Origin: Candidatus Omnitrophota bacterium
GTDB lineage: Bacteria; Ratteibacteria; UBA8468; B48-G9; JAFGKM01
Assembly: GCA_023819375.1 (NCBI GenBank)
Contig: JAMWDI010000001.1
Location: forward strand, 107,685 to 171,684
DNA: 64,000 nucleotides
Reading direction: 5' to 3'
Below the pieces are notes generated by a model, which made no database searches, had not been told where the DNA came from, and saw only the letters and a list, made by a program, of their open reading frames with translations. How positions within the stretch are numbered: the first letter of the stretch is position 1; each line of letters starts with the position of its first letter. Positions 1 to 64,000 of the stretch are shown one piece after another. The translations under genes were made by a program, and so were the position numbers.

Positions 1-985
1 ATTTAAAAGTTCTCAAAATTAAAAACAACAAAAGTATAGAAGCAATATTTTTTACCTCTACCGGTATAAATTTACTTTGATGGTGGTGAATAACATTAAA
101 ATTATAATTAGAGTAAATTTTATCAATAATCAATCCGAAAATAATAGCCCACAAAATAATTGAGGATATATAAATTAAAAAATTTCTTTTACCAAATTTA
201 CCAAAAATAAAACTCAAAGTGACAGAATTTGTAGCAGGTCCCGCAAACAAAAAAACAAGACCTGCTCCTGGGGACATACCTTTTGATATCAACGAAGAAG
301 TAATTGGAATTGAACCAGTTGCACATACATACATAGGAATACTGATTATTAACATTAAAAAATAAGAAAACAACCTGTTGCCGAAATATTTCAATATTAT
401 ATTTTTAGGTATAAAAACTGAAATAAAAGCCCCTATAACAATACCAATTAAAATCCACTTACCTGTATCTTCAATTAATTCAAAAAATCCATAGTTAATC
501 ACTGTTTTTATTTTTTTAATTAACGATAATTTTTTAATCTCCTTATTGCAATTTTTACAAACTATTTTTTCTGAATAATGTTTCTTACTTTTATCAAAAA
601 TATTCACAATACTTCCTGCAAAAATTCCTGAAAAAAAAGAAGAGACAGGACGTATTATTGCAAAAACAGGACCCAAAAGTGAATAAGTTGCAAAAATTGA
701 ATCAATACCAGTTGTAGGAGTTGAAATTAAGAATGAAATTGTTGCTCCTTTACTTGCTCCCTCTCTATCCAGATGATTTGCAACAGGAATAACTCCGCAG
801 GAACACAAAGGGAGTGGAATACCAATAATTGCAGATTTTAAAACTGAACTTAAAGATGGTAATGACAAATAATTATAAATTTTTTCTTTTGGTATAATAA
901 TTTTCAAAATTCCAGAAATTAAAAAACCAAAAAGTAAATAAGGGCTCATTTCATTTAAAAGTCGCCAAAACTCAAAAAATAAATT
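1..985 (-). CDS. Permease, DUF318/ArsP-like family (partial; C-terminus lies beyond window start)
   Basis: Minus-strand ORF absent from the supplied track because it runs off the window edge. ATG at 985, 6 nt after the fur stop. Translation MIKNLFFEFWRLLNEMSPYLLFGF... is hydrophobic and multi-TM, with a PLCSCG motif typical of DUF318/ArsP permeases and an extra CKNC motif. Confidence 0.5.
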
Positions 986-990
986 TTTGA

Positions 991-1410
991 TCATTTTTTT
1001 GTTTTCAAAAGACATTCTTTGCAAGTTCCAATTAAATATATATGATGTTCTTCTACTTTATGCCCATTCACTTCTTTACATTTTATAATTGAACACATCT
1101 TAAAAATGTCATAGATTTTTTCACATTTTTTACATTTAAAATGTATGTGTGGTTTTTCAATAAAATCAAATTTAATTTGGTTTTCTTCAATTAAAATCTC
1201 TGAAAGTAATTTTTTTTGACAAAAAAGTTTTAAAGTATTGTAAACCGTTGTAATTGAAAGTGTTGGAATCTTTTTTACTAAATGTTTAAATATTTCATCA
1301 ACAGAAGGGTGAGTTTTATTCTCAATAAAATATTTAAAAACCTCAACTCTTTGGAAAGATGGTTTTATACCTTTCTCTTTGAATAACTTTAAAATTTCTT
1401 CTTTTTTCAT
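991..1410 (-). CDS. Fur-family metal-responsive transcriptional regulator (Fur/Zur/PerR not distinguished)
   Basis: 139 aa. N-terminal winged-helix region with SFQR motif, C-terminal His/Cys-rich metal sites (HIHFKCKKCEK, CKEC). Immediately upstream of the permease. Confidence 0.85.
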   Translation of the reverse strand: MKKEEILKLFKEKGIKPSFQRVEVFKYFIENKTHPSVDEIFKHLVKKIPTLSITTVYNTLKLFCQKKLLSEILIEENQIKFDFIEKPHIHFKCKKCEKIYDIFKMCSIIKCKEVNGHKVEEHHIYLIGTCKECLLKTKK

Positions 1411-1447
1411 ATTGTTTTAATTTTGTACTAATTACAATTTTAAAATA

Positions 1448-1475
1448 ATTTTATCTTTTTAAAAATTTTTGTCAA
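1448..1475 (-). promoter_or_regulatory. Sigma70-like promoter for the fur-permease operon (TTGACA, 16 nt, TAAAAT)
   Basis: On the minus strand, TTGACA at 1475..1470 and TAAAAT at 1453..1448, about 38 nt upstream of the fur ATG. GATAAAATTAT overlapping the -10 is a weak Fur-box-like sequence. Confidence 0.45.
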
Positions 1476-1492
1476 GTTAAATTTATAAAACC

Positions 1493-2293
1493 TTATTTTT
1501 CAAGGACTTCATTCATACTACCTGTTCTATATCCTTCAAGGTCAACTGTTATATATTTATAACCAAGCCTCTTAAATTTTTCTATAATCTTCTTTCTATA
1601 TTTAATCAACTTACTAATCTGATTCCTATCAACTTCAATTCTCGCCAATTCATTATAATCTCTTACTCTTACAATTTTAAATCCCAATGAATATAAAAAT
1701 CTCTCCCCTTTTTCAATTCTTTTCAACTTTTCCTCTACTATTTTTTCTCCATATGGTATTCTTGAAGCAAGGCAAGCCATTTGTGGTTTATTCCATGTTG
1801 GTAAATTTAACTTTTTTGAAATTTCTCTTATTTCCCTTTTTCCTATACCACAATCTTTAAAGGGAGAAATAACATTATAAATCTTTTTGGCCTTCTCCCC
1901 AGGTCTATAATCTTTTTCATCATCTTTATTTGTTCCATCAACAATAAATTTAAAATTATATTTCTTTTTTACTTCTTCAATTTTGCTGAATAATTCTTTT
2001 TTGCACCAAAAACATCTGTCAGGTGGGTTGTTGATAAAATTTCTATTTTTAAATTCCTCTGTTTTTAACTCAATTAATTTAACACCAAGTTTTTTACAGA
2101 AATCTTTTGCAAATTTCCTCTCTTCTTCTGGATAAACTGGAGAAATACCACAAACTGCAATTACATTATCTTTACCAAGAGTATCAACAGAAATTTTTAA
2201 CAAAAGAGAACTATCAACACCTCCAGAATATGCAACAATAATTTTTTCTAATCTTTTTATATATTCTTTTAACTTTTTAATTTTATCTACCAT
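1493..2293 (-). CDS. PP-loop ATP pyrophosphatase, LarE-like (TIGR00268-type) sulfurtransferase
   Basis: 266 aa. SGGVDSS PP-loop at the N-terminus, CxxC (DRCFWCKK) plus a conserved Cys in PQMACLASR. Last gene of the Fe-S/sulfur operon, start overlapping the nfu stop. Confidence 0.6.
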   Translation of the reverse strand: MVDKIKKLKEYIKRLEKIIVAYSGGVDSSLLLKISVDTLGKDNVIAVCGISPVYPEEERKFAKDFCKKLGVKLIELKTEEFKNRNFINNPPDRCFWCKKELFSKIEEVKKKYNFKFIVDGTNKDDEKDYRPGEKAKKIYNVISPFKDCGIGKREIREISKKLNLPTWNKPQMACLASRIPYGEKIVEEKLKRIEKGERFLYSLGFKIVRVRDYNELARIEVDRNQISKLIKYRKKIIEKFKRLGYKYITVDLEGYRTGSMNEVLEK

Positions 2294-2523
2294 TAATCTT
2301 CAACTTCGACAACTTCTTTTACTTCAGGAACTCTATCTTTTATAATAGCCTCTATTCTCATCTTCAAAGTTATTTGAGAAAAAGGACACCCTCTACAAGC
2401 ACCTGTTAATTTCACTTTAACAATTCCATCTTTTGCTTCAACTATTTCACAATCGCCACCTTCTGCTTGCAAAAAACCTCTTACATCTTCAATTGCTTTT
2501 TCAACCTTTTCTTTTAAATCCAT
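2293..2523 (-). CDS. NifU C-terminal domain (Nfu-type) Fe-S carrier protein
   Basis: 76 aa with the CxxC motif (TGACRGCP) characteristic of Nfu/NifU C-terminal domains. Confidence 0.75.
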   Translation of the reverse strand: MDLKEKVEKAIEDVRGFLQAEGGDCEIVEAKDGIVKVKLTGACRGCPFSQITLKMRIEAIIKDRVPEVKEVVEVED

Positions 2524-2542
2524 TTGGCCTCCTTTTATTCTA

Positions 2543-3277
2543 TTATTCTATGTCTTTCCCTAAAATTCCATTTTTTGTTAAATTTATATCTGGATATCCA
2601 TCATTTGCTGGTAAAATTTCTTTTGCTTTTCTAAATTCAACATGACCATCAACAAATAAATAATTTCTACTTCCTTCCCAACTCCACCATCCATTATTCC
2701 CACCTGTGTGATTATCAAGCCATTCTGCAATTATTATTTTTTTGGTAGGATATGCAACCTGTGAAATTTTTTGACCTACTGTAGGAAAAATTTTATTTTT
2801 ATCATATGTATAACTTTTGTCATCCATCTGGTTAATCTGTTCTGGAGAGTGATAAAAACTCATTGAATATCCATATGAAGTAGATTCCCATTTAGTTGGT
2901 GCAGTTTTATCAGAAGGACAGTGAAAAATATCTTTTGGTCTTGAAAATCTCTTTTTAATTTTGTCATAAGAATATGGATTTATATTTACAAAATAAGGGC
3001 CTATAAGAATTCTCCATCCACGTCCCATCCATAGCCAGTAACCTTCAGGAAATGGATCTTGATATGCAGGGAAAAAACCTTCATAATCATCCGTATACAT
3101 TGAAAACGCAATATATATCTGTTTTAAATTATTCATACATACTGCCTGTCTTGCCCTTTCTCTTGCTTTACTTAACGCAGGCAAAATTAAACTTGATAAA
3201 ATTGATACTATCATAACTACTACTAATAATTCAATTAAAACAAAACCATTACTTTTTATTTTTCTTTCTATAGTCAT
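2543..3277 (-). CDS. Prepilin-type N-terminal cleavage/methylation domain protein with DUF1559-like C-terminal region
   Basis: 244 aa. Short basic leader then G-FVLIELLVVVMIVSILSSLILP (class III signal). C-terminal NYLFVDGHVEF resembles the DUF1559 signature. Overlaps iscU by 29 nt. Confidence 0.65.
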   Translation of the reverse strand: MTIERKIKSNGFVLIELLVVVMIVSILSSLILPALSKARERARQAVCMNNLKQIYIAFSMYTDDYEGFFPAYQDPFPEGYWLWMGRGWRILIGPYFVNINPYSYDKIKKRFSRPKDIFHCPSDKTAPTKWESTSYGYSMSFYHSPEQINQMDDKSYTYDKNKIFPTVGQKISQVAYPTKKIIIAEWLDNHTGGNNGWWSWEGSRNYLFVDGHVEFRKAKEILPANDGYPDINLTKNGILGKDIE

Positions 3278-3638
3278 TAATTGCTGCTTTTAATCCTTCT
3301 TCTGCAAGTAATGAGCAATGTTTTTTTATTGGTGGAAGACCTCCAAGGAATTCAACCACATCTTTATTTGATATTTTTTCTGCTTCAGACAATGTCTTTC
3401 CTTTTGCAAGTTCAGTAACAACTGAACTTGTTGCAATTGCTGCAGCGCAACCAAAAGTTTCAAATTTTATATCCTCAATTATCTCTTCTCCCTTTTCATT
3501 TTTTCTAACTTTTATATATATCCACATTACATCACCACAAACAGGATTTCCAACTTTACCTATACCATCTGCATTTTCAATTCTTCCCATATTTCTTGGA
3601 TTTCTAAAATATTCAAGTACTTTTTCTGTATAGTCCAT
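3249..3638 (-). CDS. iscU: Fe-S cluster assembly scaffold IscU/NifU-N
   Basis: 129 aa. Three conserved Cys contexts (PVCGD, FGCAAAIATSS, KKHCS) as in IscU. Confidence 0.8.
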   Translation of the reverse strand: MDYTEKVLEYFRNPRNMGRIENADGIGKVGNPVCGDVMWIYIKVRKNEKGEEIIEDIKFETFGCAAAIATSSVVTELAKGKTLSEAEKISNKDVVEFLGGLPPIKKHCSLLAEEGLKAAINDYRKKNKK

Positions 3639-3673
3639 TTTTTATTTCCTGCTTTGAAGTTGGAATTTTGAAA

Positions 3674-4585
3674 TTAAACATATTCAAGCATCCTCTCAAG
3701 CGATACTTTTGCTTTCTCTAAAATATCTGGTTTTAAATTTATCTCATATTTTTCTTCTTTCAAAGATAAATATAATTTTTCAATTGTTATCTTTTTCATA
3801 TTTGGACATATTTTACCAGAACCAAGCGAATAAAATTCTTTCTCAGGATTTTCTTTTTTAAGTCTATGCAATAATCCTTCTTCTGTTCCTATTATAAATA
3901 TTTTTGAGTTTGACTCTTTTGCTCTTTTTAACATACCAGAAGTTGAATATATACCATCTGCAAGTTTTTGAATTTCTGGGTCACATTCAGGATGAACAAT
4001 TATTTCAGCATTTGGATATTTTTCCCTTGCTTTTTTTACCTCTTCTACAGTAAATTTTCTATGAACAAAACAATAACCATCCCAACATATTATCTCTTTT
4101 TCAGAAACTTTTTGCTTCACATACCAACACAGGTTTTTATCAGGCAAAAATATAATTTTCTTTGCAGGAACATTTCTTACAACTATATCAGCATTTGCAC
4201 TTGTACAACAAACATCTGATATACTTTTAACATCTGCATTTGTATTTACATAGGAAACAATCCAGGCATCAGGATATTTTTCTTTCATCTTTAAAACATC
4301 TTGGTATTTTGCCATATCTGCCAAAGGACATCCAGCATCTAAATCTGGAAGTAAAACTTTTTTATCAGGTGATAATATTTTTGCTGTTTCAGCCATAAAT
4401 TTAACTCCACAAAATACAATAATTTTTGCATCTTTAACTTGGCTTGCCTTTCTTGCAAGTTCAAGAGAATCACCAACAAAATCAGCCAAATCCTGAATTT
4501 CTGGAATTTGATAATTATGGGCAAGAATTATTGCTTCTTTTTCTTTTTTTAATCTTAAAATTTCCTCAATCATTTCTTCTCCCAA
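3674..4585 (-). CDS. nadA: Quinolinate synthase
   Basis: 303 aa with NadA-typical length and conserved blocks (ILAHNYQ, VHPEC, Cys ligands). Confidence 0.8.
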   Translation of the reverse strand: MGEEMIEEILRLKKEKEAIILAHNYQIPEIQDLADFVGDSLELARKASQVKDAKIIVFCGVKFMAETAKILSPDKKVLLPDLDAGCPLADMAKYQDVLKMKEKYPDAWIVSYVNTNADVKSISDVCCTSANADIVVRNVPAKKIIFLPDKNLCWYVKQKVSEKEIICWDGYCFVHRKFTVEEVKKAREKYPNAEIIVHPECDPEIQKLADGIYSTSGMLKRAKESNSKIFIIGTEEGLLHRLKKENPEKEFYSLGSGKICPNMKKITIEKLYLSLKEEKYEINLKPDILEKAKVSLERMLEYV

Positions 4586-5739
4586 AATGGACTCATTTTT
4601 CTTAATTTTTCAACTATCTTTGGTAATACATCAAGAACTTTATCAACATCTTCTTCTTTATTATATTTACCAAGGGAAAACCTTAAAGAACCATGCGCGA
4701 TTTCAGGTGGAATTCCAATTGCAAGTAAAACATGACTTGGTTCAAGTGAACCAGATGTACATGCAGAACCACTTGAAGCATAAATTTTTTCAAAATCAAG
4801 ATTTAAAAGAATACTTTCTCCTTCAACATATTTAACACACAAATTTAATGTATTATATAAGCGATTTTCAGGATGTCCATTTATAATAATTTCAGGTATA
4901 TTTTCCATTATTCCTTTTTCAAGTTTATCTCTTAAATATTTCACCTTCTTTGCCTCTTCTTCCATTTCTTCTTTTGCTATCTCGCAGGCTTTTCCAAGAC
5001 CTATAATACCTGGAACATTATAAGTCCCTCCTCTTTTTCCTTTCTCCTGTTCTCCACCGTGAATAAATGTCTCAATTTTTGTTCCTTTTTTTATATAAAT
5101 TGCTCCAACTCCTTTGGGACCATAAAATTTATGTGCAGATAAAGAAATTATATCAACTCCAAGTTTTTTCACAGAAACAGGAATTTTGCCAACTGTCTGA
5201 ACACAATCTGAGTGAAAATATATACCATTTTCTTTTGCTATTTTTGCTATTTCTTCAATTGGCTGGATTGTTCCTATCTCATTATTTGCATGCATTATTG
5301 TTATTAAAATTGTTTCTTTTTTAATTGATTTTCTTATAAAATCAACATCAACAACTCCATATTTATCAACTGGTGCATATGTAATTTCATATCCAATTTT
5401 ACTTAAAAATTTACAGGTATTCAAAACAGCATGATGCTCTATCTGACTTGTAATTATATGATTTCCTTTATTTTTTAAAGCAAAAGATATTCCCTTTATA
5501 GCCCAGTTATCACTTTCTGTCCCTCCAGAAGTAAAGAATATTTCTTCTGGTTCTGCATCAATCAATTCTGCAACTTTCTGCCTTGCTTTTTCTATTTCTT
5601 TTTTATTTTCTCTTGCTATTTCATAAATTGAACTGGGATTTCCAAATTTTTCAAAAAAATAATCTTTCATAACTTCTAAAACCCTCGGATCCGTTGGTGT
5701 TGTCGCATTATAGTCCATATAAATTGTTTTATTTTCCAT
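4570..5739 (-). CDS. iscS: Cysteine desulfurase (NifS/IscS class, PLP-dependent)
   Basis: 389 aa. PLP-lysine region SLSAHKFYGPKGVGAIYI and active-site loop SSGSACTSG. Overlaps nadA by 16 nt. Confidence 0.85.
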   Translation of the reverse strand: MENKTIYMDYNATTPTDPRVLEVMKDYFFEKFGNPSSIYEIARENKKEIEKARQKVAELIDAEPEEIFFTSGGTESDNWAIKGISFALKNKGNHIITSQIEHHAVLNTCKFLSKIGYEITYAPVDKYGVVDVDFIRKSIKKETILITIMHANNEIGTIQPIEEIAKIAKENGIYFHSDCVQTVGKIPVSVKKLGVDIISLSAHKFYGPKGVGAIYIKKGTKIETFIHGGEQEKGKRGGTYNVPGIIGLGKACEIAKEEMEEEAKKVKYLRDKLEKGIMENIPEIIINGHPENRLYNTLNLCVKYVEGESILLNLDFEKIYASSGSACTSGSLEPSHVLLAIGIPPEIAHGSLRFSLGKYNKEEDVDKVLDVLPKIVEKLRKMSPFWEKK

Positions 5740-5748
5740 TTTTAAATT

Positions 5749-6153
5749 TTAAATGGTTGATATCATTGCATTCGTTGGACATCCCTTTATGCATAATTCA
5801 CATGCAATACATTTTTCTGGTTCAAATTTAACTTCATATGTATTTCTATTAAGGTATAAAGCCCCTGTTGGACACAAAGCAATACAAACTGAGCAATCCG
5901 TACATCTTTCTTTTATCATTCTTATATCACTCTCTATTAGTTGAATTTTTACTCCTTTACTTTTTAATTCTTCTACCGCATCAAAAACATTTTTTTCTTC
6001 TCCTGAAAAAGCAATTACAAGTGTTCCTTCCTCTTCAGGAGAGACAAAGGCTTTTAAAATGTTAAATTCAAGATTGTATTTCCTCACAATAGTTGAAATT
6101 ATTGGCTTATCAACTAAAACTGGCGGGAAATGCATTACAAATTTTTTTTCCAT
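5749..6153 (-). CDS. NIL-domain / 2x[4Fe-4S] ferredoxin fusion protein (homocysteine biosynthesis partner type)
   Basis: 134 aa. N-terminal NIL domain (LEFNILKA) followed by two CxxCxxCxxxCP ferredoxin motifs. Sits directly downstream of the DUF39 gene, the classic pairing. Confidence 0.7.
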   Translation of the reverse strand: MEKKFVMHFPPVLVDKPIISTIVRKYNLEFNILKAFVSPEEEGTLVIAFSGEEKNVFDAVEELKSKGVKIQLIESDIRMIKERCTDCSVCIALCPTGALYLNRNTYEVKFEPEKCIACELCIKGCPTNAMISTI

Positions 6154-6154
6154 A

Positions 6155-7348
6155 TTATACCTCCTTCATTGGTTTAAATTTATATCCTGATTCTGGACCA
6201 GGGAAATAGAAAATTGGTTCAGTTAATAAAAATTCACCACTTTCAATCCACTTTTTTAAAATTTCTGCTATTTCTTTTGCCTTTTTATAACTTGACAGAG
6301 AACCGGTTGGAATTTCTTTTCCCATCAATTTTATCTTCCCACTTTTCAGTTGTGAGTAATTTACATAATCTAAAATATTTCCTGTTGAATTTGGATAATC
6401 ATAACTGTAATCAACTACAGGTGCATAAATCTCTTCATCAGGTATACTTACCCAATTTAATATTTCTTCATTCAAAATTGGTATTGGAATACCAACACCA
6501 ACTATTAAACTCGTTCCATATCCTGTTAAACTTGCTCCTTTTAAAAATTCTACTTTCATCTGTTTTAAATCACCAATTAAAGCAAGCGTTGCTCCAGGAA
6601 TAGTAGGTACTCCATTTTCCCTTCGTTTTACACCTGGATTATATTGAGTCCCCCACCAACAAACATACCCAATCCCTCCTCCAAGAAAAATCCTTGTCCC
6701 AAATCCAATAGTTTTCAAATATGGATCTTTTAAAAGTGGTGATAATTGCCCTGCTGAACAATAATTTGCATTTCCGAGATTTGGTTTTAAGACTCCCATG
6801 TAAGTATAAATTGTTTTATTTGAAAGATTGACTGCAACATTATAATTCTGATAACAATTTCTTGGATTAAAAAGTATTGCTTCATTTATATCATTTATTG
6901 TAATTTTTGTCTTTAAATATTTTTTTGGATAACAGTCAGTGCCATATGCATAGGCAACAAGTTCAATTTCTTTTCCACTTACTAAATCTTCAATTACATG
7001 TCCACCACCATATTTAAACTCGCCTGGATATTTAGTATTCCTTGGATCATCATCTGGCAAAGCAGTCGCTCCAAGATAAACATCAACAGCAGCAAGTCCA
7101 GAATAAGCAGGGACATTATTTAAATATACTCTTCCTCCACCCATTTTGATTTTTTCTTTTGAATGACCAAAATTTAAAAATACACCAGAAGAACACATAG
7201 GGCCAAAAGTTCCAGTTGTTACAACATCTACCTCTTTTGCGAGTTTTTTAACATTTGTAGATTTTTTTAATTCAATTATTTCATCTGCTGTTAAAACTAC
7301 TACTTCTCCTCTTTTTATTTTTTCATTTATTTCTCTTATCGTTTTCAT
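6155..7348 (-). CDS. DUF39/COG1900 homocysteine biosynthesis protein (putative aspartate-semialdehyde sulfurtransferase)
   Basis: 397 aa. GTFGPMCSSG-type glycine-rich core. Adjacent to a NIL-ferredoxin gene and between cysK and the cysteine desulfurase. Confidence 0.6.
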   Translation of the reverse strand: MKTIREINEKIKRGEVVVLTADEIIELKKSTNVKKLAKEVDVVTTGTFGPMCSSGVFLNFGHSKEKIKMGGGRVYLNNVPAYSGLAAVDVYLGATALPDDDPRNTKYPGEFKYGGGHVIEDLVSGKEIELVAYAYGTDCYPKKYLKTKITINDINEAILFNPRNCYQNYNVAVNLSNKTIYTYMGVLKPNLGNANYCSAGQLSPLLKDPYLKTIGFGTRIFLGGGIGYVCWWGTQYNPGVKRRENGVPTIPGATLALIGDLKQMKVEFLKGASLTGYGTSLIVGVGIPIPILNEEILNWVSIPDEEIYAPVVDYSYDYPNSTGNILDYVNYSQLKSGKIKLMGKEIPTGSLSSYKKAKEIAEILKKWIESGEFLLTEPIFYFPGPESGYKFKPMKEV

Positions 7349-7360
7349 TTTTAACTCCTT

Positions 7361-8272
7361 TTAAAAAACTGATAGATACCTTTCACCTGTGTCTGGCAAA
7401 ATAACAACTATTATTTTACCACTATTTTCTTTTCTTTTCCCAATCTTTATTGCAGCAAAAGTAGCAGCACCTGATGAAATTCCACATAATATCCCTTCTT
7501 CTCTTGCTAATCTTTTTGCTGTCTCTATTGCATTCTCGTCGGATACTTTTATTATTTCATCAATTACTTTTAAATTCAATACATCTGGTATAAAACCAGC
7601 ACCGATACCTTGAATTTTATGTCTTCCTGAAAACCCTCCAGATAAAACAGGAGATTTTTCTGGTTCAACAGCAACAATTTTTACATCTTTTTTCCTCTGT
7701 TTTAGCACCTCTCCTACGCCAGTTATTGTTCCTCCAGTCCCTACCCCAGCCACAAATATATCAATTTTCCCATCTGTATCTCTCCATATTTCTTCTGCGG
7801 TTGTCTTTCTATGTATCTCTGGATTTGCTGGATTTTTAAACTGTTGCGGCATAAACGAATTTTTATATTTTTTTAACAATTCTTCTGCTTTTTTTACTGC
7901 TCCTGTCATACCTTCATCTGCTGGTGTTAATACAATTTCAGCACCAAACAAAGATAATAATTTCCTTCTCTCTATACTCATACTCTCTGGCATTGTTAAA
8001 ATTAATTTATATCCTCTTTGTGCACATACAAAAGCAAGACCAATCCCAGTATTTCCACTTGTTGGTTCAATTATAACTGTATCTTTATTTATAAGTCCTT
8101 TTTTTTCAGCATCTTCAATCATACTTACTGCAATCCTATCTTTTACTGAACCACATGGGTTAAAAAATTCAAGTTTTGCATAAATCTCTGCGTAACATCC
8201 TTTCACAACTTTATTCAATTTTACAAGTGGAGTATTCCCAATCAATTCTGTTATATCCTTTGCAAATTTCAT
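7361..8272 (-). CDS. cysK: Cysteine synthase / O-acetylserine sulfhydrylase family (PLP-dependent)
   Basis: Track ORF 7361..8326; I prefer the ATG at 8272 ([19 protein letters not shown]), which has a GGGGAG Shine-Dalgarno 6-10 nt upstream. PLP-binding SVKDR, glycine loop [10 protein letters not shown]. Confidence 0.8.
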
Positions 8273-8288
8273 AAATTTCTCCCCATTT

Positions 8289-8738
8289 TTAGATTTCGTA
8301 AAAGATAACTTTTTTGTCTCTTTCATTCAATTCTTTTTGCTTTTTTATTAATTCATCTAGAGTTATATTATCAAGATATTCCAAAATTTTTTCTTTTATA
8401 TTACACCATAATTTTCTCGCCACACATATTTCACTTCTTTCACATATTTTGCTTTTTTCAACACATTCCGTTGGAGATATTGTGCCTTCAAGGATTTCAA
8501 TTATTTCTTTAATTTTAATTTCTGATGGATCTCTCAAAAAAGCATATCCTCCCTTGCCACCTTTTGCACTTCTTAAAATTCCTGCTTTTTTCAATGTAAG
8601 CATAATATGCTCAAGATATCTTTCTGATAAATTCTGCCTTTTTGCAATATCTTTAACAAAAATTGGTTTTCCTTTATAATAAACTCCAAGATCTATTAAT
8701 GCTCTTAATCCATACCTTGTTCTTGTTGAAATTTTCAT
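8289..8738 (-). CDS. Rrf2-family transcriptional regulator (IscR/NsrR-like, probable Fe-S sensor)
   Basis: 149 aa. N-terminal HTH ([11 protein letters not shown]), C-x6-C-x5-C cluster ([14 protein letters not shown]) matching the cluster-ligand spacing of Fe-S Rrf2 proteins. First gene of the operon. Confidence 0.85.
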
Positions 8739-8744
8739 TTTAGT

Positions 8745-8804
8745 TATTTATTATTTTTGTTATCATATTACTAATATTATACTTAAAATTTTAAAAAATG
8801 TCAA
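8745..8804 (-). promoter_or_regulatory. Consensus promoter (TTGACA, 17 nt, TATAAT) plus candidate operator for the Rrf2-led operon
   Basis: Minus strand: TTGACA (8804..8799), 17-nt spacer, TATAAT (8781..8776), then ATTAGTAATATGATAACAAAAATAATAAA. Contains the inverted repeat ATATTA-G-TAATAT. The same block recurs upstream of hcp. Confidence 0.55.
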
Positions 8805-9033
8805 ATTTTTTTCTTCCAATTAATTCCTTCCATTTTTTCTCGCCTATACATTCTTTTGCATATTTACACCAGTCAATACAGGATGGCATTTCTCTATAAA
8901 CATAACTTTTACACTTTGGACATCTTGTTCTTACTTCATCACTAAATATTTCAACTTCATATCCACATTTTTCACATTTTTTAACTTCAACTTTTAAAAA
9001 TCTTGGGTCTATTCCAGGACATTTCATAACCAA
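8791..9033 (-). CDS. Small Cys-rich zinc-ribbon/rubredoxin-like protein
   Basis: 80 aa with 8 Cys including CEKCGY and CPKC pairs. Overlaps the upstream ferredoxin-domain gene by 10 nt; last gene of the hcp operon. Confidence 0.4.
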   Translation of the reverse strand: MVMKCPGIDPRFLKVEVKKCEKCGYEVEIFSDEVRTRCPKCKSYVYREMPSCIDWCKYAKECIGEKKWKELIGRKKFDIF

Positions 9034-9854
9034 CCTTCCTCTAATATTTCTCCCTTTAAACTTATTACAACTTTTTTTATAGGAATTTTCTTACCACTTT
9101 TTTTAACCCCTTCTTCAACTATTTTCAAAAGACCACTGCAACAAGGAACTTCCATTATAGCAACTGTTATTGTATTTATATTGTTATTAGTAACTATTTG
9201 ACTTATTTTTTCTATATATCTATCAATACCTGTATCAAGTTTAGGGCAGGCAATTATAATTGTTTTCCCTTTTATAAAATCATTATGAAAATTACCATAT
9301 GAATATGCGGTGCAGTCAGCAGCAAAAAGCAAATCCACCTTTTTAAAATATGGAGCAGATGGACTTACAAGATGAAGTTGTATTGGCCATTGTTTAAGTT
9401 GAGATTTAATTTCTACATTTGGTTTACTCTCTTCAGTTTCTTCTCTTCTATCAACAATTTTCACTCCGGGACAACATGAAACTTCAAAAATTTCTGATAT
9501 GTCTATCTCAATATTTTTTTCTTTTAATACCTCAAGTGCCTGTTTTAGATATTCTGTTTCACCATGTTCTTTCAAATGTTTTAAATGAGCAATAATCGTA
9601 TTTTTCCCTTTTTTTATTATATTTTCCATTGTCTTTTTCTCATCATACTCTTCTGCTTCTTTTTCAACAATTTTTATTGCACCAACCGGACAACTACCGA
9701 TACAAGCACCAAGTCCATCACAAAATAAATCACTTATAAGTCGTGCTTTTCCATCTATAATCTGTAATGCACCTTCTGGACAATTGGGGATACACTTTCC
9801 ACATCCAGTACATTTTTCCTCATCAATTTCAATAATTTTTCTTTTCATAAACAC
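9024..9854 (-). CDS. 4Fe-4S dicluster ferredoxin-domain protein (putative Hcp redox partner)
   Basis: 276 aa. N-terminal CTGCGKCIPNCP and CDGLGACIGSCP motifs; C-terminal domain with CCPG and CCSG pairs. Immediately downstream of hcp. Confidence 0.55.
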   Translation of the reverse strand: MFMKRKIIEIDEEKCTGCGKCIPNCPEGALQIIDGKARLISDLFCDGLGACIGSCPVGAIKIVEKEAEEYDEKKTMENIIKKGKNTIIAHLKHLKEHGETEYLKQALEVLKEKNIEIDISEIFEVSCCPGVKIVDRREETEESKPNVEIKSQLKQWPIQLHLVSPSAPYFKKVDLLFAADCTAYSYGNFHNDFIKGKTIIIACPKLDTGIDRYIEKISQIVTNNNINTITVAIMEVPCCSGLLKIVEEGVKKSGKKIPIKKVVISLKGEILEEGWL

Positions 9855-9857
9855 CCC

Positions 9858-11162
9858 CTATTTTAAAATTTCCTTTAAATCCTTTTCTGGTTCTTCAACA
9901 AGTTTTAAATTAAATTCACTTACCAAATATTTTAAAATTTCTTCATTTATCCATGCAGGTATAATTGGACCTATTCTAATCCCTTTAATTCCAAGATATA
10001 ATAAAGACCATAAAATCGCTACTGCTTTCTGTTCCATCCACATTAAAAAATAAGAAACAGGTAAATCATTAATATCTTTAACATTAAAAAGTTCTGCCAA
10101 AGAAGAGATTATATCTATTCCAACTATTGCATCATTACACTGGCCTATATCTATAAGTCGTGGTACCCCTTCAATATCACCAAGAGCCAAATCATTAAAT
10201 CTAAATTTTCCACAAGCAAGAGTTATTACAATTGTATCCTTTGGTAATATTTCAACAAGTTTTCTAAAATATTCATTTTTATTTGTAGGACTATCACATC
10301 CTCCAATAACAAAAACTCTTCTTATTTTACCGTTTTCTATCAGTTCCTTTATTTTTTCTTTTGAAGACAAAATTGATGATAAAGAAAAACCAGTTGTTAA
10401 AATAGTATCTCCATTTTTTTCAGGTAAATCAGGTAATGTTTTTGCTTTTTCAATGACCTCTGAAAAATCATATCCAGTTATATGTTTAACTTCTGGAAGT
10501 CCTACAATGCCTGTTGTAAAAATTCTATCTTTATATTCATCTTTTGGAATTAAAACACAATTGGAACTTCCAACAATACAAGCAGGAATTTCTGAAAATA
10601 ATTTTTTCTGGTCATACCATGCCTTTCCCAAATTTCCAATAAGATTATCATATTTTCTTATGCCTGGATATCCATGAGCAGGTAAAAGTTCTGAATGAGT
10701 ATAAACATTTATTCCTTTATCTTTGGATTGTTTTAAAATTTCCTCAAGAACTTTTAAACTATGACCTGTAACTATTATACCTTTCCCTTTTCTTGTTCCT
10801 GTAAATACTTCAACTGACTCTGGTTCTCCATATGTTTCAATATGTGCTTTTTTTAACAATTTCATTGTTTCTATATTTATTTTTCCAATATCAAGGGCAA
10901 GTTTAATAAATTTTTCAGTATCAAAATTCACATTTGTTAATGTTGAATATAAAGTTTCAACAAGAAATTTCTCAAGTTTACTGTTTCTATATCCAAGTTC
11001 AGATGCATGATAAAGATAAGCACTTATACCTTTAAGACCAAAAATTAAATTATCCTGCAATCTTGATAATGTTGGACTTTTACCACATACACCATAATTT
11101 ATACATCCTTTTCCCTGACTTGTTTGACTACACTGATAACAAAACATTTTAAAATCTGCCAT
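9858..11162 (-). CDS. hcp: Hybrid cluster protein (prismane; hydroxylamine reductase)
   Basis: 434 aa. Hallmark N-terminal MFCYQCSQT...GC motif and multiple conserved Cys/His/Glu ligand blocks. GGAGG Shine-Dalgarno upstream. Confidence 0.85.
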
Positions 11163-11167
11163 ATTTC

Positions 11168-11228
11168 CTCCTTTTATTACTTTTATTATCGTTTTACTAA
11201 TATTACATTAAATTTATTTTTTTGTCAA
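11168..11228 (-). promoter_or_regulatory. Promoter (TTGACA, 17 nt, TAATAT) plus candidate Rrf2-type operator upstream of hcp
   Basis: Minus strand: TTGACA (11228..11223), 17-nt spacer, TAATAT (11205..11200), then TAGTAAAACGATAATAAAAGTAATAAA and GGAGG. The downstream block matches the Rrf2-operon element at 29 of 33 aligned positions. Confidence 0.5.
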
Positions 11229-11239
11229 GTGAATTTTTT

Positions 11240-11782
11240 TCAACATGTAAATAAAATTTTAAAACCAATGAGAATTAAAATTATTCCGGCAAAAAGTTCA
11301 AGTTTATTTCCAAAAAACTTTTTAATTTTCTCTCCAATATAAAAACCAATCAAACAGACAATGAAAGTTGTAAGACCAATTATTAAAGAAGGAGTTAAAA
11401 CCTGTATTTTTAAAAGAGAAAAGGTAAGGCCCACAGCATAAGCATCAAAACTTGTTGCCAAAGAGAGAAAGAATAAAACAGATAATTTTGCAATATCAAT
11501 TGTTTTTTTTAATTTACCCGATTCGTAAATTATTTTTATTCCAATTATAAATAAAATTAAAAAAGCAACAAGATGATCAAACTCAGAAATATATCTCAAA
11601 AATTTTATACCTGTTAAATATCCTAAAATTGGCATAAAAAATTGAGAAAAGCCAAATGAGAAGGATATTTTAAAACTATTAAGAATTTTCCTTTTAGCAA
11701 TTAATGTTCCAGAAATTACAGAAACAGAGAAAGCATCTATAGAAAGAGAAAGACCAATTAAAAAATTTATAAAAATGTTCAT
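11240..11782 (-). CDS. mntP: Manganese efflux pump MntP-like (DUF204 repeat membrane protein)
   Basis: 180 aa, hydrophobic, two DUF204-type repeats (LSIDAFSVSV and ATSFDAYAVG). Confidence 0.6.
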   Translation of the reverse strand: MNIFINFLIGLSLSIDAFSVSVISGTLIAKRKILNSFKISFSFGFSQFFMPILGYLTGIKFLRYISEFDHLVAFLILFIIGIKIIYESGKLKKTIDIAKLSVLFFLSLATSFDAYAVGLTFSLLKIQVLTPSLIIGLTTFIVCLIGFYIGEKIKKFFGNKLELFAGIILILIGFKILFTC

Positions 11783-11784
11783 TT

Positions 11785-12795
11785 GTGATAAAATATTTTA
11801 ATTTAAAATTTAGGAATTTAAAAATGATTTTCATTTTTACTCTTCTTTTTTCTTTTTATATGGGTTGGTCAATGGGGGCAAATGATGCAGCAAATTGTGT
11901 TGGTGCTGATATTGGTTCTGGTGTTATGAAAGTCAGAGAAGGAATAATCATAACAATCTTTTTCTCATTTCTTGGAGCAATTTTACTTGGCTCTAACGTA
12001 ATAAAAACAATAGGTAAAGGTGTTGTTCCTTTAGATATTTTACCTTATGATGTAGCAATTCTAATAAGTTTAACTGCACTATTTGGAGCAAGTACATGGG
12101 TTACAATAGCAACTTATAAAAAAATTCCTGTTTCAACAAGTCATTCAATAGTTGGTGCAGTTGCGGGAGCAGGACTTGCTTTTTCTACACCAATTTATTG
12201 GTATAAAATAGTTCAAATTGTAATATGTTGGATTTTAACACCAGTTGGTTCAGCAATAATTTCTTTTCTGATTTTCCCGATTATTAAATTTATTTTTAGT
12301 CTAAAACCTGTTAAAAAAATTGAAAAACAACTTGTAATTATTTTTATTTATCTTACAAGTGCTTATCTGGCTTTTTCTTGGGGGGCAAATGATGTTGCCA
12401 ATGCAACAGGAGTCTTGATTGGAACAGGTAGAATTACTCCAAAACTTGCAAGTTTAATTGGAGCAATTGCTATAGCAATAGGAGTTTCAACTTGGGGATA
12501 TAAAGTAATAGAAACAGTTGGTTTTAATATTATAAGATTATCACCCTTAATGACAATCGCAGCAGAAATTGGTTCTTCTTTAAATGTTCATCTTTATACA
12601 CATCTTGGTATCCCAGTTTCAACCTCTCATTCAATTGTTGGTGCAATATGGGGAATAGGTTTATATCAGGGTATAAAAGCAATAAATTTGAAGATAGCAA
12701 AAGAAATTATTTTGACATGGGCTATAACACCTTTGTTTTCAGGTATAATATCTTATGTGGTCACAAAATTAATTTTAATTTTTATAGGAGGTTAA
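11785..12795 (+). CDS. Inorganic phosphate transporter, PiT family
   Basis: 336 aa. Duplicated PHO4 signature GANDAAN / GANDVANATG, polytopic membrane protein. True start may be a downstream Met (about 11824). Confidence 0.8.
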   Translation: MIKYFNLKFRNLKMIFIFTLLFSFYMGWSMGANDAANCVGADIGSGVMKVREGIIITIFFSFLGAILLGSNVIKTIGKGVVPLDILPYDVAILISLTALFGASTWVTIATYKKIPVSTSHSIVGAVAGAGLAFSTPIYWYKIVQIVICWILTPVGSAIISFLIFPIIKFIFSLKPVKKIEKQLVIIFIYLTSAYLAFSWGANDVANATGVLIGTGRITPKLASLIGAIAIAIGVSTWGYKVIETVGFNIIRLSPLMTIAAEIGSSLNVHLYTHLGIPVSTSHSIVGAIWGIGLYQGIKAINLKIAKEIILTWAITPLFSGIISYVVTKLILIFIGG

Positions 12796-12797
12796 AA

Positions 12798-13466
12798 ATG
12801 GAAAAAACAAGAAATATTTTATTCTGGCTTGGACAAAAAGAGGAAAGAGAAATACTCAATGATGAACTTAAACATGTTGAAATATCTTTAAAATGTGTAG
12901 AAGAAATGAAAAATGCGGTTGAATGCTTTGTTAAAGGGAAAATAGAGGAAAAGAATACACATATAGCAAATGTAAAAAATTTTGAACATCTGGGAGATGA
13001 TATAAGAAAAAAAATTACACTTGAATTGTCAAAGGGCTTACTTTTTCCTCCGGATAGAGAAGACCTCTTAATTTTAAATGAAGGACTAAATGATATTGCT
13101 GATGGGGCAAAGGGAATTGCAAGATTACTTGAATTTTTTGAGGAAAAAATAACAGAAGATATGGGAAATTCTTTACTTTCATTTTCTATAATTACATTGA
13201 AAGCAGGAGAAAAACTCAAAGATGCAATTGATTCATTAATAAAAAATGATATTCAGAAATTACTTGAAGATTGTGCTAATATTGAAACACTTGAAGAAGA
13301 GGGAGATGACAGAAGACGAGAACTTATCAGAGAATTAATTAAAGAAAATTTATCTGCTCCAAAAGCAATTCTCCTTTATGAAATTATTGATACTATGGAA
13401 AATTTGACAGATAGTATAAAAAAAGCAGGTGATTTGGTTAGAATCTTAGGTATAAAATCAAAATGA
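12798..13466 (+). CDS. DUF47/PhoU-like phosphate transport regulator (Pit accessory protein)
   Basis: Track ORF 12648..13466; I place the start at ATG 12798 (MEKTRNILFWLG), 3 nt after the pit stop. Helical bundle with DUF47-like blocks; typical partner of PiT. Confidence 0.65.
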   Translation: MEKTRNILFWLGQKEEREILNDELKHVEISLKCVEEMKNAVECFVKGKIEEKNTHIANVKNFEHLGDDIRKKITLELSKGLLFPPDREDLLILNEGLNDIADGAKGIARLLEFFEEKITEDMGNSLLSFSIITLKAGEKLKDAIDSLIKNDIQKLLEDCANIETLEEEGDDRRRELIRELIKENLSAPKAILLYEIIDTMENLTDSIKKAGDLVRILGIKSK

Positions 13467-14314
13467 ATTCTTTTAATCCAGAAAGTTATAAAAAGAAAAT
13501 TTACAAAATAATTTCAAAATATAAACTAGTTCAAGAAAATGACAAAATCTTCATAGGGCTTTCCGGAGGAAAAGATAGTGGTTGTGCATGTTTTGTTTTA
13601 TCTGAATATATTAGAGAAAAAAAATTGAAATGTGAGTTAGTTGCTTTTTATATTAAACTTGGAGATTTTATACCTGAGAGAGTAATTGAAACAATTAAAA
13701 AACAAACTGAAGTAGCACAAATTCCTTTAAAAATTTATGATATTAAGGATTTTGGAATATCCTATAAAAAAATAGGAACACTTAATAGACCTATATGTAG
13801 TAGTTGTGGAACAATTAAAAGGTATCTCATGAATAAAATAGCAAGAGAAGAAGGTGCCACAAAATTATGTACAGGACATCATGGAGATGATTTTATTGTT
13901 TTTTTTATGAAAAATATTCTTGGAAAAAATATTGAATGGATCTCAAAATTTACTCCATTACTTGAAGGAAAAGGAAAACAACTTACAAGAATAAGGCCAT
14001 TATTTTTTGGCAATGGAGAAGATAATAAAAACTTCTGTGATTTTATAAATTTCCCTTATATTCAAGAAGATGTTTGTCCTCATTTTTTCCTGAAACAAAA
14101 AATTGATAAAAGAAGAGAAAAATGGTATGAAGTCATAAGAGAAATATCAAAATGGCAACCAAATTTTAGAGAATATTTTTTAGAAGGAATTATAGAAATT
14201 GCAAAAATTTTATCTTTAAATCAGAAAGAACCCTTGGAATGTAAAATATGTGGAGAACCAACGAATAAAGAAATATGCTCTTTTTGCAGGTTATTAAAAT
14301 TTCATAAAGATTAA
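13463..14314 (+). CDS. PP-loop ATPase of the TtcA/TtuA (tRNA thiolation) type
   Basis: 283 aa. SGGKDS PP-loop, CSSCG and GHHGDD motifs, C-terminal CxxC...CxxC zinc finger. ATGA overlap with the DUF47 gene. Confidence 0.55.
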   Translation: MNSFNPESYKKKIYKIISKYKLVQENDKIFIGLSGGKDSGCACFVLSEYIREKKLKCELVAFYIKLGDFIPERVIETIKKQTEVAQIPLKIYDIKDFGISYKKIGTLNRPICSSCGTIKRYLMNKIAREEGATKLCTGHHGDDFIVFFMKNILGKNIEWISKFTPLLEGKGKQLTRIRPLFFGNGEDNKNFCDFINFPYIQEDVCPHFFLKQKIDKRREKWYEVIREISKWQPNFREYFLEGIIEIAKILSLNQKEPLECKICGEPTNKEICSFCRLLKFHKD

Positions 14315-14367
14315 TTTTTGTCAAGTCTTTTGAAATTGTTGTAAATTAATGCAATATTAAAATTTTT

Positions 14368-14396
14368 TTATTAATTAAGTAATAAAATGATATAAT
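14368..14396 (+). promoter_or_regulatory. Extended -10 promoter (TGaTATAAT) for the subtilisin gene
   Basis: TG at 14388-14389 and TATAAT at 14391-14396, weak -35 TTATTA, strong AGGGGG Shine-Dalgarno before the ATG at 14421. Confidence 0.4.
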
Positions 14397-14420
14397 ATTA
14401 AAGTTTAAAAAGGGGGTAAA

Positions 14421-16415
14421 ATGAAAAAAATAAAAGATTTAATTTTCTTTAGTTTCTGGATTTTTATTTTGCTTTTCCTTGGAAATTTAAATGGTTCTGA
14501 TACTTGGATTCCTGTAAAAGGAAAAGATTTATTTGTTCCAGGAGAATTTATTGTACAATATCGCCCAGAAAAAACATCTTTAACTGAAATTAAAAGTTTT
14601 TTTATTTCCAAAAATTTAGAGATAAAAAAGGTAGGAGTATATGCTCCAATAGTTGTATGTAAAGGAAGAAATTTAGAAGAGGTCAAATCTAAATTACTTC
14701 CAAATCCAAATATTGTAAGTATAGAACCTAATTACATAGCATATTTACCAGAACCATGTTACTCTGGAGAACTTAAACAAAATGAAAATATTGAAATTTT
14801 AACTCAAACATCTGATTCGCTTTTATCATATCAGTGGGGATATTATAAAATATGGGCACACTTAACAAAAGATGTCCCTTCTAATGCTCCTACCATTGCC
14901 ATTTTAGATACAGGTGTCTGGTATGACCATCCTGATTTAAAAGGTAAAGTTATAAAAGGACCAGATTTTGTAAATGGAGACAATGACCCTCTTGATGACC
15001 ATGGACATGGAACTCATGTTGCAGGAATTGCTGCTGCTATATCAAATAATGGAATAGGAATTGCTGGAATTTCACCAAAAAGTAAAATTTATGCTGTAAA
15101 AGTTATAACTGCCCAAGGATGGGCAACATATGCAGATATTGTTGATGGTATTTATCATGTTTCAAATAGGTCTGATGTCAAAATTATTAATATGAGTTTC
15201 GGAGGGCCACATTCACAGATTCTTGAAAATATGATAAATTATGCATTCAGTAAAGGAAAAATATTAGTTGCAGCAGCAGGTAATGAAAATACTTCAATTC
15301 CTTCTTATCCTGCAGGTTATGACTGTGTAATTGCTGTTGCTGCTTCCGACGAATATGATTGGAAGGCAGATTTTTCAAATTATGGCAACTGGGTTGATAT
15401 TGCTGCTCCTGGTGTAGATATAATTTCAACAGTCCCTGGATATATTTATGGAATAGATTATGGAATTTGGGATGGAACTTCAATGGCTGCACCTTTTGTT
15501 TCAGGTGCCTGTGCAAGAATTCTTGCTCAATATCCAAATCTTACAAATATTCAAGTTGAACAAATATTAAAAAATAATGGAGATAATTTACCTCCGTTAA
15601 GATGGCCAGAAGGAACCAATTTCAAACGATTAAATCTTTATAAATCTCTGAGTGGAACTTCAAGTCCAGATGCTTCTGTAAGTGCTTATATTACAGATGC
15701 AATAACAGGACTTCCTCTTGTGGGAGCAAAATTCAGTGCCTATTTAGGGAATACACTGGTTGCTTATGATTACGTACCAGTTGAAGGATATTCTTTTTTT
15801 GTTATAGAAGATTTGGTTGAAACAGGAAATTATATTTTTAAAATTACAAAACCGAAATATGCTAACTTTCAAACTCCACCTAAAAATTTATCTTATGGAA
15901 GTAATTATTTAGGAATAATTCCTGTTCCACCTTCAACAGGAGGCTGGCAACTTGTTATATCTTGGGATATGACAGAAGAACTACCAGATTTTGATTTATA
16001 CTTATGGTTGCCTTCCTCTCAACCATACATTGTTGGACCAGAATTTCCAGGAAGTACCCGTTTCTTCCCTTGGGCAAGATATAATAGAGATTCTGCTCTT
16101 GATTATATACCTGTGGAATCAATAAGTGTCAAAAAAACTCTTCAAGGTACTTATACTATTGCTGTTTACAATACAGAAGGGGGAAATAATTTTAAAATTT
16201 CTAATATGCGTGCATTTATTTATTACAATAATAGTTTGAAATATATTATTGAAGCACAAAATGGTTTTGGAAATGGCACAGAAGATTGGTGGGTTATAGG
16301 TAGTTTTTCAGGTAGTACCTTTATACCTTTTAATTATTTTACAAATGAATGGCCAGGCCCTTATAATTTGAAACATAAATTCTCAATACAGAAAAAAGAA
16401 AAAATTATAAAATAG
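14421..16415 (+). CDS. Secreted subtilisin-like serine protease (peptidase S8) with C-terminal extension
   Basis: 664 aa. N-terminal signal peptide; catalytic triad motifs AILDTGV (Asp), HGTHVAG (His), GTSMAAP (Ser); about 250 aa of additional C-terminal domain. Confidence 0.9.
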   Translation: MKKIKDLIFFSFWIFILLFLGNLNGSDTWIPVKGKDLFVPGEFIVQYRPEKTSLTEIKSFFISKNLEIKKVGVYAPIVVCKGRNLEEVKSKLLPNPNIVSIEPNYIAYLPEPCYSGELKQNENIEILTQTSDSLLSYQWGYYKIWAHLTKDVPSNAPTIAILDTGVWYDHPDLKGKVIKGPDFVNGDNDPLDDHGHGTHVAGIAAAISNNGIGIAGISPKSKIYAVKVITAQGWATYADIVDGIYHVSNRSDVKIINMSFGGPHSQILENMINYAFSKGKILVAAAGNENTSIPSYPAGYDCVIAVAASDEYDWKADFSNYGNWVDIAAPGVDIISTVPGYIYGIDYGIWDGTSMAAPFVSGACARILAQYPNLTNIQVEQILKNNGDNLPPLRWPEGTNFKRLNLYKSLSGTSSPDASVSAYITDAITGLPLVGAKFSAYLGNTLVAYDYVPVEGYSFFVIEDLVETGNYIFKITKPKYANFQTPPKNLSYGSNYLGIIPVPPSTGGWQLVISWDMTEELPDFDLYLWLPSSQPYIVGPEFPGSTRFFPWARYNRDSALDYIPVESISVKKTLQGTYTIAVYNTEGGNNFKISNMRAFIYYNNSLKYIIEAQNGFGNGTEDWWVIGSFSGSTFIPFNYFTNEWPGPYNLKHKFSIQKKEKIIK

Positions 16416-16424
16416 TTTTGAAAT

Positions 16425-17630
16425 TTAAGAAGTTATTTTATATTTTTTCAAAACACCTATTTCTGGTAATTTCCCAACAAGTGGTTTTGCATATTCAATA
16501 AATTTTTCAGTTACCCAGTTCCCTTCTACATTTATGAACTCATCTGGCATACTCCTTGTCTCTTTTGCAACACTTTCAAGAGGAACAAGTTCATAATAAA
16601 CTTTATATTTTTTCCCTTTTTCTCTTTTTATTGAAACAGAACCACTTTCATATTTTCCAACTGCATATTTCACTGCAAGTTCACCAACTTTATATGCTTC
16701 TTTTACATCAACCTCTGAATAAATTCCTGGAAAAGATCTCTGTAAATATCCAAATGTATCTGCTCTAACTCTACTTATTTTAAGTTCTCTCCTAACCAAA
16801 TCAGCAAGCAAGTCACCTAAAGCACCTGTTCCACTTAATTGAATATTTCCATGAGAATCAACTTCTTTTGTAAATTTTGCAACAATAGGTTCACCCTTTT
16901 CATCTGCAATACCTTCTGAAACAGCAACGAGACATCTTCCATATTTTTTATAAACTTCATCAACATCCTTTAAAAATTTCTCAACAATAAAGGGTCTTTC
17001 TGGAAAATAGATTAAATGAGGAGCATCATCCTCATAAATTTTTGCCAATGCACTCGCAGCAGTTAAAAATCCTGCGTGTCTTCCCATAATAACATCTATT
17101 TTAACGCCTGGAAGTGATTTGTTATCAAGATTATCGCCAATTATAGCCATAGCAACAAATTTTGCTGCAGAGCCATATCCTGGTGTATGGTCATTTTCCT
17201 TTAAATCATTATCAATTGTTTTAGGAATATGAAAACATTTAAATTCATAACCAACCTTTTTTGCATTTTCATTTAAAATATAAGCAGTTTCTGCTGAATC
17301 ATTTCCACCGATATAGAAAAAGTATCTTATATTATATTTCTGCATATTTTTAAAAATTTCTTCACACTCCTCTTCAGTAGGTTTTTTTCTTACACTTCCA
17401 AGAGCAGCACAAGGAGTATATGCAACCTTTCTCAAATCAGAAATCCTTTCTTTTCTTAAATCAATAATATCTCCCTGCAAAATGCCTTTTATTCCAAACA
17501 ATGAACCATAAATTCCCTCTATTTCTTTATGTTTTTTTGCTTCTAAAATTGCTCCAACTAAACTCTGATTTATCACAACAGTTGGTCCTCCACTTTGTGC
17601 TATTAACATATTTCCTTTCAATTTAGCCAT
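16425..17630 (-). CDS. pfp: 6-phosphofructokinase, probably pyrophosphate-dependent type
   Basis: 401 aa PFK fold (GGPTVVIN, PKTIDNDL, MGRHAGF). GGNDS in place of the ATP-type GGDGS suggests PPi dependence. Confidence 0.75.
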   Translation of the reverse strand: MAKLKGNMLIAQSGGPTVVINQSLVGAILEAKKHKEIEGIYGSLFGIKGILQGDIIDLRKERISDLRKVAYTPCAALGSVRKKPTEEECEEIFKNMQKYNIRYFFYIGGNDSAETAYILNENAKKVGYEFKCFHIPKTIDNDLKENDHTPGYGSAAKFVAMAIIGDNLDNKSLPGVKIDVIMGRHAGFLTAASALAKIYEDDAPHLIYFPERPFIVEKFLKDVDEVYKKYGRCLVAVSEGIADEKGEPIVAKFTKEVDSHGNIQLSGTGALGDLLADLVRRELKISRVRADTFGYLQRSFPGIYSEVDVKEAYKVGELAVKYAVGKYESGSVSIKREKGKKYKVYYELVPLESVAKETRSMPDEFINVEGNWVTEKFIEYAKPLVGKLPEIGVLKKYKITS

Positions 17631-17652
17631 TAAAAACCTCCTTTTAATAAAA

Positions 17653-17681
17653 ATTATAACATAAACTGCAGAAAAATTGAA
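17653..17681 (-). promoter_or_regulatory. Putative promoter for the phosphofructokinase gene
   Basis: Minus strand: TTCAAT (17681..17676), 17-nt spacer, TATAAT (17658..17653), then AAGGAGG Shine-Dalgarno before the ATG at 17630. The -35 lies in the first copy of the tandem repeat. Confidence 0.4.
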
Positions 17682-17716
17682 AGTTTTCTTTAAAAAATTG
17701 AAAGTTTTCTTTAAAA
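17675..17716. repeat. Perfect 2 x 21-bp tandem direct repeat (AATTGAAAGTTTTCTTTAAAA), each unit a near-palindrome
   Basis: Read directly: 17675-17695 and 17696-17716 are identical. Each unit is TTGAAAG-TTTT-CTTTAAA, with the arms matching as an inverted repeat at 6 of 7 positions. In the PFK/GGDEF divergent intergenic region. Confidence 0.8.
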
Positions 17717-17726
17717 GAGGTATTAT
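17698..17726 (+). promoter_or_regulatory. Promoter for the GGDEF gene (TTGAAA, 17 nt, TATTAT); near-leaderless
   Basis: TTGAAA at 17698-17703 (inside the second repeat copy), TATTAT at 17721-17726, ATG at 17736, so a predicted leader of only a few nt and no Shine-Dalgarno. Confidence 0.4.
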
Positions 17727-17735
17727 ATCTTTTAA

Positions 17736-18980
17736 ATGGAGGAAAGAAAATTAATAATAAGATTGAGTGAAATTTTATTATTTATAGTATTTACTACTGT
17801 TCTATTTTATGCTTTTGCTTTTTCTGAGCCTTTAAAACCATTGAAATTAATTTTAAAAGAGATGTTGCCCTCCTTAGGAATTACTCTGTTTTTTCTTTTT
17901 TTATGTTTTAGAACTATTGAATACTATCATAATCAGATTTTAAAACAAAAAAAATTGAATGAGGAATTAAACGATTCTTTATTCAAATTAAGTTCAGATT
18001 TAAAAATTGAGAAACTGCTTCAAAATTCACTTGAAATTCTAATGAAGTTTTACGAAGGAGATATTGGAATATTATCAATAATTGGGGATGATCTAAAAAA
18101 ATTTGTTTCGACAGATGTAATTACAATAAACATTAATAATAAGTCAAATATTGAAAGGTTTGAAAAAAATAAAAATTGTGTTTATGTGACAATTTCGCCA
18201 GATAAAATTTCGGTTAAAGAAGAAAATTTAATAAAAAAATTAATTAATGAGTATGGATTACAAAGTTGTATGGGTATAATTGTTTTTCCCATTTATACAG
18301 AAAAAGTGACAAAAGCAATAGGTATTATAGGGATTTACAAGAAGAAAAAGAAAGAAATTTTAAGAGATATTAGTAAAATCAAAATAATTAGTGAAGTTTT
18401 TATGCAACATTTAAATCTTGAAATTGAAAATTCTCTTTTAAATGAAAAATTGAATTATGCTTCAATAACAGATGCTTTAACAGAAGTTTATAACAGAAGA
18501 TATTTTAATATAAGATTGAAAGAAGAATTTGCAAGAGCAAAAAGAGAGGGATATCCTGTCTCAATAATGATTTCAGATCTTGATAATTTCAAAAAATATG
18601 TTGATACTTATGGCCATCCTATGGGAGATATTATTTTAAAAGAACTTGCCAATTTACTTAAATATTCTATCAGAGAAACAGACATACTTTGTAGATTTGG
18701 TGGAGATGAATTCGCTTATATTCTACCTTTTACTCCAAGTAAAGAAGCCCAGATAGTTGCAGAAAGATTAAAATCAAATGTAGAAAACTATAGATTTTTG
18801 AAAGAATATATAAATGATAAAGATGTAAAATTAACATTAAGCATTGGAATTGCAACTTTTCCAGAACATGGAAATACTGAAGAAGAAATTTTGTCAAAAG
18901 CAGATAATGCTCTTTTTCAAGCAAAAAATATAGGAAAAAATTTAGTTATAGTTTATAGTGAAAATGGAGGAACAAAATGA
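17736..18980 (+). CDS. Diguanylate cyclase (GGDEF domain) with N-terminal membrane/sensor region
   Basis: 414 aa. N-terminal TM helices, central sensor-like region, C-terminal GGDEF domain with RFGGDEF active-site motif. Confidence 0.85.
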   Translation: MEERKLIIRLSEILLFIVFTTVLFYAFAFSEPLKPLKLILKEMLPSLGITLFFLFLCFRTIEYYHNQILKQKKLNEELNDSLFKLSSDLKIEKLLQNSLEILMKFYEGDIGILSIIGDDLKKFVSTDVITININNKSNIERFEKNKNCVYVTISPDKISVKEENLIKKLINEYGLQSCMGIIVFPIYTEKVTKAIGIIGIYKKKKKEILRDISKIKIISEVFMQHLNLEIENSLLNEKLNYASITDALTEVYNRRYFNIRLKEEFARAKREGYPVSIMISDLDNFKKYVDTYGHPMGDIILKELANLLKYSIRETDILCRFGGDEFAYILPFTPSKEAQIVAERLKSNVENYRFLKEYINDKDVKLTLSIGIATFPEHGNTEEEILSKADNALFQAKNIGKNLVIVYSENGGTK

Positions 18981-19540
18981 TCAAGGAAATTCCGTTACTT
19001 TTATATTTGAATTCACTAACTTTTATAATTTGGATAATTACAACTATTCTTTTCAGAATTAAAAAAGTAAAAGGATTTGTTGCATTAATTCTATCATTGA
19101 TATTTACATTTTTTGTTTTTTATTATAATTATCTCATTTTGTTTGAAAAACCAACCTTACAAAGTTTTGAAAAATATGAAAATATGGGAAAAATAATTTT
19201 AAAACCACGAGTTGAAGAACATAAAGAAAGCCCTGAAATTTTTCTATTTGTAAAAATAAATGATAGTGTAATTAAAATAGGACTTGGTGATGAAATTGAA
19301 ATCAAAAAAAATACTACTTTTACAATTGAAGATGTTGAAGGAATTGATAAAGAAAATTTAAAAGTAAATTTTGTTGGTTTTGTTGGAAATCAAAAATATA
19401 ATGATGGTCAAGATATTGGATATAAAATTAATTATAAAGATTTGAGAAAAAATAAAGCAATTGAAAAGGATAAATATGAAATTGAGATTAAAAAGAAAGA
19501 TAAAAAAATTGGATCTGTTTTCGTTAAATTTGTAGATTGA
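18977..19540 (+). CDS. Hypothetical membrane-anchored protein
   Basis: 187 aa. Two N-terminal hydrophobic helices then a Lys/Glu-rich soluble domain. ATGA overlap with the GGDEF gene. No recognisable family. Confidence 0.4.
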   Translation: MIKEIPLLLYLNSLTFIIWIITTILFRIKKVKGFVALILSLIFTFFVFYYNYLILFEKPTLQSFEKYENMGKIILKPRVEEHKESPEIFLFVKINDSVIKIGLGDEIEIKKNTTFTIEDVEGIDKENLKVNFVGFVGNQKYNDGQDIGYKINYKDLRKNKAIEKDKYEIEIKKKDKKIGSVFVKFVD

Positions 19541-19541
19541 A

Positions 19542-20450
19542 ATGGTTTCTTATCTTATGTTAGAGTTGTCTGAAATTGAAAAACGTTCTTTTTTGCTTTT
19601 TGAAAAGTTGAAAAATTGTAATTTATGTGGTTGGGAATGTAATATTGATAGATATTCTAAAAAATCTCATTGCAGAAGTGGGATTGAACTTAAAATTTCA
19701 AGTTATGGACCACATTTTGGAGAAGAAAGGATAATTTCTGGAAAAAGAGGATCAGGAACCATATTTTTCACAAATTGCTCATTAAAATGTGTTTACTGTC
19801 AAAATTATGATATAAGCCAACTTGGAAATGGATATGTAATTTCAGAAGAGGATCTTTCAAATATAATGCTTAAATTACAAAATTTAGGATGTCATAATAT
19901 TAATCTTGTCACACCAACTCATTTTTTGCCTCAGATTTTAAAGGGAATTTTTCTTGCAATAAAAAAGGGCTTGAAAATTCCATTTGTGTATAATTGTGGC
20001 GGATATGAAAATGTAGAAACACTAAAAATTCTGGATGGTATAATTGATATTTATATGCCAGATGCAAAATATGGAGATAACGAAAAAGGTAAAAAATACT
20101 CTGGAATCCCTGATTATTGGGATAAATGCAAAAGGGCCTTGATTGAAATGAAAAGACAAGTTGGAGATATAGTTTTAAATGAAGAAAAAGTTGCAATAAA
20201 AGGACTTTTAATAAGACATCTTATTCTTCCAAATGATATTTCCTCAACAGAAAAAGTTTTAAAATTTATTAAAGAAGAACTTGGTGAAAATACCTGGATA
20301 AGTTTACTAAGTCAATACCATCCTGAATATAAAGCCTATATGTATCCAGAAATAGATAGAAGAATTACTTACGAAGAATATTATAAATCTGTTGAAATTG
20401 TTGAAAAAATTGGTTTGAAAAATGTTATTTATCAGGGATTTTTAATATGA
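19542..20450 (+). CDS. Radical SAM protein, PflX/COG1313-like (putative activating enzyme)
   Basis: 302 aa. CxxxCxxC radical SAM motif (CSLKCVYCQN), N-terminal Cys cluster (CNLCGWECN), ISSYGPHFGEE block. Confidence 0.55.
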   Translation: MVSYLMLELSEIEKRSFLLFEKLKNCNLCGWECNIDRYSKKSHCRSGIELKISSYGPHFGEERIISGKRGSGTIFFTNCSLKCVYCQNYDISQLGNGYVISEEDLSNIMLKLQNLGCHNINLVTPTHFLPQILKGIFLAIKKGLKIPFVYNCGGYENVETLKILDGIIDIYMPDAKYGDNEKGKKYSGIPDYWDKCKRALIEMKRQVGDIVLNEEKVAIKGLLIRHLILPNDISSTEKVLKFIKEELGENTWISLLSQYHPEYKAYMYPEIDRRITYEEYYKSVEIVEKIGLKNVIYQGFLI

Positions 20451-21118
20451 AAAAAAGCATAATTATAAGTTTTGAAGGTATTGATGGTTGTGGAAAAACG
20501 ACAATTGTTAAAAAATTTTATAAATATTTAAAAAAGAAAAAATTAGATGCAATAGTTCTTCACGAACCAGGTTCTACGCATGTTGGAGAAAAAATAAGAA
20601 GAATTTTACTTAATAAAAATATAAGCATAAACAAATACTGTGAATTATTTCTATATCTGGCAAGTAGAATACAATTAATTGAAGAAAAAATTAAAAAATA
20701 TTTTGACAAAAATAAAATTATTATTTTAGATAGATACATTGATTCTACTTTTGCCTATCAAGGATATGGAAGAAAAATCCCATTGAAATTTATTGAAAAA
20801 ATACACAAAAAACTTATTTCTCCAAAATTTATTCCTGATATTACATTTTTAATTGATGAGAAACCAGAAAACTTAATAAAAATTCTTAAAAACAAAAAGG
20901 CTGATAGAATAGAAAAGGAATCTATTGAATTTCAGAAAAGAGTAAGAAAGGGGTATTTAAAACTTGCAACGAAAAACAAAAGGATCAAAATAATAAGAAG
21001 AGAAGATGAAGAAACAACTTTTAAAAAAGTTTTAAAGGAATGGGAGACTTTCTTAAATGAAAACAGAGGAAATAAAAAAATTTTTTCTAAAATCAAAGGA
21101 AAAAAACAGAATATTTAA
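20447..21118 (+). CDS. tmk: Thymidylate kinase
   Basis: 223 aa. P-loop FEGIDGCGKTT, DRY-like block LDRYIDS, lid region. Confidence 0.85.
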   Translation: MKKSIIISFEGIDGCGKTTIVKKFYKYLKKKKLDAIVLHEPGSTHVGEKIRRILLNKNISINKYCELFLYLASRIQLIEEKIKKYFDKNKIIILDRYIDSTFAYQGYGRKIPLKFIEKIHKKLISPKFIPDITFLIDEKPENLIKILKNKKADRIEKESIEFQKRVRKGYLKLATKNKRIKIIRREDEETTFKKVLKEWETFLNENRGNKKIFSKIKGKKQNI

Positions 21119-21908
21119 TGCATATATAATTTATGGGGGGAACAAAAAAGAAAGAGAAGAAATTGCTCTTTTTTTTGCTGGTGTTTTGAATTGTAAAAAT
21201 GAAAATTACTGTGAAAGTTGTGAAAATTGTAAAAAAATAAAAAATAAAAGCCATCCAGACATAAGATGGGTTATTCCAGAAAAAAGCATTCTTTCAATTG
21301 ATGATGTGAGGGAAATCAAAAAAGATCTTTTTATTCAGCCATATTCAGGTAAATATAAAATTTATATTTTTCAAATTGAATATATAAAAGAAGAAGCAAG
21401 CAGTGCTTTTTTGAAAATTTTAGAAGAACCACCTCCTTATGGAATTTTAATTCTTCTTGTTCCAAATATAAATTTCCTACTTCCCACAATTATTTCAAGA
21501 TGTTTTAAAATTTATTTAAATTATAAATTACCAGATTATAATAAAGAAATGGAAAAGGCAAAAGAAGAATTCTGGGAACTGATAAAAGATGTTGAAAATA
21601 AAAATTTCTTTGATTTTTTCAAAAAAATAGATTTTATGAGCAAAAACAAAGAAAGAGAAGAAGTGGAAAAATGGATAGAGGATATATTGTATTACATAAG
21701 AGATTTATTTTTACAACTGAATAATTTCCCTCAAAGTTTTTTAATAGATAAAAATTTAAAGAATGAAAAACATTGGACCTTTGAAATTTCTTTAATAGAA
21801 AAGATATGGAATATAAAACAAAGAATAAGGTATAATATAAACGTAAAACTTGCACTGGAAAATATAGTATTTCAAGTTATTTTAAATAGTTTAAAATTTG
21901 ACAAATAA
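21057..21908 (+). CDS. holB: DNA polymerase III delta-prime subunit
   Basis: 283 aa. AAA+-like N-terminus (NAYIIYGG), Cys-rich zinc module (CKNENYCESCENC), typical position after tmk. Overlaps tmk by 62 nt; start uncertain. Confidence 0.7.
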   Translation: MKTEEIKKFFLKSKEKNRIFNAYIIYGGNKKEREEIALFFAGVLNCKNENYCESCENCKKIKNKSHPDIRWVIPEKSILSIDDVREIKKDLFIQPYSGKYKIYIFQIEYIKEEASSAFLKILEEPPPYGILILLVPNINFLLPTIISRCFKIYLNYKLPDYNKEMEKAKEEFWELIKDVENKNFFDFFKKIDFMSKNKEREEVEKWIEDILYYIRDLFLQLNNFPQSFLIDKNLKNEKHWTFEISLIEKIWNIKQRIRYNINVKLALENIVFQVILNSLKFDK

Positions 21909-21911
21909 AAT

Positions 21912-21995
21912 GCCGAAGTGGCGGAATGGAAGACGCGCCAGGTTCAGGACCTGGTGAGGTAAAACCTCGTAGGGGTTCAAATCCCCTCTTCGGCA
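21912..21995 (+). tRNA. tRNA-Leu (anticodon CAG), class II with long variable arm
   Basis: Manual cloverleaf: acceptor GCCGAAG/CTTCGGC, D-stem GCG/CGC, anticodon stem CCAGG/CCTGG with loop TTCAGGA (anticodon CAG, G37), variable arm TGAGGTAAAACCTCGTA, T-arm AGGGG-TTCAAAT-CCCCT, discriminator A. No encoded 3' CCA. Confidence 0.8.
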
Positions 21996-22006
21996 ATAAT
22001 TAATTT

Positions 22007-23389
22007 CTAACAATCTTCAAAAGTAAAACCTCTTTTGAAAATTTTTAAAGTTTTCTTTACGACTTCGCCATCATAAAGTATATTAGAATTATTTTTTATT
22101 TCTTCCAATGCTCTTTCCAGTAAAAGTTTTGGTCTATAAGGTCTATGAGAACTCATTGCCTCAACAACATCTGCAACAGACAGAATTCTTGATTCCAAAA
22201 TAATCTCTTCACCCTTCAATCCAAACGGATATCCACTACCATTTAATCTTTCATGATGTTGAATAATAATCTTAGCGATATCCCATGGAAATTCTATATT
22301 TTTAACGATATTAGCACCATATTCAGGATGCATTTTTATAAAATCCCATTCAATATTATTTAATTTACCAGGTTTGGCAAGAATATCTGTTGGGATATAA
22401 ATTTTTCCTATATCATGTAACAAAGAAACAATCTTCATTCCTTCAATCAAACTCCCTGAAAATCCTAATTCTTTTGCAATTTCTACTGACAATTTTGCCA
22501 CTCTTTTTTGATGATTAAAAGTATATGGATCCCTTTGTGTTAACGTTTCAGACAAAGCCATCACTGCTTGATTTAACATCCTTTTTGTACTATTTATAGC
22601 CTCCCTCAAATTTTCAATCATCATTTTCCTTTCGGTAACATCTCTAAAACATAATAGAATACCTTCTTCATTAATAAAATTAATTTTTTTCCCTATTGTT
22701 TCTATAAAAAATCTTGCTCCTTTACTATCTCTTATTTCATGTTCTATAAAATAACCACTTTTATTTTTATTTACAAGTTTCAGATTCTGCTCAAATTCTT
22801 CTTTATTTATAATAAAATCAAAAAGATTTTTTCCGATAAAGTTTTCAACTTTATCATACCCAAATAAATTTGCTCCTATAAAATTTGAAAAAAGAACCCA
22901 GCCTTCTTTATCAATAACGACTATTCCATCAAGAAGTGTTTCTGTTAAAATCTTATATTTCTCTTCAGATTCTTTTATTTTCAAAAAAGAAACTTTTTCC
23001 TCTGTAATATCTCTTACTATTGCTACTCTTAAAGTTTTATCTTTATATTTAATATTCTTAACTTTAACCTTAAGAATAATTTCCAAGCCATCCTTTCTGG
23101 TACATCTTGTCTCAAATTCGCCTTCCTTTTCTTCTTTTAATATTTCCAACCAAAAATTTTTTTCACTTTCACTACATAAATCCCATATTTTTTTCCCAAT
23201 TATCTCATTTTTCTCATATCCAAAAATTTCTGCATATTTTTCATTGCAATATATAATTTCTCCTCTATAATTAATACTGAACCCCTCTCCAATCATCAAA
23301 CATATATTTTTCAAAATTTCATTATTTAAAAACCCCTTCTCTATTTCTTTTCTCAATATTTCTAACTCATCTTTATTATTCTTTTTCAT
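22007..23389 (-). CDS. PAS-domain sensor with HD-GYP domain (putative c-di-GMP phosphodiesterase)
   Basis: 460 aa. Two PAS-like regions, C-terminal HD domain (LLHDIGK) and HHERLNGSGYP HD-GYP signature. Confidence 0.8.
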   Translation of the reverse strand: MKKNNKDELEILRKEIEKGFLNNEILKNICLMIGEGFSINYRGEIIYCNEKYAEIFGYEKNEIIGKKIWDLCSESEKNFWLEILKEEKEGEFETRCTRKDGLEIILKVKVKNIKYKDKTLRVAIVRDITEEKVSFLKIKESEEKYKILTETLLDGIVVIDKEGWVLFSNFIGANLFGYDKVENFIGKNLFDFIINKEEFEQNLKLVNKNKSGYFIEHEIRDSKGARFFIETIGKKINFINEEGILLCFRDVTERKMMIENLREAINSTKRMLNQAVMALSETLTQRDPYTFNHQKRVAKLSVEIAKELGFSGSLIEGMKIVSLLHDIGKIYIPTDILAKPGKLNNIEWDFIKMHPEYGANIVKNIEFPWDIAKIIIQHHERLNGSGYPFGLKGEEIILESRILSVADVVEAMSSHRPYRPKLLLERALEEIKNNSNILYDGEVVKKTLKIFKRGFTFEDC

Positions 23390-23400
23390 TTTTGTAAAGA

Positions 23401-24345
23401 TTATATTTTAACATAATTGAAACTTGCATCAAACATATTTTCAAGTAAAAAACTGCTTATTGTTATTCCTCTAATTTCATTTATTTCAATTTCTTTTGGT
23501 ATTAAAATTTTAATTTCTTCATCCCTTTTTTCTTTTATAATTCCCAAAACTATATCCTCAAAAAATTTATTTTTTAAACAACATAGAAAACCTTTTAAAT
23601 CAATTTCAAAGACATCAGAAAATTTATTTAAATTCTTAAAATTTATCATTTTTATTGAAACTTCATTCAGTTTAATAATCAATTCTTTCAAGTTTTGAAA
23701 ATATTTACTAAATATTTTCTTTCTATAATTTGCTCTTTCTTCCATACTTTTTACAGGAATATTTTCTATTTTAATCCTTTCATATTTCATACCAGAATAC
23801 TTCAAAAATCTTACAATTTCTTCAAGTTCATTTTCTTTTTCAAGAAGAATAATAAAATCAGGTTTTAAAATTTCAATTTTATTAATTTTCAAAGATATTG
23901 CAAGTTTATCTCTTATATACCCAGTTGTATCAACTAAAATTTTCCCATTTTTATTTTCAAGATAATTGTTTATTTTAATCACACCTGTCAAAAATTCATT
24001 AATTGAAAAAGATGGTGCAATTATTCCTGTAAAATATAATTTTTCTGGATTTAAATAAAAATCATCTCCAATTTTTTCTTTCAATTTTGCATAACCAATT
24101 GTTGTTGGAGGACCAACATGAGATTGTCCTATATCACAATCAAAAATATATACTTCCTCTTTTTCAAATAAAAAATTTGCAATATTTTTTATTAAAGTTG
24201 TTTTTCCTGTATCACTTCCACCTATAAACATTATTTTTTTTATTTCTTTTTTAAGAAATATTTCAAATTCTTCTTTTTTTAAAACTTCAAATTCTTCCAT
24301 TTTGCAACTAAATACCCTATTATTTTGTAAATTAATTTTCCACAC
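23401..24345 (-). CDS. Clp1/Grc3-like P-loop polynucleotide kinase family protein
   Basis: 314 aa. Walker A GGSDTGKTT followed by FDCDIGQSHVGPPTTIGYA, matching the Clp1 D-x-D-x-GQ 'clasp'. Start uncertain; overlaps the agmatinase gene. Confidence 0.5.
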   Translation of the reverse strand: MWKINLQNNRVFSCKMEEFEVLKKEEFEIFLKKEIKKIMFIGGSDTGKTTLIKNIANFLFEKEEVYIFDCDIGQSHVGPPTTIGYAKLKEKIGDDFYLNPEKLYFTGIIAPSFSINEFLTGVIKINNYLENKNGKILVDTTGYIRDKLAISLKINKIEILKPDFIILLEKENELEEIVRFLKYSGMKYERIKIENIPVKSMEERANYRKKIFSKYFQNLKELIIKLNEVSIKMINFKNLNKFSDVFEIDLKGFLCCLKNKFFEDIVLGIIKEKRDEEIKILIPKEIEINEIRGITISSFLLENMFDASFNYVKI

Positions 24346-25172
24346 ATTAAAGAAGAGGAAGTAAATATCTTTGAGGGAGAAAGTTCTACAAGATCAAAAC
24401 CACAAATTTCAATGTCTTTCCTAAAAATTAAATTTTTCAAAAATTCATTTGTTTCCTCCCAGTAAAAGCCCCCAGGTTCAGGTGTTCCAGTTTCTGGAAT
24501 TAGTGATGGATCAAAAAAATCAACGTCAATTGAAAGATAATATTTTCCAGACGGTATCTCATTTATTATCTTCTCCATCCATTTTTCTTTTTTCATTTGA
24601 TAAGAATAATAAATTTTTATTTTTCTATTACCTTTTAAAAACTCAAATTCCTCTTTACTTATACTTCTAACCCCTAAAATGTAAAGACTGCAATTCTCTT
24701 CATAAATTCTTTTGTTAACACAGGCATGGGAATATTTTGTTCCATTATATTTTTCTCTTAAGTCAGAATGGGCATCAAGACATATATAATTTAAATCATT
24801 AAAATACCTTTTATATGCTCTGAATAATCCCAAAGTTATTGTGTGTTCTCCTCCAATTCCAATAACAAATTTATTTTTTTTCAAATAAGAAGATATTTTT
24901 TTTTCTATTTTCTTGATCATTTTCTCAGGAGAAGAAAAATCAATTTCAAGTTCGTCTTCAGTTTTTATCCCTATTTCATAAGGTTCAATTTCAAGTTCTT
25001 CATCAAAAAGTTCAAAATTTCTTGAAGAGTAAATTATACTGATAGGAGCAAATTTTGTTCCTGAATTACCAGTAAGTGTACATTCATATCCAATAGGAAA
25101 AATTATAAATTTTGCTTTTTCAAAAGACACTTCTGGTATAGAAAGAAAATTAAAAGGAATTTTGTTCTCCAT
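24279..25172 (-). CDS. speB: Agmatinase / arginase-family ureohydrolase
   Basis: 297 aa. Mn-binding motifs GGEHTIT, DAHSDLR, SIDVDFFDP. Confidence 0.75.
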   Translation of the reverse strand: MENKIPFNFLSIPEVSFEKAKFIIFPIGYECTLTGNSGTKFAPISIIYSSRNFELFDEELEIEPYEIGIKTEDELEIDFSSPEKMIKKIEKKISSYLKKNKFVIGIGGEHTITLGLFRAYKRYFNDLNYICLDAHSDLREKYNGTKYSHACVNKRIYEENCSLYILGVRSISKEEFEFLKGNRKIKIYYSYQMKKEKWMEKIINEIPSGKYYLSIDVDFFDPSLIPETGTPEPGGFYWEETNEFLKNLIFRKDIEICGFDLVELSPSKIFTSSSLMCGKLIYKIIGYLVAKWKNLKF

Positions 25173-25212
25173 TTTACTTTTATTTTTTTTATGTTAATAT
25201 TATACAATAAAT

Positions 25213-26880
25213 ATGGAAAGAAAAGAATTAGGACAGATTTTACTTGAAAAGGGTTTAATTACGCTTGAACAATTAAATGAAGCACTTGAATTACAAAATG
25301 AAACAAAAAAATTTCTGGGAGAAATACTTATTGAAAAAGGTTATATAAAAAAAGAAGATATCTGGCAAGCATTAACTGAACAAAAAAAAGCAGATTCTGT
25401 GTCTCTATCAAAACTAAAAGGTTTAAAGCCAGAAATTGTAAAAATTATAGATGAAAATATAGCAAGAAGGTTTATTTGTATTCCAATAGCAAAAGAAGAT
25501 GATATTTTGGTAGTTGCAATGAAAGATCCAGCCGATATAGTTGCAATAGATACTTTAAGAAGACTAACAGGATATAAAATTAAAGTAGTTAAAGGTGATG
25601 AAAAAGAAATAATTGAGTTTTTAGATAAATTTTTCTCTAGTTTTGACACTTTTCCAGAAACAATTTCAGAACTTGAAGAAATTTCAGAAGAAAAAGAAGA
25701 ATTAGACGTAGATCAACTTAAAGTTGCTGCTGAAGATGCACCTGTGATTAAATTTGTCAATTCTTTATTTGCAAATGCTATTGAAAAAAGAGCCACGGAT
25801 ATTCATCTTGAACCAGGTGAAAGAAATGTTTATATAAGATTCAGAATAGACGGTGTCCTTTATAATTTTACTTCACCTCCAAAAAGTTCATATCCTGCAA
25901 TTGTAACAAGAATTAAAATTTTATCAAATCTTGATATTGGAGAAAGAAGATTACCACAGGATGGAAGATTTAAGATAAAATTAAGAGAAAAAGAAGTTGA
26001 CGTAAGAGTTTCAACTCTACCTACTATTTATGGGGAAAAGGTAGTTTTAAGATTATTAGATAAAGAAAAACTTGTTTTAGATTTAGAAATGCTTGGATTT
26101 GAAAAAGAAGAATTAGAAAAATTCAAAAAAGCATTGAAAAGACCATATGGAATGATAATAGTAACAGGACCAACTGGAAGTGGGAAAACAACAACTTTGT
26201 ATTCTGGATTGAGTTTTATAAACACCCCTGAAAAAAATATAATTACAATTGAAGATCCTGTTGAATATCAACTTGAAGGAATAAATCAGGTTCAGGTTAA
26301 ACCTAAAATAGGATTAACATTTGCAAATGTATTAAGACATATTTTAAGACAGGACCCAGATGTAATTATGGTTGGCGAAATAAGAGATTTAGAAACTGCT
26401 CAAATAGCAATTCAAGCCTCTTTAACTGGACATCTTGTTATAACTACTTTACATACAAATGATACTGTATCTACAATTTCTAGACTTTATTATATGGGCG
26501 TAGAACCATATCTTATAGCAGACGCAGTGACTATTGTTATTTCACAAAGATTGGTAAGAAAAATTTGTAGTGAGTGCAAAATAATTGATAAGAAAGATAC
26601 AGAAACACTTAAAAATTTAGGATATAAAGAATTTATTGCATATAGAGGGAAAGGATGCTCTTTTTGTAATTACACAGGGTATTATGGAAGAATAGGAATT
26701 TTTGAAGTTTTAGAATTTACAGAAGGGATAAGAGAAATGATTCTTAATAAAAAAAGTGATGACGAAATACGGGATTATGCTATAAAACTTGGCATGAAAA
26801 CTTTAAAAGAATCTGCTATAAAAAAGGTCATTGATGGAATTACATCTCTTCCTGAAGCAATGACGGTAACAATTATATGA
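25213..26880 (+). CDS. pilB: Type IV pilus assembly ATPase PilB (GspE family)
   Basis: 555 aa. N-terminal T2SE_N domain, Walker A GPTGSGKTT, Asp and His boxes, C-terminal CxxC...CxxC tetracysteine. Confidence 0.9.
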   Translation: MERKELGQILLEKGLITLEQLNEALELQNETKKFLGEILIEKGYIKKEDIWQALTEQKKADSVSLSKLKGLKPEIVKIIDENIARRFICIPIAKEDDILVVAMKDPADIVAIDTLRRLTGYKIKVVKGDEKEIIEFLDKFFSSFDTFPETISELEEISEEKEELDVDQLKVAAEDAPVIKFVNSLFANAIEKRATDIHLEPGERNVYIRFRIDGVLYNFTSPPKSSYPAIVTRIKILSNLDIGERRLPQDGRFKIKLREKEVDVRVSTLPTIYGEKVVLRLLDKEKLVLDLEMLGFEKEELEKFKKALKRPYGMIIVTGPTGSGKTTTLYSGLSFINTPEKNIITIEDPVEYQLEGINQVQVKPKIGLTFANVLRHILRQDPDVIMVGEIRDLETAQIAIQASLTGHLVITTLHTNDTVSTISRLYYMGVEPYLIADAVTIVISQRLVRKICSECKIIDKKDTETLKNLGYKEFIAYRGKGCSFCNYTGYYGRIGIFEVLEFTEGIREMILNKKSDDEIRDYAIKLGMKTLKESAIKKVIDGITSLPEAMTVTII

Positions 26881-27947
26881 GCATTATAAATATCAATGAT
26901 ATTCTTAAATTCGCTGTTGAAAAAAAAGCATCAGATATTCATATTCTTGCAAAGTTAAGACCTCACATAAGAATAAATGGAGAATTGCAACCAACTCCCT
27001 TTCCAGTTTTATCAAATGAAGAATGTAAAAACCTTGTTTATTCTATTTTAAATGAGGAGCAAATAAAAATATTTGAAAAAACAAAAGAACTTGATTTTTC
27101 TTATGGAATAGAAGGTATTGGGAGATTTAGAATAAATTTGCATTACCAGAGAGGAACTATAGGAATAGCAATAAGACCGATAAAGGATACAATTCCAACT
27201 TTTGAAGAACTTGGGCTTCCTTCCGATGTTATAATAAAAATGCTATCAAATCCTTATGGATTGATTCTAATTTGTGGACCAACAGGAAGTGGCAAGTCAA
27301 CTACTCTTGCCTCAATGATAGAATATTTAAACGAAACAAAACCACTTCACATAATTACAATTGAAGATCCCATAGAATATCTTTTTAAATACAAAAAATC
27401 TATAGTAGAACAAAGAGAACTCGGACAGGACACATATTCCTTTGCAGAGGCATTAAAAAGAGTTTTAAGGCAAGATCCAGATGTTGTTTTAATTGGAGAA
27501 ATGAGAGATAAAGAAACAATTGAATCTGCTTTGAGAATAGCAGAAACAGGACATCTCGTTCTTTCTACCTTACACACAGGAGAAGTTGTTCAAGCAATGG
27601 GAAGAATTGTAAATGTTTTTCCGGGTGAGCAACAATTAACAATAAGAACACAACTTTCACTTGTGCTAATAGGTGTAATTGTTCAACAATTAATTCCGCG
27701 GAAAGATGGAAAAGGCAGAGTTCTTGCAACTGAAATTATGGTTGTAACACCAGCAATTAGGAGTTTAATCAGGGAAGGGAATTTTGCTCAGATTTATTCA
27801 CAAATTCAACTTGGAGGAGAATATGGAATGAAAACAATGAATTCTTCTTTAATTTCACTTTATAAAAAGGGTTTAATTTCTAAGGAAGACATGATAAGTA
27901 GAAGTCCGAATATAAAAGAGTTAAAATTATTGTTAGGAGAAAAATAA
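26877..27947 (+). CDS. pilT: Type IV pilus retraction ATPase PilT
   Basis: 356 aa. Walker A GPTGSGKST, TIEDPIEY, GEMRD, HLVLSTLHT motifs. ATGA overlap with pilB. Confidence 0.9.
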   Translation: MSIININDILKFAVEKKASDIHILAKLRPHIRINGELQPTPFPVLSNEECKNLVYSILNEEQIKIFEKTKELDFSYGIEGIGRFRINLHYQRGTIGIAIRPIKDTIPTFEELGLPSDVIIKMLSNPYGLILICGPTGSGKSTTLASMIEYLNETKPLHIITIEDPIEYLFKYKKSIVEQRELGQDTYSFAEALKRVLRQDPDVVLIGEMRDKETIESALRIAETGHLVLSTLHTGEVVQAMGRIVNVFPGEQQLTIRTQLSLVLIGVIVQQLIPRKDGKGRVLATEIMVVTPAIRSLIREGNFAQIYSQIQLGGEYGMKTMNSSLISLYKKGLISKEDMISRSPNIKELKLLLGEK

Positions 27948-29173
27948 TGGCAAAATATTTCTATATTGCAAGGGATATTTCAGGTAGTAAGAAAGAAGGT
28001 ATTATTGATGGAGATTCAACAAGTAAAGTTATTTCTCTTTTAAGAAATCAAAATTTATATCCTGTTGAAATAAAATTAATTGGAGAAAAAGGCCTTGATG
28101 AAATTATAACAAAAGAAGAAAAAATAAGTAAAAAAGGAAGGGTATTATTAGGAGAACTAGCAATTTTTTCAAGACAACTTGCCGTTATGCTTGATGCTGG
28201 AGTTCCAATAATAGATGCTATTTCAGACCTTAAAGAGCAAACAAGCAATAGATATTTTGCTTACATTCTTGAGAATATAAAAAAAGATATTCAAACAGGA
28301 AAAAGTTTTTCAAGTGCAATAAGTAAATATCCTAAAATCTTCTCTCCTTTATATGTTGCTCTTGTTAAAAGTGGCGAAGAAAGTGGCAATCTTGTAGGAG
28401 TAATGTCAGAACTTTCATCTTATATAGAAGATCAAATTATTTTATTAAGAAAATTAAGACAGGCTTTAAGTTATCCAACTGTAATTTTTATATTTTTTAT
28501 TGGTGTAATTTCTTTTGTTTTCTTGTTTTTAATACCTAAATTTCAATCAATTTTTTCAAGTTTTGGAGCAAAACTTCCAGGATTAACCTTGTTTATTTTT
28601 AAAATAAGTGGTTTATTTTTAAAGTTTTTACCAATTTTTATTTTTTTCCTTTTCTTTCTTGGAGTTTTTTTATACTTTTATAAAAATACTAAAATTGGAA
28701 GGAAACAAATAGATACTGTCAAATTAAAATTTCCTTTTCTTGGAAAACTTATGTTGAAAATTTCTCTTGCAAGATTTTCAAGTTCGCTTGCCACTCTTCT
28801 TGCAGGAGGAATAAGTATAACAAATGCTCTTGAAATAGTCGCAAAAGTCAGTGGTAACGTTATAATTGAAAATATTATAAACAAAGTAAAAAAAGGAATT
28901 ATTGAAGGAAGGGTATTAAATGAAGAATTAAAAAAACATAAAATTTTCCCATCAATTTTAATCCGAATGGTTCGTGTGGGAGAAGAAACAGGAAAATTGG
29001 AAGAAATGTTGCTCAGAGTTTCAAGATTTTTTAAAGACGAGGTTGACGCTACTATTAATATTCTTACCACCATAATTGAACCAATTTTAATAATAGGACT
29101 TGGTATTGTTGTAGGTATTGTGGTTCTTGCAATTTACTTGCCTATATTTAAACTTGCAGGAACTTTAAGATAA
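27947..29173 (+). CDS. pilC: Type IV pilus inner-membrane platform protein PilC (GspF family)
   Basis: 408 aa. Duplicated GspF domains, three TM segments, conserved EETG motif. Confidence 0.85.
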   Translation: MAKYFYIARDISGSKKEGIIDGDSTSKVISLLRNQNLYPVEIKLIGEKGLDEIITKEEKISKKGRVLLGELAIFSRQLAVMLDAGVPIIDAISDLKEQTSNRYFAYILENIKKDIQTGKSFSSAISKYPKIFSPLYVALVKSGEESGNLVGVMSELSSYIEDQIILLRKLRQALSYPTVIFIFFIGVISFVFLFLIPKFQSIFSSFGAKLPGLTLFIFKISGLFLKFLPIFIFFLFFLGVFLYFYKNTKIGRKQIDTVKLKFPFLGKLMLKISLARFSSSLATLLAGGISITNALEIVAKVSGNVIIENIINKVKKGIIEGRVLNEELKKHKIFPSILIRMVRVGEETGKLEEMLLRVSRFFKDEVDATINILTTIIEPILIIGLGIVVGIVVLAIYLPIFKLAGTLR

Positions 29174-29182
29174 GTGTATAAT
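29154..29182 (+). promoter_or_regulatory. Putative promoter for the pilin genes (TTGCAG, 17 nt, TATAAT)
   Basis: TTGCAG at 29154-29159 inside the pilC 3' end, TATAAT at 29177-29182, AGGAGGTG Shine-Dalgarno at 29201-29208 before the ATG at 29214. Confidence 0.4.
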
Positions 29183-29213
29183 AAAAATATAAAAGAAGAA
29201 AGGAGGTGAAAGA

Positions 29214-29588
29214 ATGAAAAAAAATAAAAAGAAAGGTTTTACTTTGATTGAATTGATGACAGTGGTAATTATTGTTGGAATTTTAGCGTCAGTTGCTGTT
29301 CCTCTTTATAGAGGACAAGTCAAAAGAGCAATGGCAGCAGAAGGAGCAGCATTACTTGGTTCTGTAAGAACTGCTGAAAGAGTCTATTATGCTGAACATG
29401 GAAAATATACAGATGATAAAACAAAACTGGGGATAGATACAACTGGAAACAAATATTTTAAAGATTATACGATTACACTTACAGGTGGAGGCACTGGATT
29501 TATCGCAACAACAACTGGAGAAGGAGATGCTGCAGGAATTACTGTATCCATTGACCAGGATGGAAATTTAACTTATTCTGGAATTTAA
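29214..29588 (+). CDS. pilA: Type IV major pilin (copy 1)
   Basis: 124 aa. Leader MKKNKKKG then FTLIELMTVVIIVGILA (class III signal, Glu at +5); small Gly/Thr-rich C-terminal domain. Confidence 0.85.
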   Translation: MKKNKKKGFTLIELMTVVIIVGILASVAVPLYRGQVKRAMAAEGAALLGSVRTAERVYYAEHGKYTDDKTKLGIDTTGNKYFKDYTITLTGGGTGFIATTTGEGDAAGITVSIDQDGNLTYSGI

Positions 29589-29608
29589 ATTAAAGGGAGG
29601 GACAAAAA

Positions 29609-29983
29609 ATGAAAAAAAACAAAAAGAAAGGTTTTACTTTAATTGAGTTGATGACAGTGGTAATTATTGTTGGAATTCTTGCTGCTATTGCTGTTCCTCT
29701 TTATAGAAGCAATGTCAAAAGAGCAATGGCAGCAGAAGGAGCAGCATTACTTGGTTCTGTAAGAACTGCTGAAAGAGTCTATTATGCTGAACATGGAAAA
29801 TATACAGATGATAAAACAAAACTGGCAGTAGATACAAGTGGAAACAAATATTTTAAAGATTATACGATTACACTTACAGGTGGAGGCACTGGATTTGTCG
29901 CAACAACAACTGGAGAAGGAGATGCTGCAGGAATTACTGTATCCATTGACCAGGATGGAAATTTAACTTATTCTGGAATTTAG
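29609..29983 (+). CDS. pilA: Type IV major pilin (copy 2, tandem paralogue)
   Basis: 124 aa, same architecture as copy 1, own AGGGAGGG Shine-Dalgarno, TAG stop instead of TAA. Confidence 0.85.
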   Translation: MKKNKKKGFTLIELMTVVIIVGILAAIAVPLYRSNVKRAMAAEGAALLGSVRTAERVYYAEHGKYTDDKTKLAVDTSGNKYFKDYTITLTGGGTGFVATTTGEGDAAGITVSIDQDGNLTYSGI

Positions 29984-29993
29984 AAATAAAAAT

Positions 29994-30911
29994 ATGATTT
30001 TAAAAACATGTATTGATTTTAATGAGAAATTTATTAAGATCATTGAAGGTTTTGAAAAAAAATCAAATTTATATATAACAAATATTGGAAAAATTGAAAG
30101 CCCTATTGAAGATCTAAAAAAAATAACAAGTGAAGATGTTGAAATTTTAGGGAATTTTTTAATAGATTATTTCAAAAAAAATAAATTTAAAGGGAAATTT
30201 GGAATATTTACAGTAAATGATGTTGATACAATTTATCATTATTTTGAATTACCTAATCTACCCGAAAATGAAATTGAAAATGCAATAAAATATGAAGGTG
30301 TTCAGTTAATACCAGATTTTATTGAAAATTATGAATATGATTATATTTCCTTTCATATAAACAATAAAAGAAATATTACACTTATTGCCTACCCTAAAAA
30401 TAAAGTTGATTTATACTGTCAAATATTAACAAAAGTAAAGTTGAAACCAATTATAATGGATGTTGCAGGAATTGCACTTTTAAATAGTTTTTTATATTTC
30501 AATCAAACTAAAGATATTGTTTGTTTTCTCAACTTTGGTTTTTCAATTACAAATTGTGTTATTTATTTAAAAGATAAATTTCTGTTCCTCAGAGATATTC
30601 CTGTTGGATTAAAAAACTTAAAAGATAAAGAGTTAATAGAGGAACAGATAAATGAGTTAAGCGAAGAAATAAATATTTCTATAAAATATTTCCAGAATAA
30701 AGTTGGTATTCCTGTTAAAAAAATTTATCTTACAGGATTGGAAAACCAAATTCCTGAAATTAAAGAAAAAATTGAAAGAAATTTAGAACTTCTATGTGAA
30801 TATTATAATCCATTTTTTTATCTTCCAGAAAACGCAATACTTTCTGAGATAAAAAAAGAAGGATCATTTTATTCTACGTGTTTTGGATTATTAACACGAA
30901 AAATAATATGA
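29994..30911 (+). CDS. pilM: Type IV pilus assembly protein PilM-like (actin-fold)
   Basis: 305 aa, position and sequence pattern consistent with PilM; ATGA overlap with the following gene. Confidence 0.6.
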   Translation: MILKTCIDFNEKFIKIIEGFEKKSNLYITNIGKIESPIEDLKKITSEDVEILGNFLIDYFKKNKFKGKFGIFTVNDVDTIYHYFELPNLPENEIENAIKYEGVQLIPDFIENYEYDYISFHINNKRNITLIAYPKNKVDLYCQILTKVKLKPIIMDVAGIALLNSFLYFNQTKDIVCFLNFGFSITNCVIYLKDKFLFLRDIPVGLKNLKDKELIEEQINELSEEINISIKYFQNKVGIPVKKIYLTGLENQIPEIKEKIERNLELLCEYYNPFFYLPENAILSEIKKEGSFYSTCFGLLTRKII

Positions 30912-31498
30912 TTGAAATAAATATTTTGAAAAAGAGATGGGAAAAATATAGAAAAAAATTTTTAATTGTTAAAATAGTTATTTATTATTTTGCAGGTTTA
31001 ATTTTAATTTTTTTCTTATGTTCGGTCATATTTTTTTCAAATAAATTTATAATAAATGGCATTAAAAAAGAAATTAAAACTCTCGAAAACAAAATAGCGG
31101 CAGAAAAAAATCTCATTGAAAACATAAAAGAAATTAATGCAAAATTACAGACTCTTTGTAAAAAATGCTCTTTATATGAAGATGAATATAAAAATAGGTT
31201 ATTATGGAGTAAAAATTTAGCGGTAATTTCTGAATCAGTACCATCTGGTATGTGGATAAGTAAACTTTCCTACCAAAGGGCATTCTCTGAAAGCGAAAAG
31301 AATATTACAATTATTGTTGAAGGCTTTATTTCTCCTTATTATATCAAACCAGAAAAAGGTTGTTTAATTTTTATCAATAATTTAAAAGCAAATGGAAAGA
31401 ATCTTTTTGACAAAGTATTACTTAGTGAAATAACAAAAGGATTAAAAGAAGATAATGAGGTTTATTATTTTAAATTTGAAATTAAGGTAAAAAAATGA
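30908..31498 (+). CDS. pilN: Type IV pilus assembly protein PilN-like
   Basis: Start placed at ATG 30908 (MIEINILKKR), overlapping the pilM stop. Single N-terminal TM helix then coiled-coil/periplasmic domain. Confidence 0.5.
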   Translation: MIEINILKKRWEKYRKKFLIVKIVIYYFAGLILIFFLCSVIFFSNKFIINGIKKEIKTLENKIAAEKNLIENIKEINAKLQTLCKKCSLYEDEYKNRLLWSKNLAVISESVPSGMWISKLSYQRAFSESEKNITIIVEGFISPYYIKPEKGCLIFINNLKANGKNLFDKVLLSEITKGLKEDNEVYYFKFEIKVKK

Positions 31499-32025
31499 AA
31501 GGATCACCAACTTTTATTAAAAAATGGGTTTTATGGATAATTTTAAGTTATGTTTTTTTTATAAGCCTATTTTTGGTTTTTGTTTTTATTCCTCAAAGAA
31601 ATCAAATTTTCAAATATAAAACCGAGAAAAATTTACTTGAATATAATTATTTAAAATTAAAAAATAATCCACAATTTTTACGATCAATAAAAGATTTAGT
31701 TGAAATTGCAGAAAATAAAATTTACAATTTTGAGTGGTTTACTTTTTATGACGATCCCAATATTGCTCTATATGATTATTTAGAAAATCTATCCTCACAA
31801 GCAGGAATTGAAATTATTTCCATAAAAGGCATTCCAGATAAAAATGAGTTATATTATCTCTGGGAAGTAAAATTACAAGGAGATTTCAAAAATTTTGTCT
31901 CTTTTGTTTATCTTATTGAAACTGGAAAAAAATATTTGAAAATTGAAGAAATAGAAATTATTTCAGGAGAAAAAGGCGAAAGTTTTTATAATTTAAAACT
32001 TGCAGGGCTGAGAGGAATAAAATAA
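31495..32025 (+). CDS. pilO: Type IV pilus assembly protein PilO-like
   Basis: 176 aa, single N-terminal TM helix, ATGA overlap with pilN, conserved position in the pilMNOPQ order. Confidence 0.5.
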   Translation: MKGSPTFIKKWVLWIILSYVFFISLFLVFVFIPQRNQIFKYKTEKNLLEYNYLKLKNNPQFLRSIKDLVEIAENKIYNFEWFTFYDDPNIALYDYLENLSSQAGIEIISIKGIPDKNELYYLWEVKLQGDFKNFVSFVYLIETGKKYLKIEEIEIISGEKGESFYNLKLAGLRGIK

Positions 32026-32029
32026 AAAA

Positions 32030-32539
32030 ATGGAGAGAAAAAAACTAACTTTACTTGTTTTAACTATAGTTTTAATACTTCTTTGGGCATGGCAATTAAA
32101 ACCAAAAAAGAAGAAAATAAATATTGAACCTATAATTGAAGAAAAAGAAATTATTGCTGGAATTAATTTAAGAGAAATAGAAGAAAATTTTTCAGAAATA
32201 AAGAAAAAAATAGTTGAAATTGAAAATATTAATAAAGCCAACATTGGAAAGATTACAATTCAAAAAAATCCATTGAAACCCTGGATTTTAAGAAAAGAAT
32301 CTCTAACAAAAGAGGAGAAAGAACCTGAAAAACCCAATTTTAAAATATCTGGAATTGTTCAAGGTAGCAAAAAATCTTATGTAATAATTGATAATGAAGT
32401 AAAAGAAGAAGGAGAAACAATTGGAAATTTTATAATTTTTAAAATCTACCCCGAAAAAGTTATTTTGAAAGATATGACTGGAAATTTTTTTACCTTAAAT
32501 TTTGAATTTGAACAAGGAGGAAACAATGAAAAACAGTAA
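32030..32539 (+). CDS. PilP-like pilus assembly protein
   Basis: 169 aa, N-terminal hydrophobic anchor, C-terminal beta-rich region (FKISGIVQGSKKSYVIIDNE). Positioned before the secretin. Confidence 0.4.
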   Translation: MERKKLTLLVLTIVLILLWAWQLKPKKKKINIEPIIEEKEIIAGINLREIEENFSEIKKKIVEIENINKANIGKITIQKNPLKPWILRKESLTKEEKEPEKPNFKISGIVQGSKKSYVIIDNEVKEEGETIGNFIIFKIYPEKVILKDMTGNFFTLNFEFEQGGNNEKQ

Positions 32540-33848
32540 GAAATTAACCCTTTTTATTCTTTTTTTATTGATAGGAATCCTTTGTTATTGTGAAGAAAAA
32601 TTAACAATTACTTTTTATCAAACAAAACTTGCTCATGTTTTACAGATATTGAGTAAAAAAACAGGTATAAAAATAATAACAAGTAGTGAATTAGGAGAAA
32701 AACCAATAAGTGCATATCTGGAAAATGTAACAGGAGAAGAAGCAATTGATTCTATATTAAAAGCAAATGGATTATATAAAGAAAAACTTCCAGATAGTGA
32801 TGTTTATATAGTTAAGGAATTTAAAGAAACGCCAAAATTAATATCTGAAGTTATATTTTTACAATATTCAAAAGCAGAAGATCTCGGAAAAGTTTTGACA
32901 CCACTGTTAAGTAAAAATGGGAAAATAATAATTGATACAAGAACAAATAGTTTAACAATTCAAGATACAGAAGAAAATTTGAATGATTTGAAAAGAGTTA
33001 TAAGTTTACTTGACAGAAGTATTCCCTGTGTCCAGATTGAAGCGGTTTTAGTTGAATTGACAGAAGACGGGCTTAAAGATCTTGGAATTAAATGGAATGT
33101 TGAAGCCACTTTGACAGGAGGGGCAAAAGATGTAACTTTTCCATGGATGGGACCTTCTTTAGAACATGAAATTGTGAATCCAAGACAAGGCACAATAACT
33201 GGACAAGGAGCTGTCGTTTCTACTGGACCTCAATTTATTCTTGGTACTTTATCTTTTCAAGCACTTACTGCTACTTTAAAATTACTTGAGGTTAAAGGAG
33301 AGGCAAACATTCTTGCAAATCCAAGAGTGACGACTTTAAATGATACACCTGCAACAATAAAAATAACAAAAAATATGGCAGTTGCTGAAAAAGTCATTTA
33401 CACATATGCAACAGCAGGAACAATGGCTCCTACTACAAAAGAACCAATTTTTGCTGAAGTAGGTGTGACATTAATTGCAACACCTCATGTAAATGAAAAA
33501 GGAGATATAATTTTAGAAGTTGAACCAACAGTTTCTTCAGCAGAAAGATCGCCATTTTTTGCTGAAGCAGTTGACACAAATATAAGAACTGCAAAAACAA
33601 AAGTTAAAGTAAAAGATGGAGAAACAATTGTAATAGGAGGACTTTTAAGAACAGAAAAGACCAAAAACAGCACAAAAGTTCCAATCCTTGGGGATATTTT
33701 TCCTTTCCTTTTTAAAAACAAAACACAAACAAATAAAAAAACAGATCTTGTAATATTCTTAACTCCAAAAATAATAACGGAAAAAGAGTTAAAAGAAATA
33801 GTGGAAAAAGAGAAACAAAGATTTGAAGAGAAAGATGAAAAAAAATAG
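32526..33848 (+). CDS. pilQ: Type IV pilus secretin PilQ
   Basis: Start placed at ATG 32526 (MKNSKK) with GGAGG upstream. Secretin C-domain motifs (GETIVIGGL, VPILGDIFPFLF, LVIFLTPKII). Confidence 0.85.
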   Translation: MKNSKKLTLFILFLLIGILCYCEEKLTITFYQTKLAHVLQILSKKTGIKIITSSELGEKPISAYLENVTGEEAIDSILKANGLYKEKLPDSDVYIVKEFKETPKLISEVIFLQYSKAEDLGKVLTPLLSKNGKIIIDTRTNSLTIQDTEENLNDLKRVISLLDRSIPCVQIEAVLVELTEDGLKDLGIKWNVEATLTGGAKDVTFPWMGPSLEHEIVNPRQGTITGQGAVVSTGPQFILGTLSFQALTATLKLLEVKGEANILANPRVTTLNDTPATIKITKNMAVAEKVIYTYATAGTMAPTTKEPIFAEVGVTLIATPHVNEKGDIILEVEPTVSSAERSPFFAEAVDTNIRTAKTKVKVKDGETIVIGGLLRTEKTKNSTKVPILGDIFPFLFKNKTQTNKKTDLVIFLTPKIITEKELKEIVEKEKQRFEEKDEKK

Positions 33849-34227
33849 TGGATATTCACTTGTTGAAATTTTAGTTTCAATTTTAATTTTAACAATAGGA
33901 ATTTTTGGAACCCTTTATTATTTTTTTTACAGTCAAACAAATTTAAACTTAGAAAGGCACAGAAGAACAGCATTGCAAATTGCTCATTCAAGAATTGAAT
34001 TCCTTAGAACTGTAAATTATAATAATCTTATGGATTATGTTGAAAATGGGGTAGAAGTTGATATAGATGAAATTAAAGGAAGAAGATTTACAATAATTGA
34101 AGATATTAATGATCCTGAAGATGCAGATACTAATCCTGATTATAAAAAAATAACAGTTAAAGTTGTCTGGTATGAAAATAAAAGAAATAATGAAGTAGTT
34201 TTACGAACTTTAATAGCGCCATGGTAA
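33823..34227 (+). CDS. Minor pilin / pseudopilin (prepilin-type N-terminal methylation domain)
   Basis: 134 aa with G-YSLVEILVSILILTIGIFG class III signal. Confidence 0.6.
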   Translation: MKRKMKKNSGYSLVEILVSILILTIGIFGTLYYFFYSQTNLNLERHRRTALQIAHSRIEFLRTVNYNNLMDYVENGVEVDIDEIKGRRFTIIEDINDPEDADTNPDYKKITVKVVWYENKRNNEVVLRTLIAPW

Positions 34228-34469
34228 AAAAAAGTGGATTAACTATTATTGAAATGATTGTTGCATTAGTAAGTGGAATTGTTATTATCTTAACTGTTGG
34301 ATATATTCTTTATTATAGTAATAAAACATATAGAAGAGAAGAGAAAATTATGGAATTAAAAAGAGAAGCAGTGTTTGGTGTCAGATTTATAGAAAGGAAA
34401 ATAAGAGAAAAGAAACCAGAACAAATTGAAATTCAGGAATCAGGAAGAAAATTAATTATTAAAAAATAA
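34221..34469 (+). CDS. Minor pilin-like protein (prepilin-type N-terminus)
   Basis: 82 aa with G-LTIIEMIVALVSGIVII class III signal. Confidence 0.5.
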   Translation: MVKKSGLTIIEMIVALVSGIVIILTVGYILYYSNKTYRREEKIMELKREAVFGVRFIERKIREKKPEQIEIQESGRKLIIKK

Positions 34470-34473
34470 AATA

Positions 34474-34502
34474 TTGACAAAATAATTTCAGTAGGGTATT
34501 AT
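34474..34502 (+). promoter_or_regulatory. Internal consensus promoter (TTGACA, 17 nt, TATTAT) within the pilus locus
   Basis: TTGACA at 34474-34479, TATTAT at 34497-34502, AGGGGGAA Shine-Dalgarno at 34511-34518, TTG start at 34521. Confidence 0.5.
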
Positions 34503-34520
34503 TTTTAAAAAGGGGGAAAT

Positions 34521-35009
34521 TTGAAAAAAAGTTATTTATTTTTAACTGAAATATTATTACTTACTTTTATACTTGCAGGATGTGAATGTGGTCCTGGAAT
34601 ACCAGAAGAACCAATTGATAGACCTGAACCAGAATTACCACCACCTTCTCCACCTACTCCACCACCTTCTACTACTCAAGATGAATATTTCCAACTTGAA
34701 GGGAATAATCTTGTTTATTTTGATGGAAAAAATAAATATTATTTAATAAAAGGAAAAGTTGAAAGTGTAAAATTTGAAAAAGTAAAAGGAGATGGGAATT
34801 CTTATTATATAAGTGTAAATTTAAAACTAAAGGATGGACAAATAATAACCAATCTGGATTCAATAATTGCCTTAAGGAACATAAACAGAACTGTAAATTC
34901 GGGAACATCTTCAGGTGGTTCAGTTGATCCAGGTGGAGGTACTTCTCCACCACCTAATTTTGAACCAATAGAACCACCAGAAGTTGGCCCAGTAATACCA
35001 CCATATTAA
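34521..35009 (+). CDS. Lipoprotein with proline-rich linker (pilus-locus associated)
   Basis: 162 aa, TTG start. Lipobox LAGC, Pro-rich tracts (PPPSPPTPPPS; C-terminal PPPNFEPIEPPEVGPVIPP). Confidence 0.5.
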   Translation: MKKSYLFLTEILLLTFILAGCECGPGIPEEPIDRPEPELPPPSPPTPPPSTTQDEYFQLEGNNLVYFDGKNKYYLIKGKVESVKFEKVKGDGNSYYISVNLKLKDGQIITNLDSIIALRNINRTVNSGTSSGGSVDPGGGTSPPPNFEPIEPPEVGPVIPPY

Positions 35010-35010
35010 A

Positions 35011-36009
35011 ATGAAAAAAGGGATTGCTTTAATTTCAGTAGTAATGATTGTTATGATACTTACATTAATGGGTCTTGCTTTTTTGAATATGTCTGGTCTT
35101 GAAAATATATTATCTAAAAGACAAAATTTTTATTTAAAAGCCCTTAATATTGCAGAAGCAGGACTTGAAAGAGCCTTGTGGAAATTAACGAAACAGCCTA
35201 ATTGGAGAAGTGGATGGAATAACATTTCTTTTGATGATGGGTATTATAAAGTAACTCTATCAGATCAATCAGATGGAACAATCTTAATAATTTCTACTGG
35301 ATATTGTAAAAATATAAGTAAGACAGTAAAAGCAACTGTAAGAGTTTCGTCTTCCTCATCTTCTCCTTCGATATCTTTTACATTAGGAACATCTTTGGGT
35401 AATCTTGGAGATTTTCCAGGATCTTATGGAGACATAGGACAAAGTTTTACAACTGGCTCATCTCAAATAAAGGTTGCAAGAGTGGAAATGCAAATAAAAA
35501 AGGACAACCCAAACGTAAGTGATATTTATATGACTATAAGAAGTGGAAGCACAGTTGGTCAAATTTTAGGAACAAGCAATATAATACCAAATTCTCAAAT
35601 TCCTTCTGGAAATGCTTTATGGATTTCTTTTAATTTTGATCCCCCTGTTTTACTTCAACCAAATACAAAATATTATTTAAGATTATCTTCAATTCCGCCT
35701 TCTACAAATCCATATTCAGGAGCACAAGGTAAGATACACCTTGTCTATGCAAATCCTTCATATAGAAGAGTTGGAGGAGGACATACGAGTAGTGATATAG
35801 GAGATGGATTACCAAGTTATGATGAACCTGGTTTTGTTGAAGTAAGTCCGTATGTATATGGTGAAGCATATAGATATATAGGAAGAAACAATAATCCATC
35901 ATATCCAGGTGAAGTTTTAAATCATGATTTTAATTTCAGGATTTTTAGTACTTCAAGTGGAAGCGTAAACATAATAAACTGGACTGAAGAACCATACAAT
36001 AATTTTTAA
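35011..36009 (+). CDS. PilX-like minor pilin / pilus-associated protein
   Basis: 332 aa. N-terminal PilX_N-like hydrophobic segment (GIALISVVMIVMILTLMGLAFL), Ser-rich tract. Confidence 0.5.
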   Translation: MKKGIALISVVMIVMILTLMGLAFLNMSGLENILSKRQNFYLKALNIAEAGLERALWKLTKQPNWRSGWNNISFDDGYYKVTLSDQSDGTILIISTGYCKNISKTVKATVRVSSSSSSPSISFTLGTSLGNLGDFPGSYGDIGQSFTTGSSQIKVARVEMQIKKDNPNVSDIYMTIRSGSTVGQILGTSNIIPNSQIPSGNALWISFNFDPPVLLQPNTKYYLRLSSIPPSTNPYSGAQGKIHLVYANPSYRRVGGGHTSSDIGDGLPSYDEPGFVEVSPYVYGEAYRYIGRNNNPSYPGEVLNHDFNFRIFSTSSGSVNIINWTEEPYNNF

Positions 36010-36011
36010 TT

Positions 36012-37148
36012 ATGTTTACTATTTTCATTCCATATAGAATTTGTCCACTTGGGGCTCATATTGATCATCAAAAAGGGAAAGTCCTTGGAATTACTATTGA
36101 TAGAGGAACTATTCTGAAATTTGAAAAAATAGAAGGAAAGATAAAATTAAAAAGTATAAATTTTAATGAAGAAGTTGAATTTGAAATCAATGAAGAATTG
36201 GATAAAGAGGGAAAATGGTTTGATTTACTTAAAGGTTGTGTTTATATATTAAGAGATACTTTCAAAATTAAGAATGGAATTAAAGGAGAAATTCTGGGTC
36301 AACTTCCAAGTGGTGGCATTGGTTCCTCAGCAAGTTGTGGTCTTGCTTATCTGCTTGCTCTTGAATATGTAAATAACTTAAATATTCCTAAAGAGGAAAA
36401 CATTTTTTTATTTCAAAAAGTAGAAAATGAATATCTTAATGTTAAAAGTGGAATTCTTGACCAGTCAACAATTTTATTAAATAATAGTGACAAAAATTCA
36501 ATACTCTATCTTGATTGTAGAGATATAAAATATGAAAACGTTAAATCCAAAAATGAGATTGATTATTCTATTGTTATGGTCTACTCAGGGATTGAGAAAG
36601 TATTGCATGATACAGGCTATAACAAAAGAGTTGAAGAATGTAAAATGGCAGGGAAGCAAATTTTAGAATTTTTGGGCAAAAATTATGAAGGAGATATTTA
36701 TTTGAGAAATATTGATAAAGAGGTTTTTTTAAAATATAAAGAACAATTGCCAGAAAATTTAAGAAAAAGGGCTGAACATTTTTATAGTGAAATGGAAAGA
36801 GTTGAAAAGGGAATAGAATTTTGGAAATCAGGAGAAATAAAAGAATTTGGGAAATTAATTAAAGAATCTGGAGAAAGTTCAATAAAAAATTATGAGTGTG
36901 GAGGAAAAGAATTGATTAAAATTTATGAAATTCTAAATTCAATTAGGAATGTTTATGGGGCAAGATTTTCAGGGGCAGGGTTTCGTGGCTGGTGTTTTGG
37001 ATTTATTAAAAATGAAGAAAATGTAAAAAAAGAAATTAAAGAAATATTAGAAAATGAATATTTAAAGATTTTCCCACAATATAAGGAAAAATTTAAGATT
37101 ATTTTTGTGGATAAAAAACTTTCAATAGATATTAAGTCATTTATCTAA
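36012..37148 (+). CDS. GHMP kinase, galactokinase-like
   Basis: 378 aa. Galactokinase-type N-terminal signature (RICPLGAHIDHQKG), GHMP ATP-binding motif PSGGIGSSASCGLA. Confidence 0.7.
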   Translation: MFTIFIPYRICPLGAHIDHQKGKVLGITIDRGTILKFEKIEGKIKLKSINFNEEVEFEINEELDKEGKWFDLLKGCVYILRDTFKIKNGIKGEILGQLPSGGIGSSASCGLAYLLALEYVNNLNIPKEENIFLFQKVENEYLNVKSGILDQSTILLNNSDKNSILYLDCRDIKYENVKSKNEIDYSIVMVYSGIEKVLHDTGYNKRVEECKMAGKQILEFLGKNYEGDIYLRNIDKEVFLKYKEQLPENLRKRAEHFYSEMERVEKGIEFWKSGEIKEFGKLIKESGESSIKNYECGGKELIKIYEILNSIRNVYGARFSGAGFRGWCFGFIKNEENVKKEIKEILENEYLKIFPQYKEKFKIIFVDKKLSIDIKSFI

Positions 37149-38147
37149 TAAGATTTTTGGAACAACTTCTGAATTTTCAATAAACTCTGGAAATTTCCTT
37201 TCAACAAAAACTCTTCTTAAATTATTAACTGTAAAGTCCCCCATTTTTTTAATTGTCTCATAAGTATACCTTCCTAAATGAGGCATAATTATTACATTTT
37301 TAAACTTCAAAAGTGGATTATCTTTTAATATTTGTTTCATCTCAATTGCATCTTCTGCATATCCCCCGATTTTTCCTGATTTGAGATACTTTATAAGACT
37401 TTTTTCATCTATTAAATCTTTATGAGACGTATTAACAATTATAACTCCCTCTTTCATAATTTCAAATTCTTTTTCTCCTATCATATGATAGGTTTTTTCA
37501 TTTAAAGGGCAATGAAAAGAAATAATATCACAATTTTTACAGATATTTTCTAAACTGGAAGGCATTGCACTTCTTTTTATAATTTCTTCTTCTGTAAGTA
37601 ATGGATCATACGCATAAACATTCATTCCAAAGCCATTTTTTAAAATTTCACAAACTCTTGTTCCAACATTGCCTATCCCCAAAAGTCCTACGTTTTTATC
37701 TTTTAATTCAATTCCAACCAGTTCTATTCTTCTTCCCCATATTTCATTTTTCATAAACTCATAATTTTGATTTAATTTCCTTGCCATTAAAAGTATTAAT
37801 CCCACTGTATATTCAGCCATGGCATTTCTTTGTATCTCAAGTGGAAATCTACAAACTATTATTCCAAATTCTGTTGCAGATTTTATGTCAATATTTGAGT
37901 CTGCTATACCATGTCTTGAAATAATTACAAGTTTTTTCAAATTTTCAAGAATATTTCTGGAATAATAAGGTGAAAGTCCTATAATTAATCCATCAAAGTC
38001 AGATAATTCTTCAATTATTCTTTTTTCAGAAACATCGGAAGGAAAATTAATTCTTTCAACTTCTGAAAATTCTTTTAATTTTTCAATATGCTCAGGATAA
38101 ATTATCCCAAAACTTGTAGAATTAACTATTGCAATTTTATACTTCAT
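37137..38147 (-). CDS. D-isomer-specific 2-hydroxyacid dehydrogenase family protein (NAD-binding)
   Basis: Track ORF 37137..38174; start placed at ATG 38147 (MKYKIAIVNS) with AAGGAG Shine-Dalgarno. Rossmann GLLGIGNVG; overlaps the LarA-like gene. Confidence 0.7.
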   Translation of the reverse strand: MKYKIAIVNSTSFGIIYPEHIEKLKEFSEVERINFPSDVSEKRIIEELSDFDGLIIGLSPYYSRNILENLKKLVIISRHGIADSNIDIKSATEFGIIVCRFPLEIQRNAMAEYTVGLILLMARKLNQNYEFMKNEIWGRRIELVGIELKDKNVGLLGIGNVGTRVCEILKNGFGMNVYAYDPLLTEEEIIKRSAMPSSLENICKNCDIISFHCPLNEKTYHMIGEKEFEIMKEGVIIVNTSHKDLIDEKSLIKYLKSGKIGGYAEDAIEMKQILKDNPLLKFKNVIIMPHLGRYTYETIKKMGDFTVNNLRRVFVERKFPEFIENSEVVPKILLDK

Positions 38148-39405
38148 TTTTATCTCCTTTTTTATAAAGTTCATCTATGTCAGGGATATAACCATCTTTT
38201 CTTCTATACAGAATTTCTCCTGCATTTTTTACAACTAAAATTCCCTCATTTTCTTTATTTTCAAATTCTTCTATTTTTATAAGGTTGTAATCCATGTAAC
38301 CCAAGTTAACTTTTTTACAAATTTCTTCAGAAATTGAGGTTGCAAGTATAACTTCAATCCTTGGTTTTTCAATTCCATTAATATATGTTCCTATCCCTTT
38401 CACATGAGTTGAATGAGCAAGTATACATCCCGGATAATTTTTAAACTTATTCCATTGTTTCAAAAAATAATCTCTCGTGTGATATCCAATTTTCATTAAA
38501 TCTTTTCCATGGGTATACGAAATTTCCTTTACATGGGGTGCATAAATTATTAACTTCCCTCCATCTTCTACAACAGGTTCAAGTTTATACATACATTTTC
38601 CAGCAGTCCATATGTCTTCATACATTTCTGGTGCTATTGAAATTACAAAATTATAACTTCTATCAACATATTTGATATTAATCTGACTTGACAAATCTGC
38701 TGCTTTTTCCCATGCATCTACTTCTCCAATGAATAATCCCATTACTTTTTTTCCCTTTATAACACTACAAATTAACGTCTTTGGGATTTTTATAAAATTT
38801 GCTGCAATATTCAATAAATCTCTTACCGGTGTCTTTTTGAAGCCATTTATTTTTGGATTTGTAATTAATGCTCCAAGCCAGTGAAATTTATTTAGAAATT
38901 TTGGTCCAGAAATTCCCGGAAAAAAATATTTGTATCCACCAGAAAAGCCGACTACCTCGTGAGGAAATACAGGACCGTAGATAATAATTTCATCATAATT
39001 TAAAATCAAGGAATTAATTTCTATTTCTATTTTTTCATCCATTAACCCATTTGTTATTCTTTTCACATCTAATCTTTCAATAACTCCTATTTTGATTAAT
39101 TTTTCTGTTTTATTCCATTCATGTTGATAAATATTAAAATACTTTTCTTCACCATTTAGATGTAAGAAATTTTTTACTTTTTCCTCCGACATAATAGGAT
39201 GTGTCCCAAGTGCAATTAGGAAATCAAGTTTTTTAACTTTTGATGATAAAATATCAATCAAAAATTTAAAGAATAGATATGTTGGACCTGAACGAGTATT
39301 ATCTGGAATTATTACAATTATCTTTTTGTTTTTTAAATCCCTTTTATTAAGTTCTTTTTGGCAGATTTCATATATTTCTTTTTCAGAAAGTTCTTTTGTA
39401 TTCAT
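38137..39405 (-). CDS. LarA-like nickel-pincer-nucleotide (NPN) cofactor-dependent 2-hydroxyacid racemase/epimerase family protein
   Basis: 422 aa. PDNTR motif, ALGTH block, GFSGGYK with a His 17 residues later, consistent with the cofactor-tethering Lys and Ni-ligand His of LarA. Confidence 0.6.
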   Translation of the reverse strand: MNTKELSEKEIYEICQKELNKRDLKNKKIIVIIPDNTRSGPTYLFFKFLIDILSSKVKKLDFLIALGTHPIMSEEKVKNFLHLNGEEKYFNIYQHEWNKTEKLIKIGVIERLDVKRITNGLMDEKIEIEINSLILNYDEIIIYGPVFPHEVVGFSGGYKYFFPGISGPKFLNKFHWLGALITNPKINGFKKTPVRDLLNIAANFIKIPKTLICSVIKGKKVMGLFIGEVDAWEKAADLSSQINIKYVDRSYNFVISIAPEMYEDIWTAGKCMYKLEPVVEDGGKLIIYAPHVKEISYTHGKDLMKIGYHTRDYFLKQWNKFKNYPGCILAHSTHVKGIGTYINGIEKPRIEVILATSISEEICKKVNLGYMDYNLIKIEEFENKENEGILVVKNAGEILYRRKDGYIPDIDELYKKGDKNEV

Positions 39406-39436
39406 TTTTGAATTCTTAGAATTTAGTTATTTTATT

Positions 39437-39847
39437 TTACCTCTTTTTAGCCGCCATATCCACTATTTCGTTAATTAGATAAATTATCTCTTCTATTTTA
39501 GGATCTAAAATTATCCCCAAATCTTTTGGAATTTCTCCATATCTTTTAAGTTTCTCACTTTTTAAGTCATTCAAAATTTCCCATATTTTTGCACATCTGG
39601 AATTGACAATTGCAGTTTCTGCCATTTCTTCTTCTTTAATATTAAATTCTTTTTTTAAATCTTTAAGGACTTTTTTTATTTTACTTATTTTTAACATCAC
39701 TTCTTTTTCGTCAATTTGCTTTTTAATTTTCAAAAAAATTCTTTCCCTTTTCTCAAATATCAATTCAATCTCAATTAAAAGTTCCTCAACTGTTGATAAA
39801 TTGGACAAAAAAACATTTTTAATTAAATCAACTTTTGCCTTTTTCAC
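39437..39847 (-). CDS. Hypothetical coiled-coil protein
   Basis: 136 aa, Lys/Glu-rich heptad-like sequence, no recognisable motif. Confidence 0.35.
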   Translation of the reverse strand: MKKAKVDLIKNVFLSNLSTVEELLIEIELIFEKRERIFLKIKKQIDEKEVMLKISKIKKVLKDLKKEFNIKEEEMAETAIVNSRCAKIWEILNDLKSEKLKRYGEIPKDLGIILDPKIEEIIYLINEIVDMAAKKR

Positions 39848-40428
39848 TGTTTTATTGCTATCAAAAATATTGCTTTTATAAATGAAAATAAAATATATAA
39901 AAATAAAAAAGTCGAAAAAATGTAAAAAGGATTCTTTTGTTTTTTAAATGAAACAATAAAAGGAGTTTCTTTTTTATAAAGCCAATATTCATTTCCAAAT
40001 CTTCTTAAAAGAATTTTTTCTTCAATCATTTTAGAATAAAGAAAAATAAAAATTATTACACCAAAAGAAAGAAAAAGAAAAGAAATATTTTCAAAAAGAA
40101 AACTAAAAGCAAAAAATAAAAATGAATATCCAAGATACATTGGATTTCTACAAAAAGAATAAACCCCTTCTTTTACAAGCATTTGAGGTGGATCATTAGG
40201 CATCATTGTTCCTTTCCCAAATACATGAAGACAATAAATTGAAGAAATTGTAAAGTATAATCCGAAAAACAGATATATTAAAGATACTAATAACTTTATT
40301 ATAATATTTTGAGGAAACAAAAATTGAAATTTTTCTCCTGTAGGAAAAACAACATAAAATAAAATAGGGATAATTACCCATTCCCATAAAACACCAAGAA
40401 AAATATTAAGAATCCTTATTTTTTTCAT
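39844..40428 (-). CDS. Isoprenylcysteine carboxyl methyltransferase (ICMT)-family membrane methyltransferase
   Basis: 194 aa polytopic membrane protein with CRNPMYLGY motif typical of the ICMT/PEMT family. Confidence 0.55.
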   Translation of the reverse strand: MKKIRILNIFLGVLWEWVIIPILFYVVFPTGEKFQFLFPQNIIIKLLVSLIYLFFGLYFTISSIYCLHVFGKGTMMPNDPPQMLVKEGVYSFCRNPMYLGYSFLFFAFSFLFENISFLFLSFGVIIFIFLYSKMIEEKILLRRFGNEYWLYKKETPFIVSFKKQKNPFYIFSTFLFLYILFSFIKAIFLIAIKQ

Positions 40429-40882
40429 TTTTAAATTTTAATATTAAAATATATGAAATTAAAAAAGTCAAAATTCCTCCACAAAAAGCACAAAAAAAAC
40501 ATCCTGTTACAAGTGGTTTTCCAAAAGTTATAATTGAATAATATACAAAACTTTTAATATTTTTAAAATCATGAATAGTAAAATTTGTTTTTGTGTTTAA
40601 AATAAATGACCCAACTTTATAACAAAAATAATAAGTAAAAGGAATTTGATAAGGAATACCTGTGGGTATTGAACCTCCAATGAATGTTGCAATAAAACTT
40701 AAATTAAATAATTTTGAGAATAAATAACATAAAATTGTTTGAAAACCAATTGTTGGGGTAAAACCAATGAAAACTCCTATAGATAAAGAAATAGCAAGTT
40801 TTAAGGGTTGATTTTTAAAAATATTTAATTCTTTTCTCCATTCTTTTTTTAAATAAGATAAACTCACTCTTTTAATATTCAA
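40406..40882 (-). CDS. DUF2062-like small membrane protein
   Basis: 158 aa with Gly/Pro-rich TM segments (GVFIGFTPTIGFQT); often linked to glycosyltransferase loci. Confidence 0.4.
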   Translation of the reverse strand: MNIKRVSLSYLKKEWRKELNIFKNQPLKLAISLSIGVFIGFTPTIGFQTILCYLFSKLFNLSFIATFIGGSIPTGIPYQIPFTYYFCYKVGSFILNTKTNFTIHDFKNIKSFVYYSIITFGKPLVTGCFFCAFCGGILTFLISYILILKFKNEKNKDS

Positions 40883-42179
40883 CTTTTATAACCTCCCATG
40901 GTATAAAATCATAATTTATTCCTCCAATTTTTATGTTTGATGAAAAAAATAGATATTCAGGATATTTTAATTCAGAAATTTTTATTTTAAAACTGACCTT
41001 ATCTTTCAACTTTTCATACTTGAGATCCTTATAAAAATTTGAATTTACAGAGGTTATAAATTCATTTTTTCTTTTTAAGTTTATTTTAAGTTTAGGCATT
41101 TTAGAAAATTCAATGTTCTTTTTAAATGGAAAGAAGTAAAAAACATACTCTGTTGGGCCTAATATTTTAATTTTGTGAATAAATTCGATTTTTAAAAATT
41201 CATCATCTTTTATTAAATTTATATAAAATGGATAAGATAAATTTTTGTAATTCTCAAATTCGGCTTCTTTTTCACTCTCAAAAACAAGATTTTTTGTTAA
41301 AATCAAGTCATTTTTTGTATAAAATATTTCATTTTTTTTAACAAAAGAAAAAAACCATTTTTTTCTAAACATCATTTGAGAAGTAAAACATTCAAGAGAT
41401 ATCTTCTTTTTTTTAACTTCTTCATTACTCAATGGAACAATATATGTTTTAAATAGTAAGAAAATCTCTGGAAGAAATAATTTTTCTGAGTTTTTTAAAG
41501 GATAATTTCTAAAATGAATTAAATAAATGTAAACTTCAGGATTTAACCCTTCTATTTCTAAAAGAGATGCTCTAACAAAATTATAAAGTGCTCTATGATC
41601 AACATTTGTATCAAAAGGAGAAGTTATAAATATTTTAGAAGGCCTAATCTCATTTATTATCTTCTTTATATCTTCTAAAATACTTTCACCTTTATAAGGT
41701 TTCCCAAAAGAGTAATTTTCTTTATAAGGGACATAACTTGCTTTTGTTAAAAAACTTCTAAAAGGTTTTTTATTTTCACCCCAGTAATTTTCCCATATTT
41801 TAAGAGTCCCAAAATCAGGGTAACCAAGAAAAATTAAGTTATTCTCCGAAACTCCGAGAATTTTTGTTGCTTTTATAGATTCCTTTCTTCTAATTTCTCC
41901 TAATTTTATATAATCAGAAGGGTTTAAAATTATCTTTTTTTCATAAATCCTGTAAGGTAATTGATTATGATCTCCATTTGTTAAATAAACAATATAAACT
42001 TCGCCTTTCTTTTTTATTACTTTTTGAATTAACCCTCCACAACCTAAAATTTCATCATCAGGATGGGGAGCAAAAATAATAATTTTTTCATTTTCATTAA
42101 TTTGCAAATTTCTAATACTTCCCCAGCAAAGAGAAATCAATGTTGAAATTAACATTAATATTTTTTTAAAATTTTTCAT
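40872..42179 (-). CDS. PIG-L/LmbE-family N-acetylglucosaminyl deacetylase with C-terminal extension
   Basis: 435 aa. Signal peptide, PIG-L motif FAPHPDDEILGCGG, HxxH-type metal site; about 200-aa C-terminal domain of unknown function. Confidence 0.6.
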   Translation of the reverse strand: MKNFKKILMLISTLISLCWGSIRNLQINENEKIIIFAPHPDDEILGCGGLIQKVIKKKGEVYIVYLTNGDHNQLPYRIYEKKIILNPSDYIKLGEIRRKESIKATKILGVSENNLIFLGYPDFGTLKIWENYWGENKKPFRSFLTKASYVPYKENYSFGKPYKGESILEDIKKIINEIRPSKIFITSPFDTNVDHRALYNFVRASLLEIEGLNPEVYIYLIHFRNYPLKNSEKLFLPEIFLLFKTYIVPLSNEEVKKKKISLECFTSQMMFRKKWFFSFVKKNEIFYTKNDLILTKNLVFESEKEAEFENYKNLSYPFYINLIKDDEFLKIEFIHKIKILGPTEYVFYFFPFKKNIEFSKMPKLKINLKRKNEFITSVNSNFYKDLKYEKLKDKVSFKIKISELKYPEYLFFSSNIKIGGINYDFIPWEVIKVEY

Positions 42180-42181
42180 TT

Positions 42182-43738
42182 TTACTTATGCCTTCCATTT
42201 TTACTTATATCTTCTAAAAATCTCTTCGCTAAAGTAAATCCAGGGTCTATTTCTAATGTTTTATACAAGTATTCAAGCATTTTCTGTTTATCTCCCATAT
42301 CATAATAAACAAGAGCCATTAAAAAATTACTTTTTGGGTCATTTGGTAAAATTTTTAAGTAATCCAATGCCTTTTTATATGCCTCTTTAATTTTTCTTTC
42401 TCTTAAATCTTTTTCTATCCCTTTTGCACTTAAATATCCGAAAATTTTTTTACTCTCTTCAGGAAGTAAATCTCCTGGAATTACATTAAAAAAATAAGCG
42501 AAAAGAAAAGAAAAAATAAAAAATAGAAATGGTTTTAATAGTTTTTTATTATTAAATATCTCCCTTTTAGACCACACAATTAAATAGGAAGAAGTAATAA
42601 AAAAACAGGCTACAGCAGGAAATCTATATCTGTCTGTGATGAAAAATAAAACAACCCATAAAATGTTTGATAATGTAAAAAATATAAAAAGTGAATTTCT
42701 CCTAAAATTTTTAAAAAATAAAAACAATCCAGAAATGCCTAATGGAAAAACAAAACCCAATTTTATAAATGCTATCTTTAAAAAAGGAATTAATTCTTCC
42801 ATTAAATAAACATTCATATTTTGAGGCCACTCATAACTTGTAAAAAAAAGATGAATTTTTCTTAAAAAAAGTTTCCAAAATTGAATAGAAGATGGCGAAA
42901 GAAGATGTCCCTTGGGATAGTGAAAAAGTCCTATTGAATCTGAACTATTACCAATTCTCCAATTTTCAGGACCATTTGAACATATCGGAACAAAAACTTT
43001 TCCAATATACCAATTTCTTATGGTTATAGGTAGTATTACACAACCACTTATAAAAATTAGAATAAAAAATATGAAAATTTTATTTTTAATAGATGACATT
43101 TTTCCAGATATTAATTTTGTTTCAGGATATATTAAAAGCCCTATAAATAAAAATGGTATAAAAATTCCAATTGTAGGTTTAGCAAGAGCAGAAAATCCGA
43201 GTAAAACACCAGATATAATCCACCAGAGAAGATTTTTTTTCTGAAGAGCAATATAAATTGAGGTTATAAAAGAAATATAAAGAAGTGTTATTAAATTATC
43301 ACTTAAAATTGAAGAAGAATAAACTACAAAAGTTCTGTAAAATGCACATAGAAAACATGCAACGATTCCTGTCAAATCATCAACTAATAGTTTACCTAAT
43401 AAATATATAATAAAGCATAAGAAAACATCAAGCAAAATCTGAATAAAATAAATTCCAAATAAGTTTCCTTGAACAAAAAAATAAACCATTGATAAAAAAT
43501 AAGGATAAAATGGAGCCATATAGAATACTTTTCCATCGACATAAAAAGGATGCCTTAATATATCTTCTGCCCATAATATGAATGTTTTTTGGTCATGCTT
43601 ATCCATTATATAGGGGTCAAAATAAACTGTATTTTTTAAGAATATCAAATAAACTAATCTAATAATAAATCCACAAAACAATATTACCCCTACCAATATT
43701 TTTTTCCCATTTCCTATTTTTCTTATCCTTTTAACCAT
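42182..43738 (-). CDS. Polytopic membrane glycosyltransferase (ArnT/PMT, GT39/GT83-like) with C-terminal TPR repeats
   Basis: 518 aa, more than 10 predicted TM helices in the N-terminal two thirds, C-terminal TPR-like repeats. Confidence 0.5.
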   Translation of the reverse strand: MVKRIRKIGNGKKILVGVILFCGFIIRLVYLIFLKNTVYFDPYIMDKHDQKTFILWAEDILRHPFYVDGKVFYMAPFYPYFLSMVYFFVQGNLFGIYFIQILLDVFLCFIIYLLGKLLVDDLTGIVACFLCAFYRTFVVYSSSILSDNLITLLYISFITSIYIALQKKNLLWWIISGVLLGFSALAKPTIGIFIPFLFIGLLIYPETKLISGKMSSIKNKIFIFFILIFISGCVILPITIRNWYIGKVFVPICSNGPENWRIGNSSDSIGLFHYPKGHLLSPSSIQFWKLFLRKIHLFFTSYEWPQNMNVYLMEELIPFLKIAFIKLGFVFPLGISGLFLFFKNFRRNSLFIFFTLSNILWVVLFFITDRYRFPAVACFFITSSYLIVWSKREIFNNKKLLKPFLFFIFSFLFAYFFNVIPGDLLPEESKKIFGYLSAKGIEKDLRERKIKEAYKKALDYLKILPNDPKSNFLMALVYYDMGDKQKMLEYLYKTLEIDPGFTLAKRFLEDISKNGRHK

Positions 43739-43759
43739 TTAACCAATTGTTCAATTGAT

Positions 43760-44077
43760 TCAAAACTTTTTATCTTTTATCTTTTCTACATATTTTTCTA
43801 AAGTATTGAAAATTTTCACAACTGCTTTATCTTTAATAAAATACTTTTTTACATAACTTTCTGTTTCATATCTAACCAAATCTATCTGTCTAAGATTCCT
43901 AAGAGTTTTTGAAATACTCGCAATTGTAAGGCCAAGTTTTTTACTCATTCCAGTAGGAGTCATTTTTCCTTCTATTATTAGCATTTTCATTATCTGATAT
44001 GCTGTTGGATTTCCCAAAACTCTACATATTCTTGATGCTCTATATTCTTTTTCTGGCATTCTTCTTTTCTTTCCCAT
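43760..44077 (-). CDS. ArsR/SmtB-like winged-helix transcriptional regulator
   Basis: 105 aa, wHTH pattern (ASRICRVLGNPTAYQIMKML...LGLTIASISKTLRNL). Confidence 0.55.
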   Translation of the reverse strand: MGKKRRMPEKEYRASRICRVLGNPTAYQIMKMLIIEGKMTPTGMSKKLGLTIASISKTLRNLRQIDLVRYETESYVKKYFIKDKAVVKIFNTLEKYVEKIKDKKF

Positions 44078-44089
44078 TTTACCAATTGG

Positions 44090-45106
44090 TCAAATAATTA
44101 AATCATTGACACAAAGAAAATCAGTTTTATAGTAAGTTACTACGTCTGCAATAATATCTTTTATTGAGTAATTTAAATGGAAATCAACAATTTTTTTTAT
44201 TTTGCTTAAATCAGGAATTCTCTTCATCATGTCTTCAAATCCCTTTTTATAAATATTTTCAGGATTTATAAATTTAATCTCTGATTCACTTTTGGTTATT
44301 TCTTTTATAAGTAAGGCCAGATCCTTTATTTTAATTTCATTTTCACTCCCTATATTAAATACTTCTCCATAACTTTCATCTTTGTAAATTAATTTCAATA
44401 TTATTTCGACTACATCTTTCACATGGATAAAACATCTTGATTGTTCACCATCCCCAAAAACAGTTATAGGTTGTCCTGTTAATGCCTGTTTAACAAAACG
44501 TGGTATAACCATACCATATCTATCTGTCTGCCTTGGGCCAACAGTGTTAAATAACCTTACTATAATAACTGGTAACCCAAATTCTTCCTGAAAAGCAAAG
44601 GCAAGAAATTCATCAATTGCCTTTGCGCAAGCATATGACCATCTTTTCTTTTTTGTTGAACCAATAACTATATCTGCTTCTTCATTAAAAGGAACATTTA
44701 AATTTTTTCCATAGATTTCAGATGTTGATGTTATTAAAATTCTTTTTTTATATTTTGCACATAACTTTAAAACATTACATGTTCCCTCAATATTTACAAG
44801 AATCGATTCAATTGGATTTTCTATAACTTTTTTCACACCTACAATTGCAGCAAGATGGAAAACAAAATCAACTTTTTTTATAAGTTCTTCAAGTATATAT
44901 TCATTTAAAATTGTATCAATGAAAAGAAAAAATTTAGGATTGTCTAAAAGTGTTGAAATGTTTTTTAACCTTCCTGTTGAAAGATCATCTATAACAAAAA
45001 CAGTTTTTCCTTGATTTATAAGTTCCTCTGCAAGATGAGAACCAATAAAGCCACATCCTCCTGTTATTAAAAATCTCTCCATTTTATTCAGATTTTCTAA
45101 CTTCAA
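44090..45106 (-). CDS. NAD-dependent nucleotide-sugar epimerase/dehydratase (extended SDR)
   Basis: 338 aa. Rossmann [11 protein letters not shown], catalytic YxxxK (YACAKAI). Confidence 0.85.
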
Positions 45107-45848
45107 TGCCCTTTGATTTTAAATAATTTTTAATTTCTTGAATTGTAAGGATTCTAAAATGCAGAAGAGATGCAAGTAAAATTGCACTTGCTTTCCCTTC
45201 TACAATCGCTTCATATAAATGTTCAAGTTTTCCTGCTCCTCCAGAAGCAATTACAGGAATATTCACAGATTCACTAACTTTTTTCGTCAATTCTATATCA
45301 TATCCCTCTTGAGTTCCGTCTCTATCTATACTGGTTAAAAGTATCTCGCCTGCTCCTAAATCTTCAACTTTTTTCGCCCACTCAATAACATCAAGTCCGG
45401 TTGGTGTTTTTCCACTTTCAATGTAAACTTCCCATTTATCCTTGTCTATTTTTTTCCCATCAATAGCAACAACTATACATTGACTTCCAAATCTTTTTGC
45501 TCCTTCTTCAATAATTTTAGGATTTCTTACAGCAGAAGTATTTATTGATACCTTATCTGCACCGTTTGAAAGTAAATCTTCTATATCTTTTATTGTGGAA
45601 ATTCCTCCACCAACAGTAAATGGAATAAACACAACATCAGCAACTTTTTTAACAACTTCAACCATAGTTTTTCTGCCTTCAATTGTAGCACTTATATCAA
45701 GAAAAACAATTTCATCTGCTCCTTCTTTGCAATAATAAGAGGCATTTTCAACAGGGTCGCCTGCAATTCTTAAATTTTCAAATTGTACTCCTTTCACAAC
45801 TTTGCCATTTTTTACATCTAAACAAGGAATAATTCTCACTGCAACCAT
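45084..45848 (-). CDS. hisF: Imidazole glycerol phosphate synthase cyclase subunit HisF (or sugar-pathway paralogue)
   Basis: 254 aa (beta/alpha)8 barrel with [16 protein letters not shown] start and phosphate-binding SGGAG, TSID blocks. Confidence 0.8.
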
Positions 45849-46444
45849 TTTCCCTCCAATAAATTTTTTAAAAATAATAAACCAATTTTTCCACTTTTTT
45901 CTGGATGAAATTGAACTCCAACAATATTTTCTTTTGAAATGACTGACGGAAAATTTATTCCATATTCTGTTTCTCCTATAATTAAACTTTTATTGGTTTT
46001 AACATAATATGAGTGTGCAAAGTAAAAATAGGAATTATCTTGAATATTTTCAAAAAAATTCTCTCTTTTTAAAATTTTAACTCTATTCCAACCCATATGA
46101 GGAACTTTCAAATTTTTATCCTTAAATTTAATTACTTTTCCTTTTAAAATTCCCAATCCTTCCTTATTGCCTTCTTCACTCCATTCAAAAAGTAATTGAA
46201 ATCCAAGACAAATGCCAAGAAAGGGCATTCCTTTCTCTATCCATTTTTTTATTTCATTTCTCAAATCTGTTTCTTCTAAATATTTCATTCCTGAAGCAAA
46301 ATGTCCGACTCCAGGAAGAATCAAAAATTTTATTTTATTTAAAACTCTAAGATTTTCAATTAAAATAACCTCTTTGCCAAGATATCTTATTGCTGAAATT
46401 ACACTATAGATATTTCCTACATTATACTTTACAATCCCAACCAT
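45836..46444 (-). CDS. hisH: Imidazole glycerol phosphate synthase glutaminase subunit HisH (class I GATase)
   Basis: 202 aa. LPGVGHF, catalytic GICLGFQ, VPHMGWN and HPE motifs. Overlaps hisF. Confidence 0.8.
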
Positions 46445-46459
46445 TATCTTTTTTAAAAA

Positions 46460-47398
46460 TTATACATACTCAATTGTACTTGGTGGTTTTGGAGTTATAT
46501 CATATAAAACTTTAACAACACCAGGAACTTCTTTTAATATTCTATCTCTAATTTTAAATAATCTATCCCAAGGAATTTTTACTACCTCTGCAGTTAAAGC
46601 ATCTTCTGAAATAACTGCTCTAATACTTATTATATCTCCAAGTAATCTTTTACCTTCAACAATTCCTGTTGCTTTATCAGAAAAAAGGACAGGAAATGCT
46701 TGAAAGATTTCTTTTTCTTTAAGTTCTTCTTCTACTATTTTTGTCGCTTTTCTTATTTTTTCTACCCTATCTCTTGTAACTTCACCTAAAATTCTCGTTG
46801 CAAGTCCTGGACCTGGAAAAGGTTTTCTTTCATATACTTTTTTGGGTAACCCCAACTCTTTTGCAACCTCTCTCACTTGAGGTTTAAAAAGTTCTTTCAA
46901 GGGTTCTATAATGGTAAGACCAAAAAAAGCAGGATTTAAGCCTATTTGAGAAAGGACATTATGTTGTGTTTTTATCCCTTTTTGAGTTTCAATAATATCT
47001 GCTGCAATTGTTCCTTGAATTAAAAAATCTGCAGAATAACTCCTCACTGCTTGGCCAAGAATTTTGTAAAAAGTTTCTCTAAATGCCTTCCTTTTTTCTT
47101 CTGGATCTATTTTTCCTTTTAAAGAGTCAAAAAAATTATCCTCAACATCCCATACTTCAAGTTCAATTTCATATTTTTTCAATACCTCTTTTACTTCTTC
47201 TGCCTCATTTTCTCTCATTAAACCATCATTTATAAATAAAACTACAAGATTATCCCCTATTGCTTTTTTGGTAAGAACTGCACAAACGGTACTGTCTACT
47301 CCTCCAGATGTTGCAACTAGTGCTTTTTTATCCTTAATTTTTTTCTTCAGTTCTTCAATTTTTTCTTTTATAAACTTTTTTGGACTAAATTTCGCCAT
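46460..47398 (-). CDS. guaA: GMP synthase ATP-pyrophosphatase subunit (GuaA subunit B type; no fused GATase domain)
   Basis: 312 aa. PP-loop SGGVDS, QGTIAADIIE, EPLKELFK, PFPGPGLATR, DITPKPPSTIEY motifs of the GMP synthase C-terminal domains. Confidence 0.8.
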   Translation of the reverse strand: MAKFSPKKFIKEKIEELKKKIKDKKALVATSGGVDSTVCAVLTKKAIGDNLVVLFINDGLMRENEAEEVKEVLKKYEIELEVWDVEDNFFDSLKGKIDPEEKRKAFRETFYKILGQAVRSYSADFLIQGTIAADIIETQKGIKTQHNVLSQIGLNPAFFGLTIIEPLKELFKPQVREVAKELGLPKKVYERKPFPGPGLATRILGEVTRDRVEKIRKATKIVEEELKEKEIFQAFPVLFSDKATGIVEGKRLLGDIISIRAVISEDALTAEVVKIPWDRLFKIRDRILKEVPGVVKVLYDITPKPPSTIEYV

Positions 47399-47624
47399 TT
47401 ATTTCCCCTCCTTTCTATATTAAAAATTTTTCGAATCTGTCCCTTTCTTTTTTCTATTTTTATCTTTTAAAATAATTTACCCCAGATTTCATGTCAAAAA
47501 GATACTATTGGATTATCTTTATTTTATCATACAAATTAAGAAGTTCAAATTTATATACATTTAAATATTTTTTGTAAAAATAGGGAATTTTACTTTTTAC
47601 ATTGCTAAACTACTTGTTAATATC

Positions 47625-48845
47625 TTAAAATAATGTCATTTCTTCAAAATTATTCCTATCCTCAATTTTAATTTCTATTTTCCCAAACTCTCCATCATAA
47701 CCAGGTTTTATTATCACATTGCCATCTCTCACTTTTTTTATACCCCCAAATATTTTCTCATCAATTTTACTCCTCAGTTCCTCCTCATCTGCTTCGAGAA
47801 GAACATATAATTCTGTTCCAATTTTATTTATAATATCAAAATAACTTTTTTGAACTATTTGAGAAGTTATTTCTTTATTCAAAACACAACTTATTATTTG
47901 ATCAAGTGGAACAAGTTTCTTAAATGGAACATATTTTTGTGGCTTTTCGTCTAATTTCCTATCTGCAAGTTCTTCAACTCTATGCATTACTCCAACAGTA
48001 ACTTTTTTCCCACAAACAGGACAGAGATAATTATTTTTTTTTGTTTCTTCTGGGGAAAGACAAACTCCACAATTTCTGTGGCCGTCATAGTGATATTTCC
48101 CTTCTTCTGGAAAATATTCAATAGTCATTTTAAAATTTTTATTTTTTAGTATTTCTATAAGTTGTTTAAAATCAAATTTATCAAAAAAAACATTTGCTTC
48201 TCTCCCTATCTTTGAAGGCGAATGAGCATCAGAATTTGAAATTAAAGAATATCTGTCTAACCTTGACAATCTCCAGTTCATTTCAGGATCGCTACTTAAA
48301 CCTGTTTCAAGAGCAAAAATTTCACTCGTTAAATCTCCAAAACAATCTTCAATTCTATCAAAACCAGAATTAGAACCAAAAAGAGAAAAATGTGGTGTCC
48401 AAATATGGGCAGGAACAACAAAACCAAATTCATCCACTTCTTTTAAAATTTCTAAAAGTTCTCTTGCAGAAAGTTGTAAAGTTGGACGTCCATCAGCATT
48501 TAAATCACCATACTTTTCAATATTTCTATTGAATTTTTCAACTTTTTCAATAGTTGAGATAAATATTATATTATGAACCTTTTTTGTAACACCTTTATAC
48601 TCAAAAATATTGCATACCTCTCCTGTCAGAATAAAATCAATTCCACCATACTGATAAATGCCAAATCGTTCTGTTTCTTTAAGATTTCTTTTTAACTCAT
48701 GAAACCAGTAAAAATGTGTAATATCTCCCGTTCCAAGGAGATTAATACCCTTATATTTTGCCCACTTCACAAGCCCATCAAGTTCCATATCTTTACTTGT
48801 TGCTCTACTATATTTTGAATGAATATGGAAATCAGCAATATACAT
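47625..48845 (-). CDS. PHP-domain nuclease, endonuclease Q (EndoQ/TIGR00375)-like
   Basis: 406 aa. N-terminal PHP motif YIADFHIHSKYSRATS, further His/Asp metal-ligand blocks, C-terminal zinc finger (CPVCGKK). Confidence 0.55.
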   Translation of the reverse strand: MYIADFHIHSKYSRATSKDMELDGLVKWAKYKGINLLGTGDITHFYWFHELKRNLKETERFGIYQYGGIDFILTGEVCNIFEYKGVTKKVHNIIFISTIEKVEKFNRNIEKYGDLNADGRPTLQLSARELLEILKEVDEFGFVVPAHIWTPHFSLFGSNSGFDRIEDCFGDLTSEIFALETGLSSDPEMNWRLSRLDRYSLISNSDAHSPSKIGREANVFFDKFDFKQLIEILKNKNFKMTIEYFPEEGKYHYDGHRNCGVCLSPEETKKNNYLCPVCGKKVTVGVMHRVEELADRKLDEKPQKYVPFKKLVPLDQIISCVLNKEITSQIVQKSYFDIINKIGTELYVLLEADEEELRSKIDEKIFGGIKKVRDGNVIIKPGYDGEFGKIEIKIEDRNNFEEMTLF

Positions 48846-48847
48846 TG

Positions 48848-49336
48848 TTAAATTTCCTTTTTAAATTCTTTTTTCAAAATTTTGGCAAGTTGGTCAAGTG
48901 ATTGAGGTATTATTTTTGTATTTGATATTACAGGCATAAAATTTGTATCTCCTTGCCACCTTGGAACAATATGAATATGTATATGATCTTCAAGACCTGC
49001 TCCTGATACCTTACCAAGATTTAATCCTATATTGAATCCTTCTGGATTTAGAATTTTCTTTAAAACTTTTACTGATTTCTGTAATAATAAAATCAACTCA
49101 TTAATCTCTTCTTCCTTTAAATCTTCTATTTCTTTAATATGTCTGAAAGGAGCAAGCATTATGTGACCATTATTGTAAGGGAAAATATTCATTATGATAA
49201 AATTATTTTTCCCTTTATAGACAACATACTTATTTTTTTTTAAGTTTACACTTTCACAGAGAAAACACTTATTTTTTTTGACTTTAATGATGTAACCAAT
49301 TCTCCAAGGAGCCCATATTATATCTCTGAAATTCAT
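48848..49336 (-). CDS. HIT-family nucleotide hydrolase/transferase
   Basis: Track ORF begins at a TTG (49372); first ATG is at 49336 (MNFRDIIWAPWR). Histidine triad HIHIHIV. Confidence 0.6.
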   Translation of the reverse strand: MNFRDIIWAPWRIGYIIKVKKNKCFLCESVNLKKNKYVVYKGKNNFIIMNIFPYNNGHIMLAPFRHIKEIEDLKEEEINELILLLQKSVKVLKKILNPEGFNIGLNLGKVSGAGLEDHIHIHIVPRWQGDTNFMPVISNTKIIPQSLDQLAKILKKEFKKEI

Positions 49337-49381
49337 TTTTAAAATTTTAATCCATATAAAAAAATTTTTCAAAAAACTCTT

Positions 49382-50521
49382 TTAACTTAATTCCTTATAA
49401 ATTTCTAAAGTTCTTTTTGCTGTATTTTCCCATGTAAACATTTCACTTCTTTTTAATCCTTTCTCTATTAATTTTTTTCTTAATTCATTATCTTCTATTA
49501 ATTTCAATATAGCCCACCCTATCTCTTCTTCATCTCTTGGATTAACAAGTAAAGCAGCATCTCCTGCCACCTCAGGCATAGATGATACATTTGAAGTTAT
49601 AACTGGAACTCCGCATCTCATTGCTTCAAGTATCGGAAGTCCAAAGCCTTCATATAAAGAAGGATAAATAAATATATCAGAACCACTATAAAGTAAAGGC
49701 AGATCTTGATAAGGAACATAATTTGTAAGAACAATGTCTTTTCTGACTCTCACCGGTAACTCATTCAATTTTTTTAAAAACTCCTTTTTTTTCCATCCCA
49801 ATTTACCACAAATAACAAGTTGATAATCAGGTATCTTTTCTTTAATTTTTGCAAAAGTATTTACCAACCTTATATGATTTTTCTTGGGTTCAACAGTACA
49901 AACACACAACAAGTATTTTTTATAAATTCCGTATTTTCTTTTAATATTTTCAATTCTTTCTTTATCTTCAACTCTATGAAAAAAGTCATCAACTCCTTCA
50001 TAAACAACACTTATTTTTTCTGGTTTAACATTAAAATAATTTATTAAATCTTCTTTTGTTGAATTTGAAACAGTAATTATTTTATCTGATTTTCTTATGG
50101 CACGTATAACAGCAAATTTAAATGTTTCAACTTCTAAGGGATGAAACCAAGAAGGAAAAATGATATATCCTAAATCATGAAAGGTTATAATTTGTTTACC
50201 ATAAATATTTAAACAATAATAAGGCTGAACAAGTATGTGAATTAAATCAAATTTTCCATGTAAAATTTCAACTGGAAAAATCATTTGAAGTGAAGAAACT
50301 AATTTATTTGGAAGTATTTTAACAGATATATAAAAGTTTTCTGATTTAATTTTTCTTTGTAGATAAAATTTTTCTTTATATTTTTCAATACTACATCCAA
50401 ATAGAATATAAAGATTTTCCTTGTCTATCTTAGCAAGATTAGTTACAAGATAATAAGCATACCAACTAATGCCGGTTTTTCTTTTTACAAGAAAACATGA
50501 TATATCAATCCCTATTTTCAT
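49382..50521 (-). CDS. Glycosyltransferase family 4 (GT-B, group 1)
   Basis: 379 aa. E-x7-E region YEGFGLPILEAMRCGVPVITS. Confidence 0.85.
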   Translation of the reverse strand: MKIGIDISCFLVKRKTGISWYAYYLVTNLAKIDKENLYILFGCSIEKYKEKFYLQRKIKSENFYISVKILPNKLVSSLQMIFPVEILHGKFDLIHILVQPYYCLNIYGKQIITFHDLGYIIFPSWFHPLEVETFKFAVIRAIRKSDKIITVSNSTKEDLINYFNVKPEKISVVYEGVDDFFHRVEDKERIENIKRKYGIYKKYLLCVCTVEPKKNHIRLVNTFAKIKEKIPDYQLVICGKLGWKKKEFLKKLNELPVRVRKDIVLTNYVPYQDLPLLYSGSDIFIYPSLYEGFGLPILEAMRCGVPVITSNVSSMPEVAGDAALLVNPRDEEEIGWAILKLIEDNELRKKLIEKGLKRSEMFTWENTAKRTLEIYKELS

Positions 50522-51194
50522 TTTTTATTTGATTTTTAGCCATATAAAGCCAGATAAAAAAAATATTAGGGACTTTTAAGAATATCTGTAAATACATTTT
50601 ATAAAATGCAATTGCTCCTTTTATTCTACTTTTCATCTTTTCTCTTTTTGATATAAATCTTAATCCTTTACACCTTACATTCATAAATTTTAATCTGTTT
50701 TTAACAATGTATTTATCAATTAATGCTTCAACAGCAAAACGAGAATTTTCCAGTCCTTTTATATTTTCAAAAATTTCCCTTTTTATTGCTCTTTCACCCG
50801 AAAAAATATCTATTTTAAAAAATGGTTCGTTACTGTTATCCCTATAAGAAATAGTCATATCAACTTTTCCTTCAATTACTGGTAATAACAAATCTTCAAT
50901 ATGTTTACATGTTAAGCCCTGAAGATCTGCATCTAAAAATAAAATTATGTTGCCTCTTGAATTTTCCACTCCAATCTTCATTGCTTTGCCCTTTCCATAA
51001 TTTCTATCCAGATTAATCACCTTTGCACCTGCTTTTAAGGCTATTTCACTTGTTCTATCATTTGAACCATCATTAACAACTATTATTTCATCAACAAAAT
51101 TACTTTTCTTTACGACATTCAAAACATTTAAAATCCTATATTCCTCATTATAAGCAGGAATCACAACGCTCACCATGTAATCTTTTCTCTCCAT
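50505..51194 (-). CDS. Glycosyltransferase family 2 (polyprenyl-phosphate sugar synthase-like)
   Basis: 229 aa. VVIPAYNEE, NDGSNDRT, DADLQ (DxD) motifs. Confidence 0.8.
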   Translation of the reverse strand: MERKDYMVSVVIPAYNEEYRILNVLNVVKKSNFVDEIIVVNDGSNDRTSEIALKAGAKVINLDRNYGKGKAMKIGVENSRGNIILFLDADLQGLTCKHIEDLLLPVIEGKVDMTISYRDNSNEPFFKIDIFSGERAIKREIFENIKGLENSRFAVEALIDKYIVKNRLKFMNVRCKGLRFISKREKMKSRIKGAIAFYKMYLQIFLKVPNIFFIWLYMAKNQIKNENRD

Positions 51195-52578
51195 TCTTTA
51201 ACGAAAGCAACTTTTCTTTATTTTCTATTATATATTTTTTAAGTATTTTTTTCTTGTTTGGTAATTTATTTTCTACTACAAGATTTTCAAGATGCTCCTT
51301 TATTATACCAACTTTTTTACCTTGTGGGATTTTTAAAATTTCCATAATATCAAATCCATTTATTGCAAGTTTAAAAGATGAAAGTTTATCTTTTTTATTA
51401 ATCTCTTTAATTCTTTCTTCTAATTTTGCCAATCTTGTCAATGCTTCCTTAATTTTTTGAGGATTCCTACTTGTCAAATCACTTTTTGCGATTATAAAAA
51501 GGGCTTTCATATCTTTACCAACTTCTCTTATAAATCTTCTTATTGCACTATCTGTTGGATTTTCTTTTGCAAGAAGATGGGGTCTTAAATGAAATCTTAT
51601 AAGTTTCCCTATAAATCTTGAATTTTCTTCTCCAATTTTCAATCTTTTACAAATATTATAAGCCAATTTTTCTCCTACAAATTCATGTCTATGAAAACTA
51701 ACTTTTCCTTTTTCAATCTTTAAAGTGTAGGGTTTTCCTATATCATGGAGTAAAGCAGAAAGTCGTATATAAACATTTTTTGTAAGTTTTGAAGTATTAT
51801 CAAGTGTTTTTAAAGTATGAGAAAACAAATCTTTACAAGGATGGTCAGTCCTTTGCTCTTTTAAATTGGCTATTTCTGGAAGAATAATTTCAAGAAGGCC
51901 TATTTTATCCATTAATTCAAAACCAATTGAAGGATGAGAACATTCAAGTATTTTCATAATTTCATCTGCAATTCTTTCTTCACTAACAATCTTTATTCTT
52001 TCCTTATTTTTCTTCATTCCCTCCAAAGTATTTGGTTCAACTTCAAATTTAAATTTTGTTGCAAATCTTACTCCTCTTAAAATTCTTAAAGGGTCATCAT
52101 AGAAAGTTTTATCTGGATCTATAGGAGTTCTTATAATTTTCTTTTTTATATCAATTCTACCATTAAAGGGATCAAGTATCTCCCCTGTTATTAAATTCTG
52201 GGCTATTGCATTTATAGTAAAATCCCTTCTTTTAAGATCTTCATAAATTGATGCTTTTTCTACAAAAGGTTTTCTAGAATCCTCAGGATAACTCTCTTTT
52301 CTGGCAGTTGCAAATTCAAGTTTAATATCATTTACTTCTATCATTGCAGTCCCAAATCTACCGTAAAATATTGGTGATGGCAGACTAAACATTTCCGCAA
52401 ATTCCTTTGCAATTTGTAAAGCATCTTCTTCCATTACAAAATCTATATCTTTACTTTTTCTCTTCAAAATTTTATCTCTAATATATCCCCCAACAAGATA
52501 TATTTGAATGTTTTTCTTTAAAGCAAACTCCCTCATTTTTTCTATTATTTCTTCTGATTCAATTCTTTTCTTTTTCAT
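51148..52578 (-). CDS. cca: tRNA nucleotidyltransferase (CCA-adding enzyme) with HD domain
   Basis: 476 aa. Pol-beta-type head (YLVGGYIRD, DIDF), RRDFTINA, C-terminal HD domain (LLHDIGK). Confidence 0.8.
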   Translation of the reverse strand: MKKKRIESEEIIEKMREFALKKNIQIYLVGGYIRDKILKRKSKDIDFVMEEDALQIAKEFAEMFSLPSPIFYGRFGTAMIEVNDIKLEFATARKESYPEDSRKPFVEKASIYEDLKRRDFTINAIAQNLITGEILDPFNGRIDIKKKIIRTPIDPDKTFYDDPLRILRGVRFATKFKFEVEPNTLEGMKKNKERIKIVSEERIADEIMKILECSHPSIGFELMDKIGLLEIILPEIANLKEQRTDHPCKDLFSHTLKTLDNTSKLTKNVYIRLSALLHDIGKPYTLKIEKGKVSFHRHEFVGEKLAYNICKRLKIGEENSRFIGKLIRFHLRPHLLAKENPTDSAIRRFIREVGKDMKALFIIAKSDLTSRNPQKIKEALTRLAKLEERIKEINKKDKLSSFKLAINGFDIMEILKIPQGKKVGIIKEHLENLVVENKLPNKKKILKKYIIENKEKLLSLKNGEKRLHGERCDSCL

Positions 52579-52937
52579 CTTTCAATTCCATATATAACTT
52601 CTTCTATTTCAATAAAGTCAACCTTATAACCCTTTAAAAGTTTTTTCAAATTGCCTTTACCAATTGAATTAATTGGAACTATTAAATTTTGAGAAATTAA
52701 GAAATTCTTTCCAACTTTTACATATCCACCATTTTTACCAGACAATAATACACCTATGTATCCTTTTTCATCCTTGCATAAATAACCATTTACTGGTGTA
52801 TTTGTGAAGTTTGAAAAATTGCCCCACACACTACAAACCCTCATTCTTCTTATTTTTCCTATTTCATCCCTTATTTTTATACTTTTTATCTCAACCTTAT
52901 TTAATCCTATTTCAAATTTACCTATTTTTTTCCACAT
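52575..52937 (-). CDS. Hypothetical protein
   Basis: 120 aa, ATGA-type overlap with cca, Gly/Lys-rich, no recognisable motif. Confidence 0.3.
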   Translation of the reverse strand: MWKKIGKFEIGLNKVEIKSIKIRDEIGKIRRMRVCSVWGNFSNFTNTPVNGYLCKDEKGYIGVLLSGKNGGYVKVGKNFLISQNLIVPINSIGKGNLKKLLKGYKVDFIEIEEVIYGIER

Positions 52938-54108
52938 TTTTCATATTTATTTTTTGTAAATATAAAAAAATCAAAGAAATGATTTCTACAATGAAAACAT
53001 AAAACCAAATAATTTTAAAATTTCTTTCATATAAAAAGCCAACAATTCCACTGCCAATAAAAAGTCCAAATCCATAAATAGTATTGAAAATTCCATATAC
53101 AAATCCTCTTTGACTAATTCTTACTAAATCTGCAATAACTGCCCTTAAAATCGTTTCATGACACCCTATAATTATACCCAAAATTATTACTCCTAATAGA
53201 GGAAAATTGAGATTAAAAATTAAAACAGGGATAAATATTGTAAAAACTGGAACAACAATCAAAGTTTTAAATTTTATTCTATCATATAAATTTCCTATAA
53301 TTAACGCGATAATTCCATCGATTGCCATAGAGAGTGTATAAAAAAGAGGAATGTTAGAAAGAGGGATAGTATTTTTAATATGATAAGCAATAATTGGAAA
53401 GTTTACAAGACCCACTATTGAAAAAAATATAAAAAATAAATAGAAAATCAGTGAATAATTTGGACTTTCTTTATCCTGTTTAATTTCTTTTATCTCAACA
53501 GCAAAACTGTAAATTTTTTTTAAGATAATAATTACGCAAACAAGAAAAAAACATGGAAACCACATCAAATGAAAGGCAAAAGAATAGTTTCCAAATTTTT
53601 TAAGTGAATAAAAGAATATAAATGGACCTAAAAATGCTCCAATCTGATCCAGTACCTCGTGAATACCAAAACTTTTTCCATATCCAATATTCTTACCAAC
53701 AATTGAAATTAAAACATCTCGTGCAGGTGTTCTAATAGCCTTTCCAGTTCTTTCAATTAGTAGCAATAAAACTGCAATTTCCCAACTTTTTGCAAAAGCG
53801 AGCAATGGAAGAAAACAAATTGAAAGATATCCTATAATTGTAAATAACCAATATGACTTTTTTTTGTCAGAAAAATATCCAGTAAAAAATCTTAAAGAAT
53901 ATGTTAAAAACTCACCTAATCCAGAAAAAAAGCCAATTATGAAAGCACTTGCCCCAAGAGAAGCAAGAAAAGGGCCATTTATACTTCTTATTCCTTCATA
54001 AACAATATCACCGAATAAACTTACTAAACCAAAAAGTAGTATTATATAAAATGCTTGATTTCTCATAAAGTAAAGTTTACTATACTTGACATTTAAAGAC
54101 AAATCCAA
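52918..54108 (-). CDS. Major facilitator superfamily transporter
   Basis: 396 aa with about 12 hydrophobic segments in two six-helix halves. Confidence 0.7.
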   Translation of the reverse strand: MDLSLNVKYSKLYFMRNQAFYIILLFGLVSLFGDIVYEGIRSINGPFLASLGASAFIIGFFSGLGEFLTYSLRFFTGYFSDKKKSYWLFTIIGYLSICFLPLLAFAKSWEIAVLLLLIERTGKAIRTPARDVLISIVGKNIGYGKSFGIHEVLDQIGAFLGPFIFFYSLKKFGNYSFAFHLMWFPCFFLVCVIIILKKIYSFAVEIKEIKQDKESPNYSLIFYLFFIFFSIVGLVNFPIIAYHIKNTIPLSNIPLFYTLSMAIDGIIALIIGNLYDRIKFKTLIVVPVFTIFIPVLIFNLNFPLLGVIILGIIIGCHETILRAVIADLVRISQRGFVYGIFNTIYGFGLFIGSGIVGFLYERNFKIIWFYVFIVEIISLIFLYLQKINMKNVEKNR

Positions 54109-54136
54109 TAAAATTAAAATTATGGAGGTATAGGAA

Positions 54137-55114
54137 ATGAAAAAAGAGATTGTTGCTTTATTAGAATACTGGGAAAAAGAAAAAGGGATTGAAAAAAGTT
54201 ATTTAATAGAATCTCTTGAGGATGGACTTTTGACTGTTTATAGAAAAAAAGCAGGACTTCCTGAAGATATCAGAATAAAAATAGATTGTGAAAGTGGAGA
54301 TATAAAATTCATTAATGAAAAAGGCGAAGAAGTTCCTCCACCTAATTTCCCATGGGCAAGAATCGCTGCTCAAACTGCAAGACAAGTTTTACTTCAAAAA
54401 ATAAGAGAAGCCGAAAAAAATACTATATACAAGGAATTTAAAAAACTTGAAGGAGAAATTATAAGCGGAATTGTTGAAAGATTTGAAAATGAAAATATTG
54501 TTGTTACTATTGGGAAAAAGGCAGAAGGACTTCTTCCTCATCATCACAGACTTGCAAATGATCACTTTAGAATTGGTGATGGAATAAAATGTTATCTTCT
54601 TGAAGTTAGACCACCTTCTAAAGGAAATTATCAGTTAATACTTTCAAGAACACATCCAGATTTTGTAAGGAAACTACTTGAAAATGAAATACCTGAAATA
54701 AAGGAGAAAATTGTTGAAATAAAGGCACTGGCAAGATTTCCAGGAGATCTTACTAAAGTTGCTGTATATTCAAATAATGAAAAGGTTGATCCTGTAGGAA
54801 CGTGCATAGGAGATAAGGCAGCAAGAATTAAAAATATAGTAAAAGAATTGAAAGGAGAGAAAATAGAAGTTATTCCGTGGGATGAGAATATAGTTAATTT
54901 TATAAAAAATTCCTTAGCACCAGCCAAAACAAAGGAAGTTTATATAAATGAAGAAAAAAAAGAGGCAATTGTAATTGTTGATGATGACCAATTATTCCTT
55001 GCAATTGGCAAAAAAGGACAAAATGTTCGTCTTGCTTCAAAATTGACTGGCTGGAACATTAAAGTCTTTAAAACATCTGAATATAAAAAGGAAACTGCTG
55101 AAAATTTAAAATGA
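54137..55114 (+). CDS. nusA: Transcription termination/antitermination factor NusA (short form, no C-terminal AR repeats)
   Basis: 325 aa. S1 domain ([11 protein letters not shown]), two KH domains ([27 protein letters not shown]). Immediately upstream of infB. Confidence 0.85.
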
Positions 55115-57051
55115 GAATATACGAATTATCTAAACAATATAATAAGCCGATAAAAGAAATTTTAGAAATTTTAGAAAAGATTGGAATTAAAGGCAAAAAG
55201 TCTTTAAGTTCTCTAAAAGATGAAGAATTAAAAAAAGTTGAAGAAGTTTTTAAAAAAGAAGAATTAAAAAAAGTTGAAGAAAAACCTGTTGAAGAAAAAA
55301 AGAAAATTATTTTTAAAGGAAATGAAACAGTTAAAGAAATCGCTGAAAAAATACAAATTCCACCAAATGAAATCTTGAAATATTTATTAAATTTAAAAAT
55401 TGTTGTCAATGTAAATCAAAAACTTGAAAAAAGTGTAATTGAAAAAATCTGTGAAAAATTTAATATATTACCTGTTTTTGAAGAAGAAAAAATAATATTA
55501 CCTGAAAAAAAGAAAGAAGAACCAGAACCAATTTTTGTTAAAAGAGCTCCAGTAGTTACAATTATGGGACATGTTGATCATGGGAAAACAACAATACTTG
55601 ATAAAATACGCAAAAGTAGAATTGCTGAAAAGGAAGTTGGACAAATAACCCAAAAAATAGGTGCTTATAAAGTCAATCTTCCCGAGGGTTCCATCGTTTT
55701 TCTTGATACACCAGGACACGAAGCATTTACAGCAATGAGAGCAATGGGTGCTAAAGTAACAGATATTGTAGTTCTTGTTGTAGCTGCTGATGAAGGTGTA
55801 AAACCTCAAACTATTGAAGCATTAAATCATGCAAAATCAGCAAATGTCCCTATAATAGTTGCAATAAATAAAATTGATAAACCGAATATAAATCCTGAAA
55901 TAATTAAACAACAACTTTCTGAACACGGATTAATTCCAGAAGAATGGGGCGGAGACACTGTTTATGTAAAAGTTTCTGGATTAACAGGCGAGGGAATTAA
56001 TGAACTTCTTGAAATGATACTTCTTGTTGGAGAAATGCTTGAATTAAAAGCCCAAATAAATTGCAAAGGAGAAGGAACAGTTATTGAATCATCTTTGGAT
56101 AGATTTAGAGGACCTGTAATAAGTGTAATTGTTGAAAAAGGAAAATTAAAAGTCGGAGACCCATTTATAGCAGGAACTACTTGGGGAAAAATTAGAGCAA
56201 TGTTTGATGACTGGGGAAATCGTTTAGAAGAAGCAGACCCCTCTACTCCTGTTGAAATATTGGGTGCACACGATATTGTGGTTCCAGGAAGTAAATTTAA
56301 AGTTGTTGACTCAGATAAAGAAGCAAAAGAATTTGCAGAAAGGATTGAAGAAGAAAGAAAAAAAACAGTTATACCTGTCAAAAGATTAAGTTTGAAAGAT
56401 CTGTATGAAGAGATTAAAAAGGGAGAAGTTAAAGAATTAAATATAATTCTTAAAACTGATTTTTATAATTCCATAGATGCAATCAAAAATGTAATAAGCA
56501 AAATTCCTCAAAATGAAATAAAAATTAATATTCTTCATGCTGGAACTGGACCAATAAGTGAATCGGATGTTCTACTTGCTTCAGCCTCCAATGGTATTAT
56601 TCTTGGATTTAAAGTACCTGTAGATCCTAAAGCAAAAGAAATAGCCAAAAAAGAAAATGTTGAAATAAGAACTTATGAAATTATCTATGATATTGGAGAT
56701 GAACTTGTTAAAGCAATTGAAGGAATGCTTGAACCAGAAATTAAAGAAGAATTACAAGGACAAGCCCTTGTAAAAAAGGTGTTTAAACTTTCAAAAAATT
56801 TAGTTGTAGCAGGATGTCTTGTTGTTGATGGTAAAGTAATAAAAAATTCAAAGGTTAAAATTGTAAGAAATGGAAAAATAATCTTTGAAGGCGTTCTTTC
56901 AAGTTTAAAAAGATTTAAGGAAAGTGTAAATGAAGTAAGTTATAACAATGAATGTGGAATAGGAATTGATAATTTTTATGATTTTCAAGAAGGGGACATA
57001 ATACAATGTTATGCCCTTGTTGAAGTTCCTAGAAAACTAAAAGGAGTTTAA
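55111..57051 (+). CDS. infB: Translation initiation factor IF-2
   Basis: 646 aa. G-domain motifs [22 protein letters not shown] overlap with nusA. Confidence 0.95.
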
Positions 57052-57053
57052 AA

Positions 57054-57389
57054 ATGGATTGTGTATTTTGTAAAATAATAAAAAATGAGATAAAAAGTGA
57101 AAAAATTTACGAAGATGAGGATGTCATATGTATAAGAGATATAAATCCACAGGCACCAATCCATATTTTAATAATTCCTAAAAAACATATTGAAAAACTT
57201 TATCAAACAGATGAAATTGAACTTCTTGGAAAAATGTTAAAAATTGCATGCTTAATGGCAGAAAAAGAAAAAATCAAAGAGTCAGGATTCAGAATAGTTA
57301 TAAATACAAACAGAAATGCAGGCCAAAGTGTAGAACATATTCATTTTCATCTTTTAGGTGGAAGGGTAATGCTTTGGCCACCTGGTTAA
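57054..57389 (+). CDS. Histidine triad nucleotide-binding protein (HINT-like)
   Basis: 111 aa with HIHFHLLGG histidine triad. Confidence 0.8.
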   Translation: MDCVFCKIIKNEIKSEKIYEDEDVICIRDINPQAPIHILIIPKKHIEKLYQTDEIELLGKMLKIACLMAEKEKIKESGFRIVINTNRNAGQSVEHIHFHLLGGRVMLWPPG

Positions 57390-57415
57390 AAAATATAATA
57401 TGAATTTTTATAAAA

Positions 57416-57979
57416 ATGAAAAAGAAACTTTTTTATTTTTTACTGTTTTTTTTGTTTTTCCTAACATCTTGTGGAAAGAAAGAAGAAAAGGATGTTAAAA
57501 GTTCAGAAGAAGAAAAACTTTCAGAATTTTCTTTAAAACAATTTTCACATAAATATCTTCTCATTGTTAATGGGGAAAGTGCAGAAATTTTAGAAAATAA
57601 GAATATAAAAGTTTCTTCTCCTTCTTTTTCACTGAAGACTTCAGACGAAATAATTGAAATAAAAACGGATAAATTGGGAAAAGGAGAAATTAAAGTTGAA
57701 CCTGAGACAAAGCAAATTAAAGAAATAACAATAACTGGAAAGATTTTAATTTTATATAAGGACAAAAAGGAAGAGAAAATAACAATGGAAATATCATGCG
57801 AAAAATTAACTTATATTGATGAAAAAAAAGAAATGATATTTGAAGGAAATCCTCTTATTAAAAGAGGAAAAAATAAATTTTCAGGTGATAGGATTATTTA
57901 CAATATTGAAAAAAATATCATAGAAATAAAGGGAAATGTGAATGTTGAAATATTTCCTGAAGAAAAATCTGGTAAATAG
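57416..57979 (+). CDS. Lipoprotein, possibly LptC/OstA-like
   Basis: 187 aa. Lipobox LTSCG, beta-rich Lys/Glu-rich body ending in a GNV motif. Family assignment tentative. Confidence 0.35.
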   Translation: MKKKLFYFLLFFLFFLTSCGKKEEKDVKSSEEEKLSEFSLKQFSHKYLLIVNGESAEILENKNIKVSSPSFSLKTSDEIIEIKTDKLGKGEIKVEPETKQIKEITITGKILILYKDKKEEKITMEISCEKLTYIDEKKEMIFEGNPLIKRGKNKFSGDRIIYNIEKNIIEIKGNVNVEIFPEEKSGK

Positions 57980-58838
57980 TTTGGTTTTAATTATTTTTTC
58001 TGTTTTTTATGCGTTTTCACAGAATTTATATATTAAACTACTTGATGGTGAAGTTATAAAAGAAATTGAACTTGAGGAATATATTGCAGGAGTTGTTTCA
58101 GAAGAAATGAGTGATAAATATCCAATAGAAGCGTTAAAAGCACAAGCAGTTATCTCAAGGACTTATTTGCTCTGGAAAATAAAAACAAATAAAAACAATA
58201 GTTATGACATTGAAAATTCAGTCTATAATCAAGTTTATAAGCCTTGTAGAAGTGAAAAAATAAAACATGCTATTGAAGAAACAAAAGGAGAAATTTTAAC
58301 AACTTTTAATGGTGAAATAATGCCTGTCTTTTTTCATGCCTGTTGTGGCGGCAAAACAGCAATTCCTTCAGATGTCTGGAGTGGAAATTATAATTTTATT
58401 TCTTCAATTGAAGATCCATATTGTAAAAATTCTAAATATACTCACTGGGAAAAGAAAATTCCAAAAGATTATTTATCTCAACTTTTTGGGTTTAAAATTT
58501 TAAAAGTAGAAATAATAGAAAGAGATATTTCTGGAAGAGCAAAATTTTTGCAAATTATTGGAGAAAATGGTATAATTAAAAAATTTAAAGGGAATGAATT
58601 TAGATTAAAGATAAATGGAAGAAAATTTTATTTCCACAATCCATATATAATTCCAAGTACTTTATTTGATATTGAAGACAATGGCAATATTATAATTATG
58701 AAAGGGAAAGGATATGGCCATGGTGTTGGAATGTGTCAGGAAGGTGCAAAAAAAATGGCTGAAATTGGATTTAATTATAAAGAAATATTAAAATTTTATT
58801 TCCCTGAACTGGAAATAAGGAATTTTTATAAGAATTAA
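57942..58838 (+). CDS. SpoIID/LytB-domain protein (peptidoglycan remodelling)
   Basis: 298 aa. Signal peptide, SpoIID-family blocks (AQAVISRTYLL, FHACCGGKTA, GHGVGMCQ). Confidence 0.75.
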   Translation: MLKYFLKKNLVNSLVLIIFSVFYAFSQNLYIKLLDGEVIKEIELEEYIAGVVSEEMSDKYPIEALKAQAVISRTYLLWKIKTNKNNSYDIENSVYNQVYKPCRSEKIKHAIEETKGEILTTFNGEIMPVFFHACCGGKTAIPSDVWSGNYNFISSIEDPYCKNSKYTHWEKKIPKDYLSQLFGFKILKVEIIERDISGRAKFLQIIGENGIIKKFKGNEFRLKINGRKFYFHNPYIIPSTLFDIEDNGNIIIMKGKGYGHGVGMCQEGAKKMAEIGFNYKEILKFYFPELEIRNFYKN

Positions 58839-58852
58839 AAAGGAGTAAGAAT

Positions 58853-59149
58853 ATGGATATTAAAATCCATTCAGAAGTTAAAATAGACAAAGTATTTGAG
58901 GATTATATAAAAGAAAAAATTGAAAAACTGCAAAAGTTTATTTTTGATAATGGCTACGTAGAGTTTCATATAAGAAAAGATGGTTCTTTATTTTTAACTG
59001 AATTTTATTTGCATTCAAAAAATTTAAAGGTTTTTTTAACAGAAAAAAGCAACGATCTTAATAGAAGTGTTGAAATTTTACTTGACAGAGCAAAAGAAAA
59101 AGTGAGAAAACTGCATGATAAAATTGTAAACAAAAAGGGGGAAAAATGA
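58853..59149 (+). CDS. hpf: Ribosome hibernation promoting factor / RaiA family
   Basis: 98 aa with typical size and fold pattern; followed by ptsN as in the conserved hpf-ptsN arrangement. Confidence 0.75.
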   Translation: MDIKIHSEVKIDKVFEDYIKEKIEKLQKFIFDNGYVEFHIRKDGSLFLTEFYLHSKNLKVFLTEKSNDLNRSVEILLDRAKEKVRKLHDKIVNKKGEK

Positions 59150-59619
59150 AAATTGTTGATTATCTTAAAGAGGACCGAATAATAATTAATTTAAAAAGTA
59201 GAGACAAAAAGGGAGTTTTGAAGGAATTGATAAGTTTATTAGAAAAAAATGGTTATGTTAAAGATGGAGAAAAGATACTTGAAACTGTGATGGAAAGAGA
59301 AAAACTTGGCTCAACAGGAATTGGACAGGGAATAGCAATACCACATGCTAAAACAGACCAAATTAACGATATTATTTGTGCTCTTGGAATATCAAAAAAT
59401 GGTGTTGATTTTGATTCCCTTGATGGAGAACCAGTTTATATTATATTTTTAGTCCTTGCACCAATAAAATCTATAGGACAACATTTAAAAACCCTTGCCA
59501 AAATTGCAAGACTTTTAAAAGACAAAGTTTTTAGAACTTCACTAAGAAATTGTAAAACCCCTGAAGAAGCATTAAAAATTATTAAAGAAGATGAAGAAAA
59601 ACTAAATAGTTTGACTTAA
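59146..59619 (+). CDS. ptsN: PTS EIIA-Ntr type regulatory protein (PtsN)
   Basis: 157 aa. EIIA-2 fold with GSTGIGQGIAIPHAK phospho-His region. ATGA overlap with hpf. Confidence 0.8.
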   Translation: MKIVDYLKEDRIIINLKSRDKKGVLKELISLLEKNGYVKDGEKILETVMEREKLGSTGIGQGIAIPHAKTDQINDIICALGISKNGVDFDSLDGEPVYIIFLVLAPIKSIGQHLKTLAKIARLLKDKVFRTSLRNCKTPEEALKIIKEDEEKLNSLT

Positions 59620-59620
59620 A

Positions 59621-61330
59621 ATGAAAAAATTAAAAGGTTTCGGAGCATCTCCAGGAATTGGTATTGGAAAGGCAGAAAAAATAATAAGTGATACTTTTTC
59701 TGTTTATGAAGGAAAAAAAATACACAGTAGCAAAGTAGAAGAGGAAATAAAAAGATTTTATGATGGAATTAAAAGAACCCAAGAAGAAATTTTAAAAATA
59801 AAACAGGCGACAGAAAAACTAGCAGGAAAAGAATATTCAGAGATATTTTCTTTTCATATTTCAATACTTCAGGATAAAAATTTAATAGAAAAAATTGAAA
59901 AAATAATAAAAGAAGAGAAAGTATCTGCTGAAAGCGCCTTGAAAAAATTTGTTATAAATTTAAACAGGGATATTTCAGAAAGTAAATTTCTAAAAGAAAG
60001 AAAAAAAGAATTGCTTGATATTTTTGAACAGATACTTATAAACCTTACAAATAAAGACGAAGAAATAAAATTATTAAAAAACAAAATAATAGTTGCTAAT
60101 GACCTTTCTCCTACTCAAACAGTTTCAATAAATAAAAAATACATAAAAGGATTTGTAACTTCTATTGGAACAGAAACTTCACATACAGTTATCATAGCCA
60201 AAGCACTTGAAATACCTGCTGTTGTTGGAGTTGAAAATGCTATGGAAGTTATAAAAGAAAATGATACATTATTAATTGATGGTTATGAAGGTATTGTAAT
60301 AGTCAATCCAACACCTTCTGAAATTGAGAAGAGAAAATTAAAAGAAAAAAAGATTGCGCAAATAAAAAAGAAGATATATATATTAAAGAATTTAGAAACT
60401 TCCACACTTGATAAAAAGAAGGTTGAACTTTATGCAAATATTGAACTTCCTGAAGAAATTGAATCTGTTATAAAATATGGAGCAGAAGGAATAGGTCTTT
60501 TTAGAACTGAATATTTATATTTAAAAAGGAAGGATTTACCATCTGAAGAGGAACAATTTCTTTCTTATATGAAAATAATTGAAAAAATGGGGAAAAAACC
60601 TATCATTATAAGAACAATTGATGTAGGTGGAGACAAATTTATATCTTCTTTTAAAGGCCCGGAAGAGTTGAATTCCTTTTTAGGATTAAGAGGTATAAGA
60701 TTCTGCCTTGTTAAAAAAGAGATTTTTTTAACACAATTAAAGGCAATTTTAAGAGCAAGTTATTATGGAAATTTGAAAATTATGTTTCCTATGATAACAA
60801 CAAAGGAAGAAGTTATTGAAGCTAAAAAAATAGTAGAAATTGCAAAACAAGAATTGAGAGAAAAAGGAATTAAATTTAATGATAACATTGAAATAGGGAT
60901 TATGATTGAAACACCATCTGCTGCTTTAATTTCTGATGAACTTAGTAAAGAAGTAAATTTTTTCAGCATTGGTTCTAATGATTTAATCCAATATACACTT
61001 GCAATTGATAGAGTAAATGAAAAATTATCTTATTTATATAAACCCTGCCATCCATCTATTCTTAAATTAATAAAATTAACTATTGAAAATGCAAAGAAAA
61101 ATAATATAAAAGTTGGAATATGTGGTGAAATGGCTTCTATTCCTGAAATTGCCTGTTTATTAGTTGGAATGGGAATAGATGAGTTAAGTATGGCTCCTGT
61201 TGCAATTCCAAATGTAAAAGAAAAAATTATTAAAAATTACTATGAAAAAATGAAAGAAGTGGCTGAAAAATCTTTAAACTTTAATTCACATGAAAAAATA
61301 ATAGAATTTCTGAAGGAAAGTTTAAATTAA
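59621..61330 (+). CDS. ptsI: Phosphoenolpyruvate-protein phosphotransferase (Enzyme I)
   Basis: 569 aa. Phospho-His domain (GTETSHTVIIAKALEIPAVVG), PEP-utilising TIM barrel (GSNDLIQYTLAIDR). Confidence 0.9.
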   Translation: MKKLKGFGASPGIGIGKAEKIISDTFSVYEGKKIHSSKVEEEIKRFYDGIKRTQEEILKIKQATEKLAGKEYSEIFSFHISILQDKNLIEKIEKIIKEEKVSAESALKKFVINLNRDISESKFLKERKKELLDIFEQILINLTNKDEEIKLLKNKIIVANDLSPTQTVSINKKYIKGFVTSIGTETSHTVIIAKALEIPAVVGVENAMEVIKENDTLLIDGYEGIVIVNPTPSEIEKRKLKEKKIAQIKKKIYILKNLETSTLDKKKVELYANIELPEEIESVIKYGAEGIGLFRTEYLYLKRKDLPSEEEQFLSYMKIIEKMGKKPIIIRTIDVGGDKFISSFKGPEELNSFLGLRGIRFCLVKKEIFLTQLKAILRASYYGNLKIMFPMITTKEEVIEAKKIVEIAKQELREKGIKFNDNIEIGIMIETPSAALISDELSKEVNFFSIGSNDLIQYTLAIDRVNEKLSYLYKPCHPSILKLIKLTIENAKKNNIKVGICGEMASIPEIACLLVGMGIDELSMAPVAIPNVKEKIIKNYYEKMKEVAEKSLNFNSHEKIIEFLKESLN

Positions 61331-61344
61331 AAGGAGAAATAAAT

Positions 61345-62370
61345 ATGAATCTTATTGAAAAAAACATTAAAAAATATGATAAAAATGACATGTTTTCTCT
61401 TTTGAAAAACTTTCCTAAACATTGTTATGAAGGCTATAATGTTGAAACACCTTTAGTGGCAAAAAAATTTAAAAAAATCATATTTACAGGAATGGGGGGT
61501 TCTGGAATTAGTGGAGATATTATGAAAATTTTATTAGAAGAAAAAAATATTCCTGTTTTTGTTGTAAAAGATTATGTGTTACCCTCTTTTACAGATGAGG
61601 AAAGTTTGGTTATTGCTGAAAGTTATTCTGGAAATACTGAAGAAACATTGAATACATATAAAATTGCAAAGGAAAGAAAAAGTTTAATTCTATGTGTTTC
61701 AAGTAATGGAGAACTGGAAAAATTATGTCAAAAGGATAATATTCCAATAATTAAAATTCCCTTAGGATTACCCCCCAGATGTGCCTTTGGATATCTTTTT
61801 TTCACTGTATATAAATTTTTTGTAAATCTTAACATTTTGTCAAAACTCGACAATGGTTTTTTCAAAAAAATAGAGAACTGGACAAATGAATTTCTACCCT
61901 CAAATGAAAATAACAGAGGAATAGAAATTGCTGGTAAATTTTTTAAAAAAATACCATTGATTTATTCAGAAAATAGATTTTTACCCGGTATTTTAAGATG
62001 GAAAACTCAAATTGCTGAAAATTCTAAAAATTTTTGCTTCATAAATGTTTTGCCAGAAATGAATCATAATGAAATAATGTCTTTTTATTTTCCTAAATAT
62101 TTTTTGAAGAAGTTGATTGTTCTTTTTGTAATATCTGGACTTGAAAATGAAAGAATTAAAAAGAGAATTGATATAACAAAAGATCTTATTTCCAACAAAA
62201 TAAATGAAGTCTTGATGATAGAATTAAAAGGAGATACCATATTAGAAAAACTTTTATATTTAATAATATTTGGTGACTGGGTGAGTTTTTATCTCGCAAT
62301 CTTAAATAAAATAAATCCAACTGAAATTAGAGAAATTGATATATTAAAGGAAAAACTTAAAGGAGGTTAA
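61345..62370 (+). CDS. Bifunctional phosphoglucose/phosphomannose isomerase (SIS-domain)
   Basis: 341 aa. SIS phosphosugar-binding motif [13 protein letters not shown], second SIS-like half. Confidence 0.65.
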
Positions 62371-62372
62371 AA

Positions 62373-63515
62373 GTGAAAAATTACTATTATTTTACATCAG
62401 AATCGGTTTGCGAAGGACATCCAGATAAAATTTGTGACCAAATTTCTGATGCTATACTTGATGAAGTTTTAAAACAGGATAAAAATGGAAGAGTTGCTTG
62501 TGAAACTTTAACAACAAGAGGATTAATATTTGTTGCAGGAGAAATCACAACTACAGGATATGTTGATATTCCAGAAGTTGCAAGAAATTTACTAAAGGAA
62601 ATAGGGTATACAGATCCTTCTTATGGTTTCCAATATGAATCAGTTGGAGTAATTACTGCTATTCAAGAACAAGCACCAGAGATTGCTGCAGGTGTTGATA
62701 GAGGTGGTGCAGGAGATCAGGGAATGATGTTTGGATATGCAACAGATGAAACTCCTGAACTTATGCCTTTACCAATAACTCTTGCTCATAAACTTGTAAT
62801 GCGTTTGGCTGAAGTAAGAAAAAAGAAAATTATTGATTATTTAAGACCGGATGGAAAATCACAGGTAACAGTTCTATATGAAGATGGTAAACCTATAAGA
62901 GTAGAAAGTGTTGTTATTTCTGCGCAACATAATCCAGATGTTTCTCAGAAAAGAATAAAAGAAGATATCATAGAGATTGTTATAAATTATGTTATTCCAA
63001 AGGAAATGCGAAGCCCAACTATGAAAATATTTATAAATCCAACAGGAAGTTTTGTCATTGGAGGTCCAATGGCAGATACTGGTGTTACAGGAAGAAAAAT
63101 TATTGTTGATACATATGGTGGAGTTGGAAGTCATGGTGGTGGATGCTTTTCAGGGAAAGATCCCACTAAGGTTGATAGATCTGGTTCTTATATGGCAAGA
63201 TATCTTGCAAAAAATATTGTCGCTGCAGGAATTGCTAAAAAATGCGCTATTCAAATCGCCTATGTTATTGGACAAGTAGAACCTGTTTCTTTAATGGTAA
63301 ATACTTATGGAACTGGTATTATCCCTGATCACGAGATTTTAAATATAATAAAAGAAAATTTTGACCTTTCACCAAGAGGTATTATTAAAAAATTGGATCT
63401 TTTAAGACCTATTTACAAAAAAACTGCCTGTTATGGACATTTTGGAAGAAACGACGAAGATTTTACATGGGAAAAAACTGATTCTGTAGAGATTTTCAAG
63501 AAAAATATTAAATAA
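62373..63515 (+). CDS. metK: S-adenosylmethionine synthetase
   Basis: 380 aa, GTG start after GGAGG. Signatures [41 protein letters not shown]. Confidence 0.95.
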
Positions 63516-63516
63516 A

Positions 63517-64000
63517 ATGGATTATTCAATAAAAGACATAAATCTATTCAAAGAAGGTGAAAAAAAAGTTAGATGGGCATTTGATCATATGCCAGTTTTA
63601 AAAAAGTTAAGAGATATATATTCAAAAAATAAAATTTTTAAGAATTATAAAATAGGAGCATGTTTACATATAACATCTGAAACTGCAAATCTTGTCTTAA
63701 ATCTTAAAGAGGCAGGTGCTGAAGTTTTCTTATGCGCTTCAAATCCTTTAAGCACTCAAGATGAAATTGCAGCATATCTTGTAAAAATGGGAATTTCTGT
63801 TTTTGGTAAAAAGGGGGAAAGCAGTAAAGAATATTATAAAAATATTGAAGAAGTGAGCAAAAGATTACCACATTTCATAATTGATGATGGAGGAGATTTG
63901 ATTATCTTTATTCATCAAAATGAAAAATATATGAAAAATGTAATTGGAGCAACAGAAGAGACAACAACAGGGGTTATCAGATTGAAAAACTTACATAAAC
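63517..64000 (+). CDS. ahcY: S-adenosyl-L-homocysteine hydrolase (partial; 3' end beyond window)
   Basis: ATG at 63517, 1 nt after the metK stop. GACLHITSETANL, CASNPLSTQD, DDGGDL, EETTTGV motifs. Runs off the window end. Confidence 0.9.
   Translation, partial: MDYSIKDINLFKEGEKKVRWAFDHMPVLKKLRDIYSKNKIFKNYKIGACLHITSETANLVLNLKEAGAEVFLCASNPLSTQDEIAAYLVKMGISVFGKKGESSKEYYKNIEEVSKRLPHFIIDDGGDLIIFIHQNEKYMKNVIGATEETTTGVIRLKNLHK

Follow-up and report, generated by a model that had tools for sequence, protein, structure and literature searches.

The ten minus-strand genes that run from position 8738 to position 1493 of the window (the 64-kb stretch of DNA analysed here as a whole) probably form one sigma-70-driven operon serving the sulfur economy, placed behind an Fe-S-type Rrf2 repressor with predicted operators at its own promoter and at that of the neighbouring hcp operon. 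The first-pass annotation had proposed a single sulfur unit headed by Rrf2, and this proposal gains support, at the level of sequence, from synteny and from the promoter-operator layout of 20 loci. We regard the arrangement as a real, conserved and probably Fe-S-sensing sulfur regulon, in which an uncultured anaerobe (Ratteibacteria/Omnitrophota) would hold cysteine and homocysteine synthesis, a minimal Fe-S kit and two dependent enzymes in one operon. The single real oddity among its parts is a pilin-like protein; all others belong to known families.

A compact cluster of sulfur and Fe-S genes

All ten open reading frames are present, with two start codons (cysK and nadA) revised relative to the ORF list:

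8289..8738, minus strand: rrf2, Rrf2-family regulator, 149 aa (PF02082, 133 bits)
7361..8272, minus strand: cysK, cysteine synthase A, 303 aa (TIGR01139, 487 bits)
6155..7348, minus strand: DUF39/HcyBio protein of the L-aspartate-semialdehyde sulfurtransferase type, 397 aa (PF01837, 508 bits)
5749..6153, minus strand: NIL + 2x[4Fe-4S] ferredoxin (NIL/Fd), 134 aa (PF09383 and Fer4 families)
4570..5739, minus strand: nifS, NifS-type (class I) cysteine desulfurase, 389 aa (TIGR03402, 602 bits)
3674..4573, minus strand: nadA, quinolinate synthase, 299 aa (NF006878, 437 bits)
3249..3638, minus strand: iscU, IscU-type scaffold (NifU_N), 129 aa (PF01592, 158 bits)
2543..3277, minus strand: prepilin-type DUF1559 protein, 244 aa (PF07596, 45 bits, and TIGR02532)
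2293..2523, minus strand: nfu, Nfu-type Fe-S carrier, 76 aa (PF01106, 89 bits)
1493..2293, minus strand: larE, [4Fe-4S]-class ATP-dependent sulfur insertase, 266 aa (TIGR00268, 329.5 bits)

With the corrected starts, the junctions from rrf2 to larE measure +16, +12, +1, +9, -4, +35, -29, +19 and -1 nt. [quoted passage not shown] The NIL/Fd gene starts 1 nt past the DUF39 stop, the DUF1559 gene shares 29 nt with the 3' end of iscU, and the nadA start (ATG 4573) and the nifS stop meet in an ATGA. Overlaps of the ATGA and TAATG types imply that translation is coupled, and spacing of 1-19 nt or overlap at seven of the nine junctions leaves no space for promoters there. The most likely cysK start is ATG 8272, preceded by the ribosome-binding site GGGGAG; it yields 303 aa, against 302-305 aa in orthologues, while the longest reading frame would begin at 8326. 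A Logan assembly breaks off within nadA; nifS-nadA-iscU is unbroken in four independent relatives, and the gene cluster is therefore no assembly artefact.

A promoter and a predicted operator shared with the hcp operon

The regulatory elements and the neighbouring operon are placed as follows:

8776..8804, minus strand: operon promoter, TTGACA-17 nt-TATAAT, matching 12/12 consensus positions, the -10 ending 37 nt 5' of the rrf2 ATG
8751..8774, minus strand: predicted Rrf2 operator TTAGTAATATGATAACAAAAATAA, 24 bp, beginning 1 nt past the -10 hexamer
8791..11228, minus strand: neighbouring hcp operon, assigned to the same predicted regulon, with a promoter-like site and an operator copy
11228..11200, minus strand: promoter-like site of the hcp operon (sequence match)
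11200..11177, minus strand: predicted operator copy of the hcp operon, TTAGTAAAACGATAATAAAAGTAA, 20/24 identical to the rrf2 operator
11162..9858, minus strand: hcp, first gene of the neighbouring operon
9848..9024, minus strand: ferredoxin-like protein gene of the hcp operon
9027..8791, minus strand: small Cys-rich protein gene of the hcp operon

Upstream of rrf2, 20 related loci from several phyla carry TTGACA-17/18-TATAAT/TATACT. Of the 21 rrf2 promoters aligned, 17 (the window's and 16 others) show a conserved 24-bp element immediately past the -10 hexamer; in those 16 it is the palindrome yTACyA-N12-TrGTAr, whose place the predicted operator takes in the window. The window's own site is a degenerate palindrome (4/6 arm positions) and scores 7.2 bits on a matrix trained on other phyla. 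Within 64 kb, the copy at the hcp promoter is the only site with at most five mismatches to it, and simulation gave an equally close site in 11 of 300 windows. Homologous elements stand at both the rrf2 and the hcp promoter of L092, the closest relative. As the copy abuts the hcp promoter, the predicted regulon exceeds ten genes and takes in the hcp-ferredoxin-small protein operon.

An Rrf2 regulator with three invariant cysteines

The regulator has a clear Rrf2 winged-helix domain (PF02082, 132.8 bits; TIGR00738, 130 bits), and Cys92, Cys99 and Cys105, spaced C-x6-C-x5-C, are invariant across 27 orthologues; CymR structures are without this three-Cys segment. Its closest solved relative is the Rrf2 protein 4CIC (110 bits). 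Its scores for the IscR, CymR and NsrR equivalogs stay below the respective cut-offs (112 vs 207.55, 122 vs 195 and 51 vs 182 bits), and on these profile scores the regulator is an Rrf2 protein outside all named subfamilies. No Shine-Dalgarno sequence was found ahead of rrf2.

The link to hcp also suits a different signal, in which the regulator would be an NsrR-type sensor of nitrosative or oxidative stress with hcp as its primary target, and the sulfur and Fe-S genes would form a regulon for repair of damaged clusters. Besides the near-identical operator at the hcp promoter, hcp is fused to the cysK-DUF39 series in two loci (L087, L088) and stands next to the locus in three more (L092, L099, L020), and a perR-like oxidative-stress cluster is found past larE. 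The Omnitrophota subgroup moreover has Asp at position 8, the residue that serves as fourth cluster ligand in NsrR. The window's protein, however, has Arg8, its NsrR score is lower than those for CymR and IscR, and pairing of rrf2 with cysK (36/80 loci) far outnumbers that with hcp (3/80). We consider such a stress sensor unlikely; it would in any case depart from the preferred sulfur regulon only in the signal sensed, the architecture being the same.

Conservation of the gene set and probable unity of the operon

To what extent the genes keep company elsewhere was assessed in a sample of 80 DUF39 loci from other genomes, counting same-strand neighbours up to 10 kb away. The gene right after DUF39 is NIL/Fd in 60 of the 80 loci and the gene right before it is cysK in 32, and the neighbourhood contains rrf2 (36), nifS (27), nadA (22), nfu (17), iscU (15) and larE (13), counts that indicate clustering beyond chance. 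The rrf2-cysK-DUF39-NIL/Fd core is spread over several phyla. A comparison of gene order, which the first-pass annotation had called for, finds the order kept in relatives: L006 reads rrf2-cysK-thi4-DUF39-NIL/Fd-nifS-nadA-iscU-rseC-nfu-larE-mnmA, L086, L090 and L092 resemble it, and the order is little changed among close relatives. The series rrf2-cysK-nfu-DUF39-NIL/Fd-larE-nifS recurs in about ten Omnitrophota genomes or loci.

The same comparison bears on whether the ten genes are instead several independent units packed into a compact genome, for example rrf2-cysK-DUF39-NIL/Fd next to a series from nifS, nadA and iscU to larE, with Rrf2 governing only a part. In other phyla the halves are often apart, rrf2-cysK-DUF39-NIL/Fd standing alone and nifS/iscU being encoded elsewhere or on the opposite strand (L032, L074, L075), and the window offers a 35-nt gap ahead of iscU and a promoter-like match inside nifS, upstream of nadA (TGGACA-16-TATAAT, 11/12, 4879..4852). 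Against this reading, close relatives hold both halves joined in the same order, seven of the nine junctions are too tight for promoters and the ATGA and TAATG junctions point to coupled translation. Promoter-like matches number 59 against 70 expected from shuffles in this genome of 29% G+C; being no commoner than in shuffled sequence, they make internal starts possible, and the same count speaks against separate units. No promoter comparable to that of rrf2 was seen in the sequence between the genes of the cluster, and no terminator-like site lies at any of its junctions, the sole minus-strand match being inside nifS. Independent units thus appear quite improbable, and a single operon remains our preferred reading. 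No terminator was found after larE. A perR-like oxidative-stress cluster comes next, and the perR-like gene directly downstream of larE has its own 11/12 promoter.

Enzymes of sulfur assimilation and Fe-S assembly

CysK exceeds its cut-off comfortably (TIGR01139, 487 bits vs 351). The DUF39/HcyBio protein covers its profile in full length (PF01837, 508.5 bits, positions 1-349 of 349) with Cys52 and Cys139 invariant in 18 homologues; it has no solved structure. Its partner combines a NIL domain (PF09383, 51 bits) with Fer4 dicluster families and two 4Fe-4S motifs. In Desulfovibrio and Methanosarcina, synthesis of homocysteine requires both proteins (PMC5764234). Among the Pfam annotations across the 64 kb there is no COG2122, the third protein of that pathway.

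NifS passes its equivalog cut-off (TIGR03402, 602 bits vs 531), and the IscU-type scaffold falls marginally below its own (TIGR03419, 185.1 vs 187.9). A class I NifS and a single-domain IscU occur in the operon together with no chaperones or ferredoxin of the assembly kind (no HscAB, Fdx or IscA in the cluster), a composition that corresponds to the minimal NifS-like plus IscU-like system termed MIS (PMC13066941). The nifS-nadA adjacency is retained in L006 and L086-L092.

LarE scores more than twice its cut-off (TIGR00268, 329.5 bits vs 150) and aligns with Lactiplantibacillus plantarum LarE (5UDQ) at 183 bits. It carries the SGGVDS, Cys94-x-x-Cys97 and Cys174 elements of the [4Fe-4S] LarE motif (PP-loop SGGxDS, CxxC...C) defined in PMC9283937, Cys174 being one residue off L. 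plantarum Cys176 as in the [4Fe-4S] class, and the P2CMN phosphate binders Ser180, Arg212 and Arg214 of L. plantarum are identical in the phmmer alignment to 5UDQ. About 36 kb from larE, the window encodes a likely client:

38137..39405, minus strand: LarA-family enzyme, nickel-pincer cofactor dependent (PF09861 Lar_N)

This protein scores 190 bits against NF052594, under the cut-off of 500, and neither LarB nor LarC was found within the 64-kb window. Since LarE passes these tests and a LarA-family gene is at hand, a nickel-pincer cofactor enzyme and Fe-S client is the best reading; of the first-pass description as a LarE-like PP-loop sulfurtransferase, the family stands (TIGR00268), and the generic function gives way to the LarE motifs and the LarA-family gene. 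That LarE instead delivers sulfur to the DUF39 homocysteine pathway or another thiolation, taking COG2122's role in methanogens and Desulfovibrio, finds some encouragement in about ten Omnitrophota loci where larE is flanked immediately by NIL/Fd and nifS, in the lack of a visible COG2122 in operon or window and in the lack of LarB/LarC, and is nevertheless highly improbable given the strong equivalog score, the retained phosphate binders, the LarA-family gene and the DUF39 operons without larE in L087 and L088.

A conserved pilin-like member

The DUF1559 protein begins with the leader MTIERKIKSNG followed by FVLIE, a class III signal peptide with Gly-1, Phe+1 and Glu+5, scores 23.3 vs 16.3 for TIGR02532 and 45.4 vs 23.3 for PF07596, and has the features of the pilin fold. 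The H-X9-DG model is absent from its NCBIfam matches at E<=0.001; the protein has W-x9-D210-G211, with Trp200 invariant in the subfamily and presumably at the His position of the H-X9-DG motif. Each of the eight informative close relatives has an orthologue within its hcp/sulfur locus, the position varying between them, and the window's gene holds the slot that RseC occupies elsewhere. Retention in 8/8 relatives rules out a random insertion and, judged by synteny, the gene belongs to the conserved contents of this locus in the lineage.

Proposed working of the regulon

We propose that the Rrf2 protein binds the ~24-bp operator over its own transcription start and the near-identical site at the hcp operon, and represses both as long as it carries a cluster on Cys92/99/105. 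A drop in Fe-S supply, sulfide or cysteine supply or cluster integrity would then lead to expression of both operons. CysK would turn sulfide into cysteine, as befits a sulfide-using anaerobe, and DUF39 with the NIL-ferredoxin would make homocysteine from sulfide and aspartate semialdehyde. NifS would draw sulfur off cysteine for cluster building and delivery by IscU and Nfu in a minimal MIS-type system, with NadA and LarE as [4Fe-4S] clients made together with their maturation machinery and nifS-nadA translationally coupled as sulfur donor and acceptor. Desulfurase-derived sulfur may pass via LarE into the nickel-pincer cofactor of the LarA-family enzyme elsewhere in the window.

Comparison with known systems

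A close parallel to the layout is the IscR-isc operon (E. coli iscRSUA; Thermincola potens IscR, PDB 4CIC), which likewise has a three-Cys Rrf2 regulator as first gene, self-repressing (predicted here), a class I cysteine desulfurase with an IscU scaffold, and a palindromic operator overlapping the promoter (again predicted here). The window's operon differs in being without HscBA, Fdx and IscA, in adding cysK, DUF39-NIL/Fd, nadA, larE and the pilin-like gene, and in a regulator that reaches 112 vs 207 bits for IscR with Cys spacing C-x6-C-x5-C. The yTACyA-N12-TrGTAr operator probably also differs from the IscR type 1 motif. Enterobacterial NsrR is an Fe-S Rrf2 repressor that controls hcp via an operator over its promoter, and an Fe-S Rrf2 repressor is predicted over the hybrid-cluster protein operon here as well; unlike NsrR, the window's regulator (51 bits for the NsrR profile) would also govern sulfur assimilation and Fe-S assembly.

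In Bacillus subtilis, a NifS-type desulfurase gene is likewise coupled to the quinolinate synthase gene, and the NadA cluster is assembled directly by NifS (PMC13066941). In the window, nadB and nadC lie outside the cluster, and nifS is the operon's sole desulfurase, accompanied by a general scaffold and carrier, which makes dedication to NadA unlikely, in contrast to the B. subtilis pair.

The homocysteine pathway genes of Methanosarcina (MA1821-MA1822), Desulfovibrio (DvMF_1464, DvMF_0262) and Dehalococcoides (DET0919-0921) share with the window a full-length PF01837 protein followed by NIL + 2x[4Fe-4S], and synthesis of homocysteine or methionine depends on such genes in the organisms studied (PMC5764234). 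The putative pair in the window, near which no COG2122 gene was seen, differs in sitting behind rrf2-cysK and beside Fe-S assembly genes, a placement that recurs widely in Omnitrophota and Chloroflexota as well as in other phyla. The [4Fe-4S] LarE of Thermotoga maritima, resupplied with sulfur by IscS (PMC9283937), shares the SGGxDS and CxxC...C motifs, the one-residue shift and the phosphate binders. The window's larE has no adjacent larB and larC and, whereas the desulfurase genes of T. maritima are far from larE (PMC9283937), it lies in the same operon as nifS, iscU and nfu; larE directly abuts nifS in 9 of 14 related loci.

Gene content and packing of the predicted operon

The first-pass reading of the locus as one sulfur regulon headed by a single Rrf2 regulator is supported by synteny and by promoter and operator predictions, and the neighboring hcp operon, the class of LarE and a link to a pilin-like protein can be added to it. 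Ten consecutive ORFs run on the minus strand from 8738 down to 1493, in a region of 29% G+C. Pfam and NCBIfam profile searches, by which families were assigned, matched all ten family names given in the first-pass annotation:

Genes of the predicted operon in order of transcription (minus strand)
First gene of the run, minus: Rrf2 regulator (Pfam/NCBIfam)
Start 8272, minus: CysK (TIGR01139, 487 bits)
Operon, minus: DUF39/HcyBio (PF01837, 508 bits, full length)
Operon, minus: NIL domain with two fused 4Fe-4S motifs (Pfam/NCBIfam)
Operon, minus: NifS-type cysteine desulfurase (TIGR03402, 602 bits)
Start 4573, minus: NadA (437 bits)
Operon, minus: IscU-type scaffold (Pfam/NCBIfam)
Operon, minus: DUF1559 protein with prepilin leader (Pfam/NCBIfam)
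Operon, minus: Nfu (Pfam/NCBIfam)
Operon, minus: LarE (TIGR00268, 329 bits against a cut-off of 150)

Two starts were corrected: cysK to the ATG at 8272, which follows a GGGGAG ribosome site and yields an orthologue-like protein of 303 aa, and nadA to the ATG at 4573, in ATGA overlap with the nifS stop. The resulting junctions of +16, +12, +1, +9, -4, +35, -29, +19, and -1 nt bear out the close packing described earlier (overlaps, or gaps of at most 35 nt). The rrf2 gene lacks a Shine-Dalgarno sequence and has an AT-rich leader of ~30 nt (8739-8775, minus), while GGAG-type sites precede most genes downstream of it, none being obvious at nifS, larE, and the pilin gene. An assembly chimera was considered, as one Logan assembly is broken inside nadA, but rejected because four loci from other genomes (L086, L089, L090, and L092) span nifS-nadA-iscU without a break. 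Exact protein matches assign the genes to metagenome contigs, and the closest homologues of both DUF39 and DUF1559 carry the label Candidatus Ratteibacteria or Omnitrophota.

A perfect TTGACA-17-TATAAT promoter lies at 8804..8776, within the 52-nt gap 5' of rrf2, and is the top promoter match in the 13 kb searched. Promoter-like matches as a class are not commoner than in shuffled sequence (59 versus 70), and the rrf2 promoter stands out by position and quality only. An 11/12 match inside nifS (4879..4852) may be a candidate internal start. Terminator-like hairpins were found at none of the cluster gene junctions, cluster ends, or after larE; the single minus-strand terminator-like match lies within nifS. 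Rfam at gathering thresholds gave only a tRNA in the whole window, arguing against a riboswitch or other RNA leader. Co-transcription of the ten genes is predicted from this arrangement.

The perR-like Fur-family gene following larE (991-1490, minus) has its own promoter, an 11/12 match at 1475..1448 (TTGACA-16-TAAAAT), and a 17-nt inverted repeat (1411-1427/1433-1449) that could be the box of the PerR-like protein. Downstream of it, continuing in locus L002, are an ArsP/HMA permease, rubredoxin, an ODP/flavodiiron-like protein, rubrerythrins, and ferritins. Together they make up an oxidative-stress cluster that lies immediately beside the sulfur operon, likewise in L089.

Conservation of the gene set

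A DUF39 alignment was scanned against one genome per species, and the window proteins were mapped onto the 80 returned loci.

Neighbors of DUF39 among the 80 loci
NIL/ferredoxin directly downstream: 60/80
cysK directly upstream: 32/80
rrf2, same strand within 10 kb: 36/80
nifS, same strand within 10 kb: 27/80
nadA, same strand within 10 kb: 22/80
nfu, same strand within 10 kb: 17/80
iscU, same strand within 10 kb: 15/80
larE, same strand within 10 kb: 13/80

Locus L006, with a DUF39 identity of 74%, reads rrf2-cysK-thi4-DUF39-NIL/Fd-nifS-nadA-iscU-rseC-nfu-larE-mnmA, and the closer relatives L086, L090, and L092 display a similar order with minor differences. In L087 and L088 the unit opens with hcp in place of rrf2 and closes with mnmA in place of larE. 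About ten Omnitrophota genomes harbor the permuted order rrf2-cysK-nfu-DUF39-NIL/Fd-larE-nifS(-iscU), with nadA ~5 kb beyond, and larE directly abuts nifS in 9 of 14 larE loci. The recurrence of one gene set in differing orders is good evidence for a functional unit. The extra genes of relatives (Thi4, ThiI, MnmA) encode sulfur-insertion enzymes too.

Between rseC and nfu, L086 (14401-15492) and L092 (about 10750-11800) encode a 363-aa protein with no Pfam match, absent from the window. Upstream of its locus, L086 carries a second sulfur cluster (1-4400) with a sulfite-reductase-like/TusA fusion, a PALP enzyme, ThiS, ThiF, a stand-alone NIL protein, and a second Thi4.

A predicted operator shared by rrf2 and hcp

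Cys92, Cys99, and Cys105 of the regulator are invariant in 27 rrf2 genes adjoining cysK or DUF39. Its closest solved structure is the Rrf2 regulator 4CIC, the Cys segment is missing from CymR structures, and the protein falls short of the curated IscR, CymR, and NsrR cut-offs. The invariant cysteines, the nearest structure, and the failed cut-offs together mark it as an Rrf2 protein of Fe-S type whose subfamily has no name.

Upstream of rrf2, TTGACA-17/18-TATAAT (or TATACT) was identified in 20 loci from several phyla. A 24-bp palindrome, yTACyA-N12-TrGTAr, lies directly 3' of the -10 element in 16 of these 20 promoters and in the window, spanning the expected transcription start. The window copy at rrf2 is the degenerate palindrome TTAGTAATATGATAACAAAAATAA (8774..8751); a second copy, TTAGTAAAACGATAATAAAAGTAA (11200..11177), is identical to it at 20/24 positions and directly adjoins the hcp promoter at its -10 region. 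No further copy within five mismatches exists elsewhere in the 64 kb, and in simulations an equally close site occurred anywhere in 11 of 300 windows, promoter position not being required. In L092, the closest relative, a matching element (...AAATGATAAT(A/G)AAAGTAATAAA) is present at both the hcp and rrf2 promoters. An operator matrix trained on other phyla ranks the window rrf2 site only 13th; its best match (13.6 bits; 2748..2725, minus), inside the pilin gene ~200 nt before nfu, is probably due to chance in a run of Lys/Ile codons. Comparing the site within the lineage, with hcp and L092, was more informative than the matrix. Because matching elements occupy both promoters, the Rrf2 protein is predicted to be an autoregulated repressor, whose regulon would comprise the ten genes and the hcp-ferredoxin-small protein operon. 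Both its binding to the predicted operator and the signal it would sense are inferred from sequence comparison.

The hcp operon (8791-11228, minus) encodes Hcp, a ferredoxin-like protein (AF_0155 domain), and a small Cys-rich protein without family assignment, which is kept beside hcp/fd or the pilin gene in L008, L013, L028, L086, L090, L092, and L099. Rrf2 residue 8 is Arg in the window clade and Asp in L008, L013, L014, L016, L023, L037, and L050; all Asp8 loci except L037 are labelled Omnitrophota, and 6/7 have a CTACTA-type left arm. In NsrR, Asp8 provides the fourth ligand to the cluster. Cluster binding may differ between the Arg8 and Asp8 subgroups.

Homocysteine synthesis and probable Fe-S client enzymes

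DUF39 and NIL/ferredoxin form a homoserine-independent homocysteine route, genetically required, with COG2122, in Methanosarcina and Desulfovibrio (PMC5764234). Cys52 and Cys139 of DUF39 are invariant in the homologue alignment. We saw no COG2122 gene in the 64-kb window and found no solved DUF39 structure. NifS and IscU without chaperones fit the minimal "MIS" Fe-S assembly system of a review. All close relatives keep nifS and nadA coupled through ATGA, an arrangement that parallels NifS and NadA of B. subtilis, which form a donor-acceptor pair; NadB and NadC are absent from 44-64 kb of the window by Pfam annotation.

LarE contains an SGGxDS loop and a CxxC...C motif shifted by one residue relative to L. 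plantarum Cys176, and comparison with the L. plantarum enzyme indicates that it keeps the Ser/Arg/Arg holding the substrate phosphate. These features are hallmarks of the [4Fe-4S] LarE class, which regains sulfur in vitro from a heterologous IscS (PMC9283937). The nickel-pincer cofactor has a likely client in the window, since a LarA-family gene lies at 39405..38137 (minus, profile match). Its product best matches, under the cut-off, a putative hexonate epimerase subfamily, and a 2-hydroxyacid dehydrogenase gene (37137-38174, minus) adjoins it (38137-39405). LarB and LarC were not found within the 64-kb window (44-64 kb by Pfam annotation). NadA and LarE are thus best read as Fe-S clients made together with their own maturation system. 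Their pairing may also go beyond coincidence, NadA supplying the nicotinate pool that is the source of the LarE substrate.

A TtuA/TtcA-like PP-loop tRNA thiolation enzyme is encoded 2 kb past hcp on the opposite strand (13463-14314, plus). It is probably another [4Fe-4S] sulfur-insertion enzyme; no operator copy was found upstream of its gene.

A DUF1559 pilin-like protein in the sulfur locus

No pilin-like homologue occurs in the 80 DUF39 loci. A random or recent insertion of the pilin gene is contradicted by orthologues (57-73% identity) that share the sulfur locus in eight genomes, at varied positions:

Where the pilin-like gene lies
L089: flanked by iscU and nfu, the same arrangement as in the window
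L092: closing hcp-fd-small, directly 5' of rrf2
L086, L090: between the small Cys-rich protein and ThiI, directly upstream of rrf2
L091: directly 5' of ThiI, just upstream of rrf2; the contig stops upstream of the gene
L098: adjoining thi4
L099: adjoining fd-small
L096: 3.4 kb from cysK

In L086 and L090 the promoter ahead of it bears an operator-like element. Across at least four rearrangements the orthologues have remained in the locus, each time beside a sulfur-transfer gene or in a predicted-operator operon. As remoter homologues (44-53% identity, ~65 loci in other lineages) have no sulfur-locus link save L107 and L109, the association is clade-specific, yet has outlasted several rearrangements. 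Tentatively, and with more doubt than confidence, we suggest that the DUF1559 protein has a working role in the Rrf2 sulfur/Fe-S/hcp regulon, for instance as an envelope-exposed receptor for sulfide, polysulfide, or iron-sulfide, as an aid to their uptake, or as a membrane partner replacing RseC. If true, this would for the first time place a protein of this very large, uncharacterized family of PVC-group bacteria in a functional context.

A complete-looking type IV pilus cluster (25213-36009, plus; two T2SSE ATPases, T2SSF, pilins, PilM, secretin, PilX-like) might serve to process the DUF1559 prepilin and to assemble it; a prepilin peptidase was not among the genes seen in the 64 kb.

Significance and comparison with known systems

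In a sulfide-dependent anaerobe of a poorly known, uncultured lineage, the locus would wire four functions to one predicted Fe-S-sensing switch: synthesis of both sulfur amino acids, minimal Fe-S assembly, Fe-S-dependent NAD and nickel-pincer enzymes, and hybrid-cluster protein. It offers a conserved promoter-operator pair for an uncharacterized Rrf2 subfamily of Omnitrophota, Chloroflexota, Desulfobacterota, and other phyla. The presence of larE with a desulfurase in one locus lends genomic support to a [4Fe-4S] LarE-desulfurase coupling so far seen in vitro only, and the conserved association of a DUF1559 pilin-like protein with sulfur metabolism is testable and unexplained. Current knowledge is not overturned; the value lies in annotating the bacterial DUF39 pathway and its regulation. 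All parts save the pilin-like protein belong to known families. No earlier description was found of the composite operon, its operator, or the pilin link.

By analogy, the unit would work like an IscR-type autoregulated isc operon, to which it adds the pathways for both sulfur amino acids, two enzymes read as Fe-S clients, and a pilin-like protein. NsrR controls hcp in enterobacteria, and the same placement of hcp under the regulator is predicted here for Rrf2.

Follow-up and report, generated by a model that had tools for sequence, protein, structure and literature searches.

How a LarE-like PP-loop enzyme comes to be encoded among iron–sulfur (Fe–S) genes, what feeds it with sulfur and which enzyme would use its product are the questions raised by the following gene of a Candidatus Omnitrophota bacterium. 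It lies in the window, by which we mean the whole 64,000-nucleotide stretch of DNA analysed here.

1493..2293, minus strand: LarE, a PP-loop sulfur insertase of the predicted CxxC-C [4Fe-4S] type (TIGR00268, 5udq, 8cnz, AF2 and Foldseek)

The open reading frame is intact, begins with ATG and encodes 266 amino acids. It contains all three elements named in the original prediction: an SGGVDSS PP-loop (within AYSGGVDSS, residues 21–29), an upstream CxxC (DRCFWCKK, residues 92–99) and a Cys in PQMACLASR (residues 170–178). The PP-loop, S23-G-G-V-D-S28, is the SGGxDS ATP-pyrophosphatase motif and is invariant in all aligned homologs. Against TIGR00268, the NCBIfam equivalog model for LarE, the protein scores 329.5 bits (cutoff 150) in a full-length alignment that places residues 4–261 on profile positions 2–259 of 259. 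Its match to the LarE of L. plantarum (PDB 5udq; E=6e-53, 183 bits) is gapless across 259 residues at ~30% identity, and PDB 8cnz is matched over residues 2–253 (E=5e-24, 88 bits). The AlphaFold (AF2) model computed from the alignment (pLDDT 92.3, pTM 0.85) has the LarE fold, an N-terminal PP-loop domain and a C-terminal domain, and its best 50 Foldseek matches in the PDB are all LarE chains, with TM values of 0.76–0.86. The family is a large one, with 2,415 clusters (50% identity) matching at E<=1e-30.

Assignment to some other PP-loop family (NAD synthetase, QueC, TtuA/TtcA, ThiI, GMP synthase or TilS) could appeal to the Pfam results, in which NAD_synthase (36 bits) and ATP_bind_3 (27.9 bits) are matched over residues 7–80 only. 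Pfam, however, has no LarE model and therefore returns only generic N-terminal PP-loop matches. Every alternative NCBIfam model scores 15–39 bits against cutoffs of 64–745, the second-best of all models being NAD synthase (39 bits against 479), and the THUMP, rhodanese, zinc-finger and amidotransferase domains are all absent from the reading frame. With the TIGR00268 score and a fold search that retrieves nothing but LarE among its top 50 matches, the proposal that the protein is LarE-like is borne out, and membership of a different family is vanishingly improbable. Taken singly, NadE was rejected at 26–39 bits (cutoffs 64–479, PP-loop region only), TilS at 32 bits (cutoff 94) and GuaA, the GMP synthase, at 30 bits (cutoff 339), while QueC, TtuA, TtcA, NcsA and ThiI were rejected with zero matches to their family models. 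The window also holds a TtuA/TtcA-like gene of its own, at 13463..14314.

Within the LarE family, the source of the inserted sulfur distinguishes two types. A sacrificial LarE has a single Cys at position 176 and no CxxC, gives up the sulfur of that Cys, is left with dehydroalanine and so works for a single turnover. Most LarE homologs carry a CxxC-C motif with the third Cys one residue off Cys176 (PMC9283937). In the LarE of T. maritima (Chatterjee et al. 2022, compared here by its description in PMC9283937), the three Cys bind a [4Fe-4S] cluster that is needed for activity, the protein retains its own sulfur, IscS plus cysteine gives catalytic turnover, and a [4Fe-5S] intermediate is probable.

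The CxxC-C motif of the present protein consists of Cys94, Cys97 and Cys174, the predicted cluster ligands. In the gapless 5udq alignment, Trp97 and Ala100 of the L. plantarum enzyme are replaced by Cys94 and Cys97, Cys176 pairs with Ala173, and Cys174 pairs with Ser177. The Cys of PQMACLASR had originally been put at the position of the sulfur-donating Cys; it is indeed a conserved residue, but because Ala173 is the partner of L. plantarum Cys176 that placement is off by one, Cys174 lying one residue downstream. The accompanying suggestion that the three clustered Cys fit a [4Fe-4S]-dependent, non-sacrificial LarE holds, as they align both with the published CxxC-C ligands (PMC9283937) and with the Cys of 8cnz. 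In the latter case, the RCYNCK and CMATR motifs line up with RCFWCK and CLASR. This entry and its companions 8cp3 and 8cp4, deposited as 'NAD_synthase domain-containing protein', represent what we take to be the [4Fe-4S] LarE of Methanococcus maripaludis (MmLarE). The 8cnz protein is archaeal and much more distant from the query than L. plantarum LarE (88 against 183 bits), with several indels in the C-terminal half.

The motifs are conserved well above chance and are family signatures. Neither an alignment of 40 sequences nor a set of 80 (the query plus 79 LarEs from the 80 loci among the matches listed) shows any variation at Cys94, Cys97 and Cys174 or in the PP-loop; the positions invariant in both alignments are S23, G24, G25, D27, S28, R93, C94, C97, K98, C174, R178, R209 and R211. 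Of the 120 homologs nearest to the query, 117 match a strict regular expression for all three motifs, as do 134 of 150 sequences that each represent a cluster at 50% identity. The residues for the substrate phosphate are conserved as well: Ser180, Arg212 and Arg214 bind the phosphate of P2CMN (PMC9283937, from which we take these roles), and their equivalents here, S177, R209 and R211, are the predicted phosphate binders. Across the 80 sequences, the Arg residues are invariant and the Ser/Thr is conserved.

Can the protein nevertheless be sacrificial? NCBI labels both MCM8771583.1, the identical protein, and its relatives as 'ATP-dependent sacrificial sulfur transferase LarE', a name that derives from the TIGR00268 model. 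Against this reading stand Ala173 at the position of the consumed Cys, the Cys pair in place of Trp97 and Ala100, the example of T. maritima LarE, which carries this motif, loses none of its sulfur and works with a [4Fe-4S] cluster (PMC9283937), and a cysteine desulfurase, scaffold and carrier encoded in the same operon. A sacrificial mechanism is accordingly very improbable for this protein, and 'sacrificial' is a misnomer for the CxxC-C class, that is, a problem of the NCBI annotation. The query resembles L. plantarum LarE in its fold (TM 0.8–0.86), its PP-loop and its equivalents of Ser180, Arg212 and Arg214, but differs in having Ala in place of the single consumed Cys176 and in belonging to an Fe–S operon rather than a larA-E operon. 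With T. maritima LarE it shares the SGGxDS PP-loop, the CxxC and distal Cys, the third Cys one past the Cys176 position and the conserved Ser and Arg residues for the substrate phosphate; by analogy, a non-sacrificial mechanism recharged by a desulfurase may be expected here too. Unlike the query, the T. maritima protein has a fourth Cys beside the motif, Ala173 of the query being the commoner state.

With good though not complete confidence, then, the product of 1493..2293 can be read from its sequence as a genuine LarE of the cluster-dependent, non-sacrificial class, which would bind a [4Fe-4S] cluster and catalyse the conversion of P2CMN to P2TMN. It is an ordinary member of this class, which forms the majority of LarEs. 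The chemistry has an analogue in the tRNA thiolases TtuA, NcsA and TtcA, in which ATP-dependent adenylylation is combined with the transfer of a sulfide bound at the open iron of a [4Fe-4S] cluster with three Cys ligands (PMC9283937), although these belong to another family and act on another substrate.

The genes around LarE, identified by Pfam matches and NCBIfam models, form a 10-gene head-to-tail operon on the minus strand in the order Rrf2, CysK, HcyBio, NIL-ferredoxin, NifS, NadA, IscU, a pilin-like protein, Nfu and LarE. Its elements upstream and downstream of LarE are as follows, in the direction of transcription.

8776..8804, minus strand: sigma-70-like promoter, TTGACA-17-TATAAT, 12/12, upstream of Rrf2 (consensus match only)
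8289..8738, minus strand: Rrf2-family regulator (IscR/CymR-like), first gene of the operon (TIGR00738, 130 against 73)
7361..8326, minus strand: cysteine synthase of the PALP family, CysK-like (PF00291)
6155..7348, minus strand: HcyBio (DUF39) homocysteine-biosynthesis protein (PF01837)
5749..6153, minus strand: NIL-domain 2x[4Fe-4S] ferredoxin, partner of HcyBio (PF09383 and Fer4 families)
4570..5739, minus strand: cysteine desulfurase NifS, the predicted sulfur donor (TIGR03402, 601.9 against 530.75; PF00266)
3674..4585, minus strand: quinolinate synthase NadA (NF006878, 437.1 against 294)
3249..3638, minus strand: Fe–S scaffold of the IscU/NifU-N type, 129 aa (PF01592)
2543..3277, minus strand: prepilin-type N-methyl/DUF1559 (SBP_bac_10) protein between IscU and Nfu (PF07596)
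2293..2523, minus strand: Nfu-type Fe–S carrier (NifU C-terminal domain), 76 aa, with a CRGC motif (PF01106)
1448..1475, minus strand: promoter-like site, 11/12, in the 82 nt that separate LarE from the next gene, Fur (consensus match only)

Profile scores for NifS, the IscU-type scaffold, the Nfu domain and NadA uphold the earlier placement of LarE in an Fe–S operon. The scaffold scores 185.1 bits with TIGR03419 (NifU_clost), just below the cutoff of 187.9, and 144 bits with TIGR01999; the Nfu product aligns with the C-terminal region of TIGR02000 and of the NfuA models. NifS sits in the same operon, 2.3 kb upstream of LarE. The N-terminus of the DUF1559 protein matches pseudopilin models, and a homolog occupies the same slot in a relative (locus L089). 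NadA, a [4Fe-4S] enzyme in its own right, carries out the first committed reaction on the way to NaMN and NaAD, from which the pincer cofactor derives.

Intergenic gaps from Rrf2 to LarE range from -38 to +35 nt, and Nfu and LarE overlap in TAATG, stop codon with start codon, which implies translational coupling of the two genes. Such packing and overlap, with the promoter-like site ahead of Rrf2, fit co-transcription of LarE with NifS, IscU and Nfu. The packing is a stronger argument for it than the promoter-like sites; the region-wide total of sigma-70-like sites is not above the shuffled expectation. The 11/12 site suggests a separate transcript for Fur, with LarE as the last gene of the operon; a terminator scan found no convincing terminator after LarE. 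Clusters of Rrf2 (IscR/CymR), CysK, NifS/IscS, IscU and MnmA are familiar from Firmicutes and other anaerobes. The present operon resembles them in combining a regulator, a cysteine synthase, a desulfurase, a scaffold and a sulfur-accepting PP-loop enzyme, but it lacks MnmA and has in addition LarE, NadA, Nfu, HcyBio with its NIL-ferredoxin, and the pilin-like protein. It also differs from the arrangement in T. maritima, where the desulfurase genes are distant from larE (PMC9283937), whereas here NifS, IscU and Nfu are found in one operon with it.

A candidate user of the LarE product is encoded in the same window. The LarA-like gene that had been noted some 36 kb away is indeed present:

38137..39405, minus strand: LarA homolog, GntE2-like, a predicted NPN-dependent hexonate epimerase (PF09861, 77.8 bits)

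Its product is a 422-aa Lar_N protein encoded 35.8 kb from LarE, and its best solved relative is PDB 4NAR (E=1e-62), the T. maritima GntE2, an NPN-dependent D-gluconate 2-epimerase (PMC7583248). When aligned with the LarA of T. thermosaccharolyticum (2yjg), the protein has the equivalents of His108, His174, Lys184 and His200. In LarA, Lys184 tethers the cofactor and His200 is a nickel ligand. With all four cofactor and catalytic residues in place, the organism appears to need the cofactor, and the homolog is, on its sequence, the likely user of it. The genes that flank it encode a 2-hydroxyacid dehydrogenase and a GHMP kinase, a setting that suits sugar-acid metabolism. In one relative (L098), a canonical LarA lies 3.3 kb from the Nfu-LarE pair.

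LarB and LarC, already noted as missing from the window, were found there neither by Pfam annotation nor, at E<=10, by purpose-built HMMs run on its six-frame translation. Both are also missing from ~17 kb of same-organism flanks, and the same HMMs found none in loci L001–L008 of that organism and none in the relatives L089–L110. A search for homologs that started from the AT-rich LarC of locus L045 brought up, among the matches listed, only an unrelated, Actinomycetota-like clade. LarEs with three Cys are nonetheless found beside pincer-pathway genes: in 18 of the 80 loci among the matches listed such a LarE adjoins LarB and/or LarC, and it is fused to a LarB (AIRC) domain in P0264 and to a LarC domain in P0288. 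The LarA homolog, these neighbours and fusions, and the lack of separation between LarEs of different context (see below) point to an intact nickel-pincer pathway in the organism, in which case LarB and LarC would be encoded elsewhere in its genome.

Is this operon peculiar to one organism? The block HcyBio-NILfd-NifS-NadA-IscU-(X)-Nfu-LarE is kept in relatives at 54–77% LarE identity, among them a MAG of Ratteibacteria and several contigs from metagenomes, and the Nfu-LarE pair is kept in L089–L094, L098, L099, L023 and L037. A wider survey covered 80 diverse CxxC-C LarE loci among the matches listed, at 39–53% identity, with neighbours labelled by phmmer in 5 kb around LarE; the closest genomes were not among these loci. 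In this neighbourhood, 16 of the 80 loci have only LarB and/or LarC; 20 have only Fe–S or sulfur genes (at least one of Rrf2, CysK, NifS, IscU, Nfu, MnmA, NadA, HcyBio and NIL-ferredoxin); two have both kinds, and 42 have neither. About a quarter of the listed loci, from at least eight phyla, adjoin NifS, IscU, Nfu, MnmA, NadA or CysK, and of the 42 labelled genes that lie no more than 150 nt from LarE, 38 share its strand. Counted over the whole locus, MnmA occurs in 15 of the 80, NifS in nine and NadA in seven; CysK orthologs adjoin LarE in eight. Loci of the Fe–S type come from Omnitrophota, Saganbacteria/WOR-1, several Deltaproteobacteria lineages, Planctomycetota, Verrucomicrobiota, Actinomycetota, Bacteroidota and others.

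This distribution also lends itself to a different explanation, in which the protein has the fold and the cluster chemistry of LarE but serves another substrate, or a housekeeping role, rather than LarA; a different NadA-linked pyridine nucleotide or a dinucleotide pincer precursor would be examples. Roughly a quarter of the 80 listed loci combine housekeeping sulfur or Fe–S genes with no LarB or LarC within 10 kb, as do the window and its ~17 kb flanks, and the occurrence of LarE with MnmA, NifS, NadA and CysK in the absence of lar genes (~20/80 listed) is compatible, too, with a thiolation role of a broader or different kind. In four unrelated phyla (L009, L029, L048 and L088), NadA directly adjoins LarE, including at loci that lack a neighbouring NifS. 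That substrates vary within the family is shown by a pincer enzyme of the dinucleotide (NPAD) kind, discovered with LarE as the search anchor (PMC13524815). Among 150 diverse representatives, one LarE fusion carries a YjeF_N domain (nicotinamide-nucleotide repair) and another a rhodanese together with a second PP-loop domain; the remaining partners are LarB, LarC, RNase H-like, histidine phosphatase and CysN-like GTPase domains and a zinc ribbon. No Nfu-LarE or IscU-LarE fusions were found among these representatives.

Several observations nevertheless weigh against a separate substrate. The catalytic, ligand and substrate-binding residues, including the phosphate-binding Ser and Arg residues and all other invariant positions, are identical in LarEs of lar operons and of Fe–S operons, and neither the tree nor the alignment revealed a paralog clade or class-specific residues for the latter; the columns that discriminate best between the classes are variable, apparently non-catalytic positions outside the motifs. 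The two classes are interleaved in a neighbour-joining tree, although this tree is star-like and poorly resolved, so that the interleaving is weak evidence of orthology. The link with NadA also has a reading within the pincer pathway. In a Brocadia locus (L048), NadD, identified by visual inspection of its N-terminal motif, lies within 6 kb together with LarC, NadA and LarE. This arrangement connects the NadA link with pincer synthesis and suggests that two causes may underlie it, namely the derivation of the cofactor from NaAD and a requirement for a cluster that both enzymes share. Finally, the window itself encodes a LarA homolog that requires the cofactor. On balance, service to a substrate other than that of the LarA pathway is unlikely.

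The proximity of NifS and Nfu admits further interpretations of its own. It may reflect shared regulation of oxygen-sensitive Fe–S proteins rather than direct hand-off. In a bolder form, LarE would be, here and in many other anaerobic lineages, a constitutive client of the housekeeping NifS, IscU and Nfu rather than an accessory of lar operons, with Nfu rebuilding a cluster that is consumed, and/or the NadA-linked LarEs would thiolate a pyridine nucleotide other than P2CMN; we consider this, too, improbable. NfuA is known to rebuild the cluster of lipoyl synthase LipA, which is consumed as a sulfur source. The Nfu-LarE pair is similar in that a [4Fe-4S] carrier of the Nfu type accompanies a sulfur-inserting Fe–S enzyme, but the published LarE model has a replaceable non-core sulfide, and the cluster is not destroyed. 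Should the cluster be consumed as the sulfur source after all, the coupled Nfu would be a dedicated [4Fe-4S] donor comparable to NfuA with lipoyl synthase; should the substrate not be P2CMN, the product would feed a pincer-type cofactor for enzymes other than LarA.

Returning to the preferred reading, that of a cluster-dependent LarE in the nickel-pincer pathway, the operon would make up a supply chain. Cys94, Cys97 and Cys174 would hold the [4Fe-4S] cluster, with a non-core sulfide on its fourth iron, and this sulfide would attack the acyl-adenylate to give the thiocarboxylate. Two rounds of LarE would yield P2TMN, and its metallation by LarC would produce the nickel-pincer nucleotide for the GntE2-like LarA homolog at 38 kb. 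CysK would provide cysteine, which NifS would convert to a persulfide that reloads the non-core sulfide. IscU would assemble the cluster, and Nfu, translationally coupled to LarE, would hand it over; we infer the hand-offs from NifS and from Nfu to LarE.

Such a scheme leaves the known chemistry of LarE unchanged. The [4Fe-4S] route has been shown in vitro with the heterologous IscS of E. coli (PMC9283937), and the operon provides natural genomic support for a LarE mechanism fed by a desulfurase. In the part of the literature that could be searched, an operon association of LarE with IscU, Nfu, MnmA or quinolinate synthase was not described. The association of LarE with NifS, IscU, Nfu, MnmA and NadA recurs across at least eight phyla among the 80 loci surveyed from the matches listed, and the operon nominates Nfu as the physiological cluster donor. 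The production in E. coli of LarE that is active and contains its cluster is said to need such help (PMC11796402), and the operon described in this work offers a ready-made set of genes for co-expression.

Several further genes stand out in and around the Fe-S operon that ends in larE:
2543..3277, minus strand, prepilin-type N-methyl/DUF1559 (SBP_bac_10) gene, between IscU and Nfu
3674..4585 of the window, quinolinate synthase NadA
5749..7348, minus strand, HcyBio (DUF39) and NIL-ferredoxin pair, in a bacterial operon shared with CysK and Rrf2
9024..11162, minus strand, hybrid-cluster protein (Prismane, 434 aa) and multi-[4Fe-4S] ferredoxin, directly upstream of Rrf2 and on its strand
The HcyBio and NIL-ferredoxin pair is known in methanogens, where it functions in making homocysteine from sulfide. 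In the relative L090, this same ferredoxin lies upstream of Rrf2, and the available sequence stops short of the position of the hybrid-cluster gene. The prepilin-like gene overlaps that of IscU by 29 nt and has no apparent functional tie to Fe-S assembly; the Ratteibacteria relative L089 carries a homolog in the same slot (4313..5083), which in L090 is occupied by an RseC_MucC gene and a 363-aa unknown.

Just past LarE, beyond the start of the window, the locus L001 from the same organism contains an island of oxidative-stress and metal genes (3083..12679 of L001) that encodes Fur, an ArsP/HMA permease, rubredoxin, a flavo-diiron (ODP) protein, rubrerythrins, ferritins, desulfoferrodoxin, peroxiredoxins, glutaredoxin and a thioredoxin-reductase-like protein. 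Most of this island is kept in L089.

Further into the window lie another PP-loop gene and the neighbours of the GntE2-like LarA homolog:
13463..14314, plus strand, TtuA/TtcA-like gene (NF049949), candidate cluster-type PP-loop thiolase, the second in the window
36012..37148, GHMP kinase, a neighbour of the LarA homolog
37137..38174, D-isomer 2-hydroxyacid dehydrogenase, overlapping the LarA homolog by 38 nt
The TtuA/TtcA-like gene, which scores 162 bits against NF049949, below the cutoff of 450, adjoins genes for a PhoU-like protein and a PHO4 phosphate transporter. The kinase, the dehydrogenase and the LarA homolog (36012..39405) together look like a small sugar-acid module.

Among the 150 LarE representatives of 50%-identity clusters that were surveyed, fusions were seen in P0248, P0333, P0349, P0293, P0319, P0271 and P0331. 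An RNase H-like domain is the partner in three representatives; others carry a histidine phosphatase, YjeF_N (NAD(P)HX epimerase) or a CysN-like GTPase, and one type combines rhodanese with a second PP-loop domain. Some of these fusions may be gene-calling artefacts.

Direct adjacency of NadA and LarE recurs in four unrelated phyla (loci L009, L029, L048 and L088), also where no NifS is adjacent, and in Brocadia (L048) less than 6 kb holds a NadD-like gene, LarC, NadA and LarE. This arrangement may reflect the origin of the pincer cofactor from NaAD, or the fact that both proteins are three-Cys [4Fe-4S] enzymes. The most common non-lar neighbour of CxxC-C LarE is the tRNA 2-thiouridine synthase MnmA, found in 15 of the 80 diverse loci L009-L088 (for example, 8919..10004 in L009 and 6256..7329 in L051), often directly adjoining LarE on the same strand. 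It therefore appears that the desulfurase is clustered with its PP-loop sulfur acceptors.

Follow-up and report, generated by a model that had tools for sequence, protein, structure and literature searches.

A predicted pilin-like DUF1559 protein encoded within a sulfur and Fe-S cluster assembly operon of a Candidatus Omnitrophota bacterium

DUF1559 (PF07596) proteins are found in Planctomycetota and related phyla, with 68–74 paralogs per genome in two planctomycetes, and in Planctopirus two of the copies are essential (Tn-seq results for essential genes of Planctopirus limnophila are listed in PMC10632474, Supplementary Data 7). In the literature searched, few papers mention DUF1559, and those examined assign it no function. 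Other described systems that bear comparison are the type II secretion major pseudopilin GspG (PulG/EpsG), type IV pilins such as Thermus PilA4, and the modular Fe-S scaffold NifU (TIGR02000), whose IscU-like and Nfu-like domains form one polypeptide. Pilins have also been implicated in metal or mineral acquisition, examples being Geobacter PilA and, for the uptake of iron and manganese, Synechocystis PilA1.

The gene analyzed here, termed X (2543..3277, minus strand), lies in a 64,000-nucleotide stretch of a Candidatus Omnitrophota genome (hereafter the window). It shares with the DUF1559 proteins a prepilin N-terminus followed by SKARExAxxxxCxxNLKQI, as well as the CPSD and C-terminal DG motifs. 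Compared with GspG and type IV pilins, the head of X is about 100 residues larger and carries a long alpha-beta loop, and its gene is located outside any gsp or pil operon, between nifU and nfu and 22 kb away from the pilus locus of the window. These two flanking genes correspond to the N-terminal (model positions 3–123) and C-terminal (222–288) modules of NifU, here encoded separately with X between them, while X itself is unlike the central [2Fe-2S] module. The likeness to Geobacter PilA and Synechocystis PilA1 is that of a pilin-type protein linked to inorganic nutrient acquisition, a link that in the case of X is a proposal; the match to geopilin (E about 1e-5) extends no further than the generic N-terminal helix.

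X encodes a 244-residue prepilin-type protein of a short DUF1559 subfamily, marked by the motifs WLWMGRGWR and ESTSYxYSMxFYHSPEQI; the identical protein is named 'DUF1559 domain-containing protein' at NCBI. Translation starts at the ATG at 3277, no other in-frame start retaining the prepilin leader. The class III signal (3179..3277, minus strand) consists of an 11-residue basic leader and a G11|F12 cleavage motif (MTIERKIKSNG|FVLIELL, with positions -1, +1 and +5 occupied by G, F and E), followed by a hydrophobic alpha1-N helix spanning residues 12–33. Across 58 homologs (alignment A1), E16 does not vary and conservation of F12 reaches at least 90%. The N-terminal segment resembles the N-termini of solved pilins, and the PDB sequence search returned this generic helix only, with no DUF1559 structure found.

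Profile comparisons assign X to DUF1559 (PF07596, 45.4 bits against a gathering cut-off of 23.3, E 1.4e-11) and to the prepilin N-terminal domain (TIGR02532, 23.3 bits, cut-off 16.3, with the KSNG|FVLIE motif present), confirming that a prepilin-type DUF1559 protein is indeed encoded inside the Fe-S operon, as a first, sequence-only reading of this DNA had proposed. The PF07596 match is limited to residues 37–150 (profile positions 2–120 of 268), and the periplasmic solute-binding-protein nature implied by the Pfam identifier SBP_bac_10 does not apply to X. PF07963 (N_methyl) scores 17.2 bits, under its cut-off of 21.2. The GspG profile TIGR01710 aligns with the N-terminal 62 residues only and scores 38.4 bits, so far under its cut-off of 88.85 that X is not a GspG equivalog.

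The model of X displays the type IV pilin/pseudopilin fold, in which a long alpha1 helix packs against a 3–4-stranded antiparallel beta-sheet, and is structurally similar to solved pilins. A Foldseek search against the PDB gave no match at E<=0.001, the sole match being a pilin N-helix (probability 0.51). A loop insertion of about 12 residues (within residues 101–116, 2930..2977, minus strand, YSYDKIKKRFSR) falls in columns that are gaps in nearly all other A1 sequences, has a pLDDT below 50 in the predicted structure, and is paralleled among the aligned sequences shown only in P0061. Fold and signal together indicate that X is a predicted exported, membrane-anchored, pilin-like protein. Processing by prepilin peptidase at G11|F12 is likewise predicted from the signal; a motif search of the 64-kb window found no A24 prepilin peptidase motif.

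The C-terminal region carries a modified motif, H190-X19-D210-G211 (2645..2710, minus strand, EWLDNHTGGNNGWWSWEGSRNYLFVDG). Whereas the canonical motif reads H-X9-DG, the subfamily as a whole has an insertion of about 10 residues, GWWxWxGxR, which stretches the His-to-Asp spacing to X19. H190, W197, W198, W200, G202, R204 and D210 are invariant in A1. The sequence-only reading had suggested searches against both DUF1559 and TIGR04294 ('H-X9-DG-CTERM'); the former match stands, while the latter falls just short (17.0 bits, cut-off 19), with only residues 205–216, including FVDGHV, aligning to the latter part of the profile (positions 10–21). The same reading had also placed the C-terminus at NYLFVDGHVEF, which in fact occupies residues 205–215 and is followed by 29 more residues.

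The X subfamily is one small, highly conserved, low-copy branch of DUF1559. It is sharply bounded: 82 clusters belong to it at E<=1e-30, whereas the superfamily that surrounds it numbers more than 197,000 at E<=1e-10. Across the subfamily, about 35 positions do not vary. A scan of metagenome contigs with A1 gave, among the matches listed, only distant pilins with 26–59% local identity and a generic F[TS]L[IV]E pattern.

X belongs to an 11-gene same-strand run of about 7.3 kb extending from rrf2 to larE. On the minus strand, and with overlaps or gaps of at most 35 nt, the upstream genes of this run span 3674..8738 and were assigned by Pfam matches: rrf2 (8289–8738), cysK (7361–8326), HcyBio/COG1900 (6155–7348), a NIL-ferredoxin (5749–6153), nifS (4570–5739) and nadA (3674–4585). 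They are followed on the same strand by the nifU(N)/iscU-type scaffold gene (3249..3638; PF01592 1.3e-46, TIGR03419 185 bits), then X, nfu (NifU C-terminal domain, 2293..2523; PF01106 2.8e-25) and, as the final gene, a larE-type PP-loop sulfur transferase (1493..2293; TIGR00268 329.5 bits, cut-off 150). The spacing reported earlier is correct: the last 29 nt of the scaffold gene overlap the start of X, and 19 nt separate X from nfu. This gap holds an AGGAGG Shine-Dalgarno sequence for nfu, and X itself has no well-spaced one.

The rrf2–larE run contains no intergenic terminator-like site, and none lies next to X; the one minus-strand match (4753–4738) is inside nifS, and the terminator-like count is under the shuffle mean. 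A sigma-70 consensus, TTGACA-17-TATAAT, just upstream of rrf2 (8776..8804, minus strand) is the likely operon promoter, identified by consensus match only and the sole 12/12 match in 800–9500. No internal promoter was apparent around X: promoter-like sites number 38, fewer than the shuffle mean of 45.3, and the 9/12 matches inside nifU are weak and uninformative. Downstream, the operon is bounded by a fur-family regulator (991..1410, minus strand, PF01475) with its own promoter-like site at 1475–1448. At the upstream end lies a Cys-rich zinc-ribbon ORF of 80 residues (8791..9033, minus strand), which has no Pfam match above cut-off and only weak Zn_ribbon matches; it is 56% identical to an ORF of locus L010 (tblastn). 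The genes from rrf2 to larE are probably transcribed as a single unit controlled by Rrf2 (IscR/CymR-type), and X would therefore be made together with the Fe-S and sulfur machinery.

X is the sole DUF1559-type gene within the window, and the other four prepilin motifs all fall inside the type IV pilus locus at 25–36 kb, whose presence, noted earlier, is borne out by PilB, PilT, PilC, PilM, a secretin and a PilX_N protein. Such an isolated position could mark a recent insertion, i.e., a horizontally acquired passenger or a mobile-element remnant between iscU and nfu. This possibility, raised by the sequence-only reading, might draw on the evident separation here of the two NifU modules, as TIGR02000 matches both genes, and on the variability of the nifU–nfu junction, which in L010 contains an RseC_MucC gene and an unknown 373-residue gene instead of X. 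However, GC, GC3 and synonymous codon usage of X, which that reading had suggested comparing, are each within 1 SD (z <1) of the window's genes, and neither transposase nor integrase is seen among the flanking ORFs. X is under purifying selection (dN/dS 0.16–0.25), comparable to larE and fur.

Moreover, the same slot, nifU|X|nfu, is filled in three other related MAGs (L002/L007, L003/L008 and L009), where X is 71–73% identical, with dS near 1. In L004, L005 and L010, X is located elsewhere within the same operon, between the orthologs of the zinc-ribbon ORF, immediately upstream, and a ThiI-like gene. The neighbouring genes of these three loci share about 69–94% amino-acid identity with those of the window, mostly 83–94%, on par with the same-slot genomes. 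Copies of X in the nifU slot and in the Zn-ribbon slot form sister clades (88% bootstrap), which points to relocation within the operon and not to a new acquisition. We therefore reject a recent insertion or horizontal transfer, a scenario that these sequence comparisons effectively refute and that we consider extremely improbable. As for iscU–nfu synteny in relatives, also raised by the earlier reading, the slot is conserved in the three MAGs; the cytoplasmic role that was considered alongside it is not evident, fold and signal pointing to export.

Beyond these close relatives, the genomic coupling of X to sulfide-dependent sulfur-trafficking and Fe-S genes is well supported and has been kept through many rearrangements, in this lineage and in several others. 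Of 34 loci outside a glmS-associated clade described below, about 22 have X directly amid sulfur or Fe-S genes, in at least 13 arrangements. These are raw counts of loci without phylogeny correction, and L035 (a RuBisCO-like protein and PfkB beside X) and L176 (a MiaB-like gene) were not scored as sulfur-linked, though these neighbours touch sulfur metabolism. Beside the two operon slots, the arrangements include HcyBio|X|ThiI-like (L021, L175), NIR_SIR-TusA|X (L024), Cys_Met_Meta_PP|X|Rrf2 (L022), cysK<>X (L012), Thi4|X (L015, L029, L167), NIL-Fer4|X|AIRS (L169), Thi4-DUF6775|X|Fer4 (L172), RND|X|HcyBio (L013) and, in Brocadiaceae, MnmA-LarE|X (L033, L036), many of the sulfur-linked ones with 1–4-nt overlaps. 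The co-location thus goes beyond inherited gene order, although genes moved by local rearrangement tend to stay close by, which makes the persistence of X in a 10–25-kb supercluster weaker evidence than it seems.

A different picture emerges in a large Phycisphaerae/Sedimentisphaerales/'Pirellulales' clade of Planctomycetota, where an ortholog of X, 45–50% identical and with the same invariant residues, directly follows glmS in 39 loci. A sulfur marker occurs within 10 kb in only 2–3 of about 55 loci of this clade, used as a control. In the remainder of the tree, sulfur-linked loci are paraphyletic and non-sulfur paralog groups are nested among them; paralogs in the sulfur-linked clade adjoin genes such as ETF, URO-D-like and ceramidase, and one paralog with non-sulfur neighbours shares a MAG with a nifU-slot copy. 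The location of the glmS-clade ortholog outside sulfur genes means that a sulfur-specific function of X is not universal and may not exist.

A serious rival explanation is accordingly that X is a housekeeping envelope protein, either a GspG-type endopilus subunit or a glycan- or envelope-binding factor, that merely rides constitutive operons, the glmS operon in Planctomycetota and the sulfur/Fe-S operon here, without a mechanistic tie to sulfur. We regard such simple co-expression as a substantial possibility, though one that we are inclined to doubt. It hardly explains the immediate sulfur or Fe-S neighbours in so many arrangements from several phylum-level lineages, nor the retention of X in small cluster fragments such as Thi4|X and cysK<>X, and in-frame fusions of X to MnmA point to a specific class of partner.

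These fusions are found in two Planctomycetota-type sequences, L064 and P0271, one of them labelled Sedimentisphaerales, which are 71% identical to each other; P0271 is present on 3 contigs. A complete MnmA thiouridylase is followed by a basic linker of 4–9 residues, GFTL(I/V)ELL and the rest of X, so that MnmA is joined at the prepilin cleavage site and the G/A(-1)-F(+1)-E(+5) signature is kept. Two further candidates, P0130 and P0140, were rejected as likely over-extended start calls on high-GC contigs with low-complexity N-termini. Together with the sulfur and Fe-S arrangements, the fusions support the earlier suggestion of an uncharacterised link, although fusion to a prepilin could be neutral, since leader cleavage would part MnmA from X.

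Alternatively, the N-terminal helix of X might serve, with its site uncleaved, as a membrane tether that anchors or organizes PP-loop enzymes (MnmA, ThiI-like, LarE) on the cytoplasmic side, MnmA-X being the covalent version. The in-frame retention of full MnmA and full X would fit this idea, as would the make-up of the neighbourhoods, where the genes directly beside X most often encode PP-loop enzymes (ThiI-like in L004, L005, L010, L015, L021 and L175; LarE in L033 and L036). However, it is the extracytoplasmic head, where about 30 residues are invariant, and not the helix that is most strongly conserved in A1; the cleavage signature kept in the fusions is a better fit to processing than to permanent tethering; and the fusions are rare, only two having been detected when about 7,600 relatives of MnmA and X were scored. 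We therefore hold a tether to be highly unlikely.

The reading that we tentatively prefer, with a little under an even chance of being correct, is that X is a native, vertically inherited, exported pilin-fold protein, coupled to sulfur and Fe-S genes and serving the supply side of the pathway. X would be co-produced with the Fe-S and sulfur machinery, probably in smaller amounts. After its N-in/C-out insertion, prepilin peptidase would cut it at G11|F12. The mature protein would stay anchored in the inner membrane or act as a short pseudopilus subunit, with the invariant head, in which aromatic, His, Asp and Arg residues abound, turned toward the periplasm or cell surface. There, outside the cytoplasm, X may act by capturing, binding or sensing a substrate, either reduced sulfur or a metal sulfide, that would feed the sulfide-using enzymes HcyBio, Thi4, ThiI-like, LarE, MnmA and NifS/NifU. 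We infer a function of X in sulfur/Fe-S metabolism from its gene neighbourhoods, and hypothesize a specific extracytoplasmic sulfur or metal role. A bolder version, which we think unlikely, is that the subfamily would form the extracytoplasmic arm of anaerobic sulfur or iron-sulfide acquisition, a pilin-like module at the surface or in the periplasm that would supply the neighbouring sulfide-dependent enzymes with captured reduced sulfur or metal sulfide, and that in the fusions the whole 370-residue MnmA would be a 'leader peptide' freed by prepilin peptidase. If true, this would be the first enzyme-sized prepilin leader, and it would enforce 1:1 production of the sulfur-transfer enzyme in the cytoplasm and its partner in the envelope.

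More generally, the case of X illustrates that a gene which looks out of place in its operon can prove to be a conserved member rather than an insertion. In Planctomycetota and related phyla, DUF1559 ranks among the largest protein families whose function is unknown, with tens of copies per genome. The partner set described here, genes of sulfide-dependent sulfur trafficking and Fe-S assembly, replaced by glmS in one clade, gives one branch of this family an initial clue to its function, and the natural MnmA fusion together with reproducible partners makes the function of this branch experimentally approachable.

The DUF1559-type, prepilin-like gene that the sequence-only reading placed between iscU and nfu is confirmed there. 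This gene and its 244-residue product, here called X, occupy positions 2543-3277 on the minus strand with an ATG start; X overlaps the 3' end of the NifU_N/IscU-type gene (3249-3638, minus strand) by 29 nt, and the Nfu-type gene (2293-2523, minus strand) follows after 19 nt. A good nfu ribosome-binding site (AGGAGG) lies inside that gap, and upstream of the X start there is AAGGA alone, about 17 nt away; because X starts within nifU and has no well-spaced Shine-Dalgarno sequence, its translation is likely coupled to that of nifU. The N-terminus, MTIERKIKSNG followed by FVLIELLVVVMIVSILSSLILPAL, is a class III (prepilin) signal, and the ATG at 3277 is the sole in-frame start that keeps it. Profile searches uphold the DUF1559 assignment (PF07596, 45.4 bits, cut-off 23.3, with the match ending at position 120 of the 268 in the profile) and the prepilin domain (TIGR02532, 23.3 bits, cut-off 16.3). 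Below their cut-offs are TIGR04294 (H-X9-DG; narrowly, 17.0 versus 19 bits), PF07963 (N_methyl; 17.2 versus 21.2) and TIGR01710 (GspG; far below, 38.4 versus 88.85). The spacing from His to DG in X is X19, as against the X9 of TIGR04294, and the motif NYLFVDGHVEF, read as its C-terminus, is followed by 29 further residues. A genuine type IV pilus locus lies at 25-36 kb (PilB, PilT, PilC, PilM, secretin and a PilX_N protein) and holds all remaining prepilin motifs of the window. Within it lie tandem 124-aa pilin genes (29214-29588 and 29609-29983, plus strand) with near-identical N-termini (MKKNKKKGFTLIELMTVVIIVGILA), and two more minor-pilin-like ORFs are found at about 33.8 and 34.2 kb.

By its sequence, X is a member of a very small subfamily with sharp bounds inside a giant superfamily: at E<=1e-3 a profile built from 58 homologs matches 359,923 cluster representatives, a number that falls to 197,180 at E<=1e-10 and to just 82 at E<=1e-30. 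The 58 sequences share about 35 invariant positions, including E16, C47, C120, D123, H143, H190 and D210 and many Trp, Tyr and Arg, and the subfamily motifs are WLWMGRGWR, CPSDxTAP, ESTSYxYSMxFYHSPEQI, EWLxNH, GWWxWxGxRNYLFVDGHV and PANDGxPDxNLTxxGIxGxD. Within residues 101-116, the window's copy has about 12 extra residues (pLDDT <50) that nearly all other aligned sequences lack. The family is known by name, DUF1559 being the largest paralog group of Planctopirus limnophila, with 68 copies, two of them essential (PMC10632474), and a putative solute-binding family in Rhodopirellula (PMC2754498). X is a distinct variant of it, set apart by its motifs, H-X19-DG spacing, low copy number, embedding in sulfur operons and fusion to MnmA, and this variant is not described in the few papers on DUF1559 that a literature search returned; searches on H-X9-DG and on Ratteibacteria found nothing relevant.

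The other suggestion made from the sequence, that X marks an insertion, is rejected as very improbable. GC, GC3 and synonymous codon usage all lie within 1 SD of the window's 64 long ORFs, as expected of a native gene, and orthologs 71-73% identical occupy the same slot between nifU and nfu in three other MAGs (L002/L007, from Ca. Ratteibacteria; L003/L008; L009). Pairwise dN/dS, at dS of about 0.8-1.2, is 0.16-0.25 for X, close to larE (0.12-0.19) and fur (about 0.2) and above the core enzymes (0.04-0.15), which indicates purifying selection. These comparisons point to a functional, vertically inherited gene; the NCBI annotation of a MAG labelled Ca. Omnitrophica includes the identical protein.

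On the minus strand the gene order is rrf2, cysK, HcyBio (COG1900), NIL-ferredoxin, nifS, nadA, nifU(N), X, nfu and larE, all overlapping or tightly packed, with no intergenic terminator-like sites found along the run. A perfect (12/12) sigma-70 consensus, TTGACA-17-TATAAT, lies just upstream of rrf2 (8804-8776, minus strand), the sole perfect match in 8.7 kb, and a promoter-like site (1475-1448, minus strand) separates larE from the next gene, fur. X is thus embedded in what appears to be a single Rrf2-headed transcription unit of about 7.3 kb. The consensus promoter overlaps the stop codon of a Cys-rich, 80-aa zinc-ribbon ORF (8791-9033, minus strand; CPGxD...CxxCG...CPKC...CIDWC...C), which has no Pfam family above cut-off and is conserved at the head of sulfur clusters. 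Directly upstream of this ORF are genes for a hybrid-cluster (prismane) protein and a 276-aa ferredoxin-domain protein (9024-11162, minus strand), and the Rrf2-Hcp association recurs beside X in L022. HcyBio and NIL-ferredoxin (5749-7348, minus strand) form the methanogen-type pair for sulfide-dependent homocysteine synthesis, sharing an operon with nifS, nifU, nadA and the LarE-type sulfur transferase gene (1493-2293, minus strand). Relatives' clusters add Thi4, ThiI-like, TtuA, ThiS/ThiF, NIR_SIR-TusA and DUF6775, the whole being a large sulfide-assimilation supercluster of uncultured lineages variously labelled Omnitrophota or Ratteibacteria.

In three further loci (L004, L005, L010) the sulfur neighbours are about 69-94% identical to the window's (mostly 83-94%), the level of the same-slot genomes, and X (65-67% identical) sits elsewhere in the same cluster, between the zinc-ribbon ORF (in a long form of 195-200 aa in L005 and L010) and ThiI-like-Rrf2-(CysK/Thi4)-HcyBio-NIL-Fer4-NifS-NadA, with junctions overlapping by 1-4 nt; in the window the zinc-ribbon ORF has stayed directly before rrf2. 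A bootstrapped NJ tree makes the nifU-slot clade (93%) and the zinc-ribbon-slot clade (100%) sisters at 88%, so X has moved within the operon. The nifU-nfu slot of L010 is filled instead by genes for an RseC_MucC membrane protein and a 373-aa protein (16261-17731, plus strand), which makes the slot a variable site; the 373-aa protein weakly resembles (24% identity over 129 aa) the URO-D-like protein beside the X paralog of L016. Relatives 48-60% identical occupy other slots: between HcyBio and ThiI-like (L021, L175), after NIR_SIR-TusA (L024), between Cys_Met_Meta_PP and Rrf2-Hcp (L022), divergent from cysK and facing an HMA-ATPase gene (L012), after Thi4 (L015, L029, L167, the last followed by 2-thiouracil desulfurase), between NIL-Fer4 and AIRS-OEP-RND (L169), between Thi4-DUF6775 and Fer4-CsoR-OEP-RND (L172), and between RND and HcyBio (L013). 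In two Brocadiaceae genomes (L033, L036) X comes after a run from CysK to ThiI-like-MnmA-LarE. In one Brocadiaceae genome (L035:10676-13157, plus strand) X precedes genes for a form IV-type RuBisCO-like protein and a PfkB kinase, which are usually tied to methionine or sulfur salvage.

Heavy-metal export and homeostasis genes (HMA P-type ATPase, OEP, CusB-like and ACR_tran RND pumps, CsoR, ArsP_1/HMA permease, AIRS-domain protein, P-II) recur beside these clusters (L012, L013, L022, L169, L172; window positions below 991; L001:3478-4707), and beyond the operon the source contig carries a block of metal and oxidative-stress genes. The recurrent efflux genes (HMA ATPase, CusCBA-like RND, CsoR, ArsP/HMA), together with Fur, hint at metal-sulfide chemistry and prove nothing.

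In a Sedimentisphaerales MAG (L064, 8879-10690, plus strand), in the context of Prok-JAB, NIR_SIR-TusA and CysK, a complete MnmA-type tRNA 2-thiouridylase is in frame with X in a 603-aa ORF. A database search with this ORF gave one other full-length match, P0271 (604 aa, 71% identical, 99% coverage), found on three contigs from several sources; since the fusion is kept in two sequences this divergent, it is unlikely to be an assembly error. A free-standing MnmA stops at the equivalent GGGIIE, and the junctions (VAGGTITAQK/GFTLVELL in L064, VAGGTILRDHPRQER/GFTLIELL in P0271) indicate that all of MnmA is joined by a short basic linker to all of X, whose prepilin cleavage motif (G/F) is intact. 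As a Rosetta-stone fusion it may point to a functional link. Alternatively, the tightly adjacent genes may have merged neutrally, with no harm done because cutting off the leader would free both products; if a prepilin peptidase does cut there, an enzyme of 370 residues serves as the 'leader peptide'.

Outside sulfur clusters, most Planctomycetota homologs (45-50% identical, sharing the invariant residues) form a clade at 92.5% support. At 39 loci of this clade glmS precedes X by 3-60 nt and hisH and hisF diverge on the upstream side, giving the subfamily another conserved operon setting, unrelated to the first (L020, L025, L028, L032 and about 35 more loci from Phycisphaerae, Sedimentisphaerales and 'Pirellulales' MAGs). 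In one Planctomycetota subclade (L039, L050, L058, L061, L065, L074) X is followed by a conserved opposite-strand block of two other prepilin-type genes (clusters c18 and c19) and three more conserved genes, which may be assembly or minor-pilin partners. Within the sulfur-linked part of the tree, paralogs lie between HK-RR-RR and ETF genes (L018, L019, L174) and between ceramidase and aspartokinase genes (L171); others are divergent from a URO-D-like gene (L011, and L016, whose MAG also carries the nifU-slot copy L007). Given such contexts, we consider it quite possible that X has a general envelope function and is merely co-expressed with housekeeping operons. On the other side, of 34 distinct loci that fall outside the glmS clade, about 22 have X directly among sulfur or Fe-S genes, and these show at least 13 types of arrangement; such markers occur within 10 kb at just 2-3 of about 55 glmS-clade loci, an internal control; neither count is corrected for phylogeny.

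The 'uncharacterised link' also proposed from the sequence is supported and extended by these arrangements and the two MnmA fusions. X combines a prepilin signature and pilin fold with purifying selection and a recurrent sulfur neighbourhood, in which HcyBio, Thi4, ThiI-like, LarE, MnmA and TtuA use sulfide or persulfide, as the biochemistry of archaeal and anaerobic homologs shows. We put a true functional link between X and sulfur or Fe-S metabolism just short of an even prospect, and a tethering role on the cytoplasmic side is improbable. The gene run is probably expressed as one unit controlled by Rrf2 (IscR/CymR-type), and X is predicted to be cut between G11 and F12 and to adopt an N-in/C-out topology with its conserved head outside the cytoplasm; it may serve sulfide-based sulfur and Fe-S metabolism on the supply or sensing side. 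X, with this putative role, offers a way into a large protein family whose function is unknown.

Follow-up and report, generated by a model that had tools for sequence, protein, structure and literature searches.

A conserved element at the hcp and rrf2 promoters of a Candidatus Omnitrophota bacterium, a probable operator for an autoregulated Rrf2-family repressor

The Fe-S cluster protein IscR, described from E. coli and from Thermincola potens (PDB 4CIC/4CHU), is a repressor of the Rrf2 family that autoregulates the Fe-S assembly operon. NsrR, found in proteobacteria, Bacillus, and Streptomyces, is an NO-sensing Rrf2 repressor with hmp, hcp and ytfE among its targets; its consensus is gATGyAT-N5-ATrCATc, and co-localization of nsrR with hcp is known (PMC1274295). 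RisR represses several operons by way of imperfect palindromes that are flanked by AT-rich DNA and overlap the promoter, the operator being T(t/g)GAC-N7-GTCC(t/a) (PMC9973013). Operators of Rrf2 proteins have a length of 23–29 bp (PMC9338935, PMC9973013). The usual regulator of hcp in anaerobes is HcpR, a protein of the CRP/FNR family that controls hcp-frdX (PMC1274295).

We analyzed a stretch of 64,000 nucleotides (the window) from the genome of a Candidatus Omnitrophota bacterium, in which two neighboring operons on the minus strand carry nearly the same block of sequence at their promoters. The first operon begins with hcp (9858–11162), which encodes a short, class-III-type hybrid cluster protein/hydroxylamine reductase of 434 amino acids that matches NCBIfam TIGR01703 at 615 bits (cutoff 361) as well as Pfam Prismane. 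Co-transcribed with hcp is a gene for a 276-amino-acid protein with 4Fe-4S ferredoxin domains (9024–9854; Pfam Fer4 families), which is syntenic with hcp and rrf2 in seven related loci. The gene that follows encodes a Cys-rich, zinc-ribbon-like protein of 80 amino acids (8791–9033), assigned from a weak Zn_ribbon_8 match and from synteny, and its 3' end holds the –35 hexamer of the rrf2 promoter. No terminator-like site was found between the zinc-ribbon gene and rrf2, and the hcp operon, being without a terminator, probably reads through into rrf2.

The rrf2 gene (8289–8738) encodes a regulator of 149 amino acids (PF02082), the candidate binder of the element, and is the sole, single-copy Rrf2 gene within the window. 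The downstream genes of its operon (3249–8326, minus strand) were assigned from profile matches and conserved order. These are cysK (open reading frame 7361–8326, the likely start being an ATG at 8272 preceded by GGGGAG), HcyBio/DUF39 (6155–7348), NIL-ferredoxin (5749–6153), nifS (4570–5739; TIGR03402, 602 bits), nadA (3674–4585), and nifU (3249–3638). From rrf2 by way of nifS to nifU, the genes share a strand, no terminators intervene, and the synteny is conserved. The arrangement hcp(-ferredoxin-Zn-ribbon)-rrf2-cysK-HcyBio-nifS-nadA-nifU is itself conserved, with the downstream gene order kept in loci from Omnitrophota, Phycisphaerae, Dehalococcoidia, and Syntrophaceae. In 12 loci or more, rrf2 comes directly after the hcp(-ferredoxin-Zn-ribbon) genes; three loci have a decayed hcp, with the element-bearing promoter retained before the rrf2 operon.

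The locus resembles an IscR system in that the regulator shares the Rrf2 fold and, in the matching segment, three conserved Cys, in that its gene stands first in an operon with a cysteine desulfurase and a NifU/IscU scaffold, and in that the candidate operator overlaps the regulator's own promoter. It differs from IscR in the spacing of the Cys residues, which is C-x6-C-x5-C here compared with C-x5-C-x5-C in IscR, and in a putative regulon that takes in hcp, cysK, the HcyBio homocysteine genes, and nadA. A three-Cys Rrf2 protein, the presence of hcp among the targets, and an operator at the promoter are also features of NsrR systems, but the operon context in the window is one of Fe-S and cysteine biosynthesis and extends beyond NO detoxification. 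As in the CymR-CysK systems of Bacillus and Staphylococcus, where the Rrf2 protein CymR is the master repressor for cysteine metabolism, a cysteine synthase gene adjoins that of the regulator and is part of the putative regulon; however, the Cys triad of the window protein falls in a segment where Bacillus CymR is gapped in the alignment, the motif differs, and several of the element-bearing operons have no cysK. The RisR system is similar in its AT-rich flanks, imperfect palindromes, promoter overlap, and control of several operons, whereas the window element lacks GAC-N7-GTC and has TTA-S-TAA cores 17 bp apart. A RisR-like GAC-N7-GTC site is found in Dehalococcoidia relatives of the Rrf2-led operon. 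HcpR likewise regulates hcp together with a ferredoxin-like gene, but it is not an Rrf2 protein, and its motif is another (TTGAC-N4-GTCAA or TGTGA-N6-TCACA).

Each operon is preceded by a promoter on the minus strand. The rrf2 promoter consists of TTGACA (8799–8804), a spacer of 17 nt, and TATAAT (8776–8781), and scored 12/12 in a promoter scan. The hcp promoter, which scored 10/12, consists of TTGACA (11223–11228), a spacer of 17 nt, and a –10 hexamer TAATAT (11200–11205) that lies inside the element. In the related hcp and rrf2 promoters, TTGAC is found at an equal distance from the element. Transcription is predicted to start at about 8769 for rrf2 and, judging from spacing only, at about 11193–11195 for hcp. 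The shared block is TAATATTAGTAATATGATAACAAAAATAATAAA before rrf2 (minus strand, 8779–8747) and TAATATTAGTAAAACGATAATAAAAGTAATAAA before hcp (minus strand, 11205–11173); the two copies are identical at 29 of 33 positions in an ungapped alignment, and both contain the exact 12-mer TAATATTAGTAA. Relative to the predicted starts, the rrf2 copy extends from approximately –11 to +23 and the hcp copy from approximately –13 to +21. The two promoters have unrelated –35/–10 spacers, indicating that the similarity begins at the –10. The palindrome ATATTA-G-TAATAT occurs in the rrf2 copy, at 8777–8765. A preliminary description of this DNA had reported the two promoters, the 29/33 identity with its perfect 12-mer, the onset of the likeness at the –10, and the palindrome; all of these were reproduced here, and the earlier coordinates deviate by no more than a few bases.

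The host genome has an A+T content of 72%, and the 12-mer TAATATTAGTAA alone is not significant, as it occurs three times in the window when up to one mismatch is allowed, compared with 2.0 expected. When a degenerate form of the 33-mer was searched at up to three mismatches, the window contained two matches, which are the two sites described above, and none were expected based on 100 shuffles. Comparison of all 78 pairs among 13 intergenic regions of the window identified the hcp/rrf2 promoter pair as an outlier (29 identities), the runner-up having 25 and most pairs 20–24. The other pairs in the window with at least 29/33 identity come from one tandemly duplicated gene, from a local repeat, and from a single pair of paralogous coding sequences. 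Within the window the promoter pair thus greatly exceeds what chance would give, in line with the earlier judgment that the shared block is unlikely to be due to chance.

The element is both conserved at, and specific to, the promoters of hcp and rrf2. In approximately 20 other lineages, with G+C contents of 0.27–0.64, the block is found again before hcp or the Rrf2 gene, in an unchanged position relative to the promoter. TTGACA, a spacer of 16–18 nt, and the block precede hcp in eight loci and rrf2 in six, from genomes with a G+C content of 0.27–0.50. Column information amounts to 1.19 bits for element positions 1–29, compared with 0.52 bits in the –35/–10 spacer and 0.50 bits downstream. This conservation of the block at the same genes in many genomes indicates that it is a probable repressor binding site. 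As with transcription-factor operators generally, it is conserved at orthologous promoters, its flanks have diverged, and it is associated with a small set of genes. The distance from element to start codon ranges from about 38 to 276 nt across loci. The element is absent upstream of rrf2 in the close lineage L002/L204/L205, and the hcp copy is degenerate in locus L018 (17 bits) and 3 nt shorter in locus L201.

We used matrices to examine the specificity of the element. An independent matrix, built from 12 sites that all came from other genomes, gave 26.4 bits for the rrf2 site (the top match of the window) and 23.3 bits for the hcp site, with the next distinct site at 7.1 bits; for comparison, the maxima obtained from random 64-kb sequences had a mean of 8.0 bits and a peak of 18.8 bits. 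The matrix scan of the host genome covers the 64-kb window. A second matrix, trained only on sites outside loci L001–L080, gave 22 matches of at least 14 bits in 968 kb of related loci, compared with 0–1 in the null, and all of these matches lie at hcp, fer4, or rrf2 promoters. Recurrence throughout AT-rich DNA had been named in the preliminary description as grounds for refuting the element; over the window and the 968 kb of related loci, the matrices found it only at hcp and rrf2 promoters. An unbiased pattern scan of metagenomes for AATATTASTAAWWYGATWAYA yielded at least 120 matches, which are mostly chance occurrences in AT-rich DNA and provide no gauge of regulon size. Among the matches listed, eight have TTGAC at the –35 distance, and all eight are situated 38–125 nt upstream of hcp or of a Rrf2 gene, the genomes involved including some with G+C contents of 0.53 and 0.63.

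The element has a bipartite organization. A TTA-S-TAA core at position 8 is followed by a strongly conserved spacer, AAAyGATAAT, and then, at position 25 and 17 bp away, by a second, looser core, which reads TTAsTTT or, as the complement, AAAsTAA. The ATATTA-G-TAATAT palindrome is just part of this larger element. In the hcp copy, G11197 is the center of core 1 (TTAGTAA) and G11180 that of core 2 (AAAGTAA), with the spacer AAACGATAAT between them. In the rrf2 copy, core 1 (TTAGTAA) has G8771 at its center and is followed by the spacer TATGATAAC and, at approximately 8754, by a degenerate core 2 (AAAATAA). The G/C at both core centers switches between relatives, and core 2 is found in either orientation. 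A single clean dyad was rejected, as there are several competing registers; complementarity is best around centers 8, 12, and 15, but amounts to only 0.57–0.63 compared with 0.39 expected. In its length, AT-rich flanks, partial dyad symmetry, and placement at –10/+1, the element is like known Rrf2 operators. Its most conserved part, however, is the central spacer, and this counts against interpretation as a Rrf2 operator because the central 7 bp of the NsrR operator are without base contacts (PMC9338935).

The protein encoded by rrf2 belongs to the Rrf2 superfamily, with scores of 132.8 bits for PF02082 (cutoff 30) and 130.2 bits for TIGR00738 (cutoff 73.3), the match taking in an N-terminal winged helix-turn-helix (wHTH) and the dimerization helix. 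Its best PDB match is Thermincola potens IscR (4CIC, 110 bits), followed by CymR (2Y75). The protein did not reach the cutoffs for IscR (TIGR02010, 112.0 bits compared with 207.55; NF008110, 90.0 compared with 275), for NsrR (NF008240, 51.2 bits compared with 182), or for CymR (NF047409, 122.4 bits compared with 195), which is the best NCBIfam match. The C-x6-C-x5-C cluster that had been pointed out earlier corresponds to C92, C99, and C105. These residues are invariant in 24 homologs of 46–100% identity and lie in the loop after the wHTH, as do the three Cys of Fe-S-binding Rrf2 regulators of the IscR/NsrR/RisR type; their invariance suggests that the protein carries an Fe-S cluster. The ligand set of IscR is Cys92/Cys98/Cys104/His107 (PMC5411485). 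In the window protein, position 108 is Arg with no conserved His nearby, and the fourth ligand of neither IscR nor NsrR is present, R108 being found in place of His107 of IscR and R8 in place of Asp8 of NsrR, which counts against a cluster like theirs. The parallel with NsrR drawn in the preliminary description holds as an analogy but not as orthology, based on the score of 51 bits compared with the cutoff of 182, the mismatch to the NsrR consensus, and the nearer relationship to Thermincola IscR and to CymR.

Consensus motifs of known regulators (NsrR, IscR type 1/2, RisR, CymR, Fur, and PerR) were rejected as explanations of the element, none of them matching better than shuffled sequences. 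The IscR type 1 and type 2 consensus strings had at best 9–11 mismatches in 24–25 positions at the two promoters, no better than shuffles, and the Bacillus CymR consensus did not fit the window promoters and also did no better than shuffles. For the NsrR palindrome there were 5–7 mismatches in 14 positions, a result equaled by 36–100% of shuffles. The RisR operator had 4 mismatches in 10 positions at the window promoters, the sole match being the TTGAC of the –35 itself. No HcpR-type palindrome was found at the hcp promoter, where TTGACA represents the –35. The 7-1-7 boxes of Fur (TGATAATNATTATCA) and PerR (TTATAATNATTATAA) had 4–5 mismatches in 14 positions at both promoters, similar to shuffles. 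In the literature we found no description of the motif, of an Omnitrophota Rrf2 protein, or of an IscR-hcp operon.

We consider it likely that the shared block is the operator for an autoregulated Rrf2 repressor of the Fe-S type. Such an operator would be approximately 29–33 bp long and, at each of two promoters of the sigma-70 type, would reach from the –10 across the start to about base 20 of the transcript. The likely binder would be the Rrf2 protein of 8289–8738, acting as a dimer, which we infer from the association of the element with hcp and rrf2 promoters. The preliminary description had proposed a shared operator, probably for the adjacent Rrf2; the shared element proved to be conserved and position-specific and the hcp-rrf2 arrangement syntenic, while the assignment of the binder follows from association. 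By blocking RNA polymerase, the bound dimer would repress two operons, its own (rrf2-cysK-HcyBio-NIL/Fer4-nifS-nadA-nifU) and that of hcp-ferredoxin-Zn-ribbon. The signal is presumably Fe-S cluster status, with loss or nitrosylation of the cluster altering DNA binding by Rrf2, such that Fe-S assembly, cysteine/homocysteine supply, and Hcp would be induced together.

The element is of an ordinary type; its motif and putative regulon are new. The architecture is that expected for an autoregulated Rrf2 repressor and leaves the understanding of such systems unchanged, but a concrete candidate operator and a two-operon regulon are now available for an uncharacterized Rrf2 protein from a phylum without cultured, genetically tractable members. 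In several uncultured lineages, hcp is tied physically, and probably transcriptionally, to Fe-S cluster and cysteine/homocysteine biosynthesis. A regulatory tie to Fe-S homeostasis is a useful clue because the physiological role of Hcp is still under debate (PMC10210160). We raise as a tentative possibility that the element and its Rrf2 protein represent an undescribed Fe-S-sensing subfamily across Omnitrophota and neighboring uncultured lineages, with an operator unlike those of IscR, NsrR, CymR, RisR, or RsrR, and with hcp in a transcription unit for Fe-S, cysteine, and homocysteine functions. If so, the Hcp of these anaerobes would serve in Fe-S homeostasis or repair and not in stand-alone NO detoxification under a dedicated NO sensor.

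A potential concern with the assignment to Rrf2 is whether a real operator could have another binder, either the Fur/PerR-like protein whose gene (991–1410) lies at the cluster's far end or a global stress regulator encoded elsewhere, with the Rrf2 gene being a target. We regard this as unlikely. The best-conserved part of the element, TGATAAT, matches a half-site of the classical Fur box, but only that half-site is present at the promoters and the full Fur and PerR boxes do no better than shuffled sequence. The genes involved (hcp, Fe-S assembly, and the rubrerythrin gene of loci L176 and L206) resemble an oxidative/nitrosative stress regulon, and the element of L176 and L206 precedes a Rrf2 gene whose product has an unrelated recognition helix. 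In all element loci other than this lineage, however, a Rrf2 gene of the RQxxSxxYLE(H/Q) type lies in or beside the operon, whereas no Fur-family gene is found within 8–10 kb in any other element-bearing locus, and a Fur/PerR gene was rejected as a constant neighbor. The PerR-like gene of the window also has its own, different 7-1-7 palindrome (TTGTAATTAGTACAA). Alternatively, the operator and its Rrf2 protein could be as proposed but with cysteine/O-acetylserine as the signal, sensed by way of a CysK complex as for Bacillus CymR, and not Fe-S state; this appears improbable. The Bacillus CymR consensus does not fit, and the three Cys that are invariant in the homologs fall where Bacillus CymR is gapped. 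CymR is the best NCBIfam match of the window protein (122 bits), but this score is under the cutoff of 195. In the window and in the majority of related loci, cysK comes directly after rrf2, and the rrf2-cysK pair of C. acetobutylicum has been proposed to encode CymR (PMC3828012), but there are also element-bearing operons without cysK (L006, L010/L011/L014/L017, and L134).

It is very improbable that the conserved block works as RNA, in the form of a 5' leader for translation or stability or a small-RNA target. The transcript is predicted to include approximately two thirds of the block (about +1 to +22), and in some lineages conservation reaches the ribosome-binding site, but the block starts upstream of the transcription start and takes in the –10. 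A known RNA element or structured leader was rejected, as Rfam gave nothing at E up to 1 and there was no stable fold; the three short leaders had minimum free energies of 0 to –1.8 kcal/mol, and the z-scores of all four leaders folded, among them the 125-nt leader of L006, ranged from –0.13 to +1.33, indicating that these are essentially unstructured. The G/C switches at the core centers and the varying orientation of core 2 would be neutral for double-stranded DNA but not for RNA, and the variable distance to the start codon (about 38 to 276 nt) also argues against a role as RNA. Hardly credible is the interpretation that the block has no regulatory role and is left over from a promoter duplication or arose by chance in AT-rich DNA. 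This would draw on the 72% A+T of the genome, on the lack of significance of the 12-mer alone, and on the more than 100 chance occurrences of a 21-nt degenerate pattern in metagenomic DNA. However, the unrelated –35/–10 spacers indicate that the promoter was not copied whole, and whole-promoter duplication was rejected on this basis. On the pair statistics across the window and the nulls of the matrices, chance and low complexity were rejected; the block is kept in genomes of up to 64% G+C, and every matrix match in the 968 kb lies at hcp/rrf2 promoters.

The element is also found in a second gene context. In loci L176 and L206 (G+C 0.63–0.64), core 1 and the spacer lie upstream of a gene for a divergent Rrf2 protein (25% identity, with a different recognition helix), which is followed by rubrerythrin, indicating that the element is not always beside a Rrf2 gene of the window type. 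More distant relatives of the divergent Rrf2 (L207–L209) lack the element and have other promoter-proximal sequences; within the Rrf2 subfamily of L176, the element is common only to the closest relative, L206. Other clades of the rrf2-cysK-nifSU operon carry promoter-proximal palindromes of their own, which fits with autoregulation as a trait of the family.

The hcp and rrf2 genes lie in a minus-strand cluster of the window, which has a G+C content of 28%. The cluster starts with mntP (11240–11782), followed by hcp (9858–11162), a gene for a 276-aa 4Fe-4S ferredoxin-domain protein (9024–9854), a gene for an 80-aa Cys-rich zinc-ribbon-like protein (8791–9033) and rrf2 (8289–8738; PF02082, 133 bits), the only Rrf2 gene in the window. 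It continues on the same strand with cysK, a DUF39/HcyBio homocysteine-synthesis gene, a NIL-ferredoxin gene, nifS, nadA and nifU and, beyond these and further genes, a PerR-like Fur-family gene (991–1410). A promoter scan scored TTGACA (8804–8799)-17-TATAAT (8781–8776) upstream of rrf2 at 12/12 and TTGACA (11228–11223)-17-TAATAT (11205–11200) upstream of hcp at 10/12, both on the minus strand and among the strongest of the scanned region. Because scanning the region revealed no terminator-like site between the zinc-ribbon gene and rrf2, the hcp promoter probably also feeds the rrf2 operon.

Starting inside the −10 hexamers, the 33-mers at 8779–8747 (rrf2) and 11205–11173 (hcp) are identical at 29 of 33 ungapped positions, including TAATATTAGTAA; the −35/−10 spacers are unrelated. 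This confirms the shared block reported in the preliminary description, and the pair was the best of 78 intergenic-region pairs compared, the next reaching 25. A degenerate form of the 33-mer had no other match in the window at up to three mismatches (0 expected). Window-wide, other 33-mer pairs reached 29/33 or more only within a tandem gene duplication, within a local repeat in coding sequence and between two paralogous coding sequences (one pair). AT-richness does not account for the similarity. A tandem duplication at 29213–29934 (period approximately 395 bp) has nearly identical copies, with many 33/33 and 32/33 windows; each begins with ATG and a lysine-rich N-terminus, and the two resemble small genes that have been duplicated.

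An alignment of Rrf2 homologues, used to scan a genome collection, yielded 80 loci. According to tblastn maps, the order rrf2-cysK-HcyBio-NIL/Fer4-nifS-nadA-nifU is kept in Omnitrophota, Phycisphaerae and other Planctomycetota, Dehalococcoidia and Syntrophaceae, and hcp lies directly upstream of rrf2 in at least 12 loci, whether or not the ferredoxin and zinc-ribbon genes are also present. The element, preceded by a TTGACA promoter, is found upstream of hcp in L001, L008, L010, L011, L014, L017, L019 and L020, and upstream of rrf2 in L006, L009, L018, L052 and the additional contigs L201 and L203 (G+C 0.27–0.50). Mean column information is 1.19 bits over element positions 1–29, against 0.52 in the −35/−10 spacer and 0.50 over the 11 bases that follow the element, so that selection acts on the block itself and not on the whole promoter. 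The element is absent before rrf2 in the L002/L204/L205 lineage; of the hcp copies, that of L018 is degenerate and that of L201 is 3 nt short in core 1. In L005, L008 and L020, hcp is reduced to a remnant, and the element-bearing promoter still precedes the ferredoxin/rrf2 genes. Regulation of hcp by the element appears to be common, not universal. The remnants are mini-ORFs or frameshifted pieces (L005:590–680, including a 17-residue peptide; L008:6870–6940, a 22-aa fusion of the hcp N- and C-termini; L020:6900–7150).

A position weight matrix built from 12 sites of other genomes, found through protein homology, scored the window's rrf2 site at 26.4 bits and its hcp site at 23.3 bits. The following scores were 10.9 (the rrf2 site read in reverse) and 7.1 (the next distinct site), and across 200 random 64-kb sequences the mean maximum was 8.0 and the highest 18.8. 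A second matrix, trained solely on sites outside L001–L080 and applied to 968 kb of those loci, gave 22 matches at or above 14 bits, all at hcp, ferredoxin or rrf2 promoters, compared with 0–1 in simulated sequence. A gene-blind scan of a metagenome collection for AATATTASTAAWWYGATWAYA returned at least 120 matches, mostly chance occurrences in AT-rich coding DNA. Eight of the matches listed have TTGAC at −35 distance, and all eight precede hcp or an Rrf2 gene by 38–125 nt, among them sites in the new lineages L134, L137, L176 and L194 (G+C 0.36–0.63). The outcome answers the refuting condition set out in the preliminary description: the short pattern recurs by chance in very large AT-rich data, but among the matches listed those in promoter context occur only at hcp and Rrf2 genes.

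Across loci the consensus is GTAAAATATTAsTAAAAyGATAATAwwAsT; element position 1 is the leading A of AATATTA (8778 at rrf2, 11204 at hcp). Core 1 is TTA-S-TAA centred on position 8, its central base being C, G or T depending on the relative; conservation is highest in the spacer AAAyGATAAT; and core 2, centred 17 bp from core 1 on position 25, reads TTAsTTT in one clade, whereas the clade of the window has the complement, AAAsTAA. Such a flip at fixed positions is the kind of change that a double-stranded DNA site tolerates. Since dyad complementarity is only 0.57–0.63 at each of centres 8, 12 and 15, no single clean axis can be selected, and one dimer may span both cores or two dimers may bind. 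Measured from the predicted transcription starts, the element extends from about −12 to +22, the position of a steric repressor.

We consider it very probable that the element is a protein operator. That it acts at the RNA level is unlikely: an Rfam search gave no match, the leaders are unstructured, the block takes in the untranscribed −10, and its distance to the start codon varies. As to the protein, in nearly every lineage the element precedes an operon encoding an Rrf2 with an RQxxSxxYLE(H/Q) recognition helix, an autoregulation signature by which we assign the element to the adjoining Rrf2; the operator proposed earlier for this regulator is supported as a well-founded prediction. The window's Rrf2, identical (100%) to a protein of a Candidatus Omnitrophica MAG, likely binds the element as a repressor, judging from this association. 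Its three-Cys cluster, previously likened to that of Fe-S-sensing Rrf2 proteins, held up on comparison, C92, C99 and C105 being invariant in 24 homologues. The best curated-family scores were all below cutoff, for CymR (122; cutoff 195), IscR (112; 207.55) and NsrR (51; 182); among solved structures Thermincola potens IscR came closest (110 bits), ahead of Bacillus CymR (86) and E. coli IscR (72), and alignment shows that the regulator lacks the fourth ligands of IscR (His107; PMC5411485) and NsrR (Asp8). On these data it is an IscR/CymR-like Fe-S-type Rrf2 outside the named equivalogs. The element fitted the consensus sites of NsrR, IscR type 1/2, RisR, CymR, Fur and PerR no better than shuffles did (NsrR consensus from PMC1274295, RisR from PMC9973013). 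Other clades with the rrf2-cysK-nifS/nifU operon (L021–L080) carry their own conserved promoter-proximal palindromes, mostly near locus positions 7850–8000: TACTACTAAnnTAGTAGGAAT in Phycisphaerae, GTTGAC-N7-GTCAAC in Dehalococcoidia, resembling the footprinted RisR site GAC-N7-GTC, and TTACTATC-N5-GATAGTGATAGTAGTAA in Syntrophaceae; L057 has two copies of TTACTAGTAA.

Binding by a regulator other than the adjoining Rrf2 is a serious rival. The spacer contains TGATAAT, one half-site of the classical Fur box, and the cluster ends with the PerR-like gene. A full Fur or PerR box is nevertheless absent at the element, a Fur gene accompanies it in no other locus examined, and the PerR-like gene has its own, unlike palindrome. 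The same rival draws on L176 (9474–9990) and L206 (1–1110), genomes of 63–64% G+C in which a divergent Rrf2 gene, its product 25% identical and with another recognition helix, precedes rubrerythrin and has AT-rich core 1 and spacer (AATATTACTAAAAYGATAACA) at its promoter. More distant relatives of this Rrf2 lack the element; relatives L207–L209 have other sequences at the Rrf2 promoter, such as ATACCA-N3-TGGTAT in L209. We tentatively read L176 and L206 as probable capture of the regulon by an Rrf2 of the window type, which would be encoded at another place in the two genomes. For the signal to the window's Rrf2, we hold Fe-S cluster status to be an evenly balanced proposition. A CymR-like, CysK-dependent signal through the same operator is possible, but the Cys triad is invariant and some element-bearing operons lack cysK, so that the Fe-S signal is favoured. 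An autoregulated Rrf2 repressor with a promoter-overlapping operator is a well-known kind of system; here the motif is new and the composition of the regulon unusual. The prediction gives an uncultured phylum an operator that can be tested directly, and it links Hcp to Fe-S/cysteine homeostasis.

Several further features of the cluster were observed. Within 1411–1492 (minus strand), upstream of the PerR-like gene, lies a distinct promoter, TTGACA-17-TAAAAT, and behind it the 7-1-7 palindrome TTGTAATTAGTACAA. With three mismatches to the PerR box TTATAATNATTATAA, this palindrome is a candidate PerR site for autoregulation; it has TAATTAGTA-like bases in common with the hcp/rrf2 element and a low matrix score. 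The rrf2 start codon lacks a Shine-Dalgarno sequence (AAATAACTAAAATG, 8739–8760), as in L018 and L052, in contrast to hcp (AAAGGAGG, 11163–11180), and the regulator may be translated weakly. In the stretch 8272–8326, the listed cysK ORF overlaps rrf2 by 38 nt; homology begins at residue 25, and the true start is probably an internal ATG at 8272 preceded by GGGGAG. A prepilin-type N-methyl/DUF1559 (SBP_bac_10) gene (2543–3277) lies inside the Fe-S assembly operon, flanked by nifU and a gene for a NifU C-terminal domain, and a similar gene is found in L201 (7123–7821) between the zinc-ribbon gene and rrf2.
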